From the IMG/VR virus record IMGVR_UViG_3300045988_172120, positions 1 through 38,230 of that record: a stretch of 38,230 nucleotides of DNA. The stretch is one strand, 5' to 3'. Of the stretch, positions 1 through 38,230 are shown piece by piece. This DNA is from a virus. Every line of letters begins with the position of its first letter. Positions within the stretch are counted from its first letter, which is position 1. The notes under the pieces were generated by a model that saw only the letters and a list, made by a program, of their open reading frames with translations, did no database searches and had not been told where the DNA came from. The translations under genes and the position numbers were made by a program.

Positions 1-55
1 GGAAGTGCCTAGGAGGGGCACAAATAATGAGTGACATTTTCGATATTGTGGTGGA
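1..55. repeat. Left terminal inverted repeat, 55 bp, perfect reverse complement of 38176..38230
   Basis: Bases 1-55 (ggaagtgcctaggaggggcacaaataatgagtgacattttcgatattgtggtgga) equal the reverse complement of the last 55 bases. Identity stops at position 56 (a versus c). It contains the SD AGGAGG and the ATG at 27. Confidence 0.97.
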
Positions 56-593
56 AAACAGCCAAGACGACCTTGAAGTAATCAAGGGTTTCATGCTCAC
101 ATGTGGTGAAACCATCGCCCCAGAAGTGACCGAATCCATGGGGCGTCGCCCTAGCGGCATTGATCGGTGGGGTGGTGATGTTTTCGTCACCCAGGGCAAA
201 CTGTCCCTGTCGGTGAATGTGCTATATGACTTCCCATGGGGCTCCACCGATGCTAACAATCACCCGGTTGTGATCGAAGCCACACTACGTGAGGAAAACC
301 CCAGCGAGATTGTTGTGCTAGGATCAATTCTGCTGAATGACCAGCGCGACATGGATACGATCGAATGGTTGTTCGATGGTTTGGACTGGAACCCCCAATC
401 ACAAATCAAGTTCATTCGCAAGTCCGCACGCAACGCGCGTATCGAATACGTGTGCGAAACCCTCAATCTTTGGCAGATGGAAGCCCGCTGGGAAAACCAA
501 ACTCTAGGGGAAAAAGCGCGTACACACTACCGCCGGGCATACCTGGCCAAAAAAGGTGAGCTCACAGAACTACTCGAAAATGATGTGATGTAA
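27..593 (+). CDS. Hypothetical protein (left end gene, N-terminus MSDIFDIVV shared with right end gene)
   Basis: 188-aa ORF with SD AGGAGG 8 nt upstream of the ATG. The first 9 codons lie inside the ITR. No motif recognised. Confidence 0.8.
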   Translation: MSDIFDIVVENSQDDLEVIKGFMLTCGETIAPEVTESMGRRPSGIDRWGGDVFVTQGKLSLSVNVLYDFPWGSTDANNHPVVIEATLREENPSEIVVLGSILLNDQRDMDTIEWLFDGLDWNPQSQIKFIRKSARNARIEYVCETLNLWQMEARWENQTLGEKARTHYRRAYLAKKGELTELLENDVM

Positions 594-609
594 AACACGG
601 CGTGGGGGT

Positions 610-639
610 TTGACGCCGGGGCAAGCCACACTGTATAAT
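610..639 (+). promoter_or_regulatory. Sigma-70/SigA-like promoter TTGACG-N18-TATAAT
   Basis: ttgacg at 610..615 and tataat at 634..639, in the gap between the 27..593 and 709..1194 genes. It is homologous to the cassette at 9327..9422. Confidence 0.65.
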
Positions 640-664
640 AGGGGCATAGGGTAAAGCAGAAAAG

Positions 665-683
665 ACCAACCAAAAGGGTTGGT
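665..683 (+). promoter_or_regulatory. Conserved 5-prime leader stem-loop (accaacc-aaaag-ggttggt)
   Basis: 7-bp stem read directly. The leader 666..711 aligns with 9381..9425 over ~45 nt, including the SD and ATG. Confidence 0.55.
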
Positions 684-708
684 GCCCTAAGGTTCAAGGA
701 GGACCACC

Positions 709-1194
709 ATGCAAGCACAGTACCAAAATCAGGCACCCGCCACCATCGAGGGCCTGATCCGTAAGGTTTTTGAGGGCGAAGACTTCTACAGCTTTTCGGT
801 TGTGTATGAGGATTCCCCCGCGGTTGATGTTTTCGGCTATGGGGCCTTTGAAAAGCAAATCGGCGAGGGCTTGAATGCTGGCGTGTCGTTTGAAACCGGT
901 ATCGACTACACCGACGCCCTAGATCACCTGACTGGCCGTTTCGCCCTCAGCATTGAAGGGCAGCGCTGGGGTGATTACGTACACTACGAATGGTTCGTGT
1001 CCACGAAGCCGGGCGATGAGGAAATGCAAGATTTGCTGCGCTTGTTCCCCAAGGCTGAGGAATGCCTGAAAATCGCTGCAGCCCAGGTTCATAGCGCTAT
1101 CCTGGAATACCCCGAGGATTACACCGATGCGGAGGTGGCCCATGCGAAAGTGATGCTGGAAGCCCTCGACCCCAACGGTGACCTGGACTACTAA
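709..1194 (+). CDS. Hypothetical protein, arm paralog family A
   Basis: 161-aa ORF with SD AAGGAGG. It shares motifs with the 37408..37854 and 36495..37013 products (TIEGLIRKVFE / TMETLVKSIFE; YTDAEVAHAKVMLE / YTQAEVAEIGKQNLE). Confidence 0.85.
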   Translation: MQAQYQNQAPATIEGLIRKVFEGEDFYSFSVVYEDSPAVDVFGYGAFEKQIGEGLNAGVSFETGIDYTDALDHLTGRFALSIEGQRWGDYVHYEWFVSTKPGDEEMQDLLRLFPKAEECLKIAAAQVHSAILEYPEDYTDAEVAHAKVMLEALDPNGDLDY

Positions 1195-1258
1195 AAACAA
1201 TTTTCGGAACGGGGGTGGCCAATGGTTGCCCCCGAACCGGAAAAGTGAGGATAACACT

Positions 1259-1750
1259 ATGGTTACAATCCCAGAAATTGAGCAGCGCCTAGCCGATTAT
1301 GTGATCCGTGACCCACGGCAGTTCATGCCTTCGGATTATGATTTGCGTGGTGTTGCGGAAATGATTGCCGACACAAGCCTTGAAGACGGCGACCTGCACA
1401 ATCCCGATTGGGTGAAAGCGGTGAAACCCCTGCTCCAATCACATTTTGCGAAGATCAACATTTTTGATTTGGATTGGGAGTTTGTTCAGCACGGCGATGA
1501 TGTGATGCTGGTTGCGGTTTTCCACAGCCTGTGGGGGGATCAGGATATTGTAGTTGACCGGTGGGGCGATATTCATACCCGTATCGGTGCAGATTTTAAG
1601 CCAAGCCGACTGATGTGGTCTGAGGAGTACCATTCCCATGGTGACCATTTTGATGAGATTTTGGTCACATCGTGGCGGTTCATGGTTGACCGCCTGCGTG
1701 ACCGGCTTGAGGAGCATATTGAGCAGAATAATATTGGTGGAGGTGCATAA
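1259..1750 (+). CDS. Hypothetical protein
   Basis: The ORF track gives 1178..1750. I trimmed it to the in-frame ATG at 1259, which is preceded by the SD-like GTGAGGA. Product is acidic and W-rich. Confidence 0.7.
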   Translation: MVTIPEIEQRLADYVIRDPRQFMPSDYDLRGVAEMIADTSLEDGDLHNPDWVKAVKPLLQSHFAKINIFDLDWEFVQHGDDVMLVAVFHSLWGDQDIVVDRWGDIHTRIGADFKPSRLMWSEEYHSHGDHFDEILVTSWRFMVDRLRDRLEEHIEQNNIGGGA

Positions 1751-1751
1751 A

Positions 1752-2387
1752 ATGTCAAGTGTTGAAGACCGGTTCCCGCTACCGGAAAAGTGGTTTAATG
1801 ATTTCGATGATTTGGTGGAGGAACAAATCCGCCTCATCATTGGTGATGATGTGAAGTACATTTCCGAAAGCGCTTTGGAGCAGTTTCTTGCTGCCAAGCC
1901 GGTTAAGGGTGATGGGCTTCACATTGGCCTGAAGGAAAGCGTGCGTGGCGATTATCGGAAGTTTTTGCAGATGCTTGACGCTTGCGATATTCGTAATCTG
2001 CATTTGCCTATCAATAATGATGTTGATGTCCATGAATATAATCGAACATTTTATGCGAATAATGAAAATGTTTATGATGCGTTGGCCACTAGTTATTATG
2101 AGCTAGAATGGCCTGGTGGGTCAACCGTGTGGGTTGATATGAGCTATGACACGGGTTCGGGCGAATCGCGGTTCCTACTGTTTGGTGATAAGTTCGGGCC
2201 TGGTGATAGCCGGGTGCATGATGTTCGGTTGGATACCGACCGCCACCCCAATCATGCGGTTTTGTTGGATAAGATCTTCCCAGGGTGGCGCGAACAAATG
2301 TTCGATCCGTTCGCGAAAGGTTGGGAGAAGCAGATTGCGGAATGGCGTGCTGAAGACGAAGCCGAGGAAGAGAAAGAAGAAGTTTAA
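1752..2387 (+). CDS. Hypothetical protein, C-terminal region paralogous to the 33784..34362 product
   Basis: In-frame ATG at 1752 preceded by GGTGGAGGTG, 1 nt after the upstream stop. The C-terminus AVLLDKIFPGWREQMFDPFAKGWEK matches ALLDMIIPGWRDVLAEFDAKCEK in the right-arm protein. Confidence 0.75.
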   Translation: MSSVEDRFPLPEKWFNDFDDLVEEQIRLIIGDDVKYISESALEQFLAAKPVKGDGLHIGLKESVRGDYRKFLQMLDACDIRNLHLPINNDVDVHEYNRTFYANNENVYDALATSYYELEWPGGSTVWVDMSYDTGSGESRFLLFGDKFGPGDSRVHDVRLDTDRHPNHAVLLDKIFPGWREQMFDPFAKGWEKQIAEWRAEDEAEEEKEEV

Positions 2388-2393
2388 CGGTTA

Positions 2394-2420
2394 GCCCCCT
2401 ATTATGGGGGTGGGGTTTGG
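2394..2420 (+). terminator. Weak hairpin (ccccc-tattat-ggggg) after the 1752..2387 gene
   Basis: 5-bp GC stem at 2395..2399 / 2406..2410, followed by only a short T run (gggtttgggg). Confidence 0.3.
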
Positions 2421-2484
2421 GGCCAGGGCAGGCAACACTATTGGGGGTAACATTTTCAGAAAGGAAGAATCGTGGCAATGATGT

Positions 2485-3030
2485 GTGGTGAAAATGATTA
2501 ACTTTTTCAGGAAGGCAAACAGCAACCTTCGGCACTCGGGCCTAGGGGCCTATGTGAACACCTTCATATTCGCAGTAGAAGGCCACCTTGAAAAGAGAGA
2601 GTACAATGATGTGATCCGCAATTTAATGACACGGCGAGATTGGGAAGGGGATACTATGCGCAACCAGAAGTTTACACATGATTTCGCCTGTGAGGTATTG
2701 GCCCCGTTGCTGGCTGTAGCGGTTGAGCAAAATTCACTCTTTGATGCGTGTAGGCCAAAACCCCCAGAATATAGTACGATCCGCGAAATGTATTCCTGGA
2801 TTTTTGAAACCGTGCAAAAGTATTGCAAAAAGTATGGGCTTGATTACGAAAAACTGCTTGCCGAAGTCAGGAGGCAAACCCCGCTAGGTGATGACGGTTT
2901 CATCTCCCCCGGCTACCATATCAGCACCTGTAGGTATAATAGTGCTCTGTCTGGCGGGTTTTTCTTAGACTGCCCTAAAATAGATTTTAGGGACTGCAAG
3001 GATTCAGGGGTACGGCATGTTAGTCTCTGA
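2485..3030 (+). CDS. Hypothetical protein
   Basis: 181-aa ORF. Start is uncertain (GTG 2485 or ATG 2494). No motif recognised. The region looks more AT-rich by eye than its neighbours. Confidence 0.6.
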   Translation: MVKMINFFRKANSNLRHSGLGAYVNTFIFAVEGHLEKREYNDVIRNLMTRRDWEGDTMRNQKFTHDFACEVLAPLLAVAVEQNSLFDACRPKPPEYSTIREMYSWIFETVQKYCKKYGLDYEKLLAEVRRQTPLGDDGFISPGYHISTCRYNSALSGGFFLDCPKIDFRDCKDSGVRHVSL

Positions 3031-3097
3031 GATTGTTGCACTGGTTTGCGGAATGATTGTTACTATTGTGTTCCTTTGGGATAGCCGCAGGTGACCC

Positions 3098-3496
3098 ATG
3101 CTACTCCATGATAAGATTGTTTGGTACGATAAAGTTTTACGGCACCACGCTGTCCGTATGCTTTCCGGTTTTTATAGCCGTGATGGTTGGGCACACGTGT
3201 CACGGGTGTATGGTGTGGACAATGAGCTACTGAAACTCTTAACAAAACCTAAGTCCATGACAGTTGAAGAGAATAAAATGATTCTTGACAGCATGGTGTA
3301 TGCCGCAAGGGAGCTTGCAAGGTTTCACATGTTGCACATGTCGGACGGCTGCAGTCTGCGGTGGTACGCCAAGCAGTTCAGTGTTTACGGAAAACCCTGC
3401 AAAGATGGTCTAGGGAGAGATTGTGAGATATTCGTCATTAAGTCACGAAAGCCGGGCGGGCTGGTTAAAGCTAAGAAAATCGTACTTGACCGCTAG
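3098..3496 (+). CDS. Hypothetical protein
   Basis: 132-aa ORF with ATG preceded by GCAGGTG. Its last 74 nt overlap the next gene in another frame. Confidence 0.55.
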   Translation: MLLHDKIVWYDKVLRHHAVRMLSGFYSRDGWAHVSRVYGVDNELLKLLTKPKSMTVEENKMILDSMVYAARELARFHMLHMSDGCSLRWYAKQFSVYGKPCKDGLGRDCEIFVIKSRKPGGLVKAKKIVLDR

Positions 3497-4073
3497 CGAA
3501 ATGGGCAAGCTCGGCCCGAAAGCCGTCAAGGCCATGGTGAACCTCGGTGAGGAAAAATGGGGCGACACACCCCCCTTCCGGGGGAACGAATACACGGAGT
3601 GGGGCAACATTCGGGAACCGGTTATTGTGGGAAAACTATTGGAGGCGTGGATTCCGGTTGAACATAACACAAACCTTTTAGTGTCCACAACCCACCCGCT
3701 GTTTGCTGCCACACCCGACGGCTTGATTCCCGGCAAGAATGCTACGGTGCAGATTAAAACCGCCGGCACGAAGCGTTTCTTTGATGATGTGGCGCACATG
3801 CCGAAGAATTACATGCGTCAATGCCAATGGGAAATGCTTATTACCGATGCGGAAAAGTGTTTGTTCGTGGTTGAGGAAAGGTTGGAGTCGTTCGATGGTT
3901 TCCAGCCCGGTAGGATCACCACCATGACCGTACCCCGTGACGATAAACTTATCGGCGCCCTGGTGGAAACGGGCATGCGGTTTGTGAACCTGGTTTTGGA
4001 CGGCACCATCAACCACCCCCACAATGAGGCGTTCAGGCGGTTCAAAGCGGAAGCTGAGTTTTTCTATAAGTGA
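3423..4073 (+). CDS. YqaJ / lambda-exonuclease-like recombination exonuclease (PD-(D/E)XK fold)
   Basis: N-terminal GWLKLRKSYLTASEMGKL, then NIREPVIV, HPLFAATPDG and VQIKT match the YqaJ viral recombinase pattern. GTG start is preceded by GGGAGAG. Confidence 0.75.
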   Translation: MRYSSLSHESRAGWLKLRKSYLTASEMGKLGPKAVKAMVNLGEEKWGDTPPFRGNEYTEWGNIREPVIVGKLLEAWIPVEHNTNLLVSTTHPLFAATPDGLIPGKNATVQIKTAGTKRFFDDVAHMPKNYMRQCQWEMLITDAEKCLFVVEERLESFDGFQPGRITTMTVPRDDKLIGALVETGMRFVNLVLDGTINHPHNEAFRRFKAEAEFFYK

Positions 4074-4087
4074 GACACGAAAAATAA

Positions 4088-4117
4088 CCCCCGGTATAAA
4101 AGCCGGGGGTGTTTTTA
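4088..4117. terminator. Bidirectional intrinsic terminator where the two arms converge
   Basis: Stem cccccgg (4088..4094) / ccggggg (4103..4109) with an 8-nt loop. It is followed by tgttttt on the plus strand and a T-rich run on the minus strand, between convergent stops at 4073 and 4144. Confidence 0.85.
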
Positions 4118-4143
4118 TATGCGCCATTAATGTCACTGTTATG

Positions 4144-4515
4144 TTATTGGTCGGCGTCAAGGGTGCTGTTGATCTCACGAAGCTGTTTTACTTGCACATT
4201 TATCAGCTCATCATCGGGTATATCATTCGCCCTATGTATACTCAGCAGTCTATCTATCACGCTTATAGCGCGCTCCAGTGCCCTGTGCAAGCGTGACGCT
4301 ATATCCTCGATAGCGTGACGCCTGTCGCGTTCCTCATCAATGCGCTTCTCCAATATGTTTACTTGGTCTGATAGGCTGGTGATGCGTTGGTCCATGCGTT
4401 CGATTTCGCTTTTTCTAAGGTTCTGGTTATCGGTTTTAGCTTTCATCCATGCTGCTATTAGTGCGGTGACTGCGGTGGCTAGGGCTGCGCTTAGCGCCGT
4501 TAATTCGGCTATCAT
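4144..4515 (-). CDS. Membrane-anchored coiled-coil protein, last gene of the lysis cassette
   Basis: Trimmed to the internal ATG at 4515 (SD GAAAGG). The N-terminal hydrophobic helix MIAELTALSAALATAVTALIAAWM is followed by a charged heptad-like region. Its position is downstream of the holin. Confidence 0.7.
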   Translation of the reverse strand: MIAELTALSAALATAVTALIAAWMKAKTDNQNLRKSEIERMDQRITSLSDQVNILEKRIDEERDRRHAIEDIASRLHRALERAISVIDRLLSIHRANDIPDDELINVQVKQLREINSTLDADQ

Positions 4516-4539
4516 ATGTTCTACCTTTCGGGTATTATG

Positions 4540-4567
4540 AAAAGCCCCAACCCATATAGGCTGGGGC
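4540..4567 (-). terminator. Hairpin plus T run after the holin gene
   Basis: Minus sense reads gcccca-N12-tggggc then ttttcat. The stem is at 4544..4549 / 4562..4567. Confidence 0.5.
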
Positions 4568-4586
4568 AATCATCACTGCTCAAATA

Positions 4587-4958
4587 CTACTTTTCCGGTG
4601 CCTCAATCACCGCGGGGGCAACAACCCGATTATGGGACTTACCCGCCTCCGTATCATCAATGATGTTGAACAGCTCATCATTGATTTTGTCCACCACACT
4701 ATCGGTCACACCGTTAGGGGTGCGAGACACACCCAACACTGTGAGAGCACTAAGAATGATCGGGACGATCTGCTCCGTGTAGGCAGGCAGGTTAGTGTGG
4801 TGCGCGAACACACCAGTCAGCACCACCGCCACAATCAGCAGGGCGCTACCGAAAGCCGCGGTCACCGTGTTAGCCTTACGCTTACTTAAGGATTGCCTAG
4901 CAGCAATACTACGCAAGGCCTGGTTGAGCACGTCCGCGGTTTGATTATTGAAAGCCAT
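4587..4958 (-). CDS. Holin (two predicted transmembrane helices)
   Basis: 123 aa with hydrophobic stretches AAFGSALLIVAVVLTGVF and IVPIILSALTVLGV and a charged C-terminus. It lies immediately downstream of the endolysin. SD is GGAAGGGGA. Confidence 0.75.
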   Translation of the reverse strand: MAFNNQTADVLNQALRSIAARQSLSKRKANTVTAAFGSALLIVAVVLTGVFAHHTNLPAYTEQIVPIILSALTVLGVSRTPNGVTDSVVDKINDELFNIIDDTEAGKSHNRVVAPAVIEAPEK

Positions 4959-4973
4959 AAACTTTCCCCTTCC

Positions 4974-6488
4974 TTACCGAATCCGGTTGGCAATGTTTTG
5001 CAGAAGATCATTCTGCTTTTCTGTGAGTTCGATAAGCTTATCCAGCTTATCCCCATTACGCTGGGCAGACTCCATACCCATGAATGCGTGCGCGTTGGTG
5101 TTGATGATGAAGTCACGTAAAGTGCCTTCCCATTCGCTACCAGGCACCCGCGATTTAAAGCGTGCGTCTAAAACACCCATAAGCTCCCCTTTCCCAAAAG
5201 GTGGGTTATCAATATATTTCTGAACATTTGCACGGAACTCGTCCATATCCATCATGTGGCCAGCAACACCGTCACCCGCGCCGGGGTCCCACTTGCCCTG
5301 CGCATAATATGAGTACTCCCAGTGGGCAATACACCGGCTGGAATCCAAACCCAAATACCACAGCAATGCCGCTACAATCCTGTGGTAGGTGTCCAGCATA
5401 TTATCCGGCCACGGTGAAACCCCGTCCGACTGGGGTTCAATACCGATCATATACGGGTTAGCGTTATCGGTCGGCAAGCCGGGGTACGATCCCCGACCCA
5501 AATGCCAGGCCACACCAGCCCCACAAATCGTGGCGGTATAGGGGGGCGTGCGGCTTAAATGAATCTGAGAAGACAAGCCGTTTTCAAGTCCGGGGTTCCG
5601 CGCAATATATTCCGCAGAAGTATTATTAGCACCCGTGTGGTGCACCGCCACACCCCAAATCTTCGTGAAGTCACCCATGCCCCACTCTCGCCAACCATCA
5701 AGTTCTTGCACGTCAACGCCGAAAGCGCGTAAAACTTCGGGCATGAACAGGGGGTCGCCGTAGTGGTTGGGGTTGGGCTGTATCGGCATAATATCGGCTT
5801 CCATGTGTTCCTCTGTGTCCGGCATTTCTTCGGTCATGGGTTGCGTCAGTTGCGTATGCGGGGTACCACTGGCGTTCGTTTGCCCCCACTCATGCCATAG
5901 GATTTCATTAACGTCACACTGTACGCCACCCACTGTTACGGTCCCGATTTTTTGGAACAGGACGGCTTCTGGGGCTAGCTCACCCCCGCTCCATGCTGCG
6001 GTCTGCCAAGCCAAGAAATGCCCCTCGCCACAATCGGCAATCACACCGTCCTCAACAGCCCACGATATTACACGCGAATGCCCATATATTCCGGTGCGAG
6101 ACACACCCAGAATATCGTTCACCCCACGGAAGTATTCAACACCGAAACTATTCCACTCGCTGAGAGAAATATTATAATCCACGGCGAAGAAGCATGCAGC
6201 ATCACCGCGCCCTAGACTTTGCAAATGCTGCAAAACCGCGGTAGCATCCGATACCCCACCAGCGTAGCCACGCTTGATATCCGAGTCGTGTTCCTTCCCG
6301 TACTGATACACGAAAGCTATTGACAAGCCGTTACGGTAGAAGTCGTCAAGCTCGTTTTTACCAATCGGCTTGCCCCGCATCCACGCTTCCCGTGGTTGGG
6401 ATACGTACCGCACAGCACCCATATGACCAGCGTTTTTAACATCGGCGGCGCTTGGAACACCAGCCGAATAGTCAATAATTGTTGACAA
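4974..6488 (-). CDS. lysA: Modular endolysin (N-terminal Rv2525c/GH25-like glycosidase domain, central amidase_2/PGRP domain, C-terminal putative wall-binding domain)
   Basis: The N-terminus (IDYSAGVPSAADVKNAGHMGAVRYVS ... FFAVDYN) resembles the DUF1906 glycoside-hydrolase-like domain. The centre (VAVHHTGANNTSAEY ... IGIEPQSDG) resembles an N-acetylmuramoyl-L-alanine amidase. Apparent TTG start at 6488 with an in-frame stop just upstream. Confidence 0.85.
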   Translation of the reverse strand: MSTIIDYSAGVPSAADVKNAGHMGAVRYVSQPREAWMRGKPIGKNELDDFYRNGLSIAFVYQYGKEHDSDIKRGYAGGVSDATAVLQHLQSLGRGDAACFFAVDYNISLSEWNSFGVEYFRGVNDILGVSRTGIYGHSRVISWAVEDGVIADCGEGHFLAWQTAAWSGGELAPEAVLFQKIGTVTVGGVQCDVNEILWHEWGQTNASGTPHTQLTQPMTEEMPDTEEHMEADIMPIQPNPNHYGDPLFMPEVLRAFGVDVQELDGWREWGMGDFTKIWGVAVHHTGANNTSAEYIARNPGLENGLSSQIHLSRTPPYTATICGAGVAWHLGRGSYPGLPTDNANPYMIGIEPQSDGVSPWPDNMLDTYHRIVAALLWYLGLDSSRCIAHWEYSYYAQGKWDPGAGDGVAGHMMDMDEFRANVQKYIDNPPFGKGELMGVLDARFKSRVPGSEWEGTLRDFIINTNAHAFMGMESAQRNGDKLDKLIELTEKQNDLLQNIANRIR

Positions 6489-6503
6489 TCACATCACCCC
6501 TAA

Positions 6504-7424
6504 TCAGTCATCTGTTGCCTTGAAAAATAGGTAGCACTTACCATTCTTAATATTGTGGGGGTCGCCAGTCCACCCGGTGGCGAAGCATTTCCAAAACTCG
6601 TCGGACCGCAGCGAAAGCCCTGTATTGCTGTATGTTTCCCCCGTGTCAGCATCCTGTAGCACCACTATCATCCTGCCCCACGGGTGTTTTTTCTTAGCTT
6701 TGCAATCCACAGTGAGTGTCGGCTGGTCATCAATTTTGCCGTTGGGGTCGATAACCACCTCATATTTTGTATTCATTGACCCCATATTGGGGTGCTTGAA
6801 TTCAAAATCGTACACCAGGTCAACCCCAAATTTTGATTTCATGTACGCTTCCAGGGCGGTTAGGTTAGCCCCTGCGCGTTTCCGCTCATCGACGATGCGT
6901 AGCCACGTGTCGGATTGGTGTTTTAGCAGCTTTTCGTTGCGGTTAAGAATGTCCTTAGAAATTTTGATTTTCCGCACCACGCCGGTGGGGGTTGCTACGA
7001 ACTCTACCCCGGACACTTTTGCCTCACGAAACATTCCAGGCCCCACCATCACATCAACCACATCACCAGGGATAACATCAACGCCAGGGTTTGTGTTGCC
7101 AACCTCCAGGCCCTCAATATCCCGGGTGAAAGTAGTGGTCATCTCATTAGCCTTCTCCGCCCCATCAATCACCTGCGCAATATCCGTCACCCCGGCCGGA
7201 ATATTAATACTAATATCCGACTTAAGAAAAGCCTGAATAAACAAGCCGTTACCCAAATCATTCTTAAACGCATACACATAGACGGAACGTTTCCGCTGGT
7301 CCTCCGACAACGATGCTCCATCGGGGTAGGTTACCGACCATGCCCCATACAGGCGTGTAGCCGTGGGGTAGGTGACAACAAACTCCATACTATTAGGTGT
7401 AACAATTTTATTCACCTTAGGCAT
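6504..7424 (-). CDS. Minor tail protein (candidate receptor-binding protein)
   Basis: Trimmed to the internal ATG at 7424, which overlaps the upstream stop (ATGCCTAA). It is the last of three genes after the tape measure. No motif recognised. Confidence 0.65.
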   Translation of the reverse strand: MPKVNKIVTPNSMEFVVTYPTATRLYGAWSVTYPDGASLSEDQRKRSVYVYAFKNDLGNGLFIQAFLKSDISINIPAGVTDIAQVIDGAEKANEMTTTFTRDIEGLEVGNTNPGVDVIPGDVVDVMVGPGMFREAKVSGVEFVATPTGVVRKIKISKDILNRNEKLLKHQSDTWLRIVDERKRAGANLTALEAYMKSKFGVDLVYDFEFKHPNMGSMNTKYEVVIDPNGKIDDQPTLTVDCKAKKKHPWGRMIVVLQDADTGETYSNTGLSLRSDEFWKCFATGWTGDPHNIKNGKCYLFFKATDD

Positions 7425-8319
7425 TTTTAGCTTCCTCCCCCTGTGCAACAAAAATGTATGGCACCGGGAAAACCGTTCCCACCTGTGTCCTGCCCCACAC
7501 GCTAGCATCCAGTGTTTCACACGGGTACGCTACCCTTAGAAACAGGTTAATGTTAGCAAACTCCAGGGTGTCTTTGATAGTGTTAGCCATTGTATCCTCC
7601 GCCAGGGTGATGGTGATCTCGGGTGAGTCCAACCCGGTTTCCACCCTACGGCAAAGGAATGGTGGCCCGGTGTACCCCTCGGTCCGGTAGATGAGGGAAG
7701 CGTTTTCCTGGATTAGTTTAGAGATAATCTCATCGGCCTTACCTATCACGGTGAACCCATCAACCTGGTTGCCCGCCCTGAAAAGTTTCAGAGTGTATTC
7801 GCGGGGCGACTTCAGTGTGTGAATGTTGTCTTTAATCTTTTCATTCTTCGTCTCTAACCAGGCTTTACGGTCCGAAACGGCGGGCATTTCACCCAACACG
7901 TCCAAGTATTCCAGGGCCTCAATCGTGACCGAATCAAACCGGTTGTTTCGGGTAGTGAACTTCGCCATTTTGATCTTGCCGAACCAGCGCACATCCCCCG
8001 CATCAATAAGCAGCATCTTTAAATCATCGTGTATTAGCGCACCCAAAATTTGGATATCATGCTCGCTACCCTGCGGGGGCGCGAATACTCCGGCTAGCGA
8101 ATACTCCACATCCAACCCGACACGGACACTAGCGGTACCGGGCTGGTTGTGCTGAAAATTATAGGAAAGATCACTATAATTATCCAGCTCGATCATGGGT
8201 TGCCCGCTGCCGTTGCATAAGCAAACATACACACCACGTTGCTTAATCACGTTGGCGCGCAGGTCAAACCATTTTTTCCACGCCTCCGTGGTGTTCATCG
8301 TGTCAAGTATGCCCGGCAT
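7417..8319 (-). CDS. Minor tail protein (Tal-like position)
   Basis: 300-aa ORF, second gene of the tail-tip block. The call rests on synteny only. Confidence 0.6.
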   Translation of the reverse strand: MPGILDTMNTTEAWKKWFDLRANVIKQRGVYVCLCNGSGQPMIELDNYSDLSYNFQHNQPGTASVRVGLDVEYSLAGVFAPPQGSEHDIQILGALIHDDLKMLLIDAGDVRWFGKIKMAKFTTRNNRFDSVTIEALEYLDVLGEMPAVSDRKAWLETKNEKIKDNIHTLKSPREYTLKLFRAGNQVDGFTVIGKADEIISKLIQENASLIYRTEGYTGPPFLCRRVETGLDSPEITITLAEDTMANTIKDTLEFANINLFLRVAYPCETLDASVWGRTQVGTVFPVPYIFVAQGEEAKNA

Positions 8320-8323
8320 TTTC

Positions 8324-9244
8324 TTAGCTTTCGTCCCCGCCCCATGGTACTAGGTGGCGTTCCTCATAATCAATCCTATAATCGAAATTGCTTGTGAAAC
8401 GCACCACATCACCGGCAGGGGACTGCAAATGTGCATAATCCTGTGGTTTCAGCTGGTCAGTGATGGACTTAAGCACCTTACTATTGTTGACGCGACGGAC
8501 CACGGGGGCCTCGCCAAGATCAAAATTGATGTAAGCAAGCCCCTCGAAGTCGCCCGCTTCTAAGTTTAGGTTAAGAAAATCCAGGCCGGTGCCCCGCCAC
8601 ACCCCCTTAAAGCTGGTGGTCTCATTCCGTTTAAACCTGAGAGTCACCTTAAAACCGGAAGGAATGTTTGACTTGCGCTGCAAACTTGCCACCTGCACCC
8701 CATTTTGCAATTCGGGGTAGACGCTTTTGACCTGGAACCAAAAACCGTCATCGCAGATCACGGGCACAATAACCTTGATGTTATCCTGGTCAAAATCTTG
8801 CGGGTCGGGGTTCGGCCACGCTAGTGAACGGGTGGTGCGCAAACGGGCACTATAGGTTGCGTTGTAGAACTTGTCCTGGCCTTGCCCGTAGGAGGTGAAT
8901 GGTGCGTTATGCACGTTGAAAATGAAAGTCTTACCTGGCTGCACCTCATTCTGTAATCTTAAGAAAGAGTTATACAAACTTGCTTCCCCGGTTTTGGCGG
9001 GGCCGGGGGTGACAGATAGAGTAAACTCCCCGGTGAACGGCTTAATACGGTGCCCTTTATACACCTGCCCCACACCGTTCACGGGGTTTTGCACAGTGTC
9101 CTCAAACTCACCAACCATGCCCTGGACACTTTCCTCAACTAGGGTGTAGTCACGGTACACCCAGTTGCTGTTATCTGGATTGTTTTTCATGTGTTCAAGA
9201 TCAGGCTTAATAAAGCCTAAGGAACCAAGAGATGCCGATAGCAT
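8324..9244 (-). CDS. Minor tail protein (distal tail protein position)
   Basis: 306-aa ORF with SD GGAGG, first structural gene after the tape measure region. The call rests on synteny only. Confidence 0.6.
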   Translation of the reverse strand: MLSASLGSLGFIKPDLEHMKNNPDNSNWVYRDYTLVEESVQGMVGEFEDTVQNPVNGVGQVYKGHRIKPFTGEFTLSVTPGPAKTGEASLYNSFLRLQNEVQPGKTFIFNVHNAPFTSYGQGQDKFYNATYSARLRTTRSLAWPNPDPQDFDQDNIKVIVPVICDDGFWFQVKSVYPELQNGVQVASLQRKSNIPSGFKVTLRFKRNETTSFKGVWRGTGLDFLNLNLEAGDFEGLAYINFDLGEAPVVRRVNNSKVLKSITDQLKPQDYAHLQSPAGDVVRFTSNFDYRIDYEERHLVPWGGDES

Positions 9245-9278
9245 GCTACCTCCAAATGTTAGGGGTCAAAACTAAACT

Positions 9279-9300
9279 ATTATAGCATGCTACAACAAAA
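9279..9300 (-). promoter_or_regulatory. Late-type extended -10 promoter TTTTGTTGTAGCATGCTATAAT
   Basis: Minus-sense TGCTATAAT (extended -10), 34 nt upstream of the ATG at 9244. It is 20/22 identical to 22682..22703 and 17/22 identical to 26895..26916. Confidence 0.65.
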
Positions 9301-9326
9301 CGTGTTCAGCACCACACGGGCACGGT

Positions 9327-9354
9327 TTGACAGTAGGCGTGTGGCGCGTATAAT
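9327..9354 (+). promoter_or_regulatory. Consensus promoter TTGACA-N16-TATAAT driving the moron
   Basis: ttgaca at 9327..9332 and tataat at 9349..9354. It sits back to back with the minus-strand promoter at 9279..9300. Confidence 0.8.
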
Positions 9355-9379
9355 TAAAAGCATCAGGTTGAAGATAAAG

Positions 9380-9399
9380 CCCAACCAAAGAGTGTTGGG
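9380..9399 (+). promoter_or_regulatory. Conserved leader stem-loop (cccaac-caaagagt-gttggg), second copy
   Basis: Aligns with 665..683. The whole leader plus SD plus ATG is conserved between the two loci. Confidence 0.55.
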
Positions 9400-9422
9400 G
9401 CCTGAAGTCCAAGGAGGACACC

Positions 9423-9746
9423 ATGGCCAACATTACAATCTACCCCAACGGCATCACCGGTAAAGAATGGGTGCACCCCACCACTGGGGAAACCCGCATC
9501 TACCTCAACGACTGGCTGGAAGCCGTGGGGGTTGAACTCAGCTACTACGGCACCGGTAACATCTGCTACGCAGAGTTGGACGGCAAAAAAGTGAGCAACA
9601 ACACAGGCAAATCTTTGAAAGCCATGAAAGCCTGGATTGATGCCGATGGTGAGGTGCATGTGAAAATCAACGACCGCGCCCGCTTCTATATCAAAGAAGC
9701 TACCCTGATCGAGCGGATTAAGGAGGCACTGAAGGAAGATAAGTAA
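9423..9746 (+). CDS. Hypothetical protein, reverse-oriented moron inside the tail module
   Basis: 107-aa ORF with SD AAGGAGG, its own consensus promoter and a downstream terminator. There is no TM or signal peptide and no motif recognised. Confidence 0.85.
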   Translation: MANITIYPNGITGKEWVHPTTGETRIYLNDWLEAVGVELSYYGTGNICYAELDGKKVSNNTGKSLKAMKAWIDADGEVHVKINDRARFYIKEATLIERIKEALKEDK

Positions 9747-9775
9747 AAGCGTTCTCTCCCCTCTTCTCGCATCGT

Positions 9776-9806
9776 AAAAACACCCCCAAATATCAGGGGG
9801 TGTTTT
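9776..9806. terminator. Bidirectional intrinsic terminator (moron on plus strand, tape measure on minus strand)
   Basis: Stem acaccccc (9780..9787) / gggggtgt (9796..9803), flanked by AAAAA upstream and TTT downstream, so both strands see a stem plus a T run. Confidence 0.8.
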
Positions 9807-9831
9807 CCTTATGCCCAAACCGTAGCAGTGT

Positions 9832-9906
9832 TGCCCACCAGGGTAAACGCTGTTTAAAGCGTCTAGCGTGGCCATAGGTGGGGCCAACGCCTAGAATGAA
9901 CAATCA
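9832..9906. repeat. Conserved ~75-bp intergenic element, copy A
   Basis: Ungapped alignment with 24038..24112 gives 56/75 identities by manual count. The first 26 nt (2 mismatches) and the last 14 nt (identical) are the most conserved. Confidence 0.8.
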
Positions 9907-9965
9907 CCCCAGCCCCACCACGATAGCCCCACACAAAGCAAATGAGAGAGTGGGGCAAATCACAA

Positions 9966-12900
9966 TCAGTCCGCCTTACGCAAAGACCGCTGGAAGTCCC
10001 AAGCGTTCGGCTTCTTCTCATCCTCAATCTCACGCACACGCAAATCCAAATCCGCCTGCGACTTACTAATCTGCTCCAAAAGTGCCTTCACCTCATCGGC
10101 ACTATACGCGGTCTTATCCGAAGGCAGATTCACAGTCACAGTAGCGCGCTTATTGCCCACGCGCTCCGACTCCGCAGCCGCATGCTCAGCCTCAGCACCA
10201 GACTGACGCAAAGCCAAACGCAAATCCCGAATCGTGTCCTTATGCAAACGAAGCTCAGAATTGCGCTGCTGCTCCGTCACATCAGCCAGATGCTTCAACG
10301 CATCCACGGTCTCTTTCGAGGTGGCTTCCTGAATTTGCTTGTTAATACTAGCCAACTCAACAAGCTTACTGAGCTCCGATTTGCGCAGCTCACCAGCGGT
10401 TTTGTTGTACTCGCGTTCATTCTGCAAGTTTTGCAAACGTGACGCATAGTCATTCTGCAACGCTTCCTGACGACGCTGGAACTCTAGGTTTAAGCGCTCC
10501 ATGTCGGTTTTCATATTCTCAGCAATCGTGCCGAAAGCTGAATTAATAATCTCGGAACCAACCTTCGCCCCGCCAGTAGCCGCGTCAACACCATACCCAT
10601 TCACGCCAGCAACAGCGCCACCAGCGGCGGCGGCGCCACCAAGCAGCGTGGCCAAACCTAAGGATAGTTTCTTACCAAGCGATAAGCCCTTGAAAACCTT
10701 ACCGGTCTCATCCTTATTGGCCTTGAGTGCATGAAACCCTGTGAAAATATCACCAATGCTCTTAATCGCAGTCAGAGCACCACCCACACCGGTAGCGATA
10801 TTACCAGTGTAGAAGCCAAGCCCAGCTGATACCAGACCGCCAAGCACACCCATCAGGCCGCTAGCACCCTTCTGCAAACCCTGCAAACCCTTCTGCGCCC
10901 CAGACAAACCAGGCGTGTCAAGCCCGTACAGTTTAGCCGCCTGCACCTGCAACTTTTGCGTAGACAGTTTCAGCAGCTCAGCAGCCTTAGCCTGATTCAA
11001 AGTAGCCTCAGCAGCGGCGAACGCAGCATCCTTCGCCTGCATCATAGCGGTGTGTTGCTGAAGCGCATTCTCAGCTTGTACACGGCGAAGCTCCCACTCC
11101 GCAGCCCGAACCTGATTCGTGCGACGCTGCGCCTCACCGGCGACCGTACCCCACGCCCCAGTGCCTTTCTCAATGTACCGATCAATAGCGAAACCAAATT
11201 GATCGTACATCTGCTTGTTCGCCTCAAGCCGGGCCTTGTCCAATGCTTCAAGCGCTTTCGCCTGATTCAGCATCCCGTTTGCGCGGGTTTGCGCAAGGTT
11301 GAACTCCGCATTTCTCAGGGCGATAGCCGCCTGCGTTGCGGTAAACATCGCCTGCGTCAAATCGTACTTGAGCTTGCGAACCTCTTTACGGGTTTTCTGC
11401 ACAGTGTCGTGGGCTTCCGAAACAACCCCCGCAACCAGGGCAAACGCCCCAATCATGGTGGTGAGTTCAGTCTGTGCCGCGGTGATAAGATCACGTATTG
11501 CTTGGATACGTGCCGCCATCACAGTGCGCTCCGCAACCTCGATCTGCTTCAAGGCGTCACCGTTTTGCTTACGAACCTTAGCAAGCTTATCCTCAGCCTT
11601 ATTCAAAGCCTCAAGCTTTTTCTTCTGTTCCTCAGCATTCTTATTATCGGATTTATCAATCGAAGCCGCGGCGTCCTCACGTGCCCTAGCCAGACGCTTC
11701 TCCGCATCAGCAATCTTCTCAGCCTTATTCTTGGCCTTTGAGGATCGTGCACGGGCCAGTGCCGTTTCAGCATCCTGAATCTTCCTAGCCGACGCCGTGG
11801 AAACCTTCGCCCCTTTCGCTTCGGCTTCCTGGTATTCCTTGCGGGCTTTCTCAACCTCTTCTAAGGCTTCCTTCTCCGCCTTCGTGTTGTCCACCACTTG
11901 GCGCCGGGTTTCCGCCAAACCCTGCTCAGCATCCTGAACAATCTGCGCGGACCCCAGAAAATCGCCCTCATAGTCAGCACGGCGTTCCTCCCACTGCGAG
12001 CCGATACGCTCAACAATGGGCTCCATTTTACTGACCAAACTATCAATCGAGTTAGCCAAATGGTCAAGGCCTAGGAACTCTTGGTGAGTTAGCACACGTT
12101 CCGGCTTACCGGACAGGTTCACTGCCATACCGCCAGAAGGCAACCAACCACCATTATCATACAAGCCGGTGCCCTTAACCAGGGATAACGCCCGATCCAT
12201 TTTCGTTGCGTACCGTGTTGGGAAAGCGGACACCTGCACACCCTGCGCCACAGCACCCGGTGACATTGCCTCCCACCCCGGGAACTTCGATAGCATGGCC
12301 TTATAGAACAGGCCAGCGGATTTGTAGGGGTCCATGCGTTCCGCAAGGGTACCCCAACCGGCTTGGCGCTGCTGGAACAAACCAACCGAATCATGATCCG
12401 ACCCCACAGCATCGTGACGGAACGCCAGCGACCCGGGAACCTTAGCGTTTGCAAACATTTTCAGGGGATCGCCGGACTCCACCAAAGCGGTGGCCACACC
12501 AATCATTGCACCCTTAGAAGAAAGTGAGTAATCTTTTGCGCGCCGGGAAATTTCGTGAACGAAATAATCATGGCCCCAGCCGCTATGTTTCTTACCCTGC
12601 TGACCGTACGGCACGTCCTTATCAGGGTCAAGGGTGAGCGGGTCACCCAATTCTTTGGGTCCAGCAACCCCACTACCCGTGTACTCGTTGCCACTACCAG
12701 TAAGCGCAGTGCCCTTCTTAGTTTCCTGTAAGCCATAAAACTTCGCCAAAGCCTTATGCAGCTCAGCAGCCGACCCCCAGCCGGGGGTACCCGAACCTGT
12801 GGAATCCCCGCTACGGGTAGTTGCGACACCCGAATCCAGGGTGAACCCACCACTATCGGGGCTATAGGTGATGCCATCAATCTTGCCTGGTAGGCCGTCG

Positions 12901-15900
12901 AAACGGTCTAGGGTTTCCTCGAACTTTTCAGCAGAATACTGTGGGCCGCCACCACGCAACCTGATAAACATTGCATCAGTGAACTGGGACAGGTTAGCGC
13001 CGGCCATGCCCCCCAGTTGGCCATTACCCCGCTGGCCACCCATTTCAACAAACACACTACCGGAACCATAGTCGATTTTACCAACAGTGTGCCCACCCCA
13101 CGGGCCGCCATTGAACCACCACATGGTGAACGTGTTAGCGCCACCAACACCCCTGTGGAAACCATGAGAAGCGCCCCAGTCGCCCTGATTCCCGGTAGCA
13201 AACTTCCGGGGGAATGGGTTTATGCCAGCAGCCAGGGCAGCGAAAGCGCTCATCGCGCCGGAACAGTCGCCCCAGTTTGAGCCACCCCACACATACGGTG
13301 CCCCCTCAAGCGGGCGGGAAGCCTGATAGCCCTTCACGGAATAGCCCTGGGCAAACCTTACCAGGTCACGGCCGGTAACACCACCCTCGGCAAACTTTTG
13401 GCCCCCATAAATATTCCCGGTGTAAGTAGGTTGCACAGGCATACCAGTTGCCTTATCCTGCAAACGCATGCCAAAAATATCAGCAACCCTACTCAGGATA
13501 GCGGTAGACCGTGCCCGCTTAGCCGGGGCCAACGGAATATACGCCTCACCACCAGTTTCAGGTTCAGCCCACACGCGCCACTCGCCCGGTGCCGCAATCG
13601 TCGCAGTATGATTCTCACCACCCTTAGCAAAAGCTAAACCACCACGAGCATAGCCGACAATACCCCCATTAGCGTGACGGGACCCCTCAGTGTTGATACT
13701 AAACGCCGAAGATGCTACACTGGAAACTTTGTCCTGGATAGCGGAAACCTTCTCATCCAGCCAGTTCATGACCTTAGCGAAGCCCTCGCGCAAACCATTA
13801 AGCAAACCGGTGAAAATATTAATACCAGCGTTGACCAGCCAGGCCCCCGCTTTAGCAAAGAAATTCTTAAGCTTATCCGGGAACTCGGAAGCAAACTTCA
13901 AGCCCTTGCTAATCATCTCCGCAAGATGCGTCAGAAACTGGTTCTTCCAGCCAGTGACCGTGATAATCACCTTGGCAACACCCGCGTGGAAGCCCTGAAC
14001 AATATCCCCCCACATGTTCTTAATCTTATTCACAGCCGCATCTTTGAACGCCCCCAGCTTGTCCTTCACATTCTCCGCAAACTCATTAAACCGGTTCTTA
14101 ATGTTCTCCCCGGCCTCGCCCCAAATTTCCTTAATGTGGTCCCACATGCGGCCAAAAGCTTTGGGCACATCCTCCCAATTACCGGTCACAATATCTACCA
14201 GGGCGACGAAGAAGCCGGAAAACACTTCTTTCACGGTGTCGATGCTGGCACTGAAAATGTCCTTAACATTTTCCCAGCCTTTGCTAATAGCATCCCCGAT
14301 GATGTCCTTGAACACCCCGGCCCCGGTTTTGAGGTTTTCCCAACCCTCACTCAGCCACGTGCCCACATTGCCAGCAAAGTCTTTCACAGGCCCCGCTAGT
14401 TCGTTAAAAGTGTTGGTCACCTTATCTTTCAGTGAGGACAAGCCTTCAGTTGCTGCCTGCCATTTCTCACTAAACCACTGCCCAATATTAGCCAAGCCTT
14501 CCTTGACGCCTTCCCAAGCATTCTTAAGAAAGTCTGTGAACTCACCCCAAAGGCGTTTACCGGTTTCGGTTTGGGTGAAAAAATACACTAGGCCAGCAAC
14601 CACGGCAGCAATAGCCAAGCCCAATGCAATGAACGGGTTCATGGCCATCACTGCGTTCAACCCTGTGAAACTGCCTGTCAACCCCAGGTTAGCGGCTGTG
14701 GCTGCCAAGGTTCCGGCCCGCTGTGCGGCTAGCAGGGCAGGCATCGCCTGAAGTAAAACCATGAAATTCCTGATAGCACCAACAGCCCACACCCCGGCCT
14801 GAACCGCTTTCAGCATGGTGTACGCACCAATCACGCCACCAATCATAGCCGCAATCGTGCCCACAAGCTCATTATGCTGGCGAATCCATTCAACCGTTTT
14901 GGAAAAAGCTTCGGCAACGCTACCAACAGACTTCCCCAATTGATCCATCCACACTTCAAGATGGGGGGCGATCACCTCATAGATGCGCAATTTAGCATCT
15001 GACAAGGCGTTATCCCAGCGTTCCATGGCGCCGTTCAACCCGCCAAGCTTCGCCCCCGCGGTTTCACCAGCGGTACCAACCGCATCCATTTTTCCACGCA
15101 GATTATCAAACGCTTCAACACCACTACTAGCGGCGGTGGTGGCGAACGACACGGCTTCACGCCCGAACGCGGTTGATGCTTCGGCAAGGAACGCGGACTC
15201 ACCCATACGCTCTTGCGCATCATGCAACTGTATTGTTATTTCTCTCAGCCCAACAAACTTACCGTCAGCGTCAAACGCTTGGATACCCATGTTTTCTAGG
15301 GCTTTCGCGGCTTGCTTAGAAGGCGATGTGAGAGAAAGTAAAGCGGAACGCATAGCGGTACCCGCCATGGTGCCCTTCACGCCCTGGTTAGCAAACAAGC
15401 CAATATAGGTGTTCGTGTCTTCTAAGGAAACACCCAGGGTTGCCGCGGTAGGTGCCGCCATTTTCAGGGCCTCACCCAGATCAGTCACAGTCGTGGCAGT
15501 GTTGTTTGCAGTGTTTGCAAGAACATCCGCCACCCGTGTAGCCTGGTCCGCAGCCAAATGAAAACTGTTCAGTGCCGCAACCTGCAAATCCGCGGCGTCA
15601 CCAGCACTAATCTGCGCTGCACCGGCAAGCTGAATCGACCCCTTAGCCGCATCCATAGCCTGTGAAACATCCATGCCGCCCTTAGCCAAAGCGAGCATCG
15701 CGTCAGCAGCTGATGCTGCGGAAGTGCCAGCCAACGACTCGTCGTTACCCAAATCCTTAGCATGCTGCTTAACCTTTGCTAGCTGCTCCGCAGTCGACCC
15801 CGTGACGGCACCGAGCGACCCAAGCACACCATCGAACTCGCGGCCTTCCTTAATGGCTTCGCTCAGGAAACCCACGCCACCAGCAAGCCCCAAACCAGCA

Positions 15901-16610
15901 GCCAACAGGCCAGACACTTTCCCCAACTGCCCAAATAGGCCTGCGCCCTGGCCAGCCACACTATCAAACGTGGCCCCCAAGGATTGCATTTTTGCGGAAC
16001 CCACATCCGAGGCGTCAGCCATACGGCGCTGCGCAGCCGTCACATTATCAGCAGCGTCACTAGCCCTACCCCGGGCATTGGACAACGCGGTTTCCGCGCC
16101 CTCAAGCGCACTCACTGACCCTAATTGTTGCTGTCTAGCAGCGGAAACCTTCGCCTCAGCTTGGGCAATTTTCGCGTCCTGGTTAGCCCTAGCCGCCTCA
16201 AGTTTACGCTCCGCAGACTCCAACTGCTCCGTGGTAGCAGTACTACTATCACGCAGGGTTTGCAGCTTCGATTCAGCATCCTGAACCTTAGCATTCTGTG
16301 AGACACGCACCGATTCAAGGTTCTTCTCCGCAGCCTCAAGCCGCTTCGTGCTCGTCTCAACCTTCGCCTGGGCCTGCTCAGTTTTTTGCATAGCCTGATT
16401 GACTTTTTCCTGCGCCTGTGCTTCACGGCGTTTCGCCTGCTCAAACGCCTTAGCCGACCCATCAATGCCAAGGGTGAGCTCGGTTTGAATCTTTTTACCC
16501 GCCTTCGTTGCGGCACTATTCACAGGGTCCTCTAGATGCTTCTTGATAGCCGCATTCATGCCCCGCAACGACACCGTGATCGGCAAAGAAGCATAACCGA
16601 TAGCTGACAT
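9966..16610 (-). CDS. Tape measure protein (2214 aa) with embedded NlpC/P60 peptidase and lytic transglycosylase-like motifs
   Basis: The N-terminal third is a coiled coil, followed by TM-like segments and periodic W/F repeats. NlpC/P60 motif APYVWGGSNWGDCSG (~13262..13310) with a downstream GGHTVGK. Transglycosylase-like motif VATALVESGDP ... GLFQQR (~12170..12570). It lies downstream of the G/GT chaperones. Confidence 0.93.
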   Translation of the reverse strand: MSAIGYASLPITVSLRGMNAAIKKHLEDPVNSAATKAGKKIQTELTLGIDGSAKAFEQAKRREAQAQEKVNQAMQKTEQAQAKVETSTKRLEAAEKNLESVRVSQNAKVQDAESKLQTLRDSSTATTEQLESAERKLEAARANQDAKIAQAEAKVSAARQQQLGSVSALEGAETALSNARGRASDAADNVTAAQRRMADASDVGSAKMQSLGATFDSVAGQGAGLFGQLGKVSGLLAAGLGLAGGVGFLSEAIKEGREFDGVLGSLGAVTGSTAEQLAKVKQHAKDLGNDESLAGTSAASAADAMLALAKGGMDVSQAMDAAKGSIQLAGAAQISAGDAADLQVAALNSFHLAADQATRVADVLANTANNTATTVTDLGEALKMAAPTAATLGVSLEDTNTYIGLFANQGVKGTMAGTAMRSALLSLTSPSKQAAKALENMGIQAFDADGKFVGLREITIQLHDAQERMGESAFLAEASTAFGREAVSFATTAASSGVEAFDNLRGKMDAVGTAGETAGAKLGGLNGAMERWDNALSDAKLRIYEVIAPHLEVWMDQLGKSVGSVAEAFSKTVEWIRQHNELVGTIAAMIGGVIGAYTMLKAVQAGVWAVGAIRNFMVLLQAMPALLAAQRAGTLAATAANLGLTGSFTGLNAVMAMNPFIALGLAIAAVVAGLVYFFTQTETGKRLWGEFTDFLKNAWEGVKEGLANIGQWFSEKWQAATEGLSSLKDKVTNTFNELAGPVKDFAGNVGTWLSEGWENLKTGAGVFKDIIGDAISKGWENVKDIFSASIDTVKEVFSGFFVALVDIVTGNWEDVPKAFGRMWDHIKEIWGEAGENIKNRFNEFAENVKDKLGAFKDAAVNKIKNMWGDIVQGFHAGVAKVIITVTGWKNQFLTHLAEMISKGLKFASEFPDKLKNFFAKAGAWLVNAGINIFTGLLNGLREGFAKVMNWLDEKVSAIQDKVSSVASSAFSINTEGSRHANGGIVGYARGGLAFAKGGENHTATIAAPGEWRVWAEPETGGEAYIPLAPAKRARSTAILSRVADIFGMRLQDKATGMPVQPTYTGNIYGGQKFAEGGVTGRDLVRFAQGYSVKGYQASRPLEGAPYVWGGSNWGDCSGAMSAFAALAAGINPFPRKFATGNQGDWGASHGFHRGVGGANTFTMWWFNGGPWGGHTVGKIDYGSGSVFVEMGGQRGNGQLGGMAGANLSQFTDAMFIRLRGGGPQYSAEKFEETLDRFDGLPGKIDGITYSPDSGGFTLDSGVATTRSGDSTGSGTPGWGSAAELHKALAKFYGLQETKKGTALTGSGNEYTGSGVAGPKELGDPLTLDPDKDVPYGQQGKKHSGWGHDYFVHEISRRAKDYSLSSKGAMIGVATALVESGDPLKMFANAKVPGSLAFRHDAVGSDHDSVGLFQQRQAGWGTLAERMDPYKSAGLFYKAMLSKFPGWEAMSPGAVAQGVQVSAFPTRYATKMDRALSLVKGTGLYDNGGWLPSGGMAVNLSGKPERVLTHQEFLGLDHLANSIDSLVSKMEPIVERIGSQWEERRADYEGDFLGSAQIVQDAEQGLAETRRQVVDNTKAEKEALEEVEKARKEYQEAEAKGAKVSTASARKIQDAETALARARSSKAKNKAEKIADAEKRLARAREDAAASIDKSDNKNAEEQKKKLEALNKAEDKLAKVRKQNGDALKQIEVAERTVMAARIQAIRDLITAAQTELTTMIGAFALVAGVVSEAHDTVQKTRKEVRKLKYDLTQAMFTATQAAIALRNAEFNLAQTRANGMLNQAKALEALDKARLEANKQMYDQFGFAIDRYIEKGTGAWGTVAGEAQRRTNQVRAAEWELRRVQAENALQQHTAMMQAKDAAFAAAEATLNQAKAAELLKLSTQKLQVQAAKLYGLDTPGLSGAQKGLQGLQKGASGLMGVLGGLVSAGLGFYTGNIATGVGGALTAIKSIGDIFTGFHALKANKDETGKVFKGLSLGKKLSLGLATLLGGAAAAGGAVAGVNGYGVDAATGGAKVGSEIINSAFGTIAENMKTDMERLNLEFQRRQEALQNDYASRLQNLQNEREYNKTAGELRKSELSKLVELASINKQIQEATSKETVDALKHLADVTEQQRNSELRLHKDTIRDLRLALRQSGAEAEHAAAESERVGNKRATVTVNLPSDKTAYSADEVKALLEQISKSQADLDLRVREIEDEKKPNAWDFQRSLRKAD

Positions 16611-16642
16611 GCTAACCTCACTAAAAAGATAATAAAAGTATT

Positions 16643-16676
16643 AAAAAAGGCGGGGCAAACCAGTGGCCTGCCCCGC
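16643..16676 (-). terminator. Strong intrinsic terminator between the chaperone genes and the tape measure start
   Basis: Minus sense reads gcggggca-N11-tgccccgc followed by cttttttaa: an 8-bp GC-rich stem and a T6 tract. Confidence 0.75.
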
Positions 16677-16685
16677 AAAAATATG

Positions 16686-17344
16686 TTAAGTTTTTCCCCT
16701 AGCCAAAGCAAGTTTGCGCTCACGCTCAGCCTTGATCCTGAAATAGCGTTCCTTACGCTCTTCTAAGGCCTTCTGCTTCCTAGCGCCCTCACGCATCGTC
16801 GCCATGGGGTGACGCTCCCCAGAAGTGATAGCCGCGAAAATATCGGCAAGAATATAGCCCTCAATTGATAGCCTATCAATATCCAATATTTCCGACCAAA
16901 ACCTAGACCGCGTACGATCCAAGCCATCTACCAGCACCAATAGTCGCCGAAGAGTAAGCCGTGACTTGCCGCCCTTGGGTCGCCAAAAATCACGATAGTC
17001 AATACCCATAAAAGCAAGGTCCTGCTCTACCAGATCTTCGTGCTCACGAATGTAGGGGAGTAATTCTATTTTCCCGTAAGGCCCCATTCCTTATCAATGA
17101 GGGGGACAACATGCTTCTGAAAATCACGCAACGTCGCACCGGTAGCCTTGATCTTGTTCCAGTCTTCCGGGGAAAGAATATCCCGGTACACAGCCACAGG
17201 CTTATCACAGAATGAATCATAGGCGTCTAGGCTCATGTCTTCGAGGGTGGCGGGGATCGTGACCGTGACTTCCTGGCCCCGTAGGGTTGCGGTGATTTCA
17301 ACAGTGGTGGTTTCTTCCACAGCTTCTTTTTGGGTTGCACTCAT
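16686..17344 (-). CDS. Tail assembly chaperone GT fusion, made by a -1 programmed frameshift
   Basis: The upstream frame ends ...EWGLTGK-stop. Slippage on G_GGA_AAA continues as GKIELLPYIREHE..., which is the 16686..17087 ORF. I verified that the frame offset is -1. Confidence 0.85.
17066..17344 (-). CDS. Tail assembly chaperone G
   Basis: Trimmed to the ATG at 17344 (SD AGGAAGG). 92 aa and acidic, positioned between the major tail and tape measure genes. Confidence 0.85.
   Translation of the reverse strand: MSATQKEAVEETTTVEITATLRGQEVTVTIPATLEDMSLDAYDSFCDKPVAVYRDILSPEDWNKIKATGATLRDFQKHVVPLIDKEWGLTGK
17069..17075 (-). promoter_or_regulatory. -1 ribosomal slippery heptamer G_GGA_AAA
   Basis: Plus strand ttttccc is minus strand GGGAAAA in X_XXY_YYZ phase, directly before the G stop codon. 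Confidence 0.85.
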
Positions 17345-17380
17345 TGGGGTTACCTTCCTAGTAGGTAGTTGATGAAAGTG

Positions 17381-17421
17381 AAAAATGAAAAGTGGGGGCG
17401 TCTTGGTGTTGGGTGCGCCCC
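17381..17421 (-). terminator. Intrinsic terminator after the major tail protein gene
   Basis: Minus sense reads ggggcg-N15-cgcccc followed by acttttcattttt. Confidence 0.6.
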
Positions 17422-17501
17422 TAAACCCCACGTTTTTATCATCACAGTGACATTATAGATGGTGTAATAACATCACCCATTAATGTCACAGTGACCATAT
17501 T

Positions 17502-18377
17502 TTACGGCGTATCCTCAACCGTGATCTGGCCAGTCGTGCCCTCAAGGTGGCTCACAGCAGCAAGGATACCCTCGAAGGACTTAACCGTGAAGCCCGCGGC
17601 CTTGGTACCAGAAACAACAGCTTCCTCACCGCCCGCAATCTCACGCAAAGCCTCCTGAACCTTCGCTGCATCGGCATCGTGTGCCAGTTCCTTGGTTTCA
17701 TTGTAGTTGATGCGCAGATTCCAGGTACCGCCAGTAGCCCCGGCGGGAAGCTTAACAATCTTCTCAGCCTTCGGCAAAGTATTAGTGAACCGCTCCAGGT
17801 CAATAATTTCCTGCTTCTCATCAGGCACAAAGTCCAGCTTCTCAAACACTGCCTTGAAAGTATCCGGTAGCACGTTGATCTCAATCTCAGTACCGGAAGC
17901 TTCTTGGCCCTTGCTCAGGTTCTCGCCCTTAGCCGCGGTACGGGTGCGGGACGCCAGAATACGGTGCGAGCCGTCGTTAAACTCGTACTCCACAGCAACG
18001 AACGGGCGGGCAAGCTTAGCGCTGTGCAAAAGAATCTCAGCCCCATCAATCCGCTTCGACAGGGTAGTGCCCCGTGTGCGGTCCGGCCACAGCACGGATT
18101 GCACAGCATCATTCTCTTCAAGAACCAAAACCTTAAGAACCACCGAACCCGGCTTACCAGTAACAGCCACCGTGCCCATGCCCAGGCCCTTGGTTTCCTG
18201 AATCTCCATCGCCCGGTTCAAATCAATTTCTTGGTCATCCTTAAGAATACCCAAAGTCATCCAAGTGTGATCCAGCACACCATTCTTGCTCACCTTCGGA
18301 TCATCAGCATAACTGATGTACACCACCGCATCTGTGATCGTTTTCACGTTTTGCGGGTCGCGTTGCTTAATGCTCAT
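17502..18377 (-). CDS. Major tail protein
   Basis: 291-aa ORF directly upstream of the G/GT chaperones and followed by a terminator, which is typical for a highly expressed tail tube gene. Confidence 0.8.
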   Translation of the reverse strand: MSIKQRDPQNVKTITDAVVYISYADDPKVSKNGVLDHTWMTLGILKDDQEIDLNRAMEIQETKGLGMGTVAVTGKPGSVVLKVLVLEENDAVQSVLWPDRTRGTTLSKRIDGAEILLHSAKLARPFVAVEYEFNDGSHRILASRTRTAAKGENLSKGQEASGTEIEINVLPDTFKAVFEKLDFVPDEKQEIIDLERFTNTLPKAEKIVKLPAGATGGTWNLRINYNETKELAHDADAAKVQEALREIAGGEEAVVSGTKAAGFTVKSFEGILAAVSHLEGTTGQITVEDTP

Positions 18378-18778
18378 AACGTAATCCTATTCACGAAAAT
18401 ATTATATGTTGCGGAAGAAACATATCCCCCAAGTTTACTATCTGGTGTGGTGATGATGTTTGTTGAGGCTTGCACCCCCAGTTTCCACCTGCCCCCAAAG
18501 GATATTAGGGCTGCGTCGATTGTGCGCATGATGCGGGTTGCGGAAGGCATATCGTATGAATGCACTGTGACGCGCACCACTTCAACGGTGAAACCCTTAC
18601 CGCCGGAAATGATCCCATCGGACTGGACAGTGACATGCCAACCGTTTTTCTGGGGCGAGTATTTGAGGGGCAGCATTGCTGATGTGCGCTTTTTGAACAC
18701 ATCGTTTTGCGCCAGAAACTCGCGCACCTTGGCGGTGGCGTCCTGTGACATGAACAGGCGTTTATCCTTCTCCAGCAT
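18374..18778 (-). CDS. Tail terminator / tail completion protein
   Basis: 134 aa with ATGA overlap onto the major tail gene. The call rests on synteny (the gene before the major tail). Confidence 0.6.
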   Translation of the reverse strand: MLEKDKRLFMSQDATAKVREFLAQNDVFKKRTSAMLPLKYSPQKNGWHVTVQSDGIISGGKGFTVEVVRVTVHSYDMPSATRIMRTIDAALISFGGRWKLGVQASTNIITTPDSKLGGYVSSATYNIFVNRITL

Positions 18779-19093
18779 TTACTTTGCACCCCCATAGCGT
18801 TTCAAATCAAGCCCCGCCGCGGTTGCCGCTTTGGTCAGGGTCCCATGCTTTGCTTGCGAGTTCAAACCGCCAGCGTGCATGATCGTCACCAGGCCAACAG
18901 GCCTGCCTGATTTATTGACCTCACCTCTAGATTCAACCGGCATTTTGGGGTTCGCAATGCCCCTAGCGTTAGCCGCAACCTCCGCCGCCTTGGCCTCAAC
19001 CACGCTCATGAAGTTTTCACGAAGCATCGCATTGATAGCATCACTATCCAAACGGAACGCGAATTTATCAGCCATCAACATCACGCCTTTCAC
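18779..19093 (-). CDS. Head-tail joining protein (HK97 gp10-like position)
   Basis: Synteny call. Start is ambiguous (GTG 19093, ATG 19081, or ATG 19075 overlapping the upstream stop as ATGGCTGA). Confidence 0.55.
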   Translation of the reverse strand: MKGVMLMADKFAFRLDSDAINAMLRENFMSVVEAKAAEVAANARGIANPKMPVESRGEVNKSGRPVGLVTIMHAGGLNSQAKHGTLTKAATAAGLDLKRYGGAK

Positions 19094-19397
19094 ACATCAC
19101 CTCAATCATGGGGCTGTGCCGCTGAAACCATGGGGTTCTACCTATAGCCCAATCGAATGGGGCATGCAAAATCTTGTACTTGACCCCGCGAATCTCAAGC
19201 TCATGATTCGGGCCAATCGGTAACCCCGCGGGTAAGAAAACCCTAAGACGCTGTGCTGTTGACCCATAATCCTTGTGTTGAATCTCACTACCAGTATCAT
19301 ACTGTGGGGTACCCAACACCTCGGTGTAGTTGCTGCTGTGGATAATCGAACCATCATACCCTATCTCGGGCGGGTCAAAAATTCTTATCGACTCCAC
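19068..19397 (-). CDS. Head closure / head-tail adaptor protein
   Basis: 109 aa with a GTG start overlapping the upstream gene. The call rests on synteny. Confidence 0.55.
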   Translation of the reverse strand: MESIRIFDPPEIGYDGSIIHSSNYTEVLGTPQYDTGSEIQHKDYGSTAQRLRVFLPAGLPIGPNHELEIRGVKYKILHAPFDWAIGRTPWFQRHSPMIEVMCERRDVDG

Positions 19398-19825
19398 AGG
19401 TTCACCCTCCGGCTTTCCGGGAATGGCACAAAATCCCCTCCACGATAGCGAGGGCTAATATGTAGCAGCCCCAAAACATGCAGCATCCTTTCAGTAAGGA
19501 ACACGCCCCCGAATCCCTCTGTCCCGGTTTTCGCAAAGGTTGCACTGTCGGACTGTTCCCCCGTGGTCGACGACACGCTCACCATGTTAATGTTCACGCC
19601 GGTTAGTAGAGATTCTACAACCATTGTGCGCACAACAATCTTCACGGCGGTCACAAGCCATGGCTTAGAAACAATCTCATCAGCCAACACCAGGCCGCGC
19701 CTAGCGAACTCAAACTCGATCCGCTCATAAGCCAAATCAATCAGGGCACGGCACCTGTTCGTTTCCCCCGGGAGGAAGGGGCGGGGCATCATCACCCCAA
19801 TATCATCAACCGATAACTTTTCCAC
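19385..19825 (-). CDS. Head-tail connector protein (gp6-like position)
   Basis: 146 aa with GTG start and SD AGGAAGGTGG. It is the second gene downstream of the major capsid gene (after 19841..20218). Confidence 0.55.
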   Translation of the reverse strand: MEKLSVDDIGVMMPRPFLPGETNRCRALIDLAYERIEFEFARRGLVLADEIVSKPWLVTAVKIVVRTMVVESLLTGVNINMVSVSSTTGEQSDSATFAKTGTEGFGGVFLTERMLHVLGLLHISPRYRGGDFVPFPESRRVNLWSR

Positions 19826-19840
19826 CCCGCCACCTTCCTA

Positions 19841-20218
19841 TCAGCTGAGCTTATCGGCCATTGCGATAAGCTCGGGCTTGGTTAAACCTTTAATGTCTTT
19901 CTCACTGGCCCCAAGGCTAGCAACGTATTGCCGCCACAATTCAACCTTAGCGGCTTGTGCAGGGCGTTTATCATTATTGGTTGGGTCGCTATCGCTGTCA
20001 CCACTGTCATCGTCGTCAGCCGGTGGTACTGTCGGCAAGCCCAGATTGATAGCCTCAACCTTGTCATGCTTGACGTTAGCATCCTCAGCCACACCCGAAC
20101 TAATCAGCCGGGCAGCGTCCAGCGGGTGAGCATCAAACACATCACCACGCTTACGCAACACCTCACCACCATCATCCGTGGGCTGCCACCAAATCCCAAT
20201 CTTTAGGCGAATCCTCAT
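19841..20218 (-). CDS. Hypothetical protein with an acidic linker and a C-terminal HeH/SAP-like motif
   Basis: 125 aa with a PADDDDSGDSDSDP linker. The C-terminus LTKPELIAMADKLS resembles a helix-extension-helix motif. Confidence 0.6.
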   Translation of the reverse strand: MRIRLKIGIWWQPTDDGGEVLRKRGDVFDAHPLDAARLISSGVAEDANVKHDKVEAINLGLPTVPPADDDDSGDSDSDPTNNDKRPAQAAKVELWRQYVASLGASEKDIKGLTKPELIAMADKLS

Positions 20219-20223
20219 AATGA

Positions 20224-21165
20224 TTAGCCCACCTGAATCCGTGCAACAGCCTTAGGATCATACAGGGCACGGATCGAACGCTCCATGATATCAGCCCGGT
20301 ACTCCATGGTTGCGCCACCAATACTACTATCACCATAGGGCGAGTACAGGTGGGTAACCTGTGGCCGGTCTAAGAATTTCTTACCACCCGGCTTCTTGGC
20401 CTGCAAAACAAACACCTGCTTCGGGTCAACATACTGGCTTACGGCAACATCCAGGCCCCACGGCTTATACGGTTGGAAACCCTTAAAATAGGGATTATCC
20501 CCAGAGTTAGCGCCAATAAACGCAGCTTGGATAGTTTTATTGCCGATGATGTTGTACCACACGGACGGGTGCATCACCAGAGTGTCGGGGGTGTAGCCCA
20601 GGGCTGCCTTGCGCTCATCATCCGCATCACCATCAACCAACGCAGATGAGACCATTGCACAGGCGCGCAAAACATCCTGCCCAATCTCCGCTGTTACGGT
20701 AGACCACGGCACACTAGCAGTCACCACCTGGCTATGCTCATCAGTAGCAGCCTTCACCCGATCCAGGCCCTGACGTGCACTAGCATACAAGAATTCGTTA
20801 GCAAGCTGCTCAACACCATGGGATAGTAGATCAATGCGGTTGTCCTTAATCATTTCATAAGAAACACGCAAGCCCTCCGCAATCTTAAACGCCTTCTCCA
20901 CCTTATCATCACCGACACGAATATCGGCGGTGGGGATTTCCTCAAACTCCGCAACCTCATGCGGGCTCTCGGACAGGAATGGGCTTACCCGCTGCTTGAA
21001 AATAATGGCGCTAGCAGTGGTTTCACCATCATCAGAATAGAACACGTTTTCGATAGCAGCATCCTGAACAATGCTCGCAATCTCATCAACAATCAGCTCC
21101 GGCTCGTCCACATAGTCAGACACTGTGTAGGAACCGCCACTGTTTTCACCTAGAATAAAAGCCAT
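20224..21165 (-). CDS. Major capsid protein
   Basis: 313 aa with SD GAAGGTGAG. It follows the protease and decoration genes. The call rests on size and synteny. Confidence 0.8.
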   Translation of the reverse strand: MAFILGENSGGSYTVSDYVDEPELIVDEIASIVQDAAIENVFYSDDGETTASAIIFKQRVSPFLSESPHEVAEFEEIPTADIRVGDDKVEKAFKIAEGLRVSYEMIKDNRIDLLSHGVEQLANEFLYASARQGLDRVKAATDEHSQVVTASVPWSTVTAEIGQDVLRACAMVSSALVDGDADDERKAALGYTPDTLVMHPSVWYNIIGNKTIQAAFIGANSGDNPYFKGFQPYKPWGLDVAVSQYVDPKQVFVLQAKKPGGKKFLDRPQVTHLYSPYGDSSIGGATMEYRADIMERSIRALYDPKAVARIQVG

Positions 21166-21183
21166 TTTCTCACCTTCTTCTTA

Positions 21184-21555
21184 TCAGGCCAGTGGGGTCA
21201 CTAGCCGCACCGACACATGCTTACGGCCCTTACGCACCACGAAACCAACCGGCTTCGTACCCGCCTTAGCAACCTTACCATCAGCCGCGGCGTACACCTT
21301 ATCCCCGGTCTTCAAATCATCCGTGCTATCACAGGCAATATTAATAATAGCGGGGGAGGTCACCACGGTCACACGGTCGGTCTGGCCAATGGTCACAACC
21401 GGGGTCTTATAGGCGTTCTGAATCGCAACACCATACACGTCATCACTAGCACCAGCGTGCTCAACACCGTCACCAGTGAGTTTAACACACCGGTAGCCGA
21501 CAACATCGGCAGCCGCCTTAAAGGAAGCGTTACCGGTCAAAATCTGATTAGTCAT
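21184..21555 (-). CDS. Head decoration protein (DUF2190-like)
   Basis: 123 aa. The sequence pattern (GYRCVKLTGDG ... GVAIQNA ... GDKVYAAADGKV) resembles DUF2190 capsid cement proteins. It lies between the protease and the capsid gene. Confidence 0.65.
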   Translation of the reverse strand: MTNQILTGNASFKAAADVVGYRCVKLTGDGVEHAGASDDVYGVAIQNAYKTPVVTIGQTDRVTVVTSPAIINIACDSTDDLKTGDKVYAAADGKVAKAGTKPVGFVVRKGRKHVSVRLVTPLA

Positions 21556-21573
21556 CTATATTCAATCTTCCTA

Positions 21574-22674
21574 TTAGAAAATCTGTCGAACCTTCAAGCC
21601 GGAACGCAAACTGTGTGACTTGCCAGTATTCTCATAGCCACGGACAGCAGCACGCTTCACAGGGGTGGACTGGGTGAGATTCTCAAGCAACACCTTACCG
21701 CCCTCAAAATCATGCAGCAGTGAGTTAACCCAAGCATCCTTACCATTTGCTGAAATACGACCCGAATTGATAGCCTCATCCACAAGGTTCACAACCTCAG
21801 TGCGCCGTGCTTCCTCGCGCATCTTATTCAAAGCGTCGGCGCTTTTACGCAGCTCAGACAGGGTGTATTCGTCAACGGCAACCATGCCCTTGGGCAAAGA
21901 GTTTTCGGCAGGCTTCGACTCTTCCGGCCCGTCACTCTTAGTGGTTTCTTCTTTATCCGCACCATCGTCTACAAGCTTTTGCACGGCCTCGATGATATCG
22001 TCATCGGTGGCGGCCTCATCTAATTCTAAAATTTTGATAAGCTGGTTCTTCAGCTCCATAGCATCCTCATTTTCGGTACCGTCATCAGCATCAACAGCAT
22101 GCTCACGCAGCTTGGCTGCGAACATGCGTTTATGCATGTTAACAATTTTACGCAAACTCTTATTTTCCGCACCATCACCAGCATCACTGGCCACAACCTC
22201 ATCGGCTAAACCAGCCTCAACCGCGGCCTGACCAGTGTAAAAGGTTTCCGCACCCATCAACTCACGCCACTGCTCACGTGTCCCACCAGCCTTAGAAACA
22301 TAAATATCAGCAATCTGATCCGATAGCTGATTAAGCTGTTCACGGGTGGAATCTAATTCGGGGATCGTCCCACCAGCGTCCCACGTCCAAGCATCATGGA
22401 TCATGAGGGTTGCGGACGGTTGCATAACAACCCGGTCACACGCCACCGCTATCACACTAGCCGCCGATGCTGCGATACCCCAAATATTCGCCACCGTACT
22501 ATTTTCACTACTGCGAATAATATTAGCGATGGCGATACCAAGCATTGCGTCACCACCATAGGAATTAATATTAATTATTAACGGTTCCTCGGTGGCCTGG
22601 TTGATGAATTCACGGAATCCTGCCAGGTCAATATCCCAGTCGGAAATGTCGGAAAAGAAATTCCATTCATTCAT
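21574..22674 (-). CDS. ClpP-family head maturation protease fused to a scaffold-like C-terminal region
   Basis: The N-terminus NINSYGGDAMLGIAIANIIR ... GIAASAASVIAVACD ... LMIHDAW matches S14/ClpP-type phage proteases. The C-terminal half is acidic and helical. Confidence 0.85.
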   Translation of the reverse strand: MNEWNFFSDISDWDIDLAGFREFINQATEEPLIININSYGGDAMLGIAIANIIRSSENSTVANIWGIAASAASVIAVACDRVVMQPSATLMIHDAWTWDAGGTIPELDSTREQLNQLSDQIADIYVSKAGGTREQWRELMGAETFYTGQAAVEAGLADEVVASDAGDGAENKSLRKIVNMHKRMFAAKLREHAVDADDGTENEDAMELKNQLIKILELDEAATDDDIIEAVQKLVDDGADKEETTKSDGPEESKPAENSLPKGMVAVDEYTLSELRKSADALNKMREEARRTEVVNLVDEAINSGRISANGKDAWVNSLLHDFEGGKVLLENLTQSTPVKRAAVRGYENTGKSHSLRSGLKVRQIF

Positions 22675-22681
22675 GCGGAAT

Positions 22682-22703
22682 ATTATAACATACTACAACA
22701 AAA
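22682..22703 (-). promoter_or_regulatory. Late-type extended -10 promoter TTTTGTTGTAGTATGTTATAAT, 7 nt from the protease ATG
   Basis: The TGTTATAAT box ends 7 nt before the ATG at 22674, a leaderless geometry. The motif overlaps the last portal codons. Confidence 0.6.
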
Positions 22704-24006
22704 CATCACCCTCGCCATTGTCAATATTATTAGTTTCAGTGTCACCGGACCAAGGGATTTGCATTTTACGGTGAAAATATTTCCGGGTCACGGGATCGTT
22801 CGGATCAACCAAACCCGCCGCAACGGCGTTAGGCCACATCTCAGGTTTTAGTTCACTGTTTGATGCGATGGGGTCGCAGTTGATGAGGGGTACGGGGCCT
22901 TTGTAATCGGGGAATGCTAGGCTTATCAAATCCTCAACAATATATTTTTGCGCTGTCAACGCCACCCAGTCCGCAATGGTTTGCAACGATTGCGTGAAGA
23001 ATGATGATTGTGTGTCCGCCAAAGCGTATGATCCGCCACCATCATCGAGGTTTAGAAAGTGTGCTAGCACGCTTTTGGCGATAGCATCATTGTATGATTT
23101 GATAGCGCCGGAAACATCCGGTAGTTGGCCGGAAACCCCTTTGAACTCGAATGACGCGCCGGGCGGGATTGACACCCCAGCAAAATCATCGGCACGGATA
23201 GCCTCAACTAATTCTTGGCCCCTATCAATCTCGTCTTGCAAATCCTCCGGGCGGCCCAACAGGGTTTCTTTCGATGCGGTGTAGACGGGTATGCCCATGC
23301 CGTTTCTCTCAAGGGTTTTTAATTGTAGCCGTTGCAGTTCGTCTTTGAGTCGCCAAGGTCGATAGCAGGGGCGTAGAATGCTTGTGCCCATCCAGTCGCT
23401 GTTTGTGGGCCTGTAGACGTATCCTACCAGGCTATCAACGGGGATCACGGGGGCAAGGTCGGTGCCGTCTTCCAATCGTACACTCTTTTGCTGAATGGAT
23501 TCTAAGTTACCGTTCTCATCTACATTGATTTTTGAGATGGTGTCAGCCCACCTTGGGGCGAGTTTCACCAGGTGCCAACCGGTTTCGTCTTGTTCGTACA
23601 CTTGTTCAAAGTATGCGAAGCCGAACACCAACGCCAATAGCGCTTGTGGCAGGTGTTCTTGCCATGAAACCCCGCTAGAAAGCCTGGTCACGGGGGGTGA
23701 GTCCACACCAAGAATGGGTAGCTTAAGGTCTTGCGCTACCCGATTCACAACCTCAGGATCAGCCCCGTTCGAATCAATGTGCCACTTGGCACGCAGCACC
23801 GGAAGCGTGCAAGCAGAGTACGCCATTGAGACTTGTTCATCTTCCTTAAGCATTTTATTATAAACCGCGATGTTACGAGGGAACCGTAAGTCGTGGTTCG
23901 TGTCGTTCATCCGCTGGTACCCATGATACCCCCCTGTGGGGGTGGCGGTGCCGATTTCCTTTGTTCGTTTCGGCTTGAACTTTGCAAAGAATTTTCGTAG
24001 CCCCAT
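22693..24006 (-). CDS. Portal protein
   Basis: 437 aa, positioned between the large terminase and the protease. Confidence 0.8.
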   Translation of the reverse strand: MGLRKFFAKFKPKRTKEIGTATPTGGYHGYQRMNDTNHDLRFPRNIAVYNKMLKEDEQVSMAYSACTLPVLRAKWHIDSNGADPEVVNRVAQDLKLPILGVDSPPVTRLSSGVSWQEHLPQALLALVFGFAYFEQVYEQDETGWHLVKLAPRWADTISKINVDENGNLESIQQKSVRLEDGTDLAPVIPVDSLVGYVYRPTNSDWMGTSILRPCYRPWRLKDELQRLQLKTLERNGMGIPVYTASKETLLGRPEDLQDEIDRGQELVEAIRADDFAGVSIPPGASFEFKGVSGQLPDVSGAIKSYNDAIAKSVLAHFLNLDDGGGSYALADTQSSFFTQSLQTIADWVALTAQKYIVEDLISLAFPDYKGPVPLINCDPIASNSELKPEMWPNAVAAGLVDPNDPVTRKYFHRKMQIPWSGDTETNNIDNGEGDVLL

Positions 24007-24037
24007 TATTTCCTATTAACCTTTCAAGTAGTAAACC

Positions 24038-24112
24038 TGCCCACCAGGGCAAACGCCGTTTAAGCCATGTAGCAGCCCCATAGACGGGGTGAGCATTAAG
24101 AATGAACAATCA
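24038..24112. repeat. Conserved ~75-bp intergenic element, copy B
   Basis: Lies in the 159-bp untranslated gap between the TerL stop (24166) and the portal start (24006). It aligns with 9832..9906. Confidence 0.8.
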
Positions 24113-24165
24113 TATAGGCCATGACCAGATAGGCTGTCACACGGCAAACTATGGCGTGACCAAAA

Positions 24166-25725
24166 TCACAAACCACGACGCTTACGCGAAATACGCATCC
24201 TAACCTTAGGGGCACGCCGAACATCCACCTCAGCAGGCTTATAATCCGCAGCCAACAACAGCGCAAACGTTGCAGCAATGATAGGGCACCCAGCCGGATT
24301 ATTCCGCTTCAACGCCTTACCCGAATCCTGAATATCCCTCTCAGAAACCACCGACAGGGCATCAACCCAACGCGAAGACCCATCATGCTTGATCTTCCCA
24401 TCACGCCACAATTGCATAAACAACATATAGGCTTTGGAAACCTCAGTCTTATTAAACCTCGTGGGCTCCAAACCCCGCTGCTCAAACAACACCGTGCACG
24501 TCTCCGCAACACCCTTCTGGTCATAAGCAAACCCAATCGGGTCACGAAGCCCAATCACCCGCTCAATATCACCAACAACCCCCACACGGTCAAACTCATC
24601 ACGGGGGGCAAGGGACAAAAACCATCTCCCATCAGCCATTTTCTCCACGCTTACAAGCGCGCAGCCAACAGCCCCCAAGTCAACATCAATGCCAACAGCA
24701 GACACAGCCCCGACACTACACAGTACGGGATCAGCCACTGTAGCAGCTTCCCAATCGGAATAATCAATAATTGGTGTAAAGTCTTCATCGTCTTCATCAT
24801 TGAACCAGTCGCCCCAACCCAGGCATTCGACACCAAAATTGATCCTACCAATCTCAGTGTTGAGTCGTTTCATTTGTTTTCTAATCTTCGTCTCATCCAT
24901 GATGAACCCGTACGATGGGTTCGCCAGGATCCAGGTTTCTTCAACATCAGGTTTAGCATCACCAGGCGCACGGTATTCTGCCAGGTAGATAGGGTCAACA
25001 GGGTCAGGCCCCGCCAACGCTTGACGCCTCATTGCCGAAATGACCCTGCCGTCCTGGTGGGCTTTGAAAGCCTTATGAACGGCTGAGGTAATATAGAAAA
25101 ACTGCGGATCATCCGCCGCCTGCGTAGTGAAGTTAATAGCCGCCACCGAACCATCAGTCAGGTTATAGGCCTCATCATAGACAACACATGATATTTTCGT
25201 GATACCACGGGCCGTATCATCACCCCGGGTTTGAAAAAAAATCACCCCGCCACACGAAAACTCAAGCACACCCTTGCCCTGCGAACCTGAAAAACGCGTA
25301 AGCATACCAGCCAGCGGGGGGAACGCTTTCACAACCCCAAGCAAATTCAAATAAATACTATTAGCCGTATCCCACAGCTGGGCCGTGTATAGTATGCGCC
25401 AACCGTATTTTATGGCACGATAAAGGCAGATAAGAGAAATGCCCAAACTCTTACCATTCTGCCTAGGAATGATAAGAATGTTGTCAGAGTGAACGTACCG
25501 GCCCACCTCATTCCTGCTGCACATGGCCAAAATATCGTACTCCTGCCACGGCATCAACTCCACCCCAATAATCTTAGCGAAAGCAATAATCTCCCTACCC
25601 TCGCCATGATCGTATGCGGGGGCCTCGCGCAAATTATACGGTGTTTGTTTACCCCTTAAAGTTTTGTGAGCCGATGATTTCGGAAAAGGCTCTCTCTTTA
25701 CCATCGACATAGTAGCTGTCACCAT
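24166..25725 (-). CDS. terL: Terminase large subunit
   Basis: Walker A-like IIPRQNGKS, Walker B-like VVYDEA, a C-terminal nuclease-like region, ~519 aa. The exact start is uncertain (ATG at 25725, 25710 or 25704). It overlaps the TerS ORF by 56-77 nt. Confidence 0.88.
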   Translation of the reverse strand: MVTATMSMVKREPFPKSSAHKTLRGKQTPYNLREAPAYDHGEGREIIAFAKIIGVELMPWQEYDILAMCSRNEVGRYVHSDNILIIPRQNGKSLGISLICLYRAIKYGWRILYTAQLWDTANSIYLNLLGVVKAFPPLAGMLTRFSGSQGKGVLEFSCGGVIFFQTRGDDTARGITKISCVVYDEAYNLTDGSVAAINFTTQAADDPQFFYITSAVHKAFKAHQDGRVISAMRRQALAGPDPVDPIYLAEYRAPGDAKPDVEETWILANPSYGFIMDETKIRKQMKRLNTEIGRINFGVECLGWGDWFNDEDDEDFTPIIDYSDWEAATVADPVLCSVGAVSAVGIDVDLGAVGCALVSVEKMADGRWFLSLAPRDEFDRVGVVGDIERVIGLRDPIGFAYDQKGVAETCTVLFEQRGLEPTRFNKTEVSKAYMLFMQLWRDGKIKHDGSSRWVDALSVVSERDIQDSGKALKRNNPAGCPIIAATFALLLAADYKPAEVDVRRAPKVRMRISRKRRGL

Positions 25726-26113
25726 TATCTTTTTCTTGCCTTATCTGTTTCACAGCATTGATGCGGTGCCGTTCCACATCGTTAATCGTTTTGCGGAACA
25801 AGTCTTCTTGGTTGCGAATCTCCCCCATCAAGGAATCCACGACAACAATGTAGCGGGGTAGCTCGTCATCCTCATCATCAATGTTGTTGGCGTTTTTCTT
25901 AGGTTTTTCTTCCTCAACTTGCTTCACCACACCCCGCACAATCTTGCCGTACTCGCGTTTCAAACGGTCGATTCGGTCGCGTTGTCGGCATGCGATAATG
26001 ATAAGATTTTCCATACTCACGGACTTGGGTTCTTCCCGGTAGGAATCATAAACGAACCTGCCCCCAGACAGCCAATCCTCGGGATATTCCTTACCATCAT
26101 ATATTCTGGCCAT
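25649..26113 (-). CDS. terS: Probable terminase small subunit
   Basis: 154 aa with SD GAGAGG, immediately upstream of TerL. The central region is charged and coiled-coil-like. The call rests on synteny. Confidence 0.55.
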   Translation of the reverse strand: MARIYDGKEYPEDWLSGGRFVYDSYREEPKSVSMENLIIIACRQRDRIDRLKREYGKIVRGVVKQVEEEKPKKNANNIDDEDDELPRYIVVVDSLMGEIRNQEDLFRKTINDVERHRINAVKQIRQEKDNGDSYYVDGKERAFSEIIGSQNFKG

Positions 26114-26132
26114 ATGTTTTACCTCTCAAACT

Positions 26133-26846
26133 CTAGCCCCAAAAACCTGAACCGCCACCACCATCAGGGGCGACAGTCGCGGGTTTCTTACGCATACTCT
26201 CATAGTATTTATCAACACCAAACATGAATGATTTCGGGCGCAGGCGAGCACACCGCTCACGAACAATCGCCTCACCAGGATCAATACGCTTGAACTCGCA
26301 CCCGGCTTCCGCATAGCGCAACAACGCTGATTCGCTGGGGGCGGAGTGAATAATATACACATCCGTCTCGGACTGTTTCAAAGCTTCCTTAATAAGTAGC
26401 AGTCTAGCTTTCCTCACCAGTCTTGCCACCACTTGCGGGTAATCATGATTACCGATAGGGTAGCCGCCAATAAGGTTGCATAGATGGTCATAGTCAATCC
26501 TTATATCCCCGGGTTTCGCATGCTCACTAACCCACGTGGTTTTACCCCCACACGGGGGGCCCATCACAACAATCTTCCGAACCGAACCGGTAGTAACCTC
26601 ACCCCCGCCACGCTGACTGTTGCAAGTGAAATGCAACAAGCGTTCCGGTAGCTCACCATTCTTTGCCCCATGAAAATTTAGGTGGTCAGCAGCCAACGGC
26701 TTACCGTCAAAATTTTTCACAGCAGAAGCATACATTGGCCTGCCACACCACGGGCACGGGGTACCATCACGCAAACGAAGCAACAAACCCTCACGGGCAC
26801 GCTGGTGCATCTTACCATAGCCCCTAGCGCTAGCTGATAAACCCAT
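26133..26846 (-). CDS. HNH endonuclease fused to a P-loop NTPase/kinase-like domain
   Basis: N-terminus: GYGKMHQRARE ... CPWCGRPM ... ADHLNFH ... LLHFTCNSQRGGG (HNH). C-terminus: VVMGPPCGGKTTW (Walker A) ... DVYIIHS (Walker B-like). Confidence 0.75.
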   Translation of the reverse strand: MGLSASARGYGKMHQRAREGLLLRLRDGTPCPWCGRPMYASAVKNFDGKPLAADHLNFHGAKNGELPERLLHFTCNSQRGGGEVTTGSVRKIVVMGPPCGGKTTWVSEHAKPGDIRIDYDHLCNLIGGYPIGNHDYPQVVARLVRKARLLLIKEALKQSETDVYIIHSAPSESALLRYAEAGCEFKRIDPGEAIVRERCARLRPKSFMFGVDKYYESMRKKPATVAPDGGGGSGFWG

Positions 26847-26852
26847 AAAAAT

Positions 26853-26894
26853 ATTCCCCTAAAAAGCGTTTAAACAAACAATTTTCAGGGGAAT
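26853..26894 (-). promoter_or_regulatory. 8-bp inverted repeat attcccct / aggggaat forming a terminator-like hairpin in front of the HNH gene
   Basis: Minus sense reads ATTCCCCT-N26-AGGGGAAT followed by atttttATG. The left arm starts directly after the TATAAT of the promoter at 26895..26916. Confidence 0.5.
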
Positions 26895-26916
26895 ATTATA
26901 TCACGTCACAACAAAA
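26895..26916 (-). promoter_or_regulatory. Late-type extended -10 promoter TTTTGTTGTGACGTGATATAAT
   Basis: TGATATAAT extended -10 box. It shares the TTTTGTTGT box and TATAATATTCC with 22682..22703 and lies upstream of the HNH/terminase genes. Confidence 0.55.
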
Positions 26917-26918
26917 TA

Positions 26919-27509
26919 CTAGTGCTTCCTGCCAGCCCTCCAAGCCCGCACACTGCGCAAATCCACCATCAAAGCACCAAGATGTGACTTGTGCCGTATG
27001 TAATCACGGTTCACAGCCTCAAGAATTGAACTCACGGGGCAACCTATTTTTTCCGCGGCCTCCTGAAACCCAACCCAATCGGGCACATAATCACTATACC
27101 CAAGCATGCGCTTAGAAAACAAGCGTTGTTTAGCCCACGCCTCAAAGATTTCTTCTAGCTCTTCAAAGTCATTATATGCCTGGTTAATAGCATATTCGAC
27201 TTCGAAAACAATATCGTAAACATCATCAGGGGTTAGGCTACTAGCACCCCCAACAACCCGGCCACTACCGGTAACCCAGAAAAACCTTAACCAACCCGAG
27301 GCCATGCACCCACGCGACACCAACACCTGAACCAGCATACCCAAATACTTCAAATCCGCGTCCGGGTAGTCAATAAGCTCAACCGCTAAATCCGCATGGG
27401 TCGCGTCCTGCGTGCGACGGTTACCCACCGACTCAACCAGGCTACGCAAACCAATAAACACCTCACGGGTTTCATGCAGCAATTCTTCTTTCAGATCATA
27501 GTCTACCAT
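26919..27509 (-). CDS. DNA-binding protein with a C-terminal excisionase/MerR-type helix-turn-helix
   Basis: Trimmed to the ATG at 27509, which overlaps the RusA stop (ATGGTAG). The C-terminus FQEAAEKIGCPVSSILEAVNRDYI ... LMVDLRSVRAW is HTH_17-like. Confidence 0.6.
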   Translation of the reverse strand: MVDYDLKEELLHETREVFIGLRSLVESVGNRRTQDATHADLAVELIDYPDADLKYLGMLVQVLVSRGCMASGWLRFFWVTGSGRVVGGASSLTPDDVYDIVFEVEYAINQAYNDFEELEEIFEAWAKQRLFSKRMLGYSDYVPDWVGFQEAAEKIGCPVSSILEAVNRDYIRHKSHLGALMVDLRSVRAWRAGRKH

Positions 27510-27958
27510 GCGATGATCGGGCCTTTCACTGGTTCCACCTGCATAAACACGTTCGGTGGTTCGTTTGGTGCGCAACGGCGCTTAATGGCATGGAGGTCGC
27601 AAACCTGGGAATCGTCCTTGAACACTACCCCTGTGAGAGCATCGAGGATTGCGCGTTCAAGCTTATCAATATCAGGGCGCTGCACCATCTCCAAACCATC
27701 AGTCGGTTTCATTGCCTTGGTGCGGGGCATGGCAAAAATCAGTTTCACCGACATGGGGGTTTTCTCAAGCATTTCTAAACCCCGGTATTGCATGTGCACA
27801 GATGCCGCACTCGCCACATGATCCCGCCACTCTTTCAAACCATCCGCCGATTCTTTCATAACAATCTTCTTGCCCCGAAGAAACGCCACCTTGCTCCCCT
27901 GGGGCTTAGGTACACCATCTGCGGAAAACTGTAGAAAAAAACCCCTAGGCTTCATCAT
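27503..27958 (-). CDS. rusA: RusA-family Holliday junction resolvase
   Basis: VPKPQGS ... RPDIDKLERAILDALTGVVFKDDSQV is the classic RusA signature. Confidence 0.88.
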   Translation of the reverse strand: MMKPRGFFLQFSADGVPKPQGSKVAFLRGKKIVMKESADGLKEWRDHVASAASVHMQYRGLEMLEKTPMSVKLIFAMPRTKAMKPTDGLEMVQRPDIDKLERAILDALTGVVFKDDSQVCDLHAIKRRCAPNEPPNVFMQVEPVKGPIIAW

Positions 27959-28226
27959 GAATCACGCCTTCGTAATCATCATCAACATGAAGGTTAACCT
28001 TATCGTCGGGGTCGGATTCCTCACCGATAAGCCGGTAGATTTCGTCCAACAACATGTCCCGCGCCTTGTCCAAATCCTCAATACGTTTCACCAGGTCAGC
28101 ATGCTTATTCAGCCCATCGAGTCGGCAAGACCGTGCAATATATTGCAGTGCTTGGGCAGCGTTCCCGGTCAAATGCCGTGAAATATCCCACACCTCAACG
28201 TCCCCAAACTTATAGTAATCACCCAT
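27945..28226 (-). CDS. DUF3310-family protein
   Basis: YYKFGDVEVWDI ... GNAAQALQYIARSCR ... DLDKARDML matches the DUF3310 pattern. Confidence 0.65.
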   Translation of the reverse strand: MGDYYKFGDVEVWDISRHLTGNAAQALQYIARSCRLDGLNKHADLVKRIEDLDKARDMLLDEIYRLIGEESDPDDKVNLHVDDDYEGVIHDEA

Positions 28227-28244
28227 GATACTTTCCTTCCTTTC

Positions 28245-29378
28245 TTAGAAAATGTTAATGTTACGTGGCACACCATCAACCGTGATGAATGATAGCACGC
28301 CACCGTATGATGTTGCACCGGTGCGGTTACGGAACCACGTGGATTCCTTTTCCAACGCAGGGGCGCTTACGATCCAACGCTTAGCCGTCCACGATTCGAT
28401 ATGAAAATTATGAAAATGCCCACTGATGAGAATATCCGCTTGGGCTTCCTCACTATCATTAGCAATATGCCCCGACCACCATTTTTCCGCACCACTGATT
28501 TGGCCCTTGAATAAATGCCCGTGCACGATCGTGAACACGGTGCCCCCGCAATCGTAGGTGACGCTGCCCCGGGTTGTTTCTGGGTACAGCCAGCGCACAT
28601 TTTTGCCTACCATCATCGACAGGTCAACCATGCTGAAAGCATCCTGAACAGCGGAAACAATCATGATATCATAATTGTCTGACATGGGGCGGGATTGTTT
28701 GCGCGTGGTTTCACCATGATTCCCCGGTACTACCGACACCACCAAGTCATCAACCCGTGATAGGATTTCCTGAACAGTCCACGACACTAAGTGTTGGCAA
28801 GTGCGTAGCTGTTCCGCAAGGGTAAGGTCGCACTCAGCAATCATCTTACCATCCTGCGAGGTATACCCCTCGATCAAATCGCCGGCAAAAACCAGGTTCA
28901 CCCCACTGATATTCTCATGATGTTCTAAGGCCTGAATCACCCCGGTTTTCCACCGGCCAATCAGGTACTCGGTGCCAGCACCGGCTTCAACACTTTTCCC
29001 AATGTGCGTGTCGGATAGCACAATGGTCAACCAGTTTCCGTCACGTGTGACATTATCCACCGAGTCCAGGTAGATGGAATCCAATAGGTCTTCAATATCA
29101 CTATTGTGTTGTGGCCTTAGAACAACCTTAGCACGATAAGCATGCTGCACCCCATGCCCGGGCACTCCCCAAGCCGAATGCCGAACAGGCCCCTCAACTG
29201 AATACTTCTCAGGATCAAGCCCGAACGCCTCCAACACGTGCCCCCAATCATCCTCCGATGGTGGCGTGGTCCGTGGCGGGGAAGTCACAACACCCTCGAC
29301 ACCATCCATCACCACACCAGGCACAACCCCTTTCGGGGGTGCTGCGAGTAGTTTATCAACATCACCCATATGCTTCAC
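28245..29378 (-). CDS. Calcineurin-like metallophosphoesterase
   Basis: Motifs LSDTHIG, FAGDLIEG, VPGNHGE, VHGH and SGHFH appear in the canonical order. GTG start with SD AAGGAAG. Confidence 0.8.
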   Translation of the reverse strand: MKHMGDVDKLLAAPPKGVVPGVVMDGVEGVVTSPPRTTPPSEDDWGHVLEAFGLDPEKYSVEGPVRHSAWGVPGHGVQHAYRAKVVLRPQHNSDIEDLLDSIYLDSVDNVTRDGNWLTIVLSDTHIGKSVEAGAGTEYLIGRWKTGVIQALEHHENISGVNLVFAGDLIEGYTSQDGKMIAECDLTLAEQLRTCQHLVSWTVQEILSRVDDLVVSVVPGNHGETTRKQSRPMSDNYDIMIVSAVQDAFSMVDLSMMVGKNVRWLYPETTRGSVTYDCGGTVFTIVHGHLFKGQISGAEKWWSGHIANDSEEAQADILISGHFHNFHIESWTAKRWIVSAPALEKESTWFRNRTGATSYGGVLSFITVDGVPRNINIF

Positions 29379-29395
29379 TCTTCCTTAAAAAACTC

Positions 29396-29638
29396 TTAGC
29401 GAACATTGTTGCGCAAATTCGCAACCATTGAGCAGAACGCTTTGTACTGGTGCGGATACGGGTTGCCCTGCAACGATGTGGCAACCAGCCATAAATCATG
29501 CAAAACCACATCATCCCTGGTCAACGCTTCAATCATTGCCCCGCGTTCCTCACCGAAACTATCCAACCACTCGTACGATGTAGGGGGTTTAGGCCCCATG
29601 GCGTCCACCACTGTGGTGAACTGTTCAACCAAACTCAC
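29396..29638 (-). CDS. Hypothetical protein
   Basis: 80-aa ORF with a GTG start, first gene downstream of the consensus promoter at 29687..29715. Confidence 0.6.
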   Translation of the reverse strand: MSLVEQFTTVVDAMGPKPPTSYEWLDSFGEERGAMIEALTRDDVVLHDLWLVATSLQGNPYPHQYKAFCSMVANLRNNVR

Positions 29639-29686
29639 TTCTCAACCTTTTCTTAGCCTCAGAGTTTCCCTTTACTTACGCCATAT

Positions 29687-29715
29687 ATTATACACGAATG
29701 TGACCTACCTGTCAA
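29687..29715 (-). promoter_or_regulatory. Perfect consensus promoter TTGACA-N17-TATAAT
   Basis: Minus sense reads ttgaca (29710..29715), a 17-nt spacer, then tataat (29687..29692), in the gap after the DnaB stop. Confidence 0.8.
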
Positions 29716-29731
29716 GCCGGTGTGATAATAA

Positions 29732-31033
29732 TCACATGTTTTGGGGAAACTCCCTGAACCGCGAATAGTGCAGCTGGTGGGCTATCGTGTGCACGCCCGT
29801 CGCCCCACCACGATTCTTAGCAATGATAATGTCAGCTTCACCAGCGCGTTGATGGTCGGGGTCTTTAGCATCTGGCCTATCAATCAGCAGGATAATATCA
29901 GCATCCTGCTCAATCGCACCGGATTCACGCAGGTCAGAAGCCCTAGGGGTGCCACCGTCCCGGTTCTCGCTATTGCGGTTTAGTTGGGCAACCAGCACAA
30001 TGGGCACATTCAAATCCTTAGCAAGAATTTTAAGCTGACGTGTCATCTGCGCCACCTGCTCTTGCCTCGGAACGTTCACATTGGCGGGGGTGATGAGCTG
30101 CAAATAGTCAACAACTATCAAACGCACATCATTCTTCCGCACCTCAATCTTTGCCCTCGAAACAATATCCATGATTGTCTGGTTAGCGTCATCACTGATA
30201 TAGATAGGGGCAGACGATATTTCCCCAGCCGCCTGTTTCAACACCTCAAACTGATCTACCGACACATGCCCGCCACGAATCGCACTAATATTCGTGGAAG
30301 TTTCCGCGGCCAAAATACGCTGCTGAATCTCCCTCGAAGACATTTCCAACGAAAACATCAAGGTAGCAAGCTTATTCCTGATACTGATTTCCCGCATAAA
30401 ATCAACCGCTAAAGTGGATTTACCGCACCCAGGCCGTGCCGCAACCACAACCAACTGGCCACCCTGCAACCCCTGCAACATTGCGTCAAGCCCGCGAAAC
30501 CCGGTCATAACCCCCTGCGGAAGCGTACCGGCCATAGCATCAGCTAACCAATCCAACGACTCCACAAACTCAATATGCTTCGCCCCACCAGCCGACGACG
30601 ATAACATAATACTATCCAGGCCGTCCCGAACCCTGCCCAAAACATCAGTCGAGGTGACCGACGGTTCCTTGCACAGGGTTTCCATGTGCGCAGCCAGCGA
30701 CCACAGTTGGCGCTTCCGGGAACGCTCCTTGACATTCCCAGCCAAAAATGGTATGTCACTTTTCGTCGTAGCCCTGGATATGAGGTCATGCACCATGGCG
30801 CCATCAACCCGGCCCAGCTCACCCCGCTTCTCCAAACCCCCCAGCACACTAATAGCGTCAACATCCACCCCAGCCATGAACAAATCTTGCATGACCGCAA
30901 ACACTGCTTGGTGTGCCCAGTGCTGAAAATCTTTGGCTTCTACCAGGGTGAACACTTCACCTGACCCCACACCCCCCATCAGTAGGTCACCAAGTAAAGT
31001 TTTTTCCTCATCCAGTGTTAAGGTTTCATTCAC
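29732..31033 (-). CDS. dnaB: DnaB-family replicative helicase
   Basis: Walker A ARPGCGKST, Walker B VVDYLQL, and LAQLNR and ESGAIEQDADI motifs. Start trimmed to the GTG at 31033 (SD GGGGAG), because the ORF-track extension covers a terminator hairpin. Confidence 0.9.
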   Translation of the reverse strand: MNETLTLDEEKTLLGDLLMGGVGSGEVFTLVEAKDFQHWAHQAVFAVMQDLFMAGVDVDAISVLGGLEKRGELGRVDGAMVHDLISRATTKSDIPFLAGNVKERSRKRQLWSLAAHMETLCKEPSVTSTDVLGRVRDGLDSIMLSSSAGGAKHIEFVESLDWLADAMAGTLPQGVMTGFRGLDAMLQGLQGGQLVVVAARPGCGKSTLAVDFMREISIRNKLATLMFSLEMSSREIQQRILAAETSTNISAIRGGHVSVDQFEVLKQAAGEISSAPIYISDDANQTIMDIVSRAKIEVRKNDVRLIVVDYLQLITPANVNVPRQEQVAQMTRQLKILAKDLNVPIVLVAQLNRNSENRDGGTPRASDLRESGAIEQDADIILLIDRPDAKDPDHQRAGEADIIIAKNRGGATGVHTIAHQLHYSRFREFPQNM

Positions 31034-31049
31034 GCGCTTTTCTCCCCTG

Positions 31050-31079
31050 AACAAACTAAAGCCCCCACAACAGGGGGGC
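31050..31079 (-). terminator. Intrinsic terminator between nrdH and dnaB
   Basis: Minus sense reads gccccc-ctgttgt-gggggc followed by tttagtttgtt. Confidence 0.6.
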
Positions 31080-31091
31080 AACGAACAACTA

Positions 31092-31364
31092 CTACGACAA
31101 AAGGGCTTTACGGTATTCCATCAAACGAAGACGGTTAAAACCACCATGCGCATGCTCCCTTAAACCATCCTTAACAAGCACCACGATCGGGGCTTGCTGA
31201 ACACCATCAGCAACAGCCTGAGCTAGGACATTATCGTCAATGGGGGCGTATTCTACCGGAACATCAGGGTGCTTGTCAAACCATTTTTTCACCGCGTCAC
31301 ACTGTGGGCAGGCTGGTTTTGTGAACACAAGTACCATGTTTTCTTTAGAATGGTGGTTGCTCAT
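31092..31364 (-). CDS. nrdH: NrdH-like glutaredoxin
   Basis: CPQC redox motif in VLVFTKPACPQCDAVKKW. Start trimmed to the ATG at 31364 with SD AAGGAGG. Confidence 0.8.
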   Translation of the reverse strand: MSNHHSKENMVLVFTKPACPQCDAVKKWFDKHPDVPVEYAPIDDNVLAQAVADGVQQAPIVVLVKDGLREHAHGGFNRLRLMEYRKALLS

Positions 31365-31854
31365 TGTCGACACCTCCTTGCCATGGTTGTTGTGGTTGGC
31401 GCATTTGTGGCTGCTGTTGCTGCTGGTAGCGCTGCTGTGCACCTATCCAACCTTGCTGTGCCTGCTGTTGTAAACTGCCACCTTGCCCCATGGGTTGGCC
31501 TTGAGCCTGGAATCGTTTCCCTGCCAAATCCAAACCGATAGCGGTTGCGGTTACCTGCAAACTGTGGGCAACCTCACCATTCTTATCCTGGTATTCGTGA
31601 TTCACAAGCCGGCCCGCGATAACAACACGGTCACCCTTATGCAAATTATTAGCAACCGATTCGGCAAGCCGGTCAAAACACGACACCCGAACCCATGTAG
31701 TATCTACCACTTCCCACTCACCAGTGGCCTGGTTCTTCCGCGAATCCGTGTTAGCAACACTGAAGGAACACACCGCCTTCCCCGCTTGCGTGAACCGCAA
31801 TTCCGGGTCGCCGCCAAGGTTGCCGCGGAATGAAACATCAAGACTCATCGTCAT
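31345..31854 (-). CDS. ssb: Single-stranded DNA-binding protein
   Basis: OB-fold N-terminus (FRGNLGGDPELRFTQAGKAVCSFSVA ... WVRVSCFDRLAE), a Q/G-rich linker and an acidic tail ending in DNEQPPF. Start is ATG 31854 or 31848. Confidence 0.9.
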   Translation of the reverse strand: MTMSLDVSFRGNLGGDPELRFTQAGKAVCSFSVANTDSRKNQATGEWEVVDTTWVRVSCFDRLAESVANNLHKGDRVVIAGRLVNHEYQDKNGEVAHSLQVTATAIGLDLAGKRFQAQGQPMGQGGSLQQQAQQGWIGAQQRYQQQQQPQMRQPQQPWQGGVDNEQPPF

Positions 31855-32233
31855 TTCCCATCTTATCGTTGTTGCCTTCATCTGCCAGAAGGCTATCAAT
31901 CTTCTTGCGCCGTTCCTCACGCCACAACCGTACACGCTCACGCATCTTCGGGTCACGCCCCAAATCAGCCATCACATGACCACAATGGGCTACGATATCC
32001 CCAGGCCTTGGGGGCGAATCAGTGGCACGCGCCAAACCAAACCAGCGACCAAACGCCATATCATACACCGGCTCCGGGTAGTCACCAATAGCATTCAATG
32101 ATTGATACCACGTGTCAATCAGAATCTTATACTCCTTGGCGTTTTGGGGCCGTTTGAAACCCCACACCGCCACGATCATTTTCTCCAATAATTTTTCGGT
32201 AGCTTCTGGACTGATACTCACCGCAGACACCAC
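31838..32233 (-). CDS. Putative helicase loader (SPP1 G39P-like)
   Basis: The pattern ...KLLEKMIVAVWGF ... LIDTWYQSLNAIGDYPEPVYDMA ... PPRPGDIVA resembles the G39P loader family. It lies between the organiser-like gene and ssb. GTG start is uncertain. Confidence 0.45.
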   Translation of the reverse strand: MVSAVSISPEATEKLLEKMIVAVWGFKRPQNAKEYKILIDTWYQSLNAIGDYPEPVYDMAFGRWFGLARATDSPPRPGDIVAHCGHVMADLGRDPKMRERVRLWREERRKKIDSLLADEGNNDKMGNDDES

Positions 32234-32838
32234 GCTTCCGGGTCGTCAATGCTCAACCCCTCGTATTCCGACATGGGGGAGATACGTAACAGTGACGGTA
32301 TTACAGGTACACTATCCCACTCCCCTCCATTCAGCCAAGTGGTCGGGTGCTTAATATACTGCTGATCCGTACCGACAGCATCATGATAAGCAGCGTACCG
32401 TTTAGCCGCATCTATCAGGGTTTCCTCAGAAACAGTTTCAACAGCACTTTTCCACGCCTGAAACGCCTTGGCCTTATTTACCCGGCGAGGATAGGCTTTC
32501 CAAAACGCATCGAACCCTTCAGTGTACCTGCCCCACACGGGGCGTTTAGCCGCCCCCGCAAGCACAGCTTTGCAATTCGGTGGGGCAATAACACTGACTG
32601 TAACCATTTCTGAGGATTCCCCAATCGTGCACACCCAATGAAAATCAAACAAAACCTCAAGGTGGCGCATGAAATCGTCGCGTGATTCGTGAACAAAGTC
32701 TAAGAAAGTATCCATATCGGTTTGGGTTCCAGACGCCCCAGCCACCAGAAGCCGCAGAAGGAAAGCCGCATCATAGTCTTGAAGCTCGTCAACCCCAACC
32801 TCGGGTTTACCCTCGGTAATCCGCACTTTAACCAGCAT
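32218..32838 (-). CDS. Putative replication initiator / replisome organiser (DnaD-like C-terminal motif)
   Basis: FDAFWKAYPRRVNKAKAFQAWKSAV ... HPTTWLNGGEWD is a motif I associate with phage replication organiser proteins. Position fits the replication module. Confidence 0.5.
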   Translation of the reverse strand: MLVKVRITEGKPEVGVDELQDYDAAFLLRLLVAGASGTQTDMDTFLDFVHESRDDFMRHLEVLFDFHWVCTIGESSEMVTVSVIAPPNCKAVLAGAAKRPVWGRYTEGFDAFWKAYPRRVNKAKAFQAWKSAVETVSEETLIDAAKRYAAYHDAVGTDQQYIKHPTTWLNGGEWDSVPVIPSLLRISPMSEYEGLSIDDPEAWCLR

Positions 32839-33520
32839 CAGGCTTGCCCTCCAAACGATCCTTGCAATCCTTATACAGCCGCATCACACGGGGGTCCTCA
32901 CGCAAATCTTGAGAAAGATTCATATAGTCATTCCGCAACACCTCAAGATCAGTGATGCCCATCACCCGCGTAATAAACTCCTCTGATAAATCCGCGGGCT
33001 TATCCGGCTTACTATCAACCTCACTATGGTCAACACCATCAACCGTGATGTGAGAATAATCACGGTCAACCTCCGCAGTAGGAATATACAACACTTGGGT
33101 TAGGGCTGTGCGCAACGCCACACTAATCGCTTTTGATGTGGCTTTATCGCTGGTGTCGAACGCCTCCGCAGGCACAGTCACCGACAGTTCGTCGCCTGAT
33201 TCACCATCAATAAACGTGTACTCCACCAACAGGCGTACACGGATTTGACCAGCGCCTTTCGATGTGGTAGCAACTTCGTACTTCCAGTCAAGAACCTTAA
33301 CCTTAATGACGATACCAAGCCGCGAAAATACTGGGTGGACAGCATTGATGACATGCTCAATGCCGCGGAAATTATAGCGTTGGTGCTGGTTCTGCCCCCA
33401 CTTGCCAACCGCGCCAATTTCTTTCGACGCTAACGCTAGCTTATGGGCAATGCCTTTTACCTCAATGGCGGGGGCCTCATCATCCTTCACCCCATCAGGG
33501 GCTTGTGTTAATTCAGTCAC
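32828..33520 (-). CDS. erf: ERF-family single-strand annealing protein
   Basis: YNFRGIEHVINAVHPVFSRLGI ... FDTSDKATSKAISVALRTALTQVLYIPT parallels the P22 Erf motifs (YKYRSCEDILEGVKPLL ... ATSSYARKYCLNGLFGID). Confidence 0.8.
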   Translation of the reverse strand: MTELTQAPDGVKDDEAPAIEVKGIAHKLALASKEIGAVGKWGQNQHQRYNFRGIEHVINAVHPVFSRLGIVIKVKVLDWKYEVATTSKGAGQIRVRLLVEYTFIDGESGDELSVTVPAEAFDTSDKATSKAISVALRTALTQVLYIPTAEVDRDYSHITVDGVDHSEVDSKPDKPADLSEEFITRVMGITDLEVLRNDYMNLSQDLREDPRVMRLYKDCKDRLEGKPDAG

Positions 33521-33532
33521 AATTACCTTTCC

Positions 33533-33688
33533 TTACATGAAGTGAGCTACAGCCCACACCAGGGCTGCGATAGCCGCAACAACAATAGTAAGCTTCACGA
33601 TCACGGCAAACACCATCAGGCCAACCCACAGTCGCTGTTGACGTTTCATTTCCGCGTCGAACTCTTCAAACGAATGATCCAATTTCAT
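33533..33688 (-). CDS. Small membrane protein (51 aa, one TM helix)
   Basis: Trimmed to the ATG at 33688 (SD GAGGAAA). The hydrophobic core is LWVGLMVFAVIVKLTIVVAAIAALVWAV. Confidence 0.55.
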   Translation of the reverse strand: MKLDHSFEEFDAEMKRQQRLWVGLMVFAVIVKLTIVVAAIAALVWAVAHFM

Positions 33689-33783
33689 GTGTTTTTCCTC
33701 ACATTTTAGGGACGGGGGACAGCCAACACGACAGTATCGTGTCGACTTCACCCACCCCCACAACAGTGGGGCAGGGCTTTCTC

Positions 33784-34362
33784 TTAGCTCACTGGCACAT
33801 CCTCACACTTCGGCTGGGACAACGGGTCGTTTCCGGCAAGAAACTTCTCGCATTTAGCATCAAACTCCGCCAACACATCCCGCCAACCAGGAATAATCAT
33901 ATCAAGCAAAGCGTCAGAATCAGGATCACCGGAACAAGATTCAATACCAGCCCACTGGTGATCCGCGCCATGACCAATATCAAGGAACAGGGATGACTGG
34001 TCATCGTCGTGTTCGCGGTGCATGCTGAAATAGTACACGCAGTGCCCGCCCGCCGCCCGGGGTAGCATCACGTACTGTGAGAAAAACCAACTGTCATCCT
34101 CACGGCGGTAGAACCGCATTTCCTCAAACCGCACAGCATCTTTGCGCAGGTCGTGCACCCGCGCCCCAACCCACGCCTGTGGCAACAACTCGTTGATCGC
34201 CGTCTTGCCCTCGGTGGTGTCGGGGTCGAGAATCCACTTATCGTTTTCAATGTCAAGCACCCGATCATAGAACCAACCATAAGCAATATACCAGCCAGGC
34301 TTGTGGGGGTAGTATTCTTCTAGCAGCCGGTCAGCCCGGTTTATCTTCTCAAACGTTGCCAT
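33784..34362 (-). CDS. Hypothetical protein, paralogous at its C-terminus to the 1752..2387 product
   Basis: 192-aa ORF whose ATG lies 7 nt downstream of a TATAAT box. See the paralog evidence under 1752..2387. Confidence 0.8.
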   Translation of the reverse strand: MATFEKINRADRLLEEYYPHKPGWYIAYGWFYDRVLDIENDKWILDPDTTEGKTAINELLPQAWVGARVHDLRKDAVRFEEMRFYRREDDSWFFSQYVMLPRAAGGHCVYYFSMHREHDDDQSSLFLDIGHGADHQWAGIESCSGDPDSDALLDMIIPGWRDVLAEFDAKCEKFLAGNDPLSQPKCEDVPVS

Positions 34363-34369
34363 GGTTCTT

Positions 34370-34398
34370 ATTATACTCCTTTACTTGCTCGTTTGCAA
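34370..34398 (-). promoter_or_regulatory. Promoter TTGCAA-N17-TATAAT, 7 nt from the ATG (leaderless geometry)
   Basis: Minus sense reads ttgcaa (34393..34398), a 17-nt spacer, tataat (34370..34375), aagaacc, then the ATG at 34362. Confidence 0.65.
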
Positions 34399-34399
34399 A

Positions 34400-35161
34400 T
34401 CAGACTTTACGCCACAACCACACGGCCCCATCGCCCGTGGTGGAATATTTCTCACCCGGGTGGTTTTTATCCATATACAAAAGCGTTGCAATCTCCTGAT
34501 CCGCGTTCTTGCCGATACGGATTTTTGCGGCCAAAACTTTCTCAACATCCTGCTTGAACGCGGCCATTGCCCGGTGGCGCCAAGGGGCGATAGCATCCAG
34601 CTGCCGTTCGCCCTCTTCGGTGCCGTCAGAAATCCCCATGTTAGTCCACGCGGTGTCCGGCACACCATCATCCTCACGCGAATAACCGCCATGAAAAGTG
34701 GTAATGAACTTCCCCTCACCGATCACATCACCAACAAGCAGGTAGTGGAACGCGATATGCGGGTGGTCATCGTGTGGAACATCCAGGTCCGGGTTGATGA
34801 AACTGATTCGGCGAACCAAAGACTTTTCACCATAGAACGAAACAACACCATCGCCACGGGATAAGAACATTTGCCCAGGCTGCACCTTAGTGAACCCACC
34901 CCCATTATTGGGGTATCGGATATCCGACTGCTTCAAAACCTCGATAACCTCATCCTGGTCATCACCCCAGTAGTATAGTCGCCATTTCTCCGCCTCATCA
35001 TCAACCAGGCGATGGTAAGCATGGTCATCATTGAAAAGTTCCTTCGGGGTTTCGGGGCAGTGCTTCTTGCGCAGCTGCTCAATCACCCAATACTTTTCAC
35101 CCAGGAAAGCATCATAGTGATCTTCCTCACCCTCGCAAACATCAAGATAAGTGTCCGTCAT
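34400..35161 (-). CDS. Hypothetical protein
   Basis: 253-aa ORF with ATGA overlap onto the upstream gene. No motif recognised. Confidence 0.8.
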   Translation of the reverse strand: MTDTYLDVCEGEEDHYDAFLGEKYWVIEQLRKKHCPETPKELFNDDHAYHRLVDDEAEKWRLYYWGDDQDEVIEVLKQSDIRYPNNGGGFTKVQPGQMFLSRGDGVVSFYGEKSLVRRISFINPDLDVPHDDHPHIAFHYLLVGDVIGEGKFITTFHGGYSREDDGVPDTAWTNMGISDGTEEGERQLDAIAPWRHRAMAAFKQDVEKVLAAKIRIGKNADQEIATLLYMDKNHPGEKYSTTGDGAVWLWRKV

Positions 35162-35586
35162 TTGGTTTCCCCTTTCAAATAGTTTTGCAGGCTTGCCTTA
35201 TGGAACTCGTAGGCGATTTTATACAAGCGTGTGGCGATACGGTTGCCCTCCGGGTCATCAATTTTTTCACCTTCACGGAACATGTACATGGTGTGGTTGT
35301 GACATTCTTCAGCCTTGGCCAAGAGCTCTTCCATCGCCATACCGGTTTTTGCACCATCCTGAATCACATCCAGGGTGGCCAGGCCCTCATTCACCCCCAG
35401 CAGATACGCGTAATCCTCGGCAAACTTGCGGAAACAATCTTCAGTGAACCGTGTGAAACCATCAACCTTGTACGCTACTTTTTCACGCTCCGTATCATCC
35501 TTGCGTTCTAGTAGCCTGCTGAAAAATTCTGCCAAACGGCCTTCCTGCGCCGCGGTCATCACAGCGCCCCAATTGATATTAACCAT
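35158..35586 (-). CDS. Hypothetical protein
   Basis: 142-aa ORF whose ATG lies 6 nt downstream of TGTTATAAT. Confidence 0.8.
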   Translation of the reverse strand: MVNINWGAVMTAAQEGRLAEFFSRLLERKDDTEREKVAYKVDGFTRFTEDCFRKFAEDYAYLLGVNEGLATLDVIQDGAKTGMAMEELLAKAEECHNHTMYMFREGEKIDDPEGNRIATRLYKIAYEFHKASLQNYLKGETK

Positions 35587-35592
35587 GCCCCT

Positions 35593-35601
35593 ATTATAAC
35601 A
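35593..35601 (-). promoter_or_regulatory. Extended -10 promoter TGTTATAAT, 6 nt from the ATG (leaderless geometry)
   Basis: Minus sense reads tgttataat-aggggc-ATG (35586). An imperfect hairpin (35603..35631) lies just upstream. Confidence 0.6.
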
Positions 35602-35659
35602 ATCCCCGGCCTAGACCGAAAGTCTAAACCGGGAAACGGGTGGTGATGTTGGTCACATG

Positions 35660-36073
35660 TTAGCATTCGTAGGCGATAGCATCAAACAAAACACCCTCGG
35701 CACGCTTTAGCCTACGCACTAAATCATCATCCGAAAGCAGGGGGATTACCGCATTAGCATAGGGCACGATTACCCCATACGCAAAAGTGAACACATCAAA
35801 ATCATCAAAATTATTGAAAACAGCCATCGCATTTTCGATAAGCATTTCCGCAATCTTCACAGGGTCCGACTCCCCCAACCACGGGGGTACCGCGGCTCCC
35901 GCCAGGAACCGGAGCTTTTCTTCCGAAACCCCCACATCCTGCCCCGCATCCTTCAGCAGCGACAACTGCAACACCAAGGGGGTGGCCACAACCCAATCCG
36001 GCACCCCCGCTTTCGGGAAAACATCAACCTGTTTTTTCAGGTATTCCTTAAACTCCGCCAAGTTCATGTTCAT
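35660..36073 (-). CDS. Hypothetical protein, tandem paralog of 36070..36495
   Basis: Shared motifs: FPKAGVPDWV / FPRGGIPEWV and AAVPPW...DPVKIAEML / AAVTPPW...TPVEAAQIM. Confidence 0.8.
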   Translation of the reverse strand: MNMNLAEFKEYLKKQVDVFPKAGVPDWVVATPLVLQLSLLKDAGQDVGVSEEKLRFLAGAAVPPWLGESDPVKIAEMLIENAMAVFNNFDDFDVFTFAYGVIVPYANAVIPLLSDDDLVRRLKRAEGVLFDAIAYEC

Positions 36074-36495
36074 AGCGACCCTTTCAAAACTTCATCCACC
36101 ATTTCCAACACGAGCATCATATTAGCAGCAAACTCAACCTTAGAAAAACCATCAGGCATCAGACGGAAAATCACTTCCGCCTCAGGAATGAGCACGCTCC
36201 GCATGCGGCTAATCTCCGTGGGGCTCATCGCACCATTCGAAACCTGACGGATATTCGCGGCCATGATTTGCGCAGCCTCAACAGGCGTTTTAGCGGAATG
36301 CCACGGGGGCGTGACAGCCGCCACCAGGGCAGCATAATCACCCACACCCATGCCCTCGATCGGGTAGCCGTAGCGCTCCAAAGAATCAACCTCATGCAAC
36401 AAAACCTGTGCTTCCACCCATTCGGGTATCCCGCCGCGGGGAAAATTCTTCACCCGCTCAAGCACACCAGCCTGGTATTCCTGTAAGGTTTCCAT
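36070..36495 (-). CDS. Hypothetical protein, tandem paralog of 35660..36073
   Basis: 141-aa ORF with ATGA-type coupling at both ends. See the paralog motifs under 35660..36073. Confidence 0.8.
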   Translation of the reverse strand: METLQEYQAGVLERVKNFPRGGIPEWVEAQVLLHEVDSLERYGYPIEGMGVGDYAALVAAVTPPWHSAKTPVEAAQIMAANIRQVSNGAMSPTEISRMRSVLIPEAEVIFRLMPDGFSKVEFAANMMLVLEMVDEVLKGSL

Positions 36496-37013
36496 TAATC
36501 AAATCCTCCTAAGATTTTTTGCATACGTTCAAGATTTTGTTTCCCAATCTCCGCCACCTCCGCTTGGGTATACGCATCATGTGGGATTATTTGCCCGGGT
36601 GGCAGAGTGTAGCATCGTTGCAGAAACTTGTCAAGCGTGTTCTTAGCCTCCGGCCAAACCGATAGAAGATCATCACCCGCAGGCTTACCGTAAGAAATGC
36701 GCCACCGGAAAACCAGCCGGTAGGCGCGCCCCCTAACGTCCTGGTGAACCCGCACGACAACTTCCATCTCCTGCTCATCGAACGGGGCCATCACATCAAA
36801 CTCTACCGACACTCGCAGCGTGACCTGACCCCTGATACTGCCCTGGATAGGCCAGGTATCAACCCCGTGCACCCCTAAATCGCTCATCGGATCATGCGGG
36901 TTATTGACACCGCCGTATCTCAGGACACCACCCCCACCAATATTTTTCTTCAGGAAATTACGCATTGTGTGGGGGATTCGCCCCATCACTTTAATGCTAC
37001 CAGGCACGATCAC
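36495..37013 (-). CDS. Hypothetical protein, arm paralog family A
   Basis: Start trimmed to the GTG at 37013, 6 nt after GGAGGAGG. Motifs are shared with the 709..1194 and 37408..37854 products. Confidence 0.7.
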   Translation of the reverse strand: MIVPGSIKVMGRIPHTMRNFLKKNIGGGGVLRYGGVNNPHDPMSDLGVHGVDTWPIQGSIRGQVTLRVSVEFDVMAPFDEQEMEVVVRVHQDVRGRAYRLVFRWRISYGKPAGDDLLSVWPEAKNTLDKFLQRCYTLPPGQIIPHDAYTQAEVAEIGKQNLERMQKILGGFD

Positions 37014-37350
37014 GAAACTCCTCCTCCAAACATTCACGCGCATGCCGCGAAATGATATCATCAATCAAGCATAATCCCTCGGGGCTTTCCGCAAAAACAA
37101 CTTTGGCTGAACTGTCCTCGTGGTAAATATCAATGAAAGTGACGTAATTATCATCTCCGCCTTCGCAGCCGATGGATACCTCACACTCGCCAAACCGCTT
37201 TTTATACGTCAATCCGTACCAAAACCCATCATCAGAAGAAAGCGGCTCGGTGTAGCTGTTCTGCTCCCATGTGCCATCCCAAAGGTTTACCAGCTGGTCA
37301 CGAAGAAGGTCTTTCACCTCTTTAATGATTTGCATTATCGTATCTTCCAT
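36997..37350 (-). CDS. Hypothetical acidic protein
   Basis: 117-aa ORF whose ATG lies 7 nt downstream of TGGTATAAT. Confidence 0.8.
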   Translation of the reverse strand: MEDTIMQIIKEVKDLLRDQLVNLWDGTWEQNSYTEPLSSDDGFWYGLTYKKRFGECEVSIGCEGGDDNYVTFIDIYHEDSSAKVVFAESPEGLCLIDDIISRHARECLEEEFRDRAW

Positions 37351-37357
37351 GCTTTTT

Positions 37358-37366
37358 ATTATACCA
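37358..37366 (-). promoter_or_regulatory. Extended -10 promoter TGGTATAAT, 7 nt from the ATG (leaderless geometry)
   Basis: Minus sense reads tggtataat-aaaaagc-ATG (37350). A GC hairpin cggggc...gccccg (37371..37392) lies just upstream. Confidence 0.6.
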
Positions 37367-37407
37367 GTTCGGGGCCAGTAAAACCAGCCCCGGGAACGTG
37401 ATGTTAA

Positions 37408-37854
37408 TCACTCTGTGACGATTGCCACAAACTCTTGCAAATACTGGGCCGCCATAGGCTGGTCCAGCAACCACAGGTAAGTTTGGGCAATGAAACCATA
37501 CAAGGCGGGTTCACAACCAGGCCAGTACTTACGCAAACCCTGGGGCTCCAACACATCCTCAATGGTGATTTTCCACTCGATGCGCACCTCATCATAAAGG
37601 TGTCGGATATCGAGCCGCGCGGTCAAGGTGTGCATCCAGCATGGTTTAGTGGCGTCGCCCTCGAAAAGCACATCAAAATCGTAGGCCCCATACTCATCCC
37701 AGCATTCAACCCTCATGGTGGCGCGTCGGGTGCGCGGGTCGATGCCCTGGTGGAAGCTTGTTGATGCGTAGCCGTATTTCGGCATGTCGATTAGCTCGAA
37801 AATGCTTTTGACAAGCGTTTCCATTGTTGGGGGCACATGATCGAGTACTTTCAT
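37408..37854 (-). CDS. Hypothetical protein, arm paralog family A
   Basis: 148-aa ORF, second gene from the right end, mirroring the second gene from the left end (709..1194) with which it shares motifs. Confidence 0.8.
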   Translation of the reverse strand: MKVLDHVPPTMETLVKSIFELIDMPKYGYASTSFHQGIDPRTRRATMRVECWDEYGAYDFDVLFEGDATKPCWMHTLTARLDIRHLYDEVRIEWKITIEDVLEPQGLRKYWPGCEPALYGFIAQTYLWLLDQPMAAQYLQEFVAIVTE

Positions 37855-37856
37855 GG

Positions 37857-38204
37857 CTAAAACTCTCCTTCCTCATCATAGCAGTGGTCTTCCAGCCATT
37901 CCATGGCAGCATCCTCAAACATGCTCTTGATTAACCATAGTTTGCCACCCAAAATTTTGTCGATCTGCTCACGCTCATCCCATTTTTCCAACTCCAGAAT
38001 TTCGCCGCTGGGAAGATGCTCGATGGTCAGGCCAAGATCGTATTCATCGAGGATTCCGGTTGCCCAGATGAGAATTTCGTAATCCCCGACCGTGCGAGTC
38101 CAGGATAAGCGTATCCCTTCCTCGATGTCAGTTTCCACTGGTGCGGTTTCCCAGCCGTCCATGGTGAGGTTGACGTCCACCACAATATCGAAAATGTCAC
38201 TCAT
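37857..38204 (-). CDS. Hypothetical highly acidic protein (right end gene, N-terminus MSDIFDIVV shared with left end gene)
   Basis: 115-aa ORF. SD and the first 9 codons lie in the ITR. Roughly a quarter of residues are D/E by manual count. Confidence 0.8.
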   Translation of the reverse strand: MSDIFDIVVDVNLTMDGWETAPVETDIEEGIRLSWTRTVGDYEILIWATGILDEYDLGLTIEHLPSGEILELEKWDEREQIDKILGGKLWLIKSMFEDAAMEWLEDHCYDEEGEF

Positions 38205-38230
38205 TATTTGTGCCCCTCCTAGGCACTTCC
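38176..38230. repeat. Right terminal inverted repeat, partner of 1..55
   Basis: Read directly: tccaccacaatatcgaaaatgtcactcattatttgtgcccctcctaggcacttcc is the reverse complement of 1..55. Confidence 0.97.

What the first reader, a model, noticed from the sequence alone, without database searches (positions are those of the whole stretch)
1..55. Perfect 55-bp terminal inverted repeats that encode the ribosome-binding site and first 9 codons of both end genes
Bases 1..55 are the exact reverse complement of 38176..38230. Identity ends at position 56, inside codon 10 (GAA versus GAC). Each copy carries GGAAGTGCCTAGGAGGGGCACAAATA, then ATG AGT GAC ATT TTC GAT ATT GTG GTG GA. Two otherwise different genes (27..593 plus strand, 37857..38204 minus strand) therefore start identically and point inward. 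Only 26 nt separate each physical end from its start codon, so no promoter fits outside the genes. If the ends were joined, the junction would be a 110-bp perfect palindrome between divergent genes. ITRs in phages normally go with protein-primed replication (PolB plus terminal protein) or with hairpin telomeres (protelomerase). I can recognise neither here. The replication set is DnaB, loader, organiser and SSB, which points to use of the host replisome. Three readings remain open. (a) These are genuine telomeres of a new type for a siphovirus. (b) They are a palindromic junction or resolution site seen in a linearised form. (c) The contig is bounded by a longer inverted repeat. On reading (c), 55 is the default largest k-mer of SPAdes/metaSPAdes, so an assembly graph would clip any longer inverted repeat to exactly 55 bp. 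A missing segment could then hold the early promoters and any immunity or integration genes, which are absent here.
Basis: partly seen in the sequence, partly recalled or inferred. Interest (0 to 1): 0.85.

Follow-up and report, generated by a model that had tools for sequence, protein, structure and literature searches.

The report
Assembly-clipped stub of larger inverted repeat
The 55-bp "terminal inverted repeat" is real sequence, but its length and end position come from the assembler (55 is its word size); it is the inner tip of a longer inverted repeat, probably about 2.1 kb, and about 7 kb of this oral phage genome is missing from the contig.

Summary
Bases 1-55 are the exact reverse complement of 38176-38230, and identity ends in codon 10 of two otherwise unrelated genes. 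These are not genome ends. A MEGAHIT k=127 contig from run ERR589622 matches the window at every compared base (0 mismatches over 14,967 nt). It extends 72 nt further at each end and has a perfect 127-bp ITR. Logan k=31 contigs of the same run carry 30 nt of the repeat. In relatives the terminal repeat is 119, 127, 80 or 30 nt, tracking the assembler's k. So 55 reflects a k=55 graph edge, and reading (c) is right. Readings (a) telomeres and (b) a direct palindromic junction are refuted. Related contigs show what lies outside. A ~2.1-kb non-coding region (N) has outward promoter, leader and start codon at both ends. N adjoins the left gene, the right gene, and both ends of a ~2.7-kb segment (V: DNA methyltransferase plus ORFans). 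The best model is a ~45-kb circular map, U(38.1 kb)-N'-V-N, with plastid-like quadripartite layout. Two-fold copy number of full-length N is inferred, not shown. No PolB, terminal protein, protelomerase, integrase or invertase was found.

The parts
1..55 (+). Innermost 55 nt of the left copy of the large inverted repeat (b-end of region N): the 3' part of the 5' leader, the Shine-Dalgarno sequence, ATG and codons 2-9 plus 2 nt. The outer limit (position 1) is set by the assembler. The inner limit (55/56) is the true repeat boundary.
   Evidence: The k127 contig of the same genome extends 72 nt further out with 0 mismatches. Relatives carry at least 1.4-4 kb of N upstream of the homologous gene.
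38176..38230 (-). Innermost 55 nt of the right, inverted copy of the same repeat.
   Evidence: The same k127 contig extends 72 nt further at this end too. Relatives L009, L015 and L075 have 1.6-4.9 kb upstream of the right gene.
5..21 (+). Leader hairpin GUGCC-UAGGAGG-GGCAC, which displays the Shine-Dalgarno sequence in its loop. The mirror copy lies at 38210-38226 on the minus strand.
   Evidence: RNAalifold on 12 distinct leaders gave a 5-bp stem with three pairs changed on both sides, between two leader alleles (GUGCC/GGCAC versus GGGG/CCCC). This amounts to only two haplotypes, so support is modest.
27..593 (+). 'Left gene', 188 aa, an ORFan. It is the first gene of the 4.3-kb plus-strand early arm, which ends with a YqaJ-type exonuclease gene at 3423-4073.
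   Evidence: It is 84-93% conserved in 9 relatives and has no Pfam or PHROG match.
37857..38204 (-). 'Right gene', 115 aa, an ORFan. It is the first gene of the long minus-strand array (ERF, SSB, DnaB, RusA, terminase, head, tail, lysin).

Best explanation
SHOWN: The window is one edge of a de Bruijn assembly graph. That edge is the long unique segment (U, 38,120 nt) of a phage genome plus k=55 nt of a flanking inverted repeat at each end. The repeat's inner boundary (position 55/56, in codon 10 of both end genes) is real. Its outer boundary is only the assembler's word size. In this very genome the repeat is at least 127 bp and includes the -10 box of the promoter for both end genes. INFERRED from related contigs: The repeat is the whole ~2.1-kb non-coding region N. 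N carries an outward-facing sigma-70-type promoter, a structured leader, an RBS and a start codon at each of its two ends. It also carries two strong internal promoters and a highly conserved ~270-bp core. Two inverted copies of N separate U from a ~2.7-kb short unique segment V (genes A1 and A2, a 131-aa ORF, an N6/N4 DNA methyltransferase, gene B). This gives a ~45.1-kb circular map U-N'-V-N. The b-end promoter therefore drives both the left arm and the right early-to-late array. The a-end promoter drives both A1-A2 and B-methyltransferase. Recombination or gene conversion between the copies keeps them identical and lets the boundary creep into the first codons of the flanking genes. That is why two unrelated proteins begin with the same 9 residues. 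The phage's own ERF, YqaJ, RusA and SSB are available for this recombination. Physical virion ends are unknown and are not at the window's ends.
For: (1) Same genome, different k.
- ERZ964605 k127_79496 is 38,374 bp, which equals 38,230 + 2x72.
- It matches window 1-8593 and the reverse complement of 31857-38230 with 0 mismatches.
- It has a perfect 127-bp ITR.
- The Logan k31 contig of run ERR589622 starts at window position 26, carrying 30 nt of repeat.

(2) Across relatives, the distance from the contig end to the repeat's inner boundary follows the assembler rather than one fixed length.
- The distance is 98+29=127 for three k127 contigs and 90+29=119 for one k119 contig.
- It is 1+29=30 for a Logan contig and 51+29=80 for a JGI contig.
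- L018 and L002 overlap by 141 nt (k141).

(3) Where the two leaders differ within one contig, the exact repeat ends further upstream.
- This holds for 3300006317_000012 and 3300007654_000023.
- The contig end still lies about 80 nt beyond that point.

(4) All four junctions are seen contiguous with a long or full N.
- N-left gene: L001, L027, L032, L036.
- N-right gene: L009, L015, L075.
- N-B: L009, L032.
- N-A1: L044, L045, L046, L075.

(5) Single contigs hold a full N on one side of V and an inverted partial copy on the other.
- L044: 193 nt with one SNP.
- L045: 119 nt.
- L075: 123 nt.

(6) L044 starts exactly at the reverse complement of ...GTGGTGGA, the b-end boundary. L002 starts exactly at the ATG of A1/B. 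N is therefore bounded by branch points at both ends.

(7) Promoters sit at both ends of N: TTGACG-16-TATAAT on each outward strand.

(8) The first codons co-vary between the left and right genes within genomes. MSDIFDIVV, MENIFDIVV or MSNIFDIVV appear in both.

(9) No short N-b/N-a junction was seen in any of 10 contigs that extend more than 240 nt into N.
Against: The two-fold copy number of full-length N is not shown. No read depth, no long read and no single contig with two complete N copies was available. Every U-N-V contig comes from short-read assemblers, which cannot phase across 2.1 kb. The three observed combinations are (right,B) in L009, (left,B) in L032 and (right,A1) in L075. These could be true isomers or arbitrary graph paths. 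N and V were not recovered from the window's own sample; only 127 bp of N is proven there. Four contigs end inside N's conserved core, so a physical end or a hard-to-sequence C6T8 tract lies there, and the packaged form is unknown. No isolate genome or GenBank phage carries this family, so nothing is anchored experimentally.
Confidence: 0.85

Rival explanations
1. Genuine 55-bp telomeric ITRs of a linear genome, either protein-primed or with hairpin ends.
For: A perfect repeat sits exactly at both contig ends. ITRs occur in phi29-, PRD1- and Cp-1-type phages (established knowledge).
Against: The same genome extends at least 72 nt beyond both ends in another assembly. ITR length follows the assembler k in about 10 assemblies. 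Pfam found no PolB, terminal protein or protelomerase among all ORFs tested. The promoter for both end genes lies outside the window.
Confidence: 0.01
2. The two ends are joined directly in a circle, forming a 110-bp perfect palindrome between divergent genes (reading b).
For: A direct palindrome of at least 55 nt per arm would also yield a contig with k-length ITRs (graph reasoning).
Against: In the k127 contig the 72 nt outside position 1 read GTTCGCGGGTGGGGTGTGTATAATGAATGG...GGGGGCCG. This is not the reverse complement of the repeat. Relatives continue into 1.4-4.9 kb of N.
Confidence: 0.01
3. N is single-copy. The far ends of U and V carry only short partial copies of N's two ends (a few hundred bp), joined back-to-back. 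U and/or V invert by recombination at these short repeats.
For: Only 127-239 nt (b-end) and 119-193 nt (a-end) of a second copy are seen within any one contig. Both orientations of U and V relative to N occur.
Against: All 10 contigs that extend more than 240 nt from a U or V end gene show full-type N, and none shows a short b/a junction. Contig ends track k rather than a fixed short-repeat length. No site-specific recombinase was found.
Confidence: 0.09
4. There are two molecules that share N. One is a linear N-U-N' genome (~42.4 kb with 2.1-kb terminal inverted repeats). The other is a separate N'-V-N element. The U-N-V contigs would then be chimeras through N.
For: The graph topology alone cannot exclude this. 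Four contigs end inside N.
Against: The a-end of N carries a conserved promoter, RBS and ATG that only makes sense if it drives A1 or B. V co-occurs with this phage family wherever it was checked. The ends inside N scatter over about 150 nt in a homopolymer-rich tract rather than at N's a-end.
Confidence: 0.04

Closest known systems
De Bruijn-graph repeat-boundary contig ends (k-length 'ITR' on metagenomic viral contigs; CheckV ITR class)
   Same: The terminal repeat length equals the assembler k (55, 119, 127, or 30 for k31). The contig is a unique segment flanked by a collapsed inverted repeat. CheckV reports that only 33.2% of IMG/VR ITR contigs reach high quality (PMC8116208).
   Different: No difference. 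This is what the 55-bp limit is. The repeated sequence itself is real biology, not chimeric reads.
Plastid quadripartite genome (LSC-IR-SSC-IR)
   Same: It has two unique segments of unequal size separated by two identical inverted copies. The repeat boundary shifts between relatives: codon 10, -3, about -27 and about -62 at the b-end, and ATG or codon 4 at the a-end. The copies show concerted evolution. Both relative orientations are seen in assemblies.
   Different: N is non-coding (promoters and cis sites), not an rRNA operon. It is 2.1 kb rather than 10-25 kb. The organism is a tailed phage. Copy number and flip-flop isomers are not demonstrated here.
Class D herpesvirus genome (varicella-zoster: UL-IRS-US-TRS)
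   Same: Once circularised, the map has the same order: long unique, inverted repeat, short unique, inverted repeat. Both belong to Duplodnaviria (own knowledge).
   Different: In VZV the repeats encode genes and one copy is terminal in the virion. Here the termini are unknown, and no homology of the repeats is implied.
Phage P1 C-segment and Mu G-segment invertible regions
   Same: Inverted repeats run into coding sequence, so two alternative genes share an identical portion. In P1 a small unique segment is flanked by repeats of 0.6 kb (own knowledge).
   Different: Those systems share a constant N-terminal gene part outside the segment and use Cin/Gin serine invertases at crossover sites. 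Here no invertase was found. The repeat carries promoters and start codons, and all four flanking genes can be expressed at once, so no switching is required.
phi29/PRD1/Cp-1 protein-primed ITRs and N15-type hairpin telomeres
   Same: The only shared feature is an inverted repeat at both ends of the sequence record.
   Different: There is no PolB, terminal protein or protelomerase, and the ends are not physical.
Corynebacterium phage CL31 (MW582634), the closest characterised relative
   Same: TerL is 39.7% identical over 99% of its length. The overall layout is the same: a divergent early region, a short plus-strand arm, then lysis, tail, head, terminase and replication genes on the other strand. 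The genome is 45,061 bp, against about 45.1 kb predicted here.
   Different: CL31's divergent early region is a 13-nt gap with no annotated repeat. CL31 has cos ends with a 16-nt 3' overhang next to terS (PMC8002715). There is no nucleotide similarity.

Membership tests
Assembly artefact: k-limited inverted repeat at contig ends | Repeat length equals the assembler's largest k and changes when k changes | tested here: met
   The repeat is 55 nt in the window, 127 nt in the k127 contig of the same genome and 30 nt in the k31 Logan contig. In relatives it is 119 nt for k119 and 127 nt for k127.
Assembly artefact: k-limited inverted repeat at contig ends | Sequence continues beyond the contig end in other assemblies of the same or related genomes | tested here: met
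   There are 72 more nt at both ends in the same genome, and 1.4-4.9 kb in L001, L009, L015, L027, L032, L036 and L075.
Assembly artefact: k-limited inverted repeat at contig ends | Graph edges leave the terminal k-mer in the original assembly graph | not testable with these tools
   The window's own assembly graph and reads are not available.
Protein-primed linear phage genomes (phi29, PRD1, Cp-1) | Family B DNA polymerase and terminal protein genes | tested here: not met
   Pfam scans of 50 window ORFs and 7 V ORFs found neither. Replication and recombination genes are DnaB, SSB, ERF, RusA, YqaJ and an exonuclease.
Protein-primed linear phage genomes (phi29, PRD1, Cp-1) | ITRs lie at the physical ends of the virion DNA | tested here: not met
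   The ends are not physical, because the same genome continues past them.
Hairpin-telomere phages (N15, PY54, phiKO2) | Protelomerase gene and a telRL palindrome | tested here: not met
   No protelomerase domain was found. The junction is not a direct palindrome.
Quadripartite genome with a large inverted repeat (plastid-like, herpesvirus class D-like) | Both ends of each unique segment adjoin the same repeat sequence in opposite orientation | tested here: met
   Four junction types are each contiguous with at least 1.4 kb of N. In-contig inverted copies flank V (L044, L045, L075) and U (window, k127 contig).
Quadripartite genome with a large inverted repeat (plastid-like, herpesvirus class D-like) | The repeat is present twice per genome at full length (2x depth, or both copies on one molecule) | not testable with these tools
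   No read depth or long reads were available. Indirect support: one SNP between the two a-end copies in L044, and no short junction in 10 informative contigs.
Quadripartite genome with a large inverted repeat (plastid-like, herpesvirus class D-like) | Inversion isomers coexist | tested here: inconclusive
   The combinations (right,B) L009, (left,B) L032 and (right,A1) L075 are seen in different samples. Short-read assemblers cannot phase across N.
Site-specific invertible segments (Mu G, P1 C, Hin/Gin/Cin) | Serine or tyrosine recombinase encoded next to the segment | tested here: not met
   No recombinase domain was found in U or V.

The most novel reading that the evidence does not exclude
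A family of human-oral actinobacterial siphoviruses, seen in dozens of metagenomes but with no isolate, has a plastid- or varicellovirus-like quadripartite genome of about 45 kb. A 38.1-kb long unique segment and a 2.7-kb short unique segment are separated by two inverted copies of a 2.1-kb non-coding 'control region'. That region fires outward from both ends, so two promoter-leader-start-codon cassettes drive four different operons. The repeat boundaries migrate into coding sequence and give unrelated early proteins identical N-termini. The repeat may also hold the cos or ori core, and the phage's own ERF/YqaJ/RusA system could flip the segments into isomers.
Probability: 0.6. Interest if true: 0.55.

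Novelty: new variant of a known kind. Interest (0 to 1): 0.33.

Why it matters
There are two practical consequences.

**Database quality.** At least three contigs here carry such k-length inverted ends at both termini:
- the window itself;
- the same genome assembled as the k127 contig of ERZ964605;
- IMGVR_UViG_3300007654_000023.

Many more have a U end that stops at k. Tools that treat an ITR of 20 bp or more as a sign of a closed genome would call these contigs complete. In fact about 15% of the genome is missing, including all early promoters. An ITR whose length equals the assembler's k should be read as a repeat boundary.

**Biology.** The real structure behind the artefact is unusual for a tailed phage. 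It is a large non-coding inverted repeat that duplicates the early control region and drives four operons. Its boundaries expand and contract into the flanking genes. If confirmed with long reads, it would be a compact model for concerted evolution and possible flip-flop isomerisation in a phage. It would also explain why this abundant oral phage family never assembles into a closed circle.

Tried and rejected
- **GenBank phages.** Nucleotide searches of both 5-kb window ends found nothing. A protein search with the left gene found nothing.
- **PLSDB plasmids.** A protein search with the right gene found nothing.
- **GTDB genomes.** An exact 27-mer scan and a left-gene profile scan found no relative. 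There is therefore no prophage or isolate context.
- **Rfam on N.** No match at E<=1.
- **tRNAs in L001.** None found.
- **Pfam and PHROGs on the four operon-first genes and the V ORFans.** No families, except the methyltransferase.
- **Physical ends near terS.** 21 IMG/VR contigs run through the terS region with no common end, so no cos site could be placed there.
- **CL31 cos overhang.** CCCCACTCGGCCCACG is not found in the CL31 record, even with 2 mismatches. The comparison of N's core with CL31's end gave only a weak 15-nt match (E=0.05).
- **Read-depth evidence.** I tried to obtain it from SPAdes contig names. U, N and V contigs from one SPAdes assembly could not be retrieved.
- **Rejected models.** A direct palindromic junction and real telomeres are rejected. 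Site-specific inversion is rejected because no recombinase was found.

Full report
**Observation.** The window's first 55 bases are the exact reverse complement of its last 55. Each copy holds GGAAGTGCCTAGGAGGGGCACAAATA followed by ATG and codons 2-9 plus two bases. The copies diverge at position 56 (GAA versus GAC). ORFs 27..593(+) and 37857..38204(-) both begin MSDIFDIVV. BLASTP aligns only residues 1-10 of the two proteins. The next-best inverted repeat in the window is 37 nt at 70%. The description is accurate and cannot be chance.

**The ends are not genome ends.**
- An exact look-up of the left-gene protein returned MEGAHIT contig ERZ964605 ...k127_79496 (38,374 bp) from run ERR589622, a human oral metagenome.
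- Its left 8,665 nt and right 6,446 nt match the window with 0 mismatches over 8,593 and 6,374 compared bases.
- It starts 72 nt earlier and ends 72 nt later (38,374 = 38,230 + 144).
- Its two ends are identical for exactly 127 nt, which is its k.
- The Logan (k=31) contig of the same run begins at window position 26, so it carries 30 nt of the repeat.

The same rule holds in relatives. The right gene sits 98 nt from the end of three k127 contigs (98+29=127) and 90 nt from the end of a k119 contig (119). It sits 1 nt from the end of a Logan contig (30) and 51 nt from the end of a JGI contig (80). PKQM01003682.1 and PKQM01000275.1 overlap by 141 nt, the MEGAHIT maximum k. The '55' is thus the largest default k of SPAdes/metaSPAdes (established knowledge). 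The window is a graph edge that starts and ends on the same k-mer vertex in opposite orientation.

The base sequence outside position 1 is ...TATAATGAATGGTGTCCGG...GGTGGGGGCCG, not the reverse complement of the other end. A direct 110-bp palindromic junction is therefore excluded.

**What lies outside.** I call the missing non-coding region N and the missing unique segment V.
- IMG/VR contig 3300045988_139463 carries the identical 55-mer internally, preceded by 1.4 kb of non-coding DNA.
- PKQM01000275.1 (L002, 2,107 bp) is the whole region N. It begins exactly at a CAT (the ATG of a leftward gene) and ends inside the 55-mer.
- N has a TTGACG-16-TATAAT promoter pointing outward at each end, and two further strong minus-strand promoters inside. 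The scan found 6 promoter-like sites against 1.5 expected.
- N has no Rfam match.
- Alignment of six full N copies shows a highly conserved core at L002 463-729, with 84-94% invariant columns in its best 50-nt blocks.

Beyond N lies segment V, about 2.7 kb. It holds A1 (105 aa), A2 (~196 aa), a 131-aa ORF, an N6/N4 DNA methyltransferase (absent in some relatives) and B (131 aa). A1 and B point inward.

**Four junctions.** N is found contiguous with each of its four neighbours:
- the left gene (L001, L027, L032, L036; 1.4-4.0 kb);
- the right gene (L009, L015, L075; 1.6-4.9 kb);
- B (L009, L032);
- A1 (L044, L045, L046, L075; full 2.1 kb).

L044 begins exactly at the reverse complement of ...GTGGTGGA, the same inner boundary as window position 55. 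Single contigs carry a full N on the A1 side of V and an inverted partial copy on the B side. These are 193 nt with one SNP at offset 94 in L044, 119 nt in L045 and 123 nt in L075. L009 has an 80-nt perfect inverted repeat bounding V. A Logan V contig has a 30-nt ITR.

The simplest genome that uses every junction once is a circular map U-N'-V-N. Its size would be 38,120 + 2 x 2,146 + 2,687, about 45.1 kb. None of the 10 contigs that run more than 240 nt into N from an end gene shows a short b-end/a-end junction. This argues against a mere stub as the second copy.

I could not obtain read depth, long reads or a contig with two complete N copies. The two-fold copy number of full-length N is therefore inferred.

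**Boundary behaviour.** The inner boundary is not fixed.
- In the window, L004/L032 and L009/L030, it lies in codon 10.
- In 3300007654_000023 it lies at -3.
- In L045 it lies near -27.
- In 3300006317_000012 it lies near -62, just after the promoter.
- In each case the contig end lies about k beyond the local boundary.
- At the a-end the boundary is the ATG in L009, L044 and L045, but codon 4 (MFEN) in L047 and L075.

Within a genome the first codons of the left and right genes often co-vary; both are MSDIFDIVV, or both MENIFDIVV. In other genomes they differ at the DNA level yet keep the motif M-x-[DN]-I-F-[DE]-x-x-V. This pattern is what gene conversion between two copies, with repeat expansion and contraction, produces in plastid genomes (established knowledge; see PMC5430533).

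**Gene content.** U is a typical siphovirus genome.
- Plus arm: a YqaJ exonuclease.
- Minus strand: lysin (Rv2525c-like plus Amidase_2), tape measure, major capsid, ClpP-type protease, Mu-type portal, TerL, RusA, a metallophosphatase-type exonuclease, DnaB, glutaredoxin, SSB and ERF.
- No PolB, terminal protein, protelomerase, integrase or invertase was found in U or V (same calls).

The closest characterised phage is Corynebacterium phage CL31. Its TerL is 39.7% identical. CL31 has the same overall layout and a 45,061-bp genome, but no repeat at its divergent early region. It has cos ends with a 16-nt 3' overhang (PMC8002715). No relative exists in GenBank phages, PLSDB or GTDB genomes.

**Mechanism, with status of each step.**
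- Shown: the 55-bp limit is an assembly product. The repeat is at least 127 bp in this genome and contains the -10 box. The promoter, leader and RBS of both end genes are the same sequence.
- Inferred with good support: the repeat is the entire 2.1-kb N, present twice. Two promoter cassettes therefore drive four operons.
- Inferred: homologous recombination between the copies homogenises them and moves the boundaries. The phage's ERF, YqaJ, RusA and SSB are available for this.
- Open: whether isomers coexist. The combinations (right,B), (left,B) and (right,A1) are seen in different samples, but short-read assemblers choose paths through N arbitrarily.
- Open: where the virion ends lie. Four contigs stop within about 150 nt of each other in N's conserved, C6T8-containing core. 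No common end is seen near terS.

**Verdict.** Readings (a) and (b) are refuted. The missing DNA (about 6.9 kb, 15% of the genome) holds the early promoters but no recognisable immunity or integration genes. As a 'new telomere' the finding has no standing. The underlying large inverted repeat is a moderately interesting, still unproven, new variant of a known genome architecture. It is also a clear example of why k-length ITRs on viral contigs should not be taken as evidence of completeness (PMC8116208).

Noticed in passing
window 5-21 and 38210-38226; leaders in L001-L046: The Shine-Dalgarno sequence AGGAGG sits in the 7-nt loop of a 5-bp hairpin. Two leader alleles (GUGCC...GGCAC and GGGG...CCCC) keep the stem through three double changes. 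An outer helix UCCGG/CCGGG and a middle hairpin also recur. This may be a translational control element shared by both early operons.
   Followed up: partly
L002 463-729 (region N, outside the window); L009 3260-3412: This is the most conserved block of the 2.1-kb non-coding repeat (84-94% invariant columns in its best 50-nt blocks). It contains C6T8, two GCCCC(C)TGAAAC repeats and a perfect TTGACA-17-TATAAT promoter. Four independent contigs (L001, L015, L027, L036) end here within about 150 nt. The motif AAARGTTTTCGGCC is present in every N copy, and a similar 15-mer lies 22-36 nt from the right end of the CL31 record. It is a candidate cos or ori site, or simply hard to sequence.
   Followed up: partly
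L002 1567-1612: A 46-nt stretch of N is 91% identical to an unannotated intergenic stretch of Gordonia phage Daredevil (NC_048021.1, 3426-3471), upstream of an HNH endonuclease gene. It lies in a conserved part of N downstream of the internal promoter at L002 1719-1691. Folding that region as RNA gave z = -1.8.
   Followed up: partly
window 9278-9301, 22681-22704, 26894-26917: A 24-nt motif, TATTATA(G/A/T)CA...ACAACAAAA, occurs three times (79-100% identity). Each copy lies in a short gap between minus-strand genes. Its reverse complement contains TGCTATAAT. These may be middle or late promoters.
   Followed up: no
window 9832-9906 and 24038-24112: A 75-nt direct repeat (75% identity) lies in the gaps downstream of the tape-measure gene and between TerL and portal. 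Its function is unknown.
   Followed up: no
window 26850-26897: A near-perfect palindrome (22-nt arms, 86% complementary, 4-nt spacer) lies in the 72-nt gap upstream of gene 26133-26846 on the minus strand. It could be a terminator or an operator. It is about 740 nt upstream of the small-terminase start.
   Followed up: no
first codons of left gene, right gene, A1 and B (window 27-56, 38175-38204; L009 78-100; L047; L075): All operon-first genes start with a related peptide (M-[SET]-[DN]-I-F-[DE], or MFENVFD for A1). In some genomes A1 and B share MFEN. The motif persists even where the two DNA copies have diverged. This suggests selection on the first codons or residues, not only repeat creep.
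   Followed up: partly
L009 1636-2312 versus L044 3699-4373: The V-segment DNA methyltransferase is intact in L044, L047 and L070. It is split into two ORFs in L009 and L073, and absent in L032. It is a variable accessory gene inside the short unique segment.
   Followed up: no

What the first reader, a model, noticed from the sequence alone, without database searches (positions are those of the whole stretch)
27..2387. Diverged paralog families arranged mirror-wise on the two genome arms
The similarity between the arms goes beyond the ITR. The second gene from each end belongs to one family. The left gene 709..1194 has PATIEGLIRKVFEGED, LTGRFAL..VHYEWFVS and LFPKAEECLKIAAAQ. The right gene 37408..37854 has PTMETLVKSIFELID, LTARLDI..VRIEWKIT and YWPGCEPALYGFIAQ. 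A third member (36495..37013) shares YRLVFRWRIS..VWPEAKNTLDKFLQ and a strong C-terminal match, YTQAEVAEIGKQNLE against YTDAEVAHAKVMLE in the left-arm protein. The end genes themselves share weak similarity after the identical 9 residues (ETIAPEVTE / ETAPVETDIEE; IEATL..PSEIVVL / IEHLPSGEILEL). The left gene 1752..2387 and the right gene 33784..34362 share a C-terminal block (GGSTVWVDMS...LLDKIFPGWREQMFDPFAKGWEK against GGHCVYYFSM...LLDMIIPGWRDVLAEFDAKCEK). This looks like an old inverted duplication of the terminal gene set that has diverged everywhere except the 55-bp tips. That argues the tips are kept identical by selection or gene conversion rather than arising as a chimeric artefact. None of these proteins has a function I can recognise.
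Basis: seen in the sequence. Interest (0 to 1): 0.7.

Follow-up and report, generated by a model that had tools for sequence, protein, structure and literature searches.

The report
Mirrored paralogs beside a hidden repeat
One protein family (and part of a second) really is shared between the two ends of this 38-kb phage contig, but those ends are not genome tips: they are the inner edges of a ~2-kb inverted repeat that the assembler collapsed, so the real ~45-kb phage genome appears to have a chloroplast-like two-segment layout that has not, to my knowledge, been described for a tailed phage.

Summary
Observation partly confirmed. g709-1194 (left), g37408-37854 and g36495-37013 (right) are true full-length homologues: profile-profile P=1.4e-7 over 140 columns against shuffled/reversed controls; independent AlphaFold models share the same helix, five-strand, three-helix order and the same weak structural neighbours. 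g1752-2387 and g33784-34362 share only a 30-residue C-terminal block (P=6e-4). It also occurs in g34400-35161 and in a gene outside the window. The two end genes share nothing beyond the nine repeat-encoded residues (P=0.26).

The interpretation needs reframing. This is an ordinary cos-type siphovirus (TerL, HNH, portal, tape measure, DnaB, ERF), nearest to Corynebacterium phage CL31 (45 kb). It has no protein-primed polymerase. Related contigs read through the "tips" into a ~2.03-kb gene-free inverted repeat. That repeat flanks both the 38-kb segment and a 2-2.7-kb segment B carrying two genes. The 55 nt equals the assembly k-mer. Each repeat end carries a homologous outward promoter-leader-RBS-ATG module, giving four per genome. 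The repeat boundary shifts by ~100 nt between relatives. Arm genes are acidic, clade-private and hypervariable (g37408 33-38% identity beside a 94-100% neighbour). An old inverted duplication across a moving repeat boundary, plus tandem duplication, is the most likely origin. Protein function is unknown.

The parts
1..55 (+). Inner 55 nt of inverted-repeat copy A: leader hairpin GTGCC-TAGGAGG-GGCAC presenting the RBS, the ATG at 27, and the first 9 codons of the left end gene. The rest of the ~2-kb repeat lies outside the window.
   Evidence: Perfect inverted repeat. Aligns to L010 3980-4034, the inner end of the 2028-nt repeat. Length equals k=55, and the same pattern is seen in L014/L053 and L023.
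38176..38230 (-). Inner 55 nt of inverted-repeat copy B: the same leader, RBS, ATG and 9 codons, feeding the right end gene.
27..593 (+). E1L, first gene of the left arm (188 aa, pI 4.6). Shares only its repeat-encoded first 9 residues with E1R. Weak, unproven link to the B-segment gene B131 (P=0.0013-0.007).
610..639 (+). Promoter-like site TTGACG-18-TATAAT upstream of g709. Conserved in L010 (4589-4618).
   Evidence: consensus match only.
709..1194 (+). F1a, the left-arm member of family 1 (161 aa, pI 4.2). Fold: one helix, five antiparallel strands, three helices.
1178..1750 (+). g1178, a conserved left-arm gene with no detected paralogue. The true start is probably downstream of 1178.
1752..2387 (+). 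F2L (211 aa, pI 4.5). It carries the C-terminal LLDxIxPGWR block (residues ~166-196) shared with F2a, F2b and B207.
2485..4073 (+). Rest of the left arm: g2485 (variable, absent in some relatives), g3098, and the YqaJ-type exonuclease 3423-4073.
4087..4110 (.). Bidirectional terminator-like hairpin where the left arm converges with the long minus-strand operon.
37857..38204 (-). E1R, first gene of the right arm (115 aa, pI 4.05). 94-100% conserved across the clade.
37408..37854 (-). F1b, a right-arm member of family 1 (148 aa). Hypervariable: 33-38% identity between genomes that are otherwise ~90% identical.
36997..37350 (-). F4 (117 aa). Present in 0-3 tandem copies in relatives. Weak link to E1R (P=0.002).
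36495..37013 (-). F1c, the second right-arm member of family 1 (172 aa). Occurs as two allelic types (62-64% or ~94% identity).
35660..36495 (-). F3 tandem paralogue pair (36070-36495 and 35660-36073).
   Evidence: BLASTP E=1e-11; hhalign P=3.5e-9.
34400..35161 (-). F2b (253 aa). Neighbour and paralogue of F2a. Shares the C-terminal block.
33784..34362 (-). F2a (192 aa). Homologue of the B-segment protein B207 over ~105 columns (P=5.9e-5). Linked to F2L by the 30-residue C-terminal block.

Best explanation
The window is the long unique segment (U, ~38.1 kb) of a ~44-45-kb cos-type siphovirus genome with four parts: U, an inverted repeat (~2.03 kb), a short unique segment B (2-2.7 kb, two convergent genes), and the second repeat copy. 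The assembler collapsed the two repeat copies and cut the contig one k-mer (55 nt) inside each. That produced a false 'ITR'.

The repeat has no genes. Each of its ends carries a homologous outward-facing module: an operator-like palindrome, an extended -10 (TGTGTATAAT), a leader hairpin, a strong RBS and an ATG. Four transcription units therefore start from near-identical signals: the left arm, the right arm (which runs on through the replication, structural and lysis genes), B207 and B131.

Inferred steps: recombination between the copies, for which the phage's own ERF, YqaJ exonuclease, SSB and RusA are available, keeps them identical and lets B flip relative to U. The repeat/unique boundary drifts. 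The mirrored families next to the repeat are most likely remnants of an old inverted duplication across that boundary, followed by escape from conversion, tandem duplication on the right arm and fast divergence. These are family 1 (second gene on both arms, plus a tandem copy on the right) and the family-2 module (F2L, F2a, F2b, B207). The proteins are small, acidic, private to the clade and in part hypervariable. I take them to be early accessory proteins (host takeover or counter-defence). That last step is inference only.
For: Architecture:
- L010, L034, L036, L008, L011 and L015 extend past window position 1. L019 and L042 extend past 38230 into the same sequence, in the same orientation relative to the first gene.
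- Right-adjacent copies are no closer to each other than to left-adjacent copies.
- B assembles alone as 2.1-3.9-kb contigs in 11 metagenomes, with perfect inverted termini of 584, 544 and 55 nt. Both flanks map to L010 2007-2419.
- Both B orientations relative to the left arm are seen (L010 vs L034).
- Contig ends equal the boundary plus one overlap, at three different boundary positions.
- The summed size of ~44.2-44.9 kb matches CL31 at 45,061 bp, which has cos ends (PMC8002715).
- TerL, TerS and HNH are present, and no PolB, terminal protein, invertase or integrase.

Leader modules: alignment A3, and inverted self-similarity of the repeat ends.

Paralogy; matching folds.

Gene order E1-F1-...-F2 on both arms in 15 left and 15 right arms.

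Tree-like distances: F1b~F1c P=1e-9 against F1a~F1b/c P=1e-3, which fits a left/right split followed by a right-arm tandem duplication.

Hypervariability, acidity, and restriction to the clade (10 representatives among 1.84 billion proteins; absent from CL31).
Against: - No long read or single contig spans both repeat copies. The four-part map is inferred from assembly-graph behaviour. Identity of the two copies over their full 2 kb is shown directly only for up to 584 nt.
- The two B orientations could be arbitrary graph walks by the assembler and not real isomers.
- For this window's own genome, the repeat interior and B were not recovered. They are inferred from relatives at 75-95% identity.
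- The F2L link is a 30-residue block that would not survive strict correction for 190 comparisons (P=6e-4 against a threshold of 2.6e-4).
- The end genes, which an inverted duplication should also have copied, show no residual similarity.
- Tandem duplication plus translocation could produce the same family distribution.
- No function is supported by any database or fold match.
Confidence: 0.72

Rival explanations
1. One reading: a linear genome whose physical ends are 55-bp inverted terminal repeats, as in protein-primed phages. The arms are terminal gene sets duplicated in mirror image, and the tips are kept identical by selection.
For: Perfect 55-nt ITR. Many related contigs of 38-39 kb end at about the same place. 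Family 1 is shared by both arms.
Against: - The ITR length equals k=55, and relatives show 55, 66, 79, 80 and 84 nt.
- The boundary sits at three different positions, with contig ends tracking it.
- Eight contigs read through the 'ends'.
- There is no terminal protein or PolB. A terminase and an HNH endonuclease typical of cos packaging are present.
- The nearest relative, CL31, has cos ends beside its terminase genes (PMC8002715).
Confidence: 0.04
2. The ~2-kb sequence and segment B belong to a separate element (a satellite, plasmid or co-infecting phage) that shares the leader sequence with this phage. Contigs joining B, the repeat and U are then graph chimeras, and the phage itself carries only a short inverted repeat.
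For: B usually assembles separately. No contig spans both repeat copies. No depth data are available.
Against: - At least four independent assemblies made with different assemblers join B, the repeat and U (L010, L019, L034, L036).
- B co-occurs with the phage in the same sample series.
- B207 is a paralogue of the U-encoded F2a and F2b.
- B has no replication, packaging or integration genes.
- U alone (38 kb) is 7 kb short of CL31, while the four-part sum matches it.
Confidence: 0.1
3. The shared families arose by ordinary tandem duplication and illegitimate or modular recombination among early genes, unrelated to the inverted repeat. The mirror-like order is coincidence.
For: The right arm is full of tandem duplications: F1b/F1c, F3 twice, F4 in 0-3 copies, F2a/F2b. 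The end genes show no paralogy. Only two families are shared, and their positions match only loosely (F2 is gene 4 on the left and genes 9-10 on the right).
Against: - Family 1 is the second gene after the leader on both arms in all 15+15 arms examined.
- A family-2 member also sits directly after the leader in segment B.
- The repeat boundary is demonstrably mobile, which gives a ready mechanism for copying repeat-adjacent genes in mirror orientation.
Confidence: 0.22
4. The motif matches are chance or compositional (acidic, low-complexity proteins), and there are no cross-arm families at all.
For: Pairwise BLASTP E-values of 0.04-0.6 are no better than many unclaimed pairs. All the proteins are acidic.
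Against: For family 1 this is refuted: P=1.4e-7 with reversed, shuffled and cross-family controls, plus independent matching structure predictions. For the end genes it is correct. For F2L/F2a it is only partly excluded (P=6e-4).
Confidence: 0.03

Closest known systems
[quoted passage not shown]
   Same: Two unique segments of very unequal size are each bracketed by the same inverted repeat. The copies are identical within a genome although the sequence diverges between genomes (75-84% between relatives against 88-98% for core genes). The repeat/unique boundary shifts between close relatives. Both relative orientations of the small segment are observed.
   Different: The repeat here is ~2 kb and gene-free, whereas plastid repeats are 10-25 kb and carry rRNA operons. 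It acts as a start site for outward transcription at both ends. The replicon is a tailed phage packaged from cos sites. Isomerisation has not been shown on single molecules.
Poxvirus and African swine fever virus terminal regions (inverted terminal repeats with movable boundaries, flanked by hypervariable multigene families on both arms); herpesvirus UL/US segments bounded by inverted repeats
   Same: Diverged paralogue families sit in mirror orientation next to inverted repeats. They are among the fastest-evolving genes of the genome and their copy number varies by tandem duplication. This is what the arms work like.
   Different: Those repeats are true physical termini of linear genomes (or internal plus terminal copies) in viruses of eukaryotes. 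Here the repeat is internal to a cos phage map. No sequence homology exists with any of those families.
Invertible segments of phages Mu (G segment) and P1 (C segment, 0.6-kb inverted repeats) with Gin/Cin invertases
   Same: A ~2-3-kb segment inside a tailed-phage genome is bounded by inverted repeats and found in both orientations. Coding sequences begin inside the repeat and continue into the invertible DNA.
   Different: No serine invertase or other site-specific recombinase was found in the 38-kb segment or in B. The B genes are not tail-fibre genes. The repeat is 2 kb, non-coding, and also feeds genes on its outer side, so inversion would not change which coding sequence is joined to which start.
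Protein-primed phages with short inverted terminal repeats (phi29, Cp-1, PRD1)
   Same: A short perfect inverted repeat at both ends of the sequence record.
   Different: No terminal protein or family-B polymerase. A terminase is present. The ends are assembly breakpoints and not DNA ends.
Corynebacterium phage CL31 (MW582634, 45,061 bp, cos)
   Same: Nearest cultured relative (TerL 39.7% identity). Same overall layout: one long operon running from early genes through replication, terminase, structural and lysis genes, converging with a shorter opposite block. Total size matches the one inferred here.
   Different: CL31 has no large inverted repeat, no segment B, and none of the arm families E1, F1, F2, F3 or F4.

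Membership tests
Protein-primed linear phage genome with ITRs (phi29/PRD1 type) | Terminal protein and protein-primed family-B DNA polymerase encoded | tested here: not met
   Pfam/PHROG scans of all plausible ORFs found DnaB, SSB, ERF, a replication initiator and exonucleases, but no PolB or terminal protein.
Protein-primed linear phage genome with ITRs (phi29/PRD1 type) | The inverted repeats are the physical ends of the DNA | tested here: not met
   Eight related contigs continue beyond the repeat on either arm. The repeat length equals the assembly overlap.
Quadripartite genome with large inverted repeat (plastid-like) | Both unique segments are flanked on both sides by the same sequence in inverted orientation | tested here: met
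   U: window 1-55 / 38176-38230, and both-arm read-throughs. B: 544-584-nt perfect inverted termini, with both flanks mapping to L010 2007-2419 in L024, L026, L029, L030 and L032.
Quadripartite genome with large inverted repeat (plastid-like) | The repeat is continuous between the two unique segments | tested here: met
   L010, L019, L034 and L036 each run from B through ~2 kb into the first arm gene.
Quadripartite genome with large inverted repeat (plastid-like) | Both copies lie on one molecule, with repeat depth twice that of the unique segments | not testable with these tools
   No reads, depth data or long-read contigs were available. No prophage or complete copy was found in the genome collection.
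Quadripartite genome with large inverted repeat (plastid-like) | Coexisting inversion isomers | tested here: inconclusive
   Both B orientations relative to the left arm occur in different assemblies (L010 vs L034). They could equally be arbitrary graph traversals.
Site-specific invertible segment (Mu G / P1 C, Gin/Cin) | An adjacent serine (or tyrosine) recombinase gene | tested here: not met
   No resolvase, invertase or integrase domain was found in any window ORF or in B207 and B131.
Site-specific invertible segment (Mu G / P1 C, Gin/Cin) | Inversion swaps alternative C-terminal coding segments onto a constant N-terminal part (tail-fibre host-range switch) | tested here: not met
   The repeat supplies at most 0-9 codons. 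Genes read outward from both repeat ends, so the same starts serve the same genes in either orientation. The B genes have no tail-fibre similarity.
Family 1 (g709 / g37408 / g36495) as one protein family | Statistically significant full-length profile-profile similarity with controls | tested here: met
   P=1.4e-7 over 140 columns. Controls score at most 21.8 against 50.1. Pairwise family P values range from 9.9e-10 to 3.4e-3.
Family 1 (g709 / g37408 / g36495) as one protein family | Same predicted fold | tested here: met
   Independent alignments gave models with pLDDT 81.6 and 88.8, the same H-E-E-E-E-E-H-H-H order, and the same top PDB neighbours. The two models could not be superposed directly with these tools.
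Actin-capping-protein (CapZ) fold | Significant structural match (TM-score above 0.5) | tested here: not met
   Best E=2.4e-3 and 7.7e-3, TM 0.29-0.35, rmsd 16-19 A. This is a resemblance of sheet-plus-helix architecture only.

The most novel reading that the evidence does not exclude
A clade of human-associated actinobacterial siphoviruses has a plastid/herpesvirus-like four-part genome. In it, a duplicated 2-kb gene-free inverted repeat is the control centre of infection. It fires four early transcription units from near-identical promoter-leader modules. It encodes a conserved structured RNA and G-rich tracts, possibly an R-loop-type origin. It flip-flops through the phage's own ERF/exonuclease/RusA recombination. 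By migration of its boundaries it seeds mirrored, hypervariable families of counter-defence proteins, which would be a phage counterpart of the poxvirus/ASFV terminal 'accordion'.
Probability: 0.35. Interest if true: 0.82.

Novelty: new variant of a known kind. Interest (0 to 1): 0.62.

Why it matters
(1) Practical. A contig that completeness tools would score as a complete genome because of its "ITR" is in fact missing about 6.7 kb (15%) of the genome: two repeat copies and two genes. Exact k-mer-length inverted termini are a recognisable signature of a collapsed internal inverted repeat. Dozens of public 38-39-kb contigs of this clade share the defect.

(2) Biological. Large internal inverted repeats that split a genome into two invertible unique segments are textbook features of plastids and herpesviruses. 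I found no description of one for a tailed phage in the searchable literature. Here the repeat is gene-free and carries four copies of one start signal, which would give strict co-regulation of all early operons.

(3) Evolutionary. The mirrored, fast-evolving, clade-private families beside a mobile repeat boundary offer a testable phage model for how inverted repeats generate and diversify accessory genes.

Tried and rejected
- Megablast of 25 kb against 50,697 phage records found no match.
- Pfam and PHROG scans of all arm and B proteins gave nothing above noise.
- Word-indexed searches of 5.8 billion proteins with g709, g33784 and g37408 returned only clade members (56, 4 and 9 clusters).
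- An exhaustive profile search of 1.84 billion representatives with family 1 returned 10 hits, all from the clade.
- Foldseek of both family-1 models against the PDB, and of the g709 model against BFVD, gave no significant match. The CapZ resemblance was rejected as a membership claim.
- The genome collection was scanned with g709 and with a TerL alignment. No prophage copy was found, and the best hit was a Corynebacterium sp. at 39%, so the host is unresolved.
- An apparent strong g709~g1752 profile hit (P=1.5e-10) was traced to a g709-g1752 fusion ORF created by a deletion in L015/L016. It vanished when those rows were removed (P=0.23).
- Merging F2a, F2b and B207 did not strengthen the link to g1752.
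- E1L~B131 (P=0.0013-0.007) and E1R~F4 (P=0.002) stay below what I would call established.
- A hairpin-telomere reading was considered and rejected, because B is 2-2.7 kb of unique coding DNA and not a loop.
- CL31 was checked for the same architecture and for the arm families, and has neither.
- Rfam and tRNA scans of the repeat found nothing.


Full report
WHAT THE WINDOW IS

The 38,230-nt window carries plus-strand genes from 27 to 4073 and minus-strand genes from 38204 down to 4144. The two sets converge on a bidirectional terminator-like hairpin at 4087-4110.

The minus-strand operon runs through these genes:
- small acidic proteins of unknown function;
- ERF, a replication initiator, SSB, glutaredoxin, DnaB, an exonuclease and RusA;
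- an HNH/terminase-like protein, TerS and TerL;
- a Mu-type portal, a ClpP-type protease, the capsid protein and a 2214-aa tape-measure protein;
- an endolysin (Rv2525c-like glycosidase plus amidase) and a holin.

No integrase, invertase, family-B polymerase or terminal protein was found. The nearest described phage is Corynebacterium phage CL31 (TerL 39.7% identity). CL31 is a 45,061-bp siphovirus with 16-nt cohesive ends beside its terminase genes (PMC8002715) and has the same overall operon layout. The best genome-collection hit for TerL is a Corynebacterium sp. at 39%. The host is therefore an unresolved actinobacterium.

CHECK OF THE OBSERVATION

The ORFs and quoted motifs are present, and the 55-nt perfect inverted repeat is real. 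Plain BLASTP among the window's ~54 proteins does not make any claimed pair significant (E 0.04-0.6). The claimed pairs do recur as each other's best weak hits. The only clearly significant pair is the unclaimed tandem pair 35660-36073 / 36070-36495 (E=1e-11).

I then collected 15 left arms, 15 right arms and 11 B-segment contigs from public assemblies. I added database homologues, built family alignments, and compared all families with hhalign. The unclaimed pairs served as background (190 pairs).

Family 1 (g709, g37408, g36495)
- g36495~g37408: P=9.9e-10 over 129 columns.
- g709~g37408: P=8.6e-4 over 121 colinear columns.
- g709~g36495: P=0.0034 over 132 columns.
- g709 family against the merged right-arm profile: P=1.4e-7, probability 94%, 140 of 161 columns.
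- Controls: reversed and column-shuffled profiles score at most 21.8 against 50.1, and no other family scores better than P=0.04 against the merged profile.
AlphaFold models of g709 (pLDDT 81.6) and of g37408 (pLDDT 88.8) were built from alignments that share no g709-family sequence. Both show helix, five strands, three helices at almost the same positions.
- Both models retrieve the same, non-significant, CapZ chains as nearest PDB neighbours.
Family 1 is real.

Family 2
- g1752 and g33784 align only over a 30-residue C-terminal block (PNHAVLLDKIFPGWREQMFDPFAKGWEKQIA against PDSDALLDMIIPGWRDVLAEFDAKCEKFLA). Identity is 43%, P=5.9e-4, score 30.0 against a shuffled maximum of 19.1.
- They are reciprocal best non-self HMM hits among all 299 window ORFs, at E=0.006 and 0.009.
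- The same block ties in g34400 (P=5.5e-4) and an out-of-window protein, B207. B207 matches g33784 over ~105 columns (P=5.9e-5).
I regard a shared C-terminal module as probable. Full-length paralogy of g1752 is unproven.

End genes
Once the repeat-encoded N-terminus is removed there is no similarity (P=0.26, below the shuffled maximum).

Artefact to note
An apparent g709~g1752 hit came from a fusion ORF created by a deletion in two relatives. It disappears when those rows are removed.

WHAT THE "TIPS" REALLY ARE

Many relatives end within ~100 nt of the window's ends. L008, L010, L011, L015, L034 and L036 continue 1.4-4 kb beyond the left end. L019 and L042 continue 1.5-4.9 kb beyond the right end. 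The extra DNA is the same sequence in the same orientation relative to the first gene on either arm. Right-adjacent copies are no closer to each other (77%) than to left-adjacent copies of other genomes (82-84%).

In L010 coordinates the extension consists of a 2028-nt gene-free stretch (2007-4034) and then a segment B (1-2006). B carries two convergent genes, B207 and B131.

In metagenomes B nearly always assembles alone as 2.1-3.9-kb contigs. Three of these have perfect inverted termini of 584, 544 and 55 nt. In five of them, both flanks map to L010 2007-2419 in inverted orientation.

So both U (38 kb) and B (2-2.7 kb) are bracketed by the same inverted repeat. This is the graph signature of a four-part map: U, repeat', B, repeat. 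Its total is ~44.2-44.9 kb, which matches CL31.

The window's 55 nt equals the usual final k of short-read assemblers. In relatives for which both ends are available, the left/right identity ends at three different places: 29 nt into the ORF, just before the ATG, or ~15 nt after the -10 box. Each contig ends exactly one overlap (55, 66, 79-84 nt) outside that point. This is assembly breakage at a repeat edge, not a DNA end. It also shows that the boundary moves.

L010 and L034 show B in opposite orientations relative to the left arm. That fits flip-flop isomers but does not prove them. CL31 has no such repeat.

ANATOMY OF THE REPEAT (outside the window)

- Its two ends are ~82% inverted copies of each other. 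Aligned together, they share a TGTGA...TCAC palindrome, an extended -10 (TGTGTATAAT), a conserved GTGTC[AC]GGTT[GC]A start region, a leader hairpin, an AAGGAGG RBS and the ATG. Each genome therefore has four outward-facing copies, serving E1L, E1R, B207 and B131.
- No tRNA or Rfam family is present.
- The interior holds two conserved consensus promoters.
- Downstream of one of them lies a ~430-nt block that is nearly invariant in six genomes. Its predicted helices show more compensatory changes than the controls: 9 pairs against 4.3 +/- 1.4, reached in 0 of 500 shuffles, and 0-2 in the slid versions.
- There is also a variable purine-rich tract, and extreme G-rich tracts next to both ends.

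THE ARMS

Gene order is conserved across the clade:
- Left: E1L, F1a, g1178, F2L, (g2485), g3098, exonuclease.
- Right: E1R, F1b, F4 (0-3 copies), F1c, F3, F3, g35158, F2b, F2a, ..., ERF.
- B: B207 and B131, converging.

The order leader gene, family 1, family 2 therefore holds on both arms read outward from the repeat. A family-2 member also follows a leader in B.

Almost all of these proteins are strongly acidic (pI 4.0-4.9) and lack any family or fold match. They are confined to this clade: 10 representatives among 1.84 billion proteins, and none in CL31. Some are hypervariable. g37408 is 33-38% identical between genomes in which the adjacent E1R is 94-100% identical and core genes are 88-98% identical. 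g36495, g36997 and g34400 fall into two allelic types.

MOST LIKELY EXPLANATION

Shown:
- Family 1 is shared between the arms.
- A family-2 module is shared by both arms and B.
- The 55 nt are the inner edge of a ~2-kb inverted repeat that flanks both unique segments.
- The boundary differs between relatives.
- Four homologous start modules exist per genome.

Inferred:
- The two repeat copies are homogenised, and B is inverted, by homologous recombination. The phage encodes ERF, a YqaJ exonuclease, SSB and RusA.
- The mirrored families descend from an old inverted duplication across a migrating repeat boundary, followed by tandem duplication on the right arm. F1b and F1c are far closer to each other than either is to F1a.
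- The proteins are early accessory (host-takeover or counter-defence) factors under diversifying pressure.

Rivals and their weights are given in the structured fields. A true 55-bp terminal ITR is essentially excluded. A separate B/repeat element, or an origin of the families by translocation, cannot be fully excluded without long reads and wider sampling.

COMPARISON WITH KNOWN SYSTEMS, AND NOVELTY

In function and layout this resembles plastid quadripartite genomes (repeat-mediated isomerisation, boundary ebb and flow). It also resembles the repeat-adjacent multigene families of poxviruses and ASFV. It is not a member of the protein-primed ITR phages or of the Gin/Cin invertible-segment systems, because their defining features were tested and not met. 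Literature searches returned only organelle and herpesvirus examples of this architecture. Those searches cover open-access papers only.

I rate it a new variant of a known kind. It is moderately to highly interesting, with the caveat that the map rests on assembly-graph evidence.

Noticed in passing
L010:3185-3610 (minus strand); equivalents L019:4080-4504, L034:3258-3682, L036:3140-3569, L008:651-1075, L011:789-1211: A ~430-nt block inside the inverted repeat is nearly invariant and lies downstream of a conserved TTGACA-17-TATAGT promoter (L010 3641->3613). It folds into 18 helices with 9 compensatory pairs, against 4.3 +/- 1.4 in shuffles (0 of 500) and 0-2 when slid. It has no Rfam match. 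This is a candidate new structured RNA present in two copies per genome, but only six sequences support it.
   Followed up: partly
L010:2090-2560 and L010:3730-3920: Extreme G-rich tracts on the outward-transcribed strand flank both ends of the repeat, including (TTGGGG)-like repeats and a 17-nt tandem repeat CCCCTTTGGCCCCCTGA x2.8. Several assemblies break at L010 ~2400-2550. They could form G-quadruplexes or R-loops (an origin?). Not tested.
   Followed up: no
window 37408-37854 (and 36495-37013, 36997-37350, 34400-35161): g37408 is only 33-38% identical between genomes whose neighbouring gene g37857 is 94-100% identical and whose core genes are 88-98% identical. Three other right-arm genes fall into two allelic types (~50-64% vs ~90%). 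This looks like cassette exchange or diversifying selection.
   Followed up: partly
L015:2198-3085 and L016:727-1614: Two relatives carry a deletion (window 1004-1796) that fuses the g709 and g1752 reading frames into one 295-aa ORF and removes g1178. This fusion produced a spurious profile hit between the two families.
   Followed up: yes
L036:1-956: This contig starts with a fold-back inside segment B: 1-121 is a perfect inverted copy of 836-956, and the B207 gene is inverted relative to L010. It could be an assembly artefact or a real internal inversion.
   Followed up: no
F4 (36997-37350) occurs in 0-3 tandem copies in relatives.
   Followed up: yes
window 1-55 / 38176-38230, and the clade's public contigs: Dozens of public 38-39-kb contigs of this clade carry k-mer-length inverted termini (55-84 nt). 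Completeness tools would read these as complete ITR genomes, yet each lacks ~6.7 kb (two repeat copies plus segment B).
   Followed up: partly
window 26133-26846: An HNH endonuclease fused to a terminase-small-subunit-like ATPase lies next to TerS and TerL, as in CL31 clg_01. This suggests cos packaging, with physical ends near 26-27 kb.
   Followed up: no
window 24038-24171: A ~134-nt stretch between the portal and TerL genes matches, at 68-82%, a second site in the tail-gene region of every related left-arm locus (for example L010 14068-14201). It is a short dispersed repeat of unknown meaning.
   Followed up: no

What the first reader, a model, noticed from the sequence alone, without database searches (positions are those of the whole stretch)
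9832..9906. A ~75-bp structured intergenic element present twice in the late operon (copy A 9832..9906, copy B 24038..24112)
Plus-strand copy A is tgcccaccagggtaaacgctgtttaaagcgtctagcgtggccataggtggggccaacgcctagaatgaacaatca. Copy B is tgcccaccagggcaaacgccgtttaagccatgtagcagccccatagacggggtgagcattaagaatgaacaatca. They have the same length and 56/75 identities ungapped by manual count. The first 26 nt are nearly invariant and the last 14 nt are identical. Both copies sit in untranslated gaps immediately downstream (minus sense) of large genes: TerL, in an unusually long 159-bp gap before the portal gene, and the tape measure. Both keep a TGCCC-ACCA-GGGCA hairpin (GGGTA in copy A) and an AAAC-GCY-GTTT hairpin whose only difference is in the loop. 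The divergent centre retains a 4-bp GC stem built from different bases (ggcc..ggcc against cccc..gggg), which hints at compensatory change. Copy A ends 25 nt before the intrinsic terminator at 9776..9806, and the late operon contains further terminators downstream of copy B. One testable idea is a cis-acting RNA of the processive-antitermination type, by analogy with the HK022 put sites. Alternatives are an RNase processing site, a protein-binding site or a small mobile insertion. I know of no described element with this sequence.
Basis: partly seen in the sequence, partly recalled or inferred. Interest (0 to 1): 0.65.

Follow-up and report, generated by a model that had tools for sequence, protein, structure and literature searches.

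The report
Duplicated conserved non-coding spacer in phage
A 160-base non-coding sequence sits right after two large late genes (terminase and tape measure) of a human oral actinobacterial phage. Every relative keeps both copies with exactly the same length and the same short sequence blocks, so it is almost certainly functional, but it matches no known element and its job is not yet known.

Summary
The two copies are about 160 nt each: 9821-9981 and 24027-24187, both on the minus strand, which is the mRNA sense. Each starts about 16 nt inside the end of TMP or TerL. A versus B is a 153-nt ungapped match (E=1e-15).

All roughly 25 related ~38-kb phages in IMG/VR and oral metagenomes carry both copies, giving 29 distinct sequences. 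There are no indels in the 134-nt core in 86/86 copies. 54 of 152 aligned columns are invariant, separated by near-neutral linkers.

More distant relatives, including Corynebacterium phage CL31, have TerL and portal 3-12 nt apart or overlapping. The element is therefore a lineage-specific acquisition.

It is not coding, not a tRNA and not an Rfam family. It is not found elsewhere in genomes, plasmids or GenBank phages.

A conserved fold is not supported. Only two tiny hairpins persist: AAAC/GUUU and CCC-UGGU-GGG.

Best guess, at low confidence: a sense-strand signal on the late transcript, read as sequence blocks at fixed spacing by a protein, that controls transcript fate at two operon junctions. 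It is not put-like and not a nut member.

The parts
9821..9981 (-). Copy A, full element (alignment columns 1-161; column n = window 9982-n). It begins about 16 nt inside the 3' end of the tape-measure gene (stop at 9966-9968) and ends about 15 nt before the terminator.
   Evidence: nhmmer profile hit 9981-9821, 144 bits; extended A/B alignment; 14 distinct orthologues downstream of TMP in related phages
24027..24187 (-). Copy B, full element (column n = window 24188-n). It begins inside the last codons of TerL and fills the 159-nt TerL-portal gap up to about 21 nt before the portal ATG (24006).
   Evidence: nhmmer hit 24187-24027, 149 bits; 15 distinct orthologues upstream of portal
9957..9965 (-). 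Invariant block TTGTGATTT (columns 17-25), copy A. Its TGA is a second in-frame stop 6 nt after the TMP stop.
   Evidence: Invariant in 29/29 distinct copies; only two exact occurrences in the window
24163..24171 (-). Invariant block TTGTGATTT, copy B. It contains the TerL stop codon TGA (24166-24168).
9894..9907 (-). Conserved A/U-rich block GTGATTGTTCATTC (columns 75-88), copy A.
   Evidence: Invariant or >=90% conserved in most columns; unique to the two elements in the window
24100..24113 (-). Conserved A/U-rich block (A)TGATTGTTCATTC, copy B.
9864..9883 (-).
   Evidence: Invariant columns listed; the helix 99-102/109-112 is paired in only 67% of cells
24070..24089 (-). Central region, copy B (cccc..gggg stem, loop GTCTAT).
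9845..9855 (-). Small hairpin II, AAAC-NNN-GUUU (columns 127-137), copy A.
   Evidence: Paired in 96.6% of cells; one compensatory C-G to U-A (L036) and one allele that breaks two pairs (L054/L057)
24051..24061 (-). Small hairpin II, copy B.
9832..9844 (-). Small hairpin III, (G)CCC-UGGU-GGG(C)A (columns 138-150), copy A, inside the near-invariant block CCTGGTGGGCA (columns 140-150; 8 of 11 columns invariant, 3 at >=90%).
   Evidence: 3-bp core always pairable. Three independent transitions give G.U pairs in the mRNA sense only (L048, L088, L018). The outer pair is broken in 8/29 copies
24038..24050 (-). Small hairpin III, copy B.
9776..9806 (.). Bidirectional intrinsic terminator. It also ends the convergent plus-strand gene 9423-9746.
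   Evidence: Terminator scan, minus strand 9799-9783 with T-run; sequence
16650..16676 (-). Strong intrinsic terminator (12-bp stem plus T-run) directly upstream of the TMP start, 7.4 kb downstream of copy B. Relevant only to the antitermination reading.

Best explanation
SHOWN. The element is a ~160-nt non-coding module acquired by one lineage of human oral actinobacterial (Corynebacterium-like) siphophages. It is present twice, co-oriented with transcription, and fused to the 3' ends of TerL and the tape-measure gene. Both copies are old paralogues evolving independently. They are under purifying selection for about a dozen short primary-sequence blocks (TTGTGATTT, CAC, GTTTG, GTGATTGTTCATTC, CC.C..CTA..G....GCTA, TAAAC, CCTGGTGGGCA, CTAC) and for exact spacing. 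The linkers between the blocks drift at a near-neutral rate.

INFERRED. It acts in cis on the late transcript, in the sense strand, as a recognition platform read as linear A/U-rich boxes plus two tiny hairpins (AAAC/GUUU and CCC-UGGU-GGG) by one or more proteins. In layout this resembles a nut site, and it does not resemble a self-folding put RNA.

The job I consider most likely is to modify what happens to the elongating polymerase or transcript at two operon junctions. That would mean anti-termination or anti-polarity across the terminators that follow each copy (9799-9783 just after A; 17421-17381 and 16676-16650 after B), so that the single ~33-kb co-directional gene array is read through late in infection.

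My rough split is as follows. About 0.5 that it is an RNA-level, protein-read cis element of some kind. Within that, about half for readthrough control and about half for processing or stability.
For: Real, conserved and selected: 29 distinct copies in about 25 phages; 54/152 columns invariant across both paralogues. The core is 134 nt in 86/86 copies, while the adjacent 30-nt flanks vary between 30 and 32 nt. Own-genome A-B identity is 0.68, cross-genome 0.69, A-A 0.81 and B-B 0.85. Linker diversity (pi 0.13-0.27) is at or above that of the flanking coding DNA.

Lineage-specific gain: relatives with 40-46% TerL identity, and phage CL31, have TerL-portal gaps of 3-12 nt or an overlap, and a different TerL C-terminus.

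Not coding: no 3-nt periodicity, syn:nonsyn about 1:3 in every frame, stops present.

Sense-strand nucleic-acid reading: both copies are co-oriented with the genes. Hairpin III tolerates three independent transitions only as G.U in the mRNA sense. Hairpin II has one compensatory C-G to U-A.

Context for readthrough: copy A lies about 15 nt (25 nt from the 75-nt core) before an intrinsic terminator, with essential tail and lysis genes beyond it. A 12-bp terminator sits immediately before TMP, downstream of copy B. All genes from 38204 to 4974 are co-directional.

Layout: a linear box, a ~7-nt spacer and a GCCC...GGGC hairpin recall lambda boxA-spacer-boxB (sequences in PMC2724277).
Against: No direct evidence of any RNA-level activity. 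The strand inference rests on 3-4 substitutions and one compensatory cell.

Covariation is not above the shuffle control. Strict length with block conservation fits a DNA-protein architecture equally well.

The boxA-like stretch (columns 121-128) is variable exactly where boxA should be conserved. The hairpin loop is UGGU, not a GNRA-like pentaloop. No N-, Q- or NusG-like protein was found by Pfam in the window.

The genes beyond terminator 9799-9783 have their own strong promoter-like site (9308-9279; 10/12 matches plus an extended -10). A repeat of the same 24-nt promoter-like sequence lies at 22681-22704, between copy B and the next terminators (D14). Antitermination is therefore not obviously needed.

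The copies are 2.7 kb and 12.7 kb downstream of the nearest promoter-like sites, unlike nut and put.
Confidence: 0.27

Rival explanations
1. RNA processing or stability module. The conserved A/U-rich single-stranded boxes are endonuclease sites (RNase E/J type). The flanking G+C-rich hairpins, whose sequence is free to vary, protect the new ends. This uncouples the amounts of TerL or TMP mRNA from the neighbouring cistrons, as the repeated RNase III sites do in T7.
For: Intercistronic or 3'-UTR position directly after two long ORFs. Individual copies fold stably (mean -54 kcal/mol for 146 nt) but with different structures (SCI 0.13-0.45), as expected if any hairpin will do. A/U-rich blocks are conserved while G+C-rich linkers vary.
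Against: A processing site does not explain the absolute ban on indels over 134 nt, or the invariant G+C-rich blocks (CCTGGTGGGCA, CC.C..CTA). Copy A already has a terminator hairpin about 15 nt away to protect the 3' end. Copy B's fold is not more stable than shuffles (z = -0.2 to -0.8).
Confidence: 0.22
2. DNA-level nucleoprotein site. Several protein-binding boxes at fixed helical spacing, for example for a phage or host DNA-binding protein that organises, replicates (lagging-strand or single-strand initiation signal), pauses or protects the genome. It occurs twice in direct orientation, flanking the portal-to-TMP module.
For: Exact length conservation with block conservation and no covariation is the classic signature of phased protein-binding DNA. 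The conservation profile has weak ~10- and ~20-nt periodicities (nominal 0-0.002 of shuffles). The invariant CCTGGTGG resembles a Chi-type octamer (E. coli GCTGGTGG; from my own knowledge, not tested).
Against: The periodicity does not survive correction over all periods (observed 1.82 versus 1.96 for the 95% maximum of the null). The G.U-only substitutions in hairpin III, and the fusion of both copies to stop codons in the transcribed sense, point to a single-strand or RNA reading. No candidate DNA-binding partner was identified. Only two sites exist in the genome.
Confidence: 0.2
3. Relic of a small mobile or illegitimately recombined insertion (MITE-like, or a 3'-end cassette) with no present function for the phage, retained because it is harmless.
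For: Absent from more distant relatives, where TerL and portal abut. Both copies replace the last codons of their host gene and bring an in-frame stop, as insertions into 3' ends do.
Against: No terminal inverted repeats, no target-site duplications, and no further copies in the phage, in 185,579 species genomes, in IMG/VR, in JGI metagenomes or in plasmids. 54 invariant columns and zero indels in old, independently evolving paralogues, next to near-neutral linkers, demand purifying selection. An origin as an insertion is likely. Present neutrality is not.
Confidence: 0.08
4. Self-sufficient folded antiterminator RNA of the HK022 put type, or a trans-acting small RNA cut out of the late transcript.
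For: Two similar copies in one phage, each upstream of terminators. Copy A plus its terminator would make a ~190-nt 3'-UTR-derived RNA.
Against: No conserved two-stem fold, low SCI and no covariation. Not promoter-proximal. Copy B has no terminator or other defined 3' end. No Rfam match even at E<=10.
Confidence: 0.08

Closest known systems
Lambda-type nut sites (boxA - spacer - boxB; N/Nus-dependent processive antitermination)
   Same: Two paralogous copies per phage, acting (if at all) in the transcript sense. The layout is a linear box followed after ~7 nt by a short G+C hairpin whose stem letters (GCCC...GGGC) happen to equal those of lambda boxB. Conservation is of primary sequence rather than of a large fold. 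Terminators lie downstream.
   Different: The boxA consensus CGCUCUU(U)A is not conserved here (columns 120-124 vary freely). The hairpin has a 3-4 bp stem with an invariant UGGU tetraloop, not a 5-bp stem with a GNRA-like pentaloop. The element is 160 nt with many further blocks. It lies deep in or at the end of late transcription units, not after early promoters. No N-like protein was found. The host is an actinobacterium.
HK022 putL/putR RNA (factor-independent antitermination)
   Same: Two similar copies in one phage genome; cis-acting in the transcript sense (proposed); terminators downstream.
   Different: put is ~70 nt, forms two long stem-loops whose fold is essential, and sits at or within 270 nt of the early promoters (PMC9378689). 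Here there is no conserved fold or covariation, the length is 160 nt, and the copies are kilobases from promoters.
T7 RNase III processing sites (repeated intercistronic hairpins in polycistronic phage mRNA)
   Same: Repeated, sequence-related, non-coding elements placed just after genes in long phage transcripts. A plausible role is setting mRNA ends and stability.
   Different: T7 sites are single ~60-nt irregular hairpins with conserved structure. Here the long helices are not conserved, only two copies exist, and the length is rigidly fixed.
Actinobacteriophage intergenic repeats (cluster A stoperators; cluster K start-associated sequences)
   Same: Short conserved asymmetric sequences in intergenic gaps, oriented with transcription, in phages of Actinobacteria (from my own knowledge).
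   Different: Those are 13-17 bp and occur 10-30 times per genome, at promoters, at stops or just before start codons. This is a 160-nt composite present twice, with no further copies of any block.
MITE-like or small mobile insertions in phages (e.g. mycobacteriophage MPME)
   Same: Lineage-specific insertion between genes that abut in relatives. It supplies the stop codon of the upstream gene.
   Different: No inverted ends, no target duplication, no ORF, no dispersed copies, fixed at two orthologous sites, and under purifying selection.

Membership tests
HK022 put RNA | About 70 nt folding into two long stem-loops whose pairing is conserved | tested here: not met
   RNAalifold consensus of only -11.6 kcal/mol. 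SCI 0.13-0.18 for A+B. Covariation equals shuffles, and the central helix is paired in 67% of cells.
HK022 put RNA | Located at or shortly downstream of the early promoters | tested here: not met
   Copies lie after TerL and after TMP, about 2.7 kb and 12.7 kb downstream of the nearest promoter-like repeats at 26894-26917 and 22681-22704.
HK022 put RNA | Acts on RNA polymerase (beta' zinc-binding domain) without protein factors | not testable with these tools
   Needs in vitro transcription.
Lambda-type nut site | boxA consensus CGCUCUU(U)A conserved | tested here: not met
   The best candidate (columns 121-128) reads CGCUUUAA in 3 alleles but GCCC, GGCA, UACC and others elsewhere. Only UAAAC (126-130) is conserved. 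Consensus taken from PMC2724277.
Lambda-type nut site | boxB hairpin: 5-bp stem with a GNRA-like pentaloop bound by an arginine-rich N protein | tested here: not met
   The hairpin is a 3-4 bp stem with an invariant UGGU tetraloop. No N-like protein by Pfam in the window, though many ORFs have no hit.
Intrinsic terminator | G+C-rich hairpin followed directly by a U-run | tested here: not met
   No G+C-rich hairpin with a following U-run lies inside either element. The only candidate is a weak 5-bp stem (3 G-C pairs) spanning the TerL stop at 24189-24173. The terminator at 9799-9783 lies outside copy A.
Small protein-coding gene or read-through extension | Open frame with third-position variation and an excess of synonymous change | tested here: not met
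   Entropy by codon position is flat or inverted in all frames; syn:nonsyn about 1:3; stops in some copies of every frame.
MITE or other non-autonomous transposon | Terminal inverted repeats, target-site duplication, dispersed copies | tested here: not met
   No inverted ends (sequence). Only two copies at fixed orthologous sites. The pattern is absent from 185,579 species genomes except one chance hit inside a gene, and from other contexts in IMG/VR and JGI metagenomes.
Any Rfam 15 family, tRNA or tmRNA | Covariance-model or ARAGORN match | tested here: not met
   No gathering-score hit in the window. At E<=10 there are only two sub-threshold hits: RsaE (9740-9808), which lies outside the element, and the rimP leader (9742-9835), which reaches only its last 15 nt. 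Both centre on the terminator region. No tRNA.
Sigma-70/SigA-type promoter | -35 and -10 hexamers conserved at 16-18 nt spacing | tested here: not met
   The only candidate is on the plus strand, TGGCCA-17-TAGAAT in copy A. Its -35 and the -11 position vary among homologues (AGGAAT, GGGAAT, ACAAAT). There is no sense-strand candidate.

The most novel reading that the evidence does not exclude
The element is the first example of a new kind of operon-junction signal in actinobacteriophages. It would be a 134-nt, length-locked array of short sequence boxes with almost no helices. It would load a phage or host factor onto the elongation complex, or be read as single-stranded or duplex DNA. In doing so it would govern readthrough, processing or replication of a 33-kb co-directional gene array. 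This mechanism would be unrelated in sequence and architecture to nut, put, EAR or ops.
Probability: 0.15. Interest if true: 0.7.

Novelty: new variant of a known kind. Interest (0 to 1): 0.42.

Why it matters
Control of late transcription is essentially uncharted in phages of Corynebacterium-like oral Actinobacteria. This element is a clean test object. It consists of two independently evolving copies with an unusually sharp selection signature (invariant boxes, zero indels, neutral linkers). It lies at the two classic module boundaries (terminase | head-tail | tail tip-lysis), each followed by terminators. If it proves to be a factor-loading or antitermination site, it would add a new architecture to a very short list (nut, put, EAR, ops). 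If it is a DNA-level site, it would point to an unknown genome-organising protein. If it is merely a processing site, it is ordinary. Either way the element is a precise marker for this phage lineage in oral metagenomes.

Tried and rejected
1. Small ORF or stop-codon readthrough. The frame following the TerL stop is open for 46 codons in most B copies, and a TTG-initiated frame is open in 28/29 copies. But there is no codon periodicity or synonymous excess, and some copies carry stops.

2. Conserved global RNA fold on either strand. RNAalifold, SCI and column-shuffle z-scores are weak. A and B are predicted to fold differently.

3. Naive all-against-all covariation. It is dominated by the A-versus-B split and is uninformative.

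4. It is not maintained.

5. Internal tandem half-repeat (TGATTGT...GTTTGCC...TGGTGGG twice). Mean z is about 1, not significant.

6. Promoter on either strand. The key positions are not conserved.

7. Rho-utilisation site. C is not greater than G.

8. Helical (10-nt) periodicity of conservation. Suggestive, but not significant after correction.

9. Concerted evolution or recent gene conversion as the source of A/B similarity. Rejected, although local allele swapping between loci exists, for example the B-like centre in the A copy of L053.

10. Further copies or other contexts. None in the window, distant relatives, IMG/VR, metagenomes, species genomes, plasmids or GenBank phages.

11. An RBS relic at the 3' end of copy A. 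The A-run there is simply the complement of the plus-strand terminator's T-run.

12. T-box, tRNA 3'-end mimicry, CRISPR-repeat mimicry and sso/CS-6 resemblance. These were noticed from memory only. Rfam does not support T-box, and the others could not be tested because the host is unknown.

Full report
**Observation**

The repeat is longer than reported.

- A self-BLAST gives a 153-nt ungapped alignment (9832-9984 versus 24038-24190, 64.7% identity, E=1.2e-15; the next hit has E=0.002).
- A profile built from homologues finds exactly two copies in the window, 9821-9981 and 24027-24187, both on the minus strand.

I describe the element in the sense of the genes (the minus strand). Alignment column n corresponds to window 9982-n for copy A and 24188-n for copy B. 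The unit starts about 16 nt inside the coding regions, with a shared GCGYAAG (Arg-Lys codons). It then runs through an invariant TTGTGATTT.

**Setting**

The window is most of a ~38-kb siphophage genome from human oral metagenomes.

- PHROG and Pfam hits identify an HNH/terS-like gene, terS, TerL (24166-25725), portal (22693-24006), a Mu-like protease, capsid and tail genes, a 2214-aa tape measure (9966-16610), minor tail proteins and an endolysin. All are on the minus strand.
- Upstream on the same strand lie the ERF, SSB, DnaB and RusA genes.
- TerL's nearest named relatives are Corynebacterium and Rhodococcus prophages. The nearest isolate is Corynebacterium phage CL31, at 39.7% identity.
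- Copy B fills the 159-nt TerL-portal gap.
- Copy A is the 3' UTR of TMP. Its 75-nt core ends 25 nt, and the full element about 15 nt, before a bidirectional terminator (9776-9806). That terminator also ends a convergent, moron-like plus-strand gene.

**Relatives**

DNA-pattern and protein-anchored scans of IMG/VR and metagenomes recovered the element only from close relatives of this phage (portal and TMP 94-100% identical in protein).

- It is always at the same two loci, and both copies are present wherever the contig covers both.
- This gives 29 distinct sequences, 14 of type A and 15 of type B.
- The 23-nt pattern hit only one of 185,579 species genomes, by chance and inside a gene.
- GenBank phages and PLSDB plasmids gave nothing. 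A literature string search gave nothing relevant.
- Relatives at 40-46% TerL identity, and CL31, have TerL and portal 3-12 nt apart or overlapping. Their TerL C-terminus is different and longer.

The element is therefore a lineage-specific acquisition that replaced the last codons of its host genes.

**Selection signature**

- Across the 29 sequences, 54 of 152 columns are invariant and 21 more are at least 90% conserved.
- The conserved columns group into these blocks: TTGTGATTT (17-25), CAC (30-32), GTTTG (39-43), GTGATTGTTCATTC (75-88), CC.C..CTA..G....GCTA (99-118), TAAAC (126-130), CCTGGTGGGCA (140-150) and CTAC (157-160).
- The linkers are as diverse as, or more diverse than, the flanking coding DNA (pi up to 0.27). 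They occur as recombining alleles.
- There is not one indel. The distance from TTGTGATTT to GGGCA is 134 nt in 86/86 copies. The 30 nt just downstream vary in length at both loci.
- A-B identity is the same within a genome (0.68) as between genomes (0.69). A-A is 0.81 and B-B is 0.85.

The duplication therefore predates the radiation of these phages and the copies evolve independently. The shared blocks reflect purifying selection, not recent copying. This refutes 'recent duplicated junk'.

**What it is not**

- *Not coding.* There is no 3-nt periodicity and no synonymous excess in any frame, and some copies carry stops.
- *Not a known RNA.* There are no Rfam hits at gathering score. At E<=10 there are only two sub-threshold hits centred on the terminator region next to copy A, one of which reaches the last 15 nt of the element. 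There is no tRNA or tmRNA.
- *Not a promoter, terminator or rut site.* The -35 and -11 positions of the only candidate are not conserved, and C is not greater than G.
- *Not a MITE.* It has no inverted ends and no dispersed copies.
- *Not a tandem of two half-units*.

**Structure**

This is not upheld.

- The RNAalifold consensus is only -11.6 kcal/mol over 163 columns.
- The structure conservation index is 0.13 (mRNA sense) and 0.18 (plus sense) for A+B, and 0.36-0.45 within a type.
- Single sequences fold stably but differently.
- In a formal count of the five small helices that can be drawn, the covariation score (0.040) equals the shuffle control (0.037; 82/500 shuffles reach it). There is a single compensatory cell.
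Half of the A copies carry CGCC or GCCC on the 3' side.

What survives are two tiny hairpins.

- *AAAC-NNN-GUUU* is paired in 96.6% of cells. It has one C-G to U-A double change and one allele that breaks it.
- *(G)CCC-UGGU-GGG(C)* keeps its 3-bp core and its loop.

In the second hairpin, three independent transitions (L048, L088, L018) keep pairing only as G.U in the mRNA sense. One change, in the window's own copy A, goes the other way on the dispensable outer pair. This is weak evidence that the sense strand is read as RNA or single-stranded DNA.

**Mechanism**

*Shown:* an old, duplicated, non-coding, sense-oriented module under selection for sequence boxes and exact spacing, at two operon junctions.

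*Inferred:* it is a recognition platform for protein(s).

I favour an RNA-level cis role, at about 0.5 overall, for three reasons: the co-orientation with transcription, the fusion to stop codons, and the G.U pattern.

Within that, I commit at low confidence (0.27) to control of readthrough in a nut-like, factor-dependent manner. The reasons are:

- Each copy precedes intrinsic terminators. The terminator 9799-9783 lies about 15 nt after copy A. The strong 16676-16650 terminator (plus 17421-17381) lies after copy B, directly before TMP.
- All genes from 38204 to 4974 form one co-directional array.
- The 3' part has a box-spacer-hairpin layout.

Against this:

- boxA is not conserved, the hairpin is not boxB-like, and no N-, Q- or NusG-like protein was detected.
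- Promoter-like repeats (TGCTATAAT, at 9278-9301, 22681-22704 and 26894-26917) could make readthrough unnecessary.

An RNA processing or stability site (0.22) and a DNA-level phased protein-binding site (0.20) are nearly as likely. The second best explains the ban on indels together with the lack of covariation. Its supporting ~10/20-nt periodicity is only nominally significant. A functionless relic and a put-like or small-RNA role are each unlikely (about 0.08).

**Comparison with known systems**

The element fails the membership tests for put, nut, intrinsic terminators, Rfam families, MITEs, promoters and small ORFs (see the table). In general kind it resembles repeated cis-acting junction elements of phage operons, such as nut, put and the T7 RNase III sites. 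It differs from all of them in architecture.

**Verdict**

The element is new to the databases and is clearly selected, but its function is undetermined. Interest is moderate (0.42). It would be high only if experiments show a new mode of transcript or genome control.

Noticed in passing
window 1-55 and 38176-38230; L125 1-127; L132 4790-4909: The window ends in a perfect 55-nt inverted repeat. A MEGAHIT k=127 contig of the same phage extends each end by 72 nt, so the overlap equals the assembler's k. The true inverted repeat is about 125 nt. It contains a TGTGTATAATG promoter-like site, a leader hairpin, an RBS and the identical first 10 codons of the two outermost genes. The genome is probably circular or permuted, with a divergent control region lying outside the window. 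It is not a true linear ITR genome.
   Followed up: partly
window 9278-9301, 22681-22704, 26894-26917 (minus strand): A 24-nt repeat, GTTTTGTTGTAGCATGCTATAATA, with an extended -10 (TGCTATAAT) sits in front of the HNH/terS gene, the protease gene and the minor-tail genes. These are likely three internal late-region promoters.
   Followed up: partly
window 661-704 and 9376-9419 (plus strand): A 44-nt repeat, made of a hairpin (CCAACC...GGTTGG) plus AAGGAGGAC, lies immediately before the start codons of plus-strand genes 709-1194 and 9423-9746. It is a start-associated element shared by an early gene and the moron.
   Followed up: no
window 9423-9746 (+) with promoter-like 9327-9354 and terminator 9776-9806: A convergent 107-aa gene of unknown function sits between TMP and the minor tail genes. 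It has a perfect TTGACA-16-TATAAT promoter and a bidirectional terminator, which is a moron-like cassette. It is present in all relatives examined.
   Followed up: partly
window 16650-16676 and 17381-17421 (minus strand): A strong intrinsic terminator (12-bp stem, T-run) lies directly between the tail-chaperone genes and the TMP start. A second hairpin with a T-run follows the gene 17502-18377. TMP expression must depend on readthrough, or on the weak promoter-like site overlapping the terminator (16658-16629).
   Followed up: partly
window 26133-26846 (-): One ORF combines an N-terminal HNH endonuclease domain with a terS-like C-terminal part. It is followed by a second terS-like gene (25649-26113). 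A 22-nt inverted repeat (26850-26897) lies just upstream and is a candidate cos/pac region.
   Followed up: no
window 24169-24198 (TerL C-terminus): The last ~9 residues of TerL (MRISRKRRGL) have no counterpart in relatives. The final Arg-Lys codons are shared at DNA level with the end of TMP, so the element supplied the C-terminal tail and stop of both genes.
   Followed up: yes
L132 1-4880 (IMGVR_UViG_3300007794_000016, 43.4 kb): One relative's contig continues ~4.9 kb beyond the window's right end with sequence unrelated to the window, including a DNA-methylase fragment. This is either the missing control region or a chimeric or host junction.
   Followed up: partly
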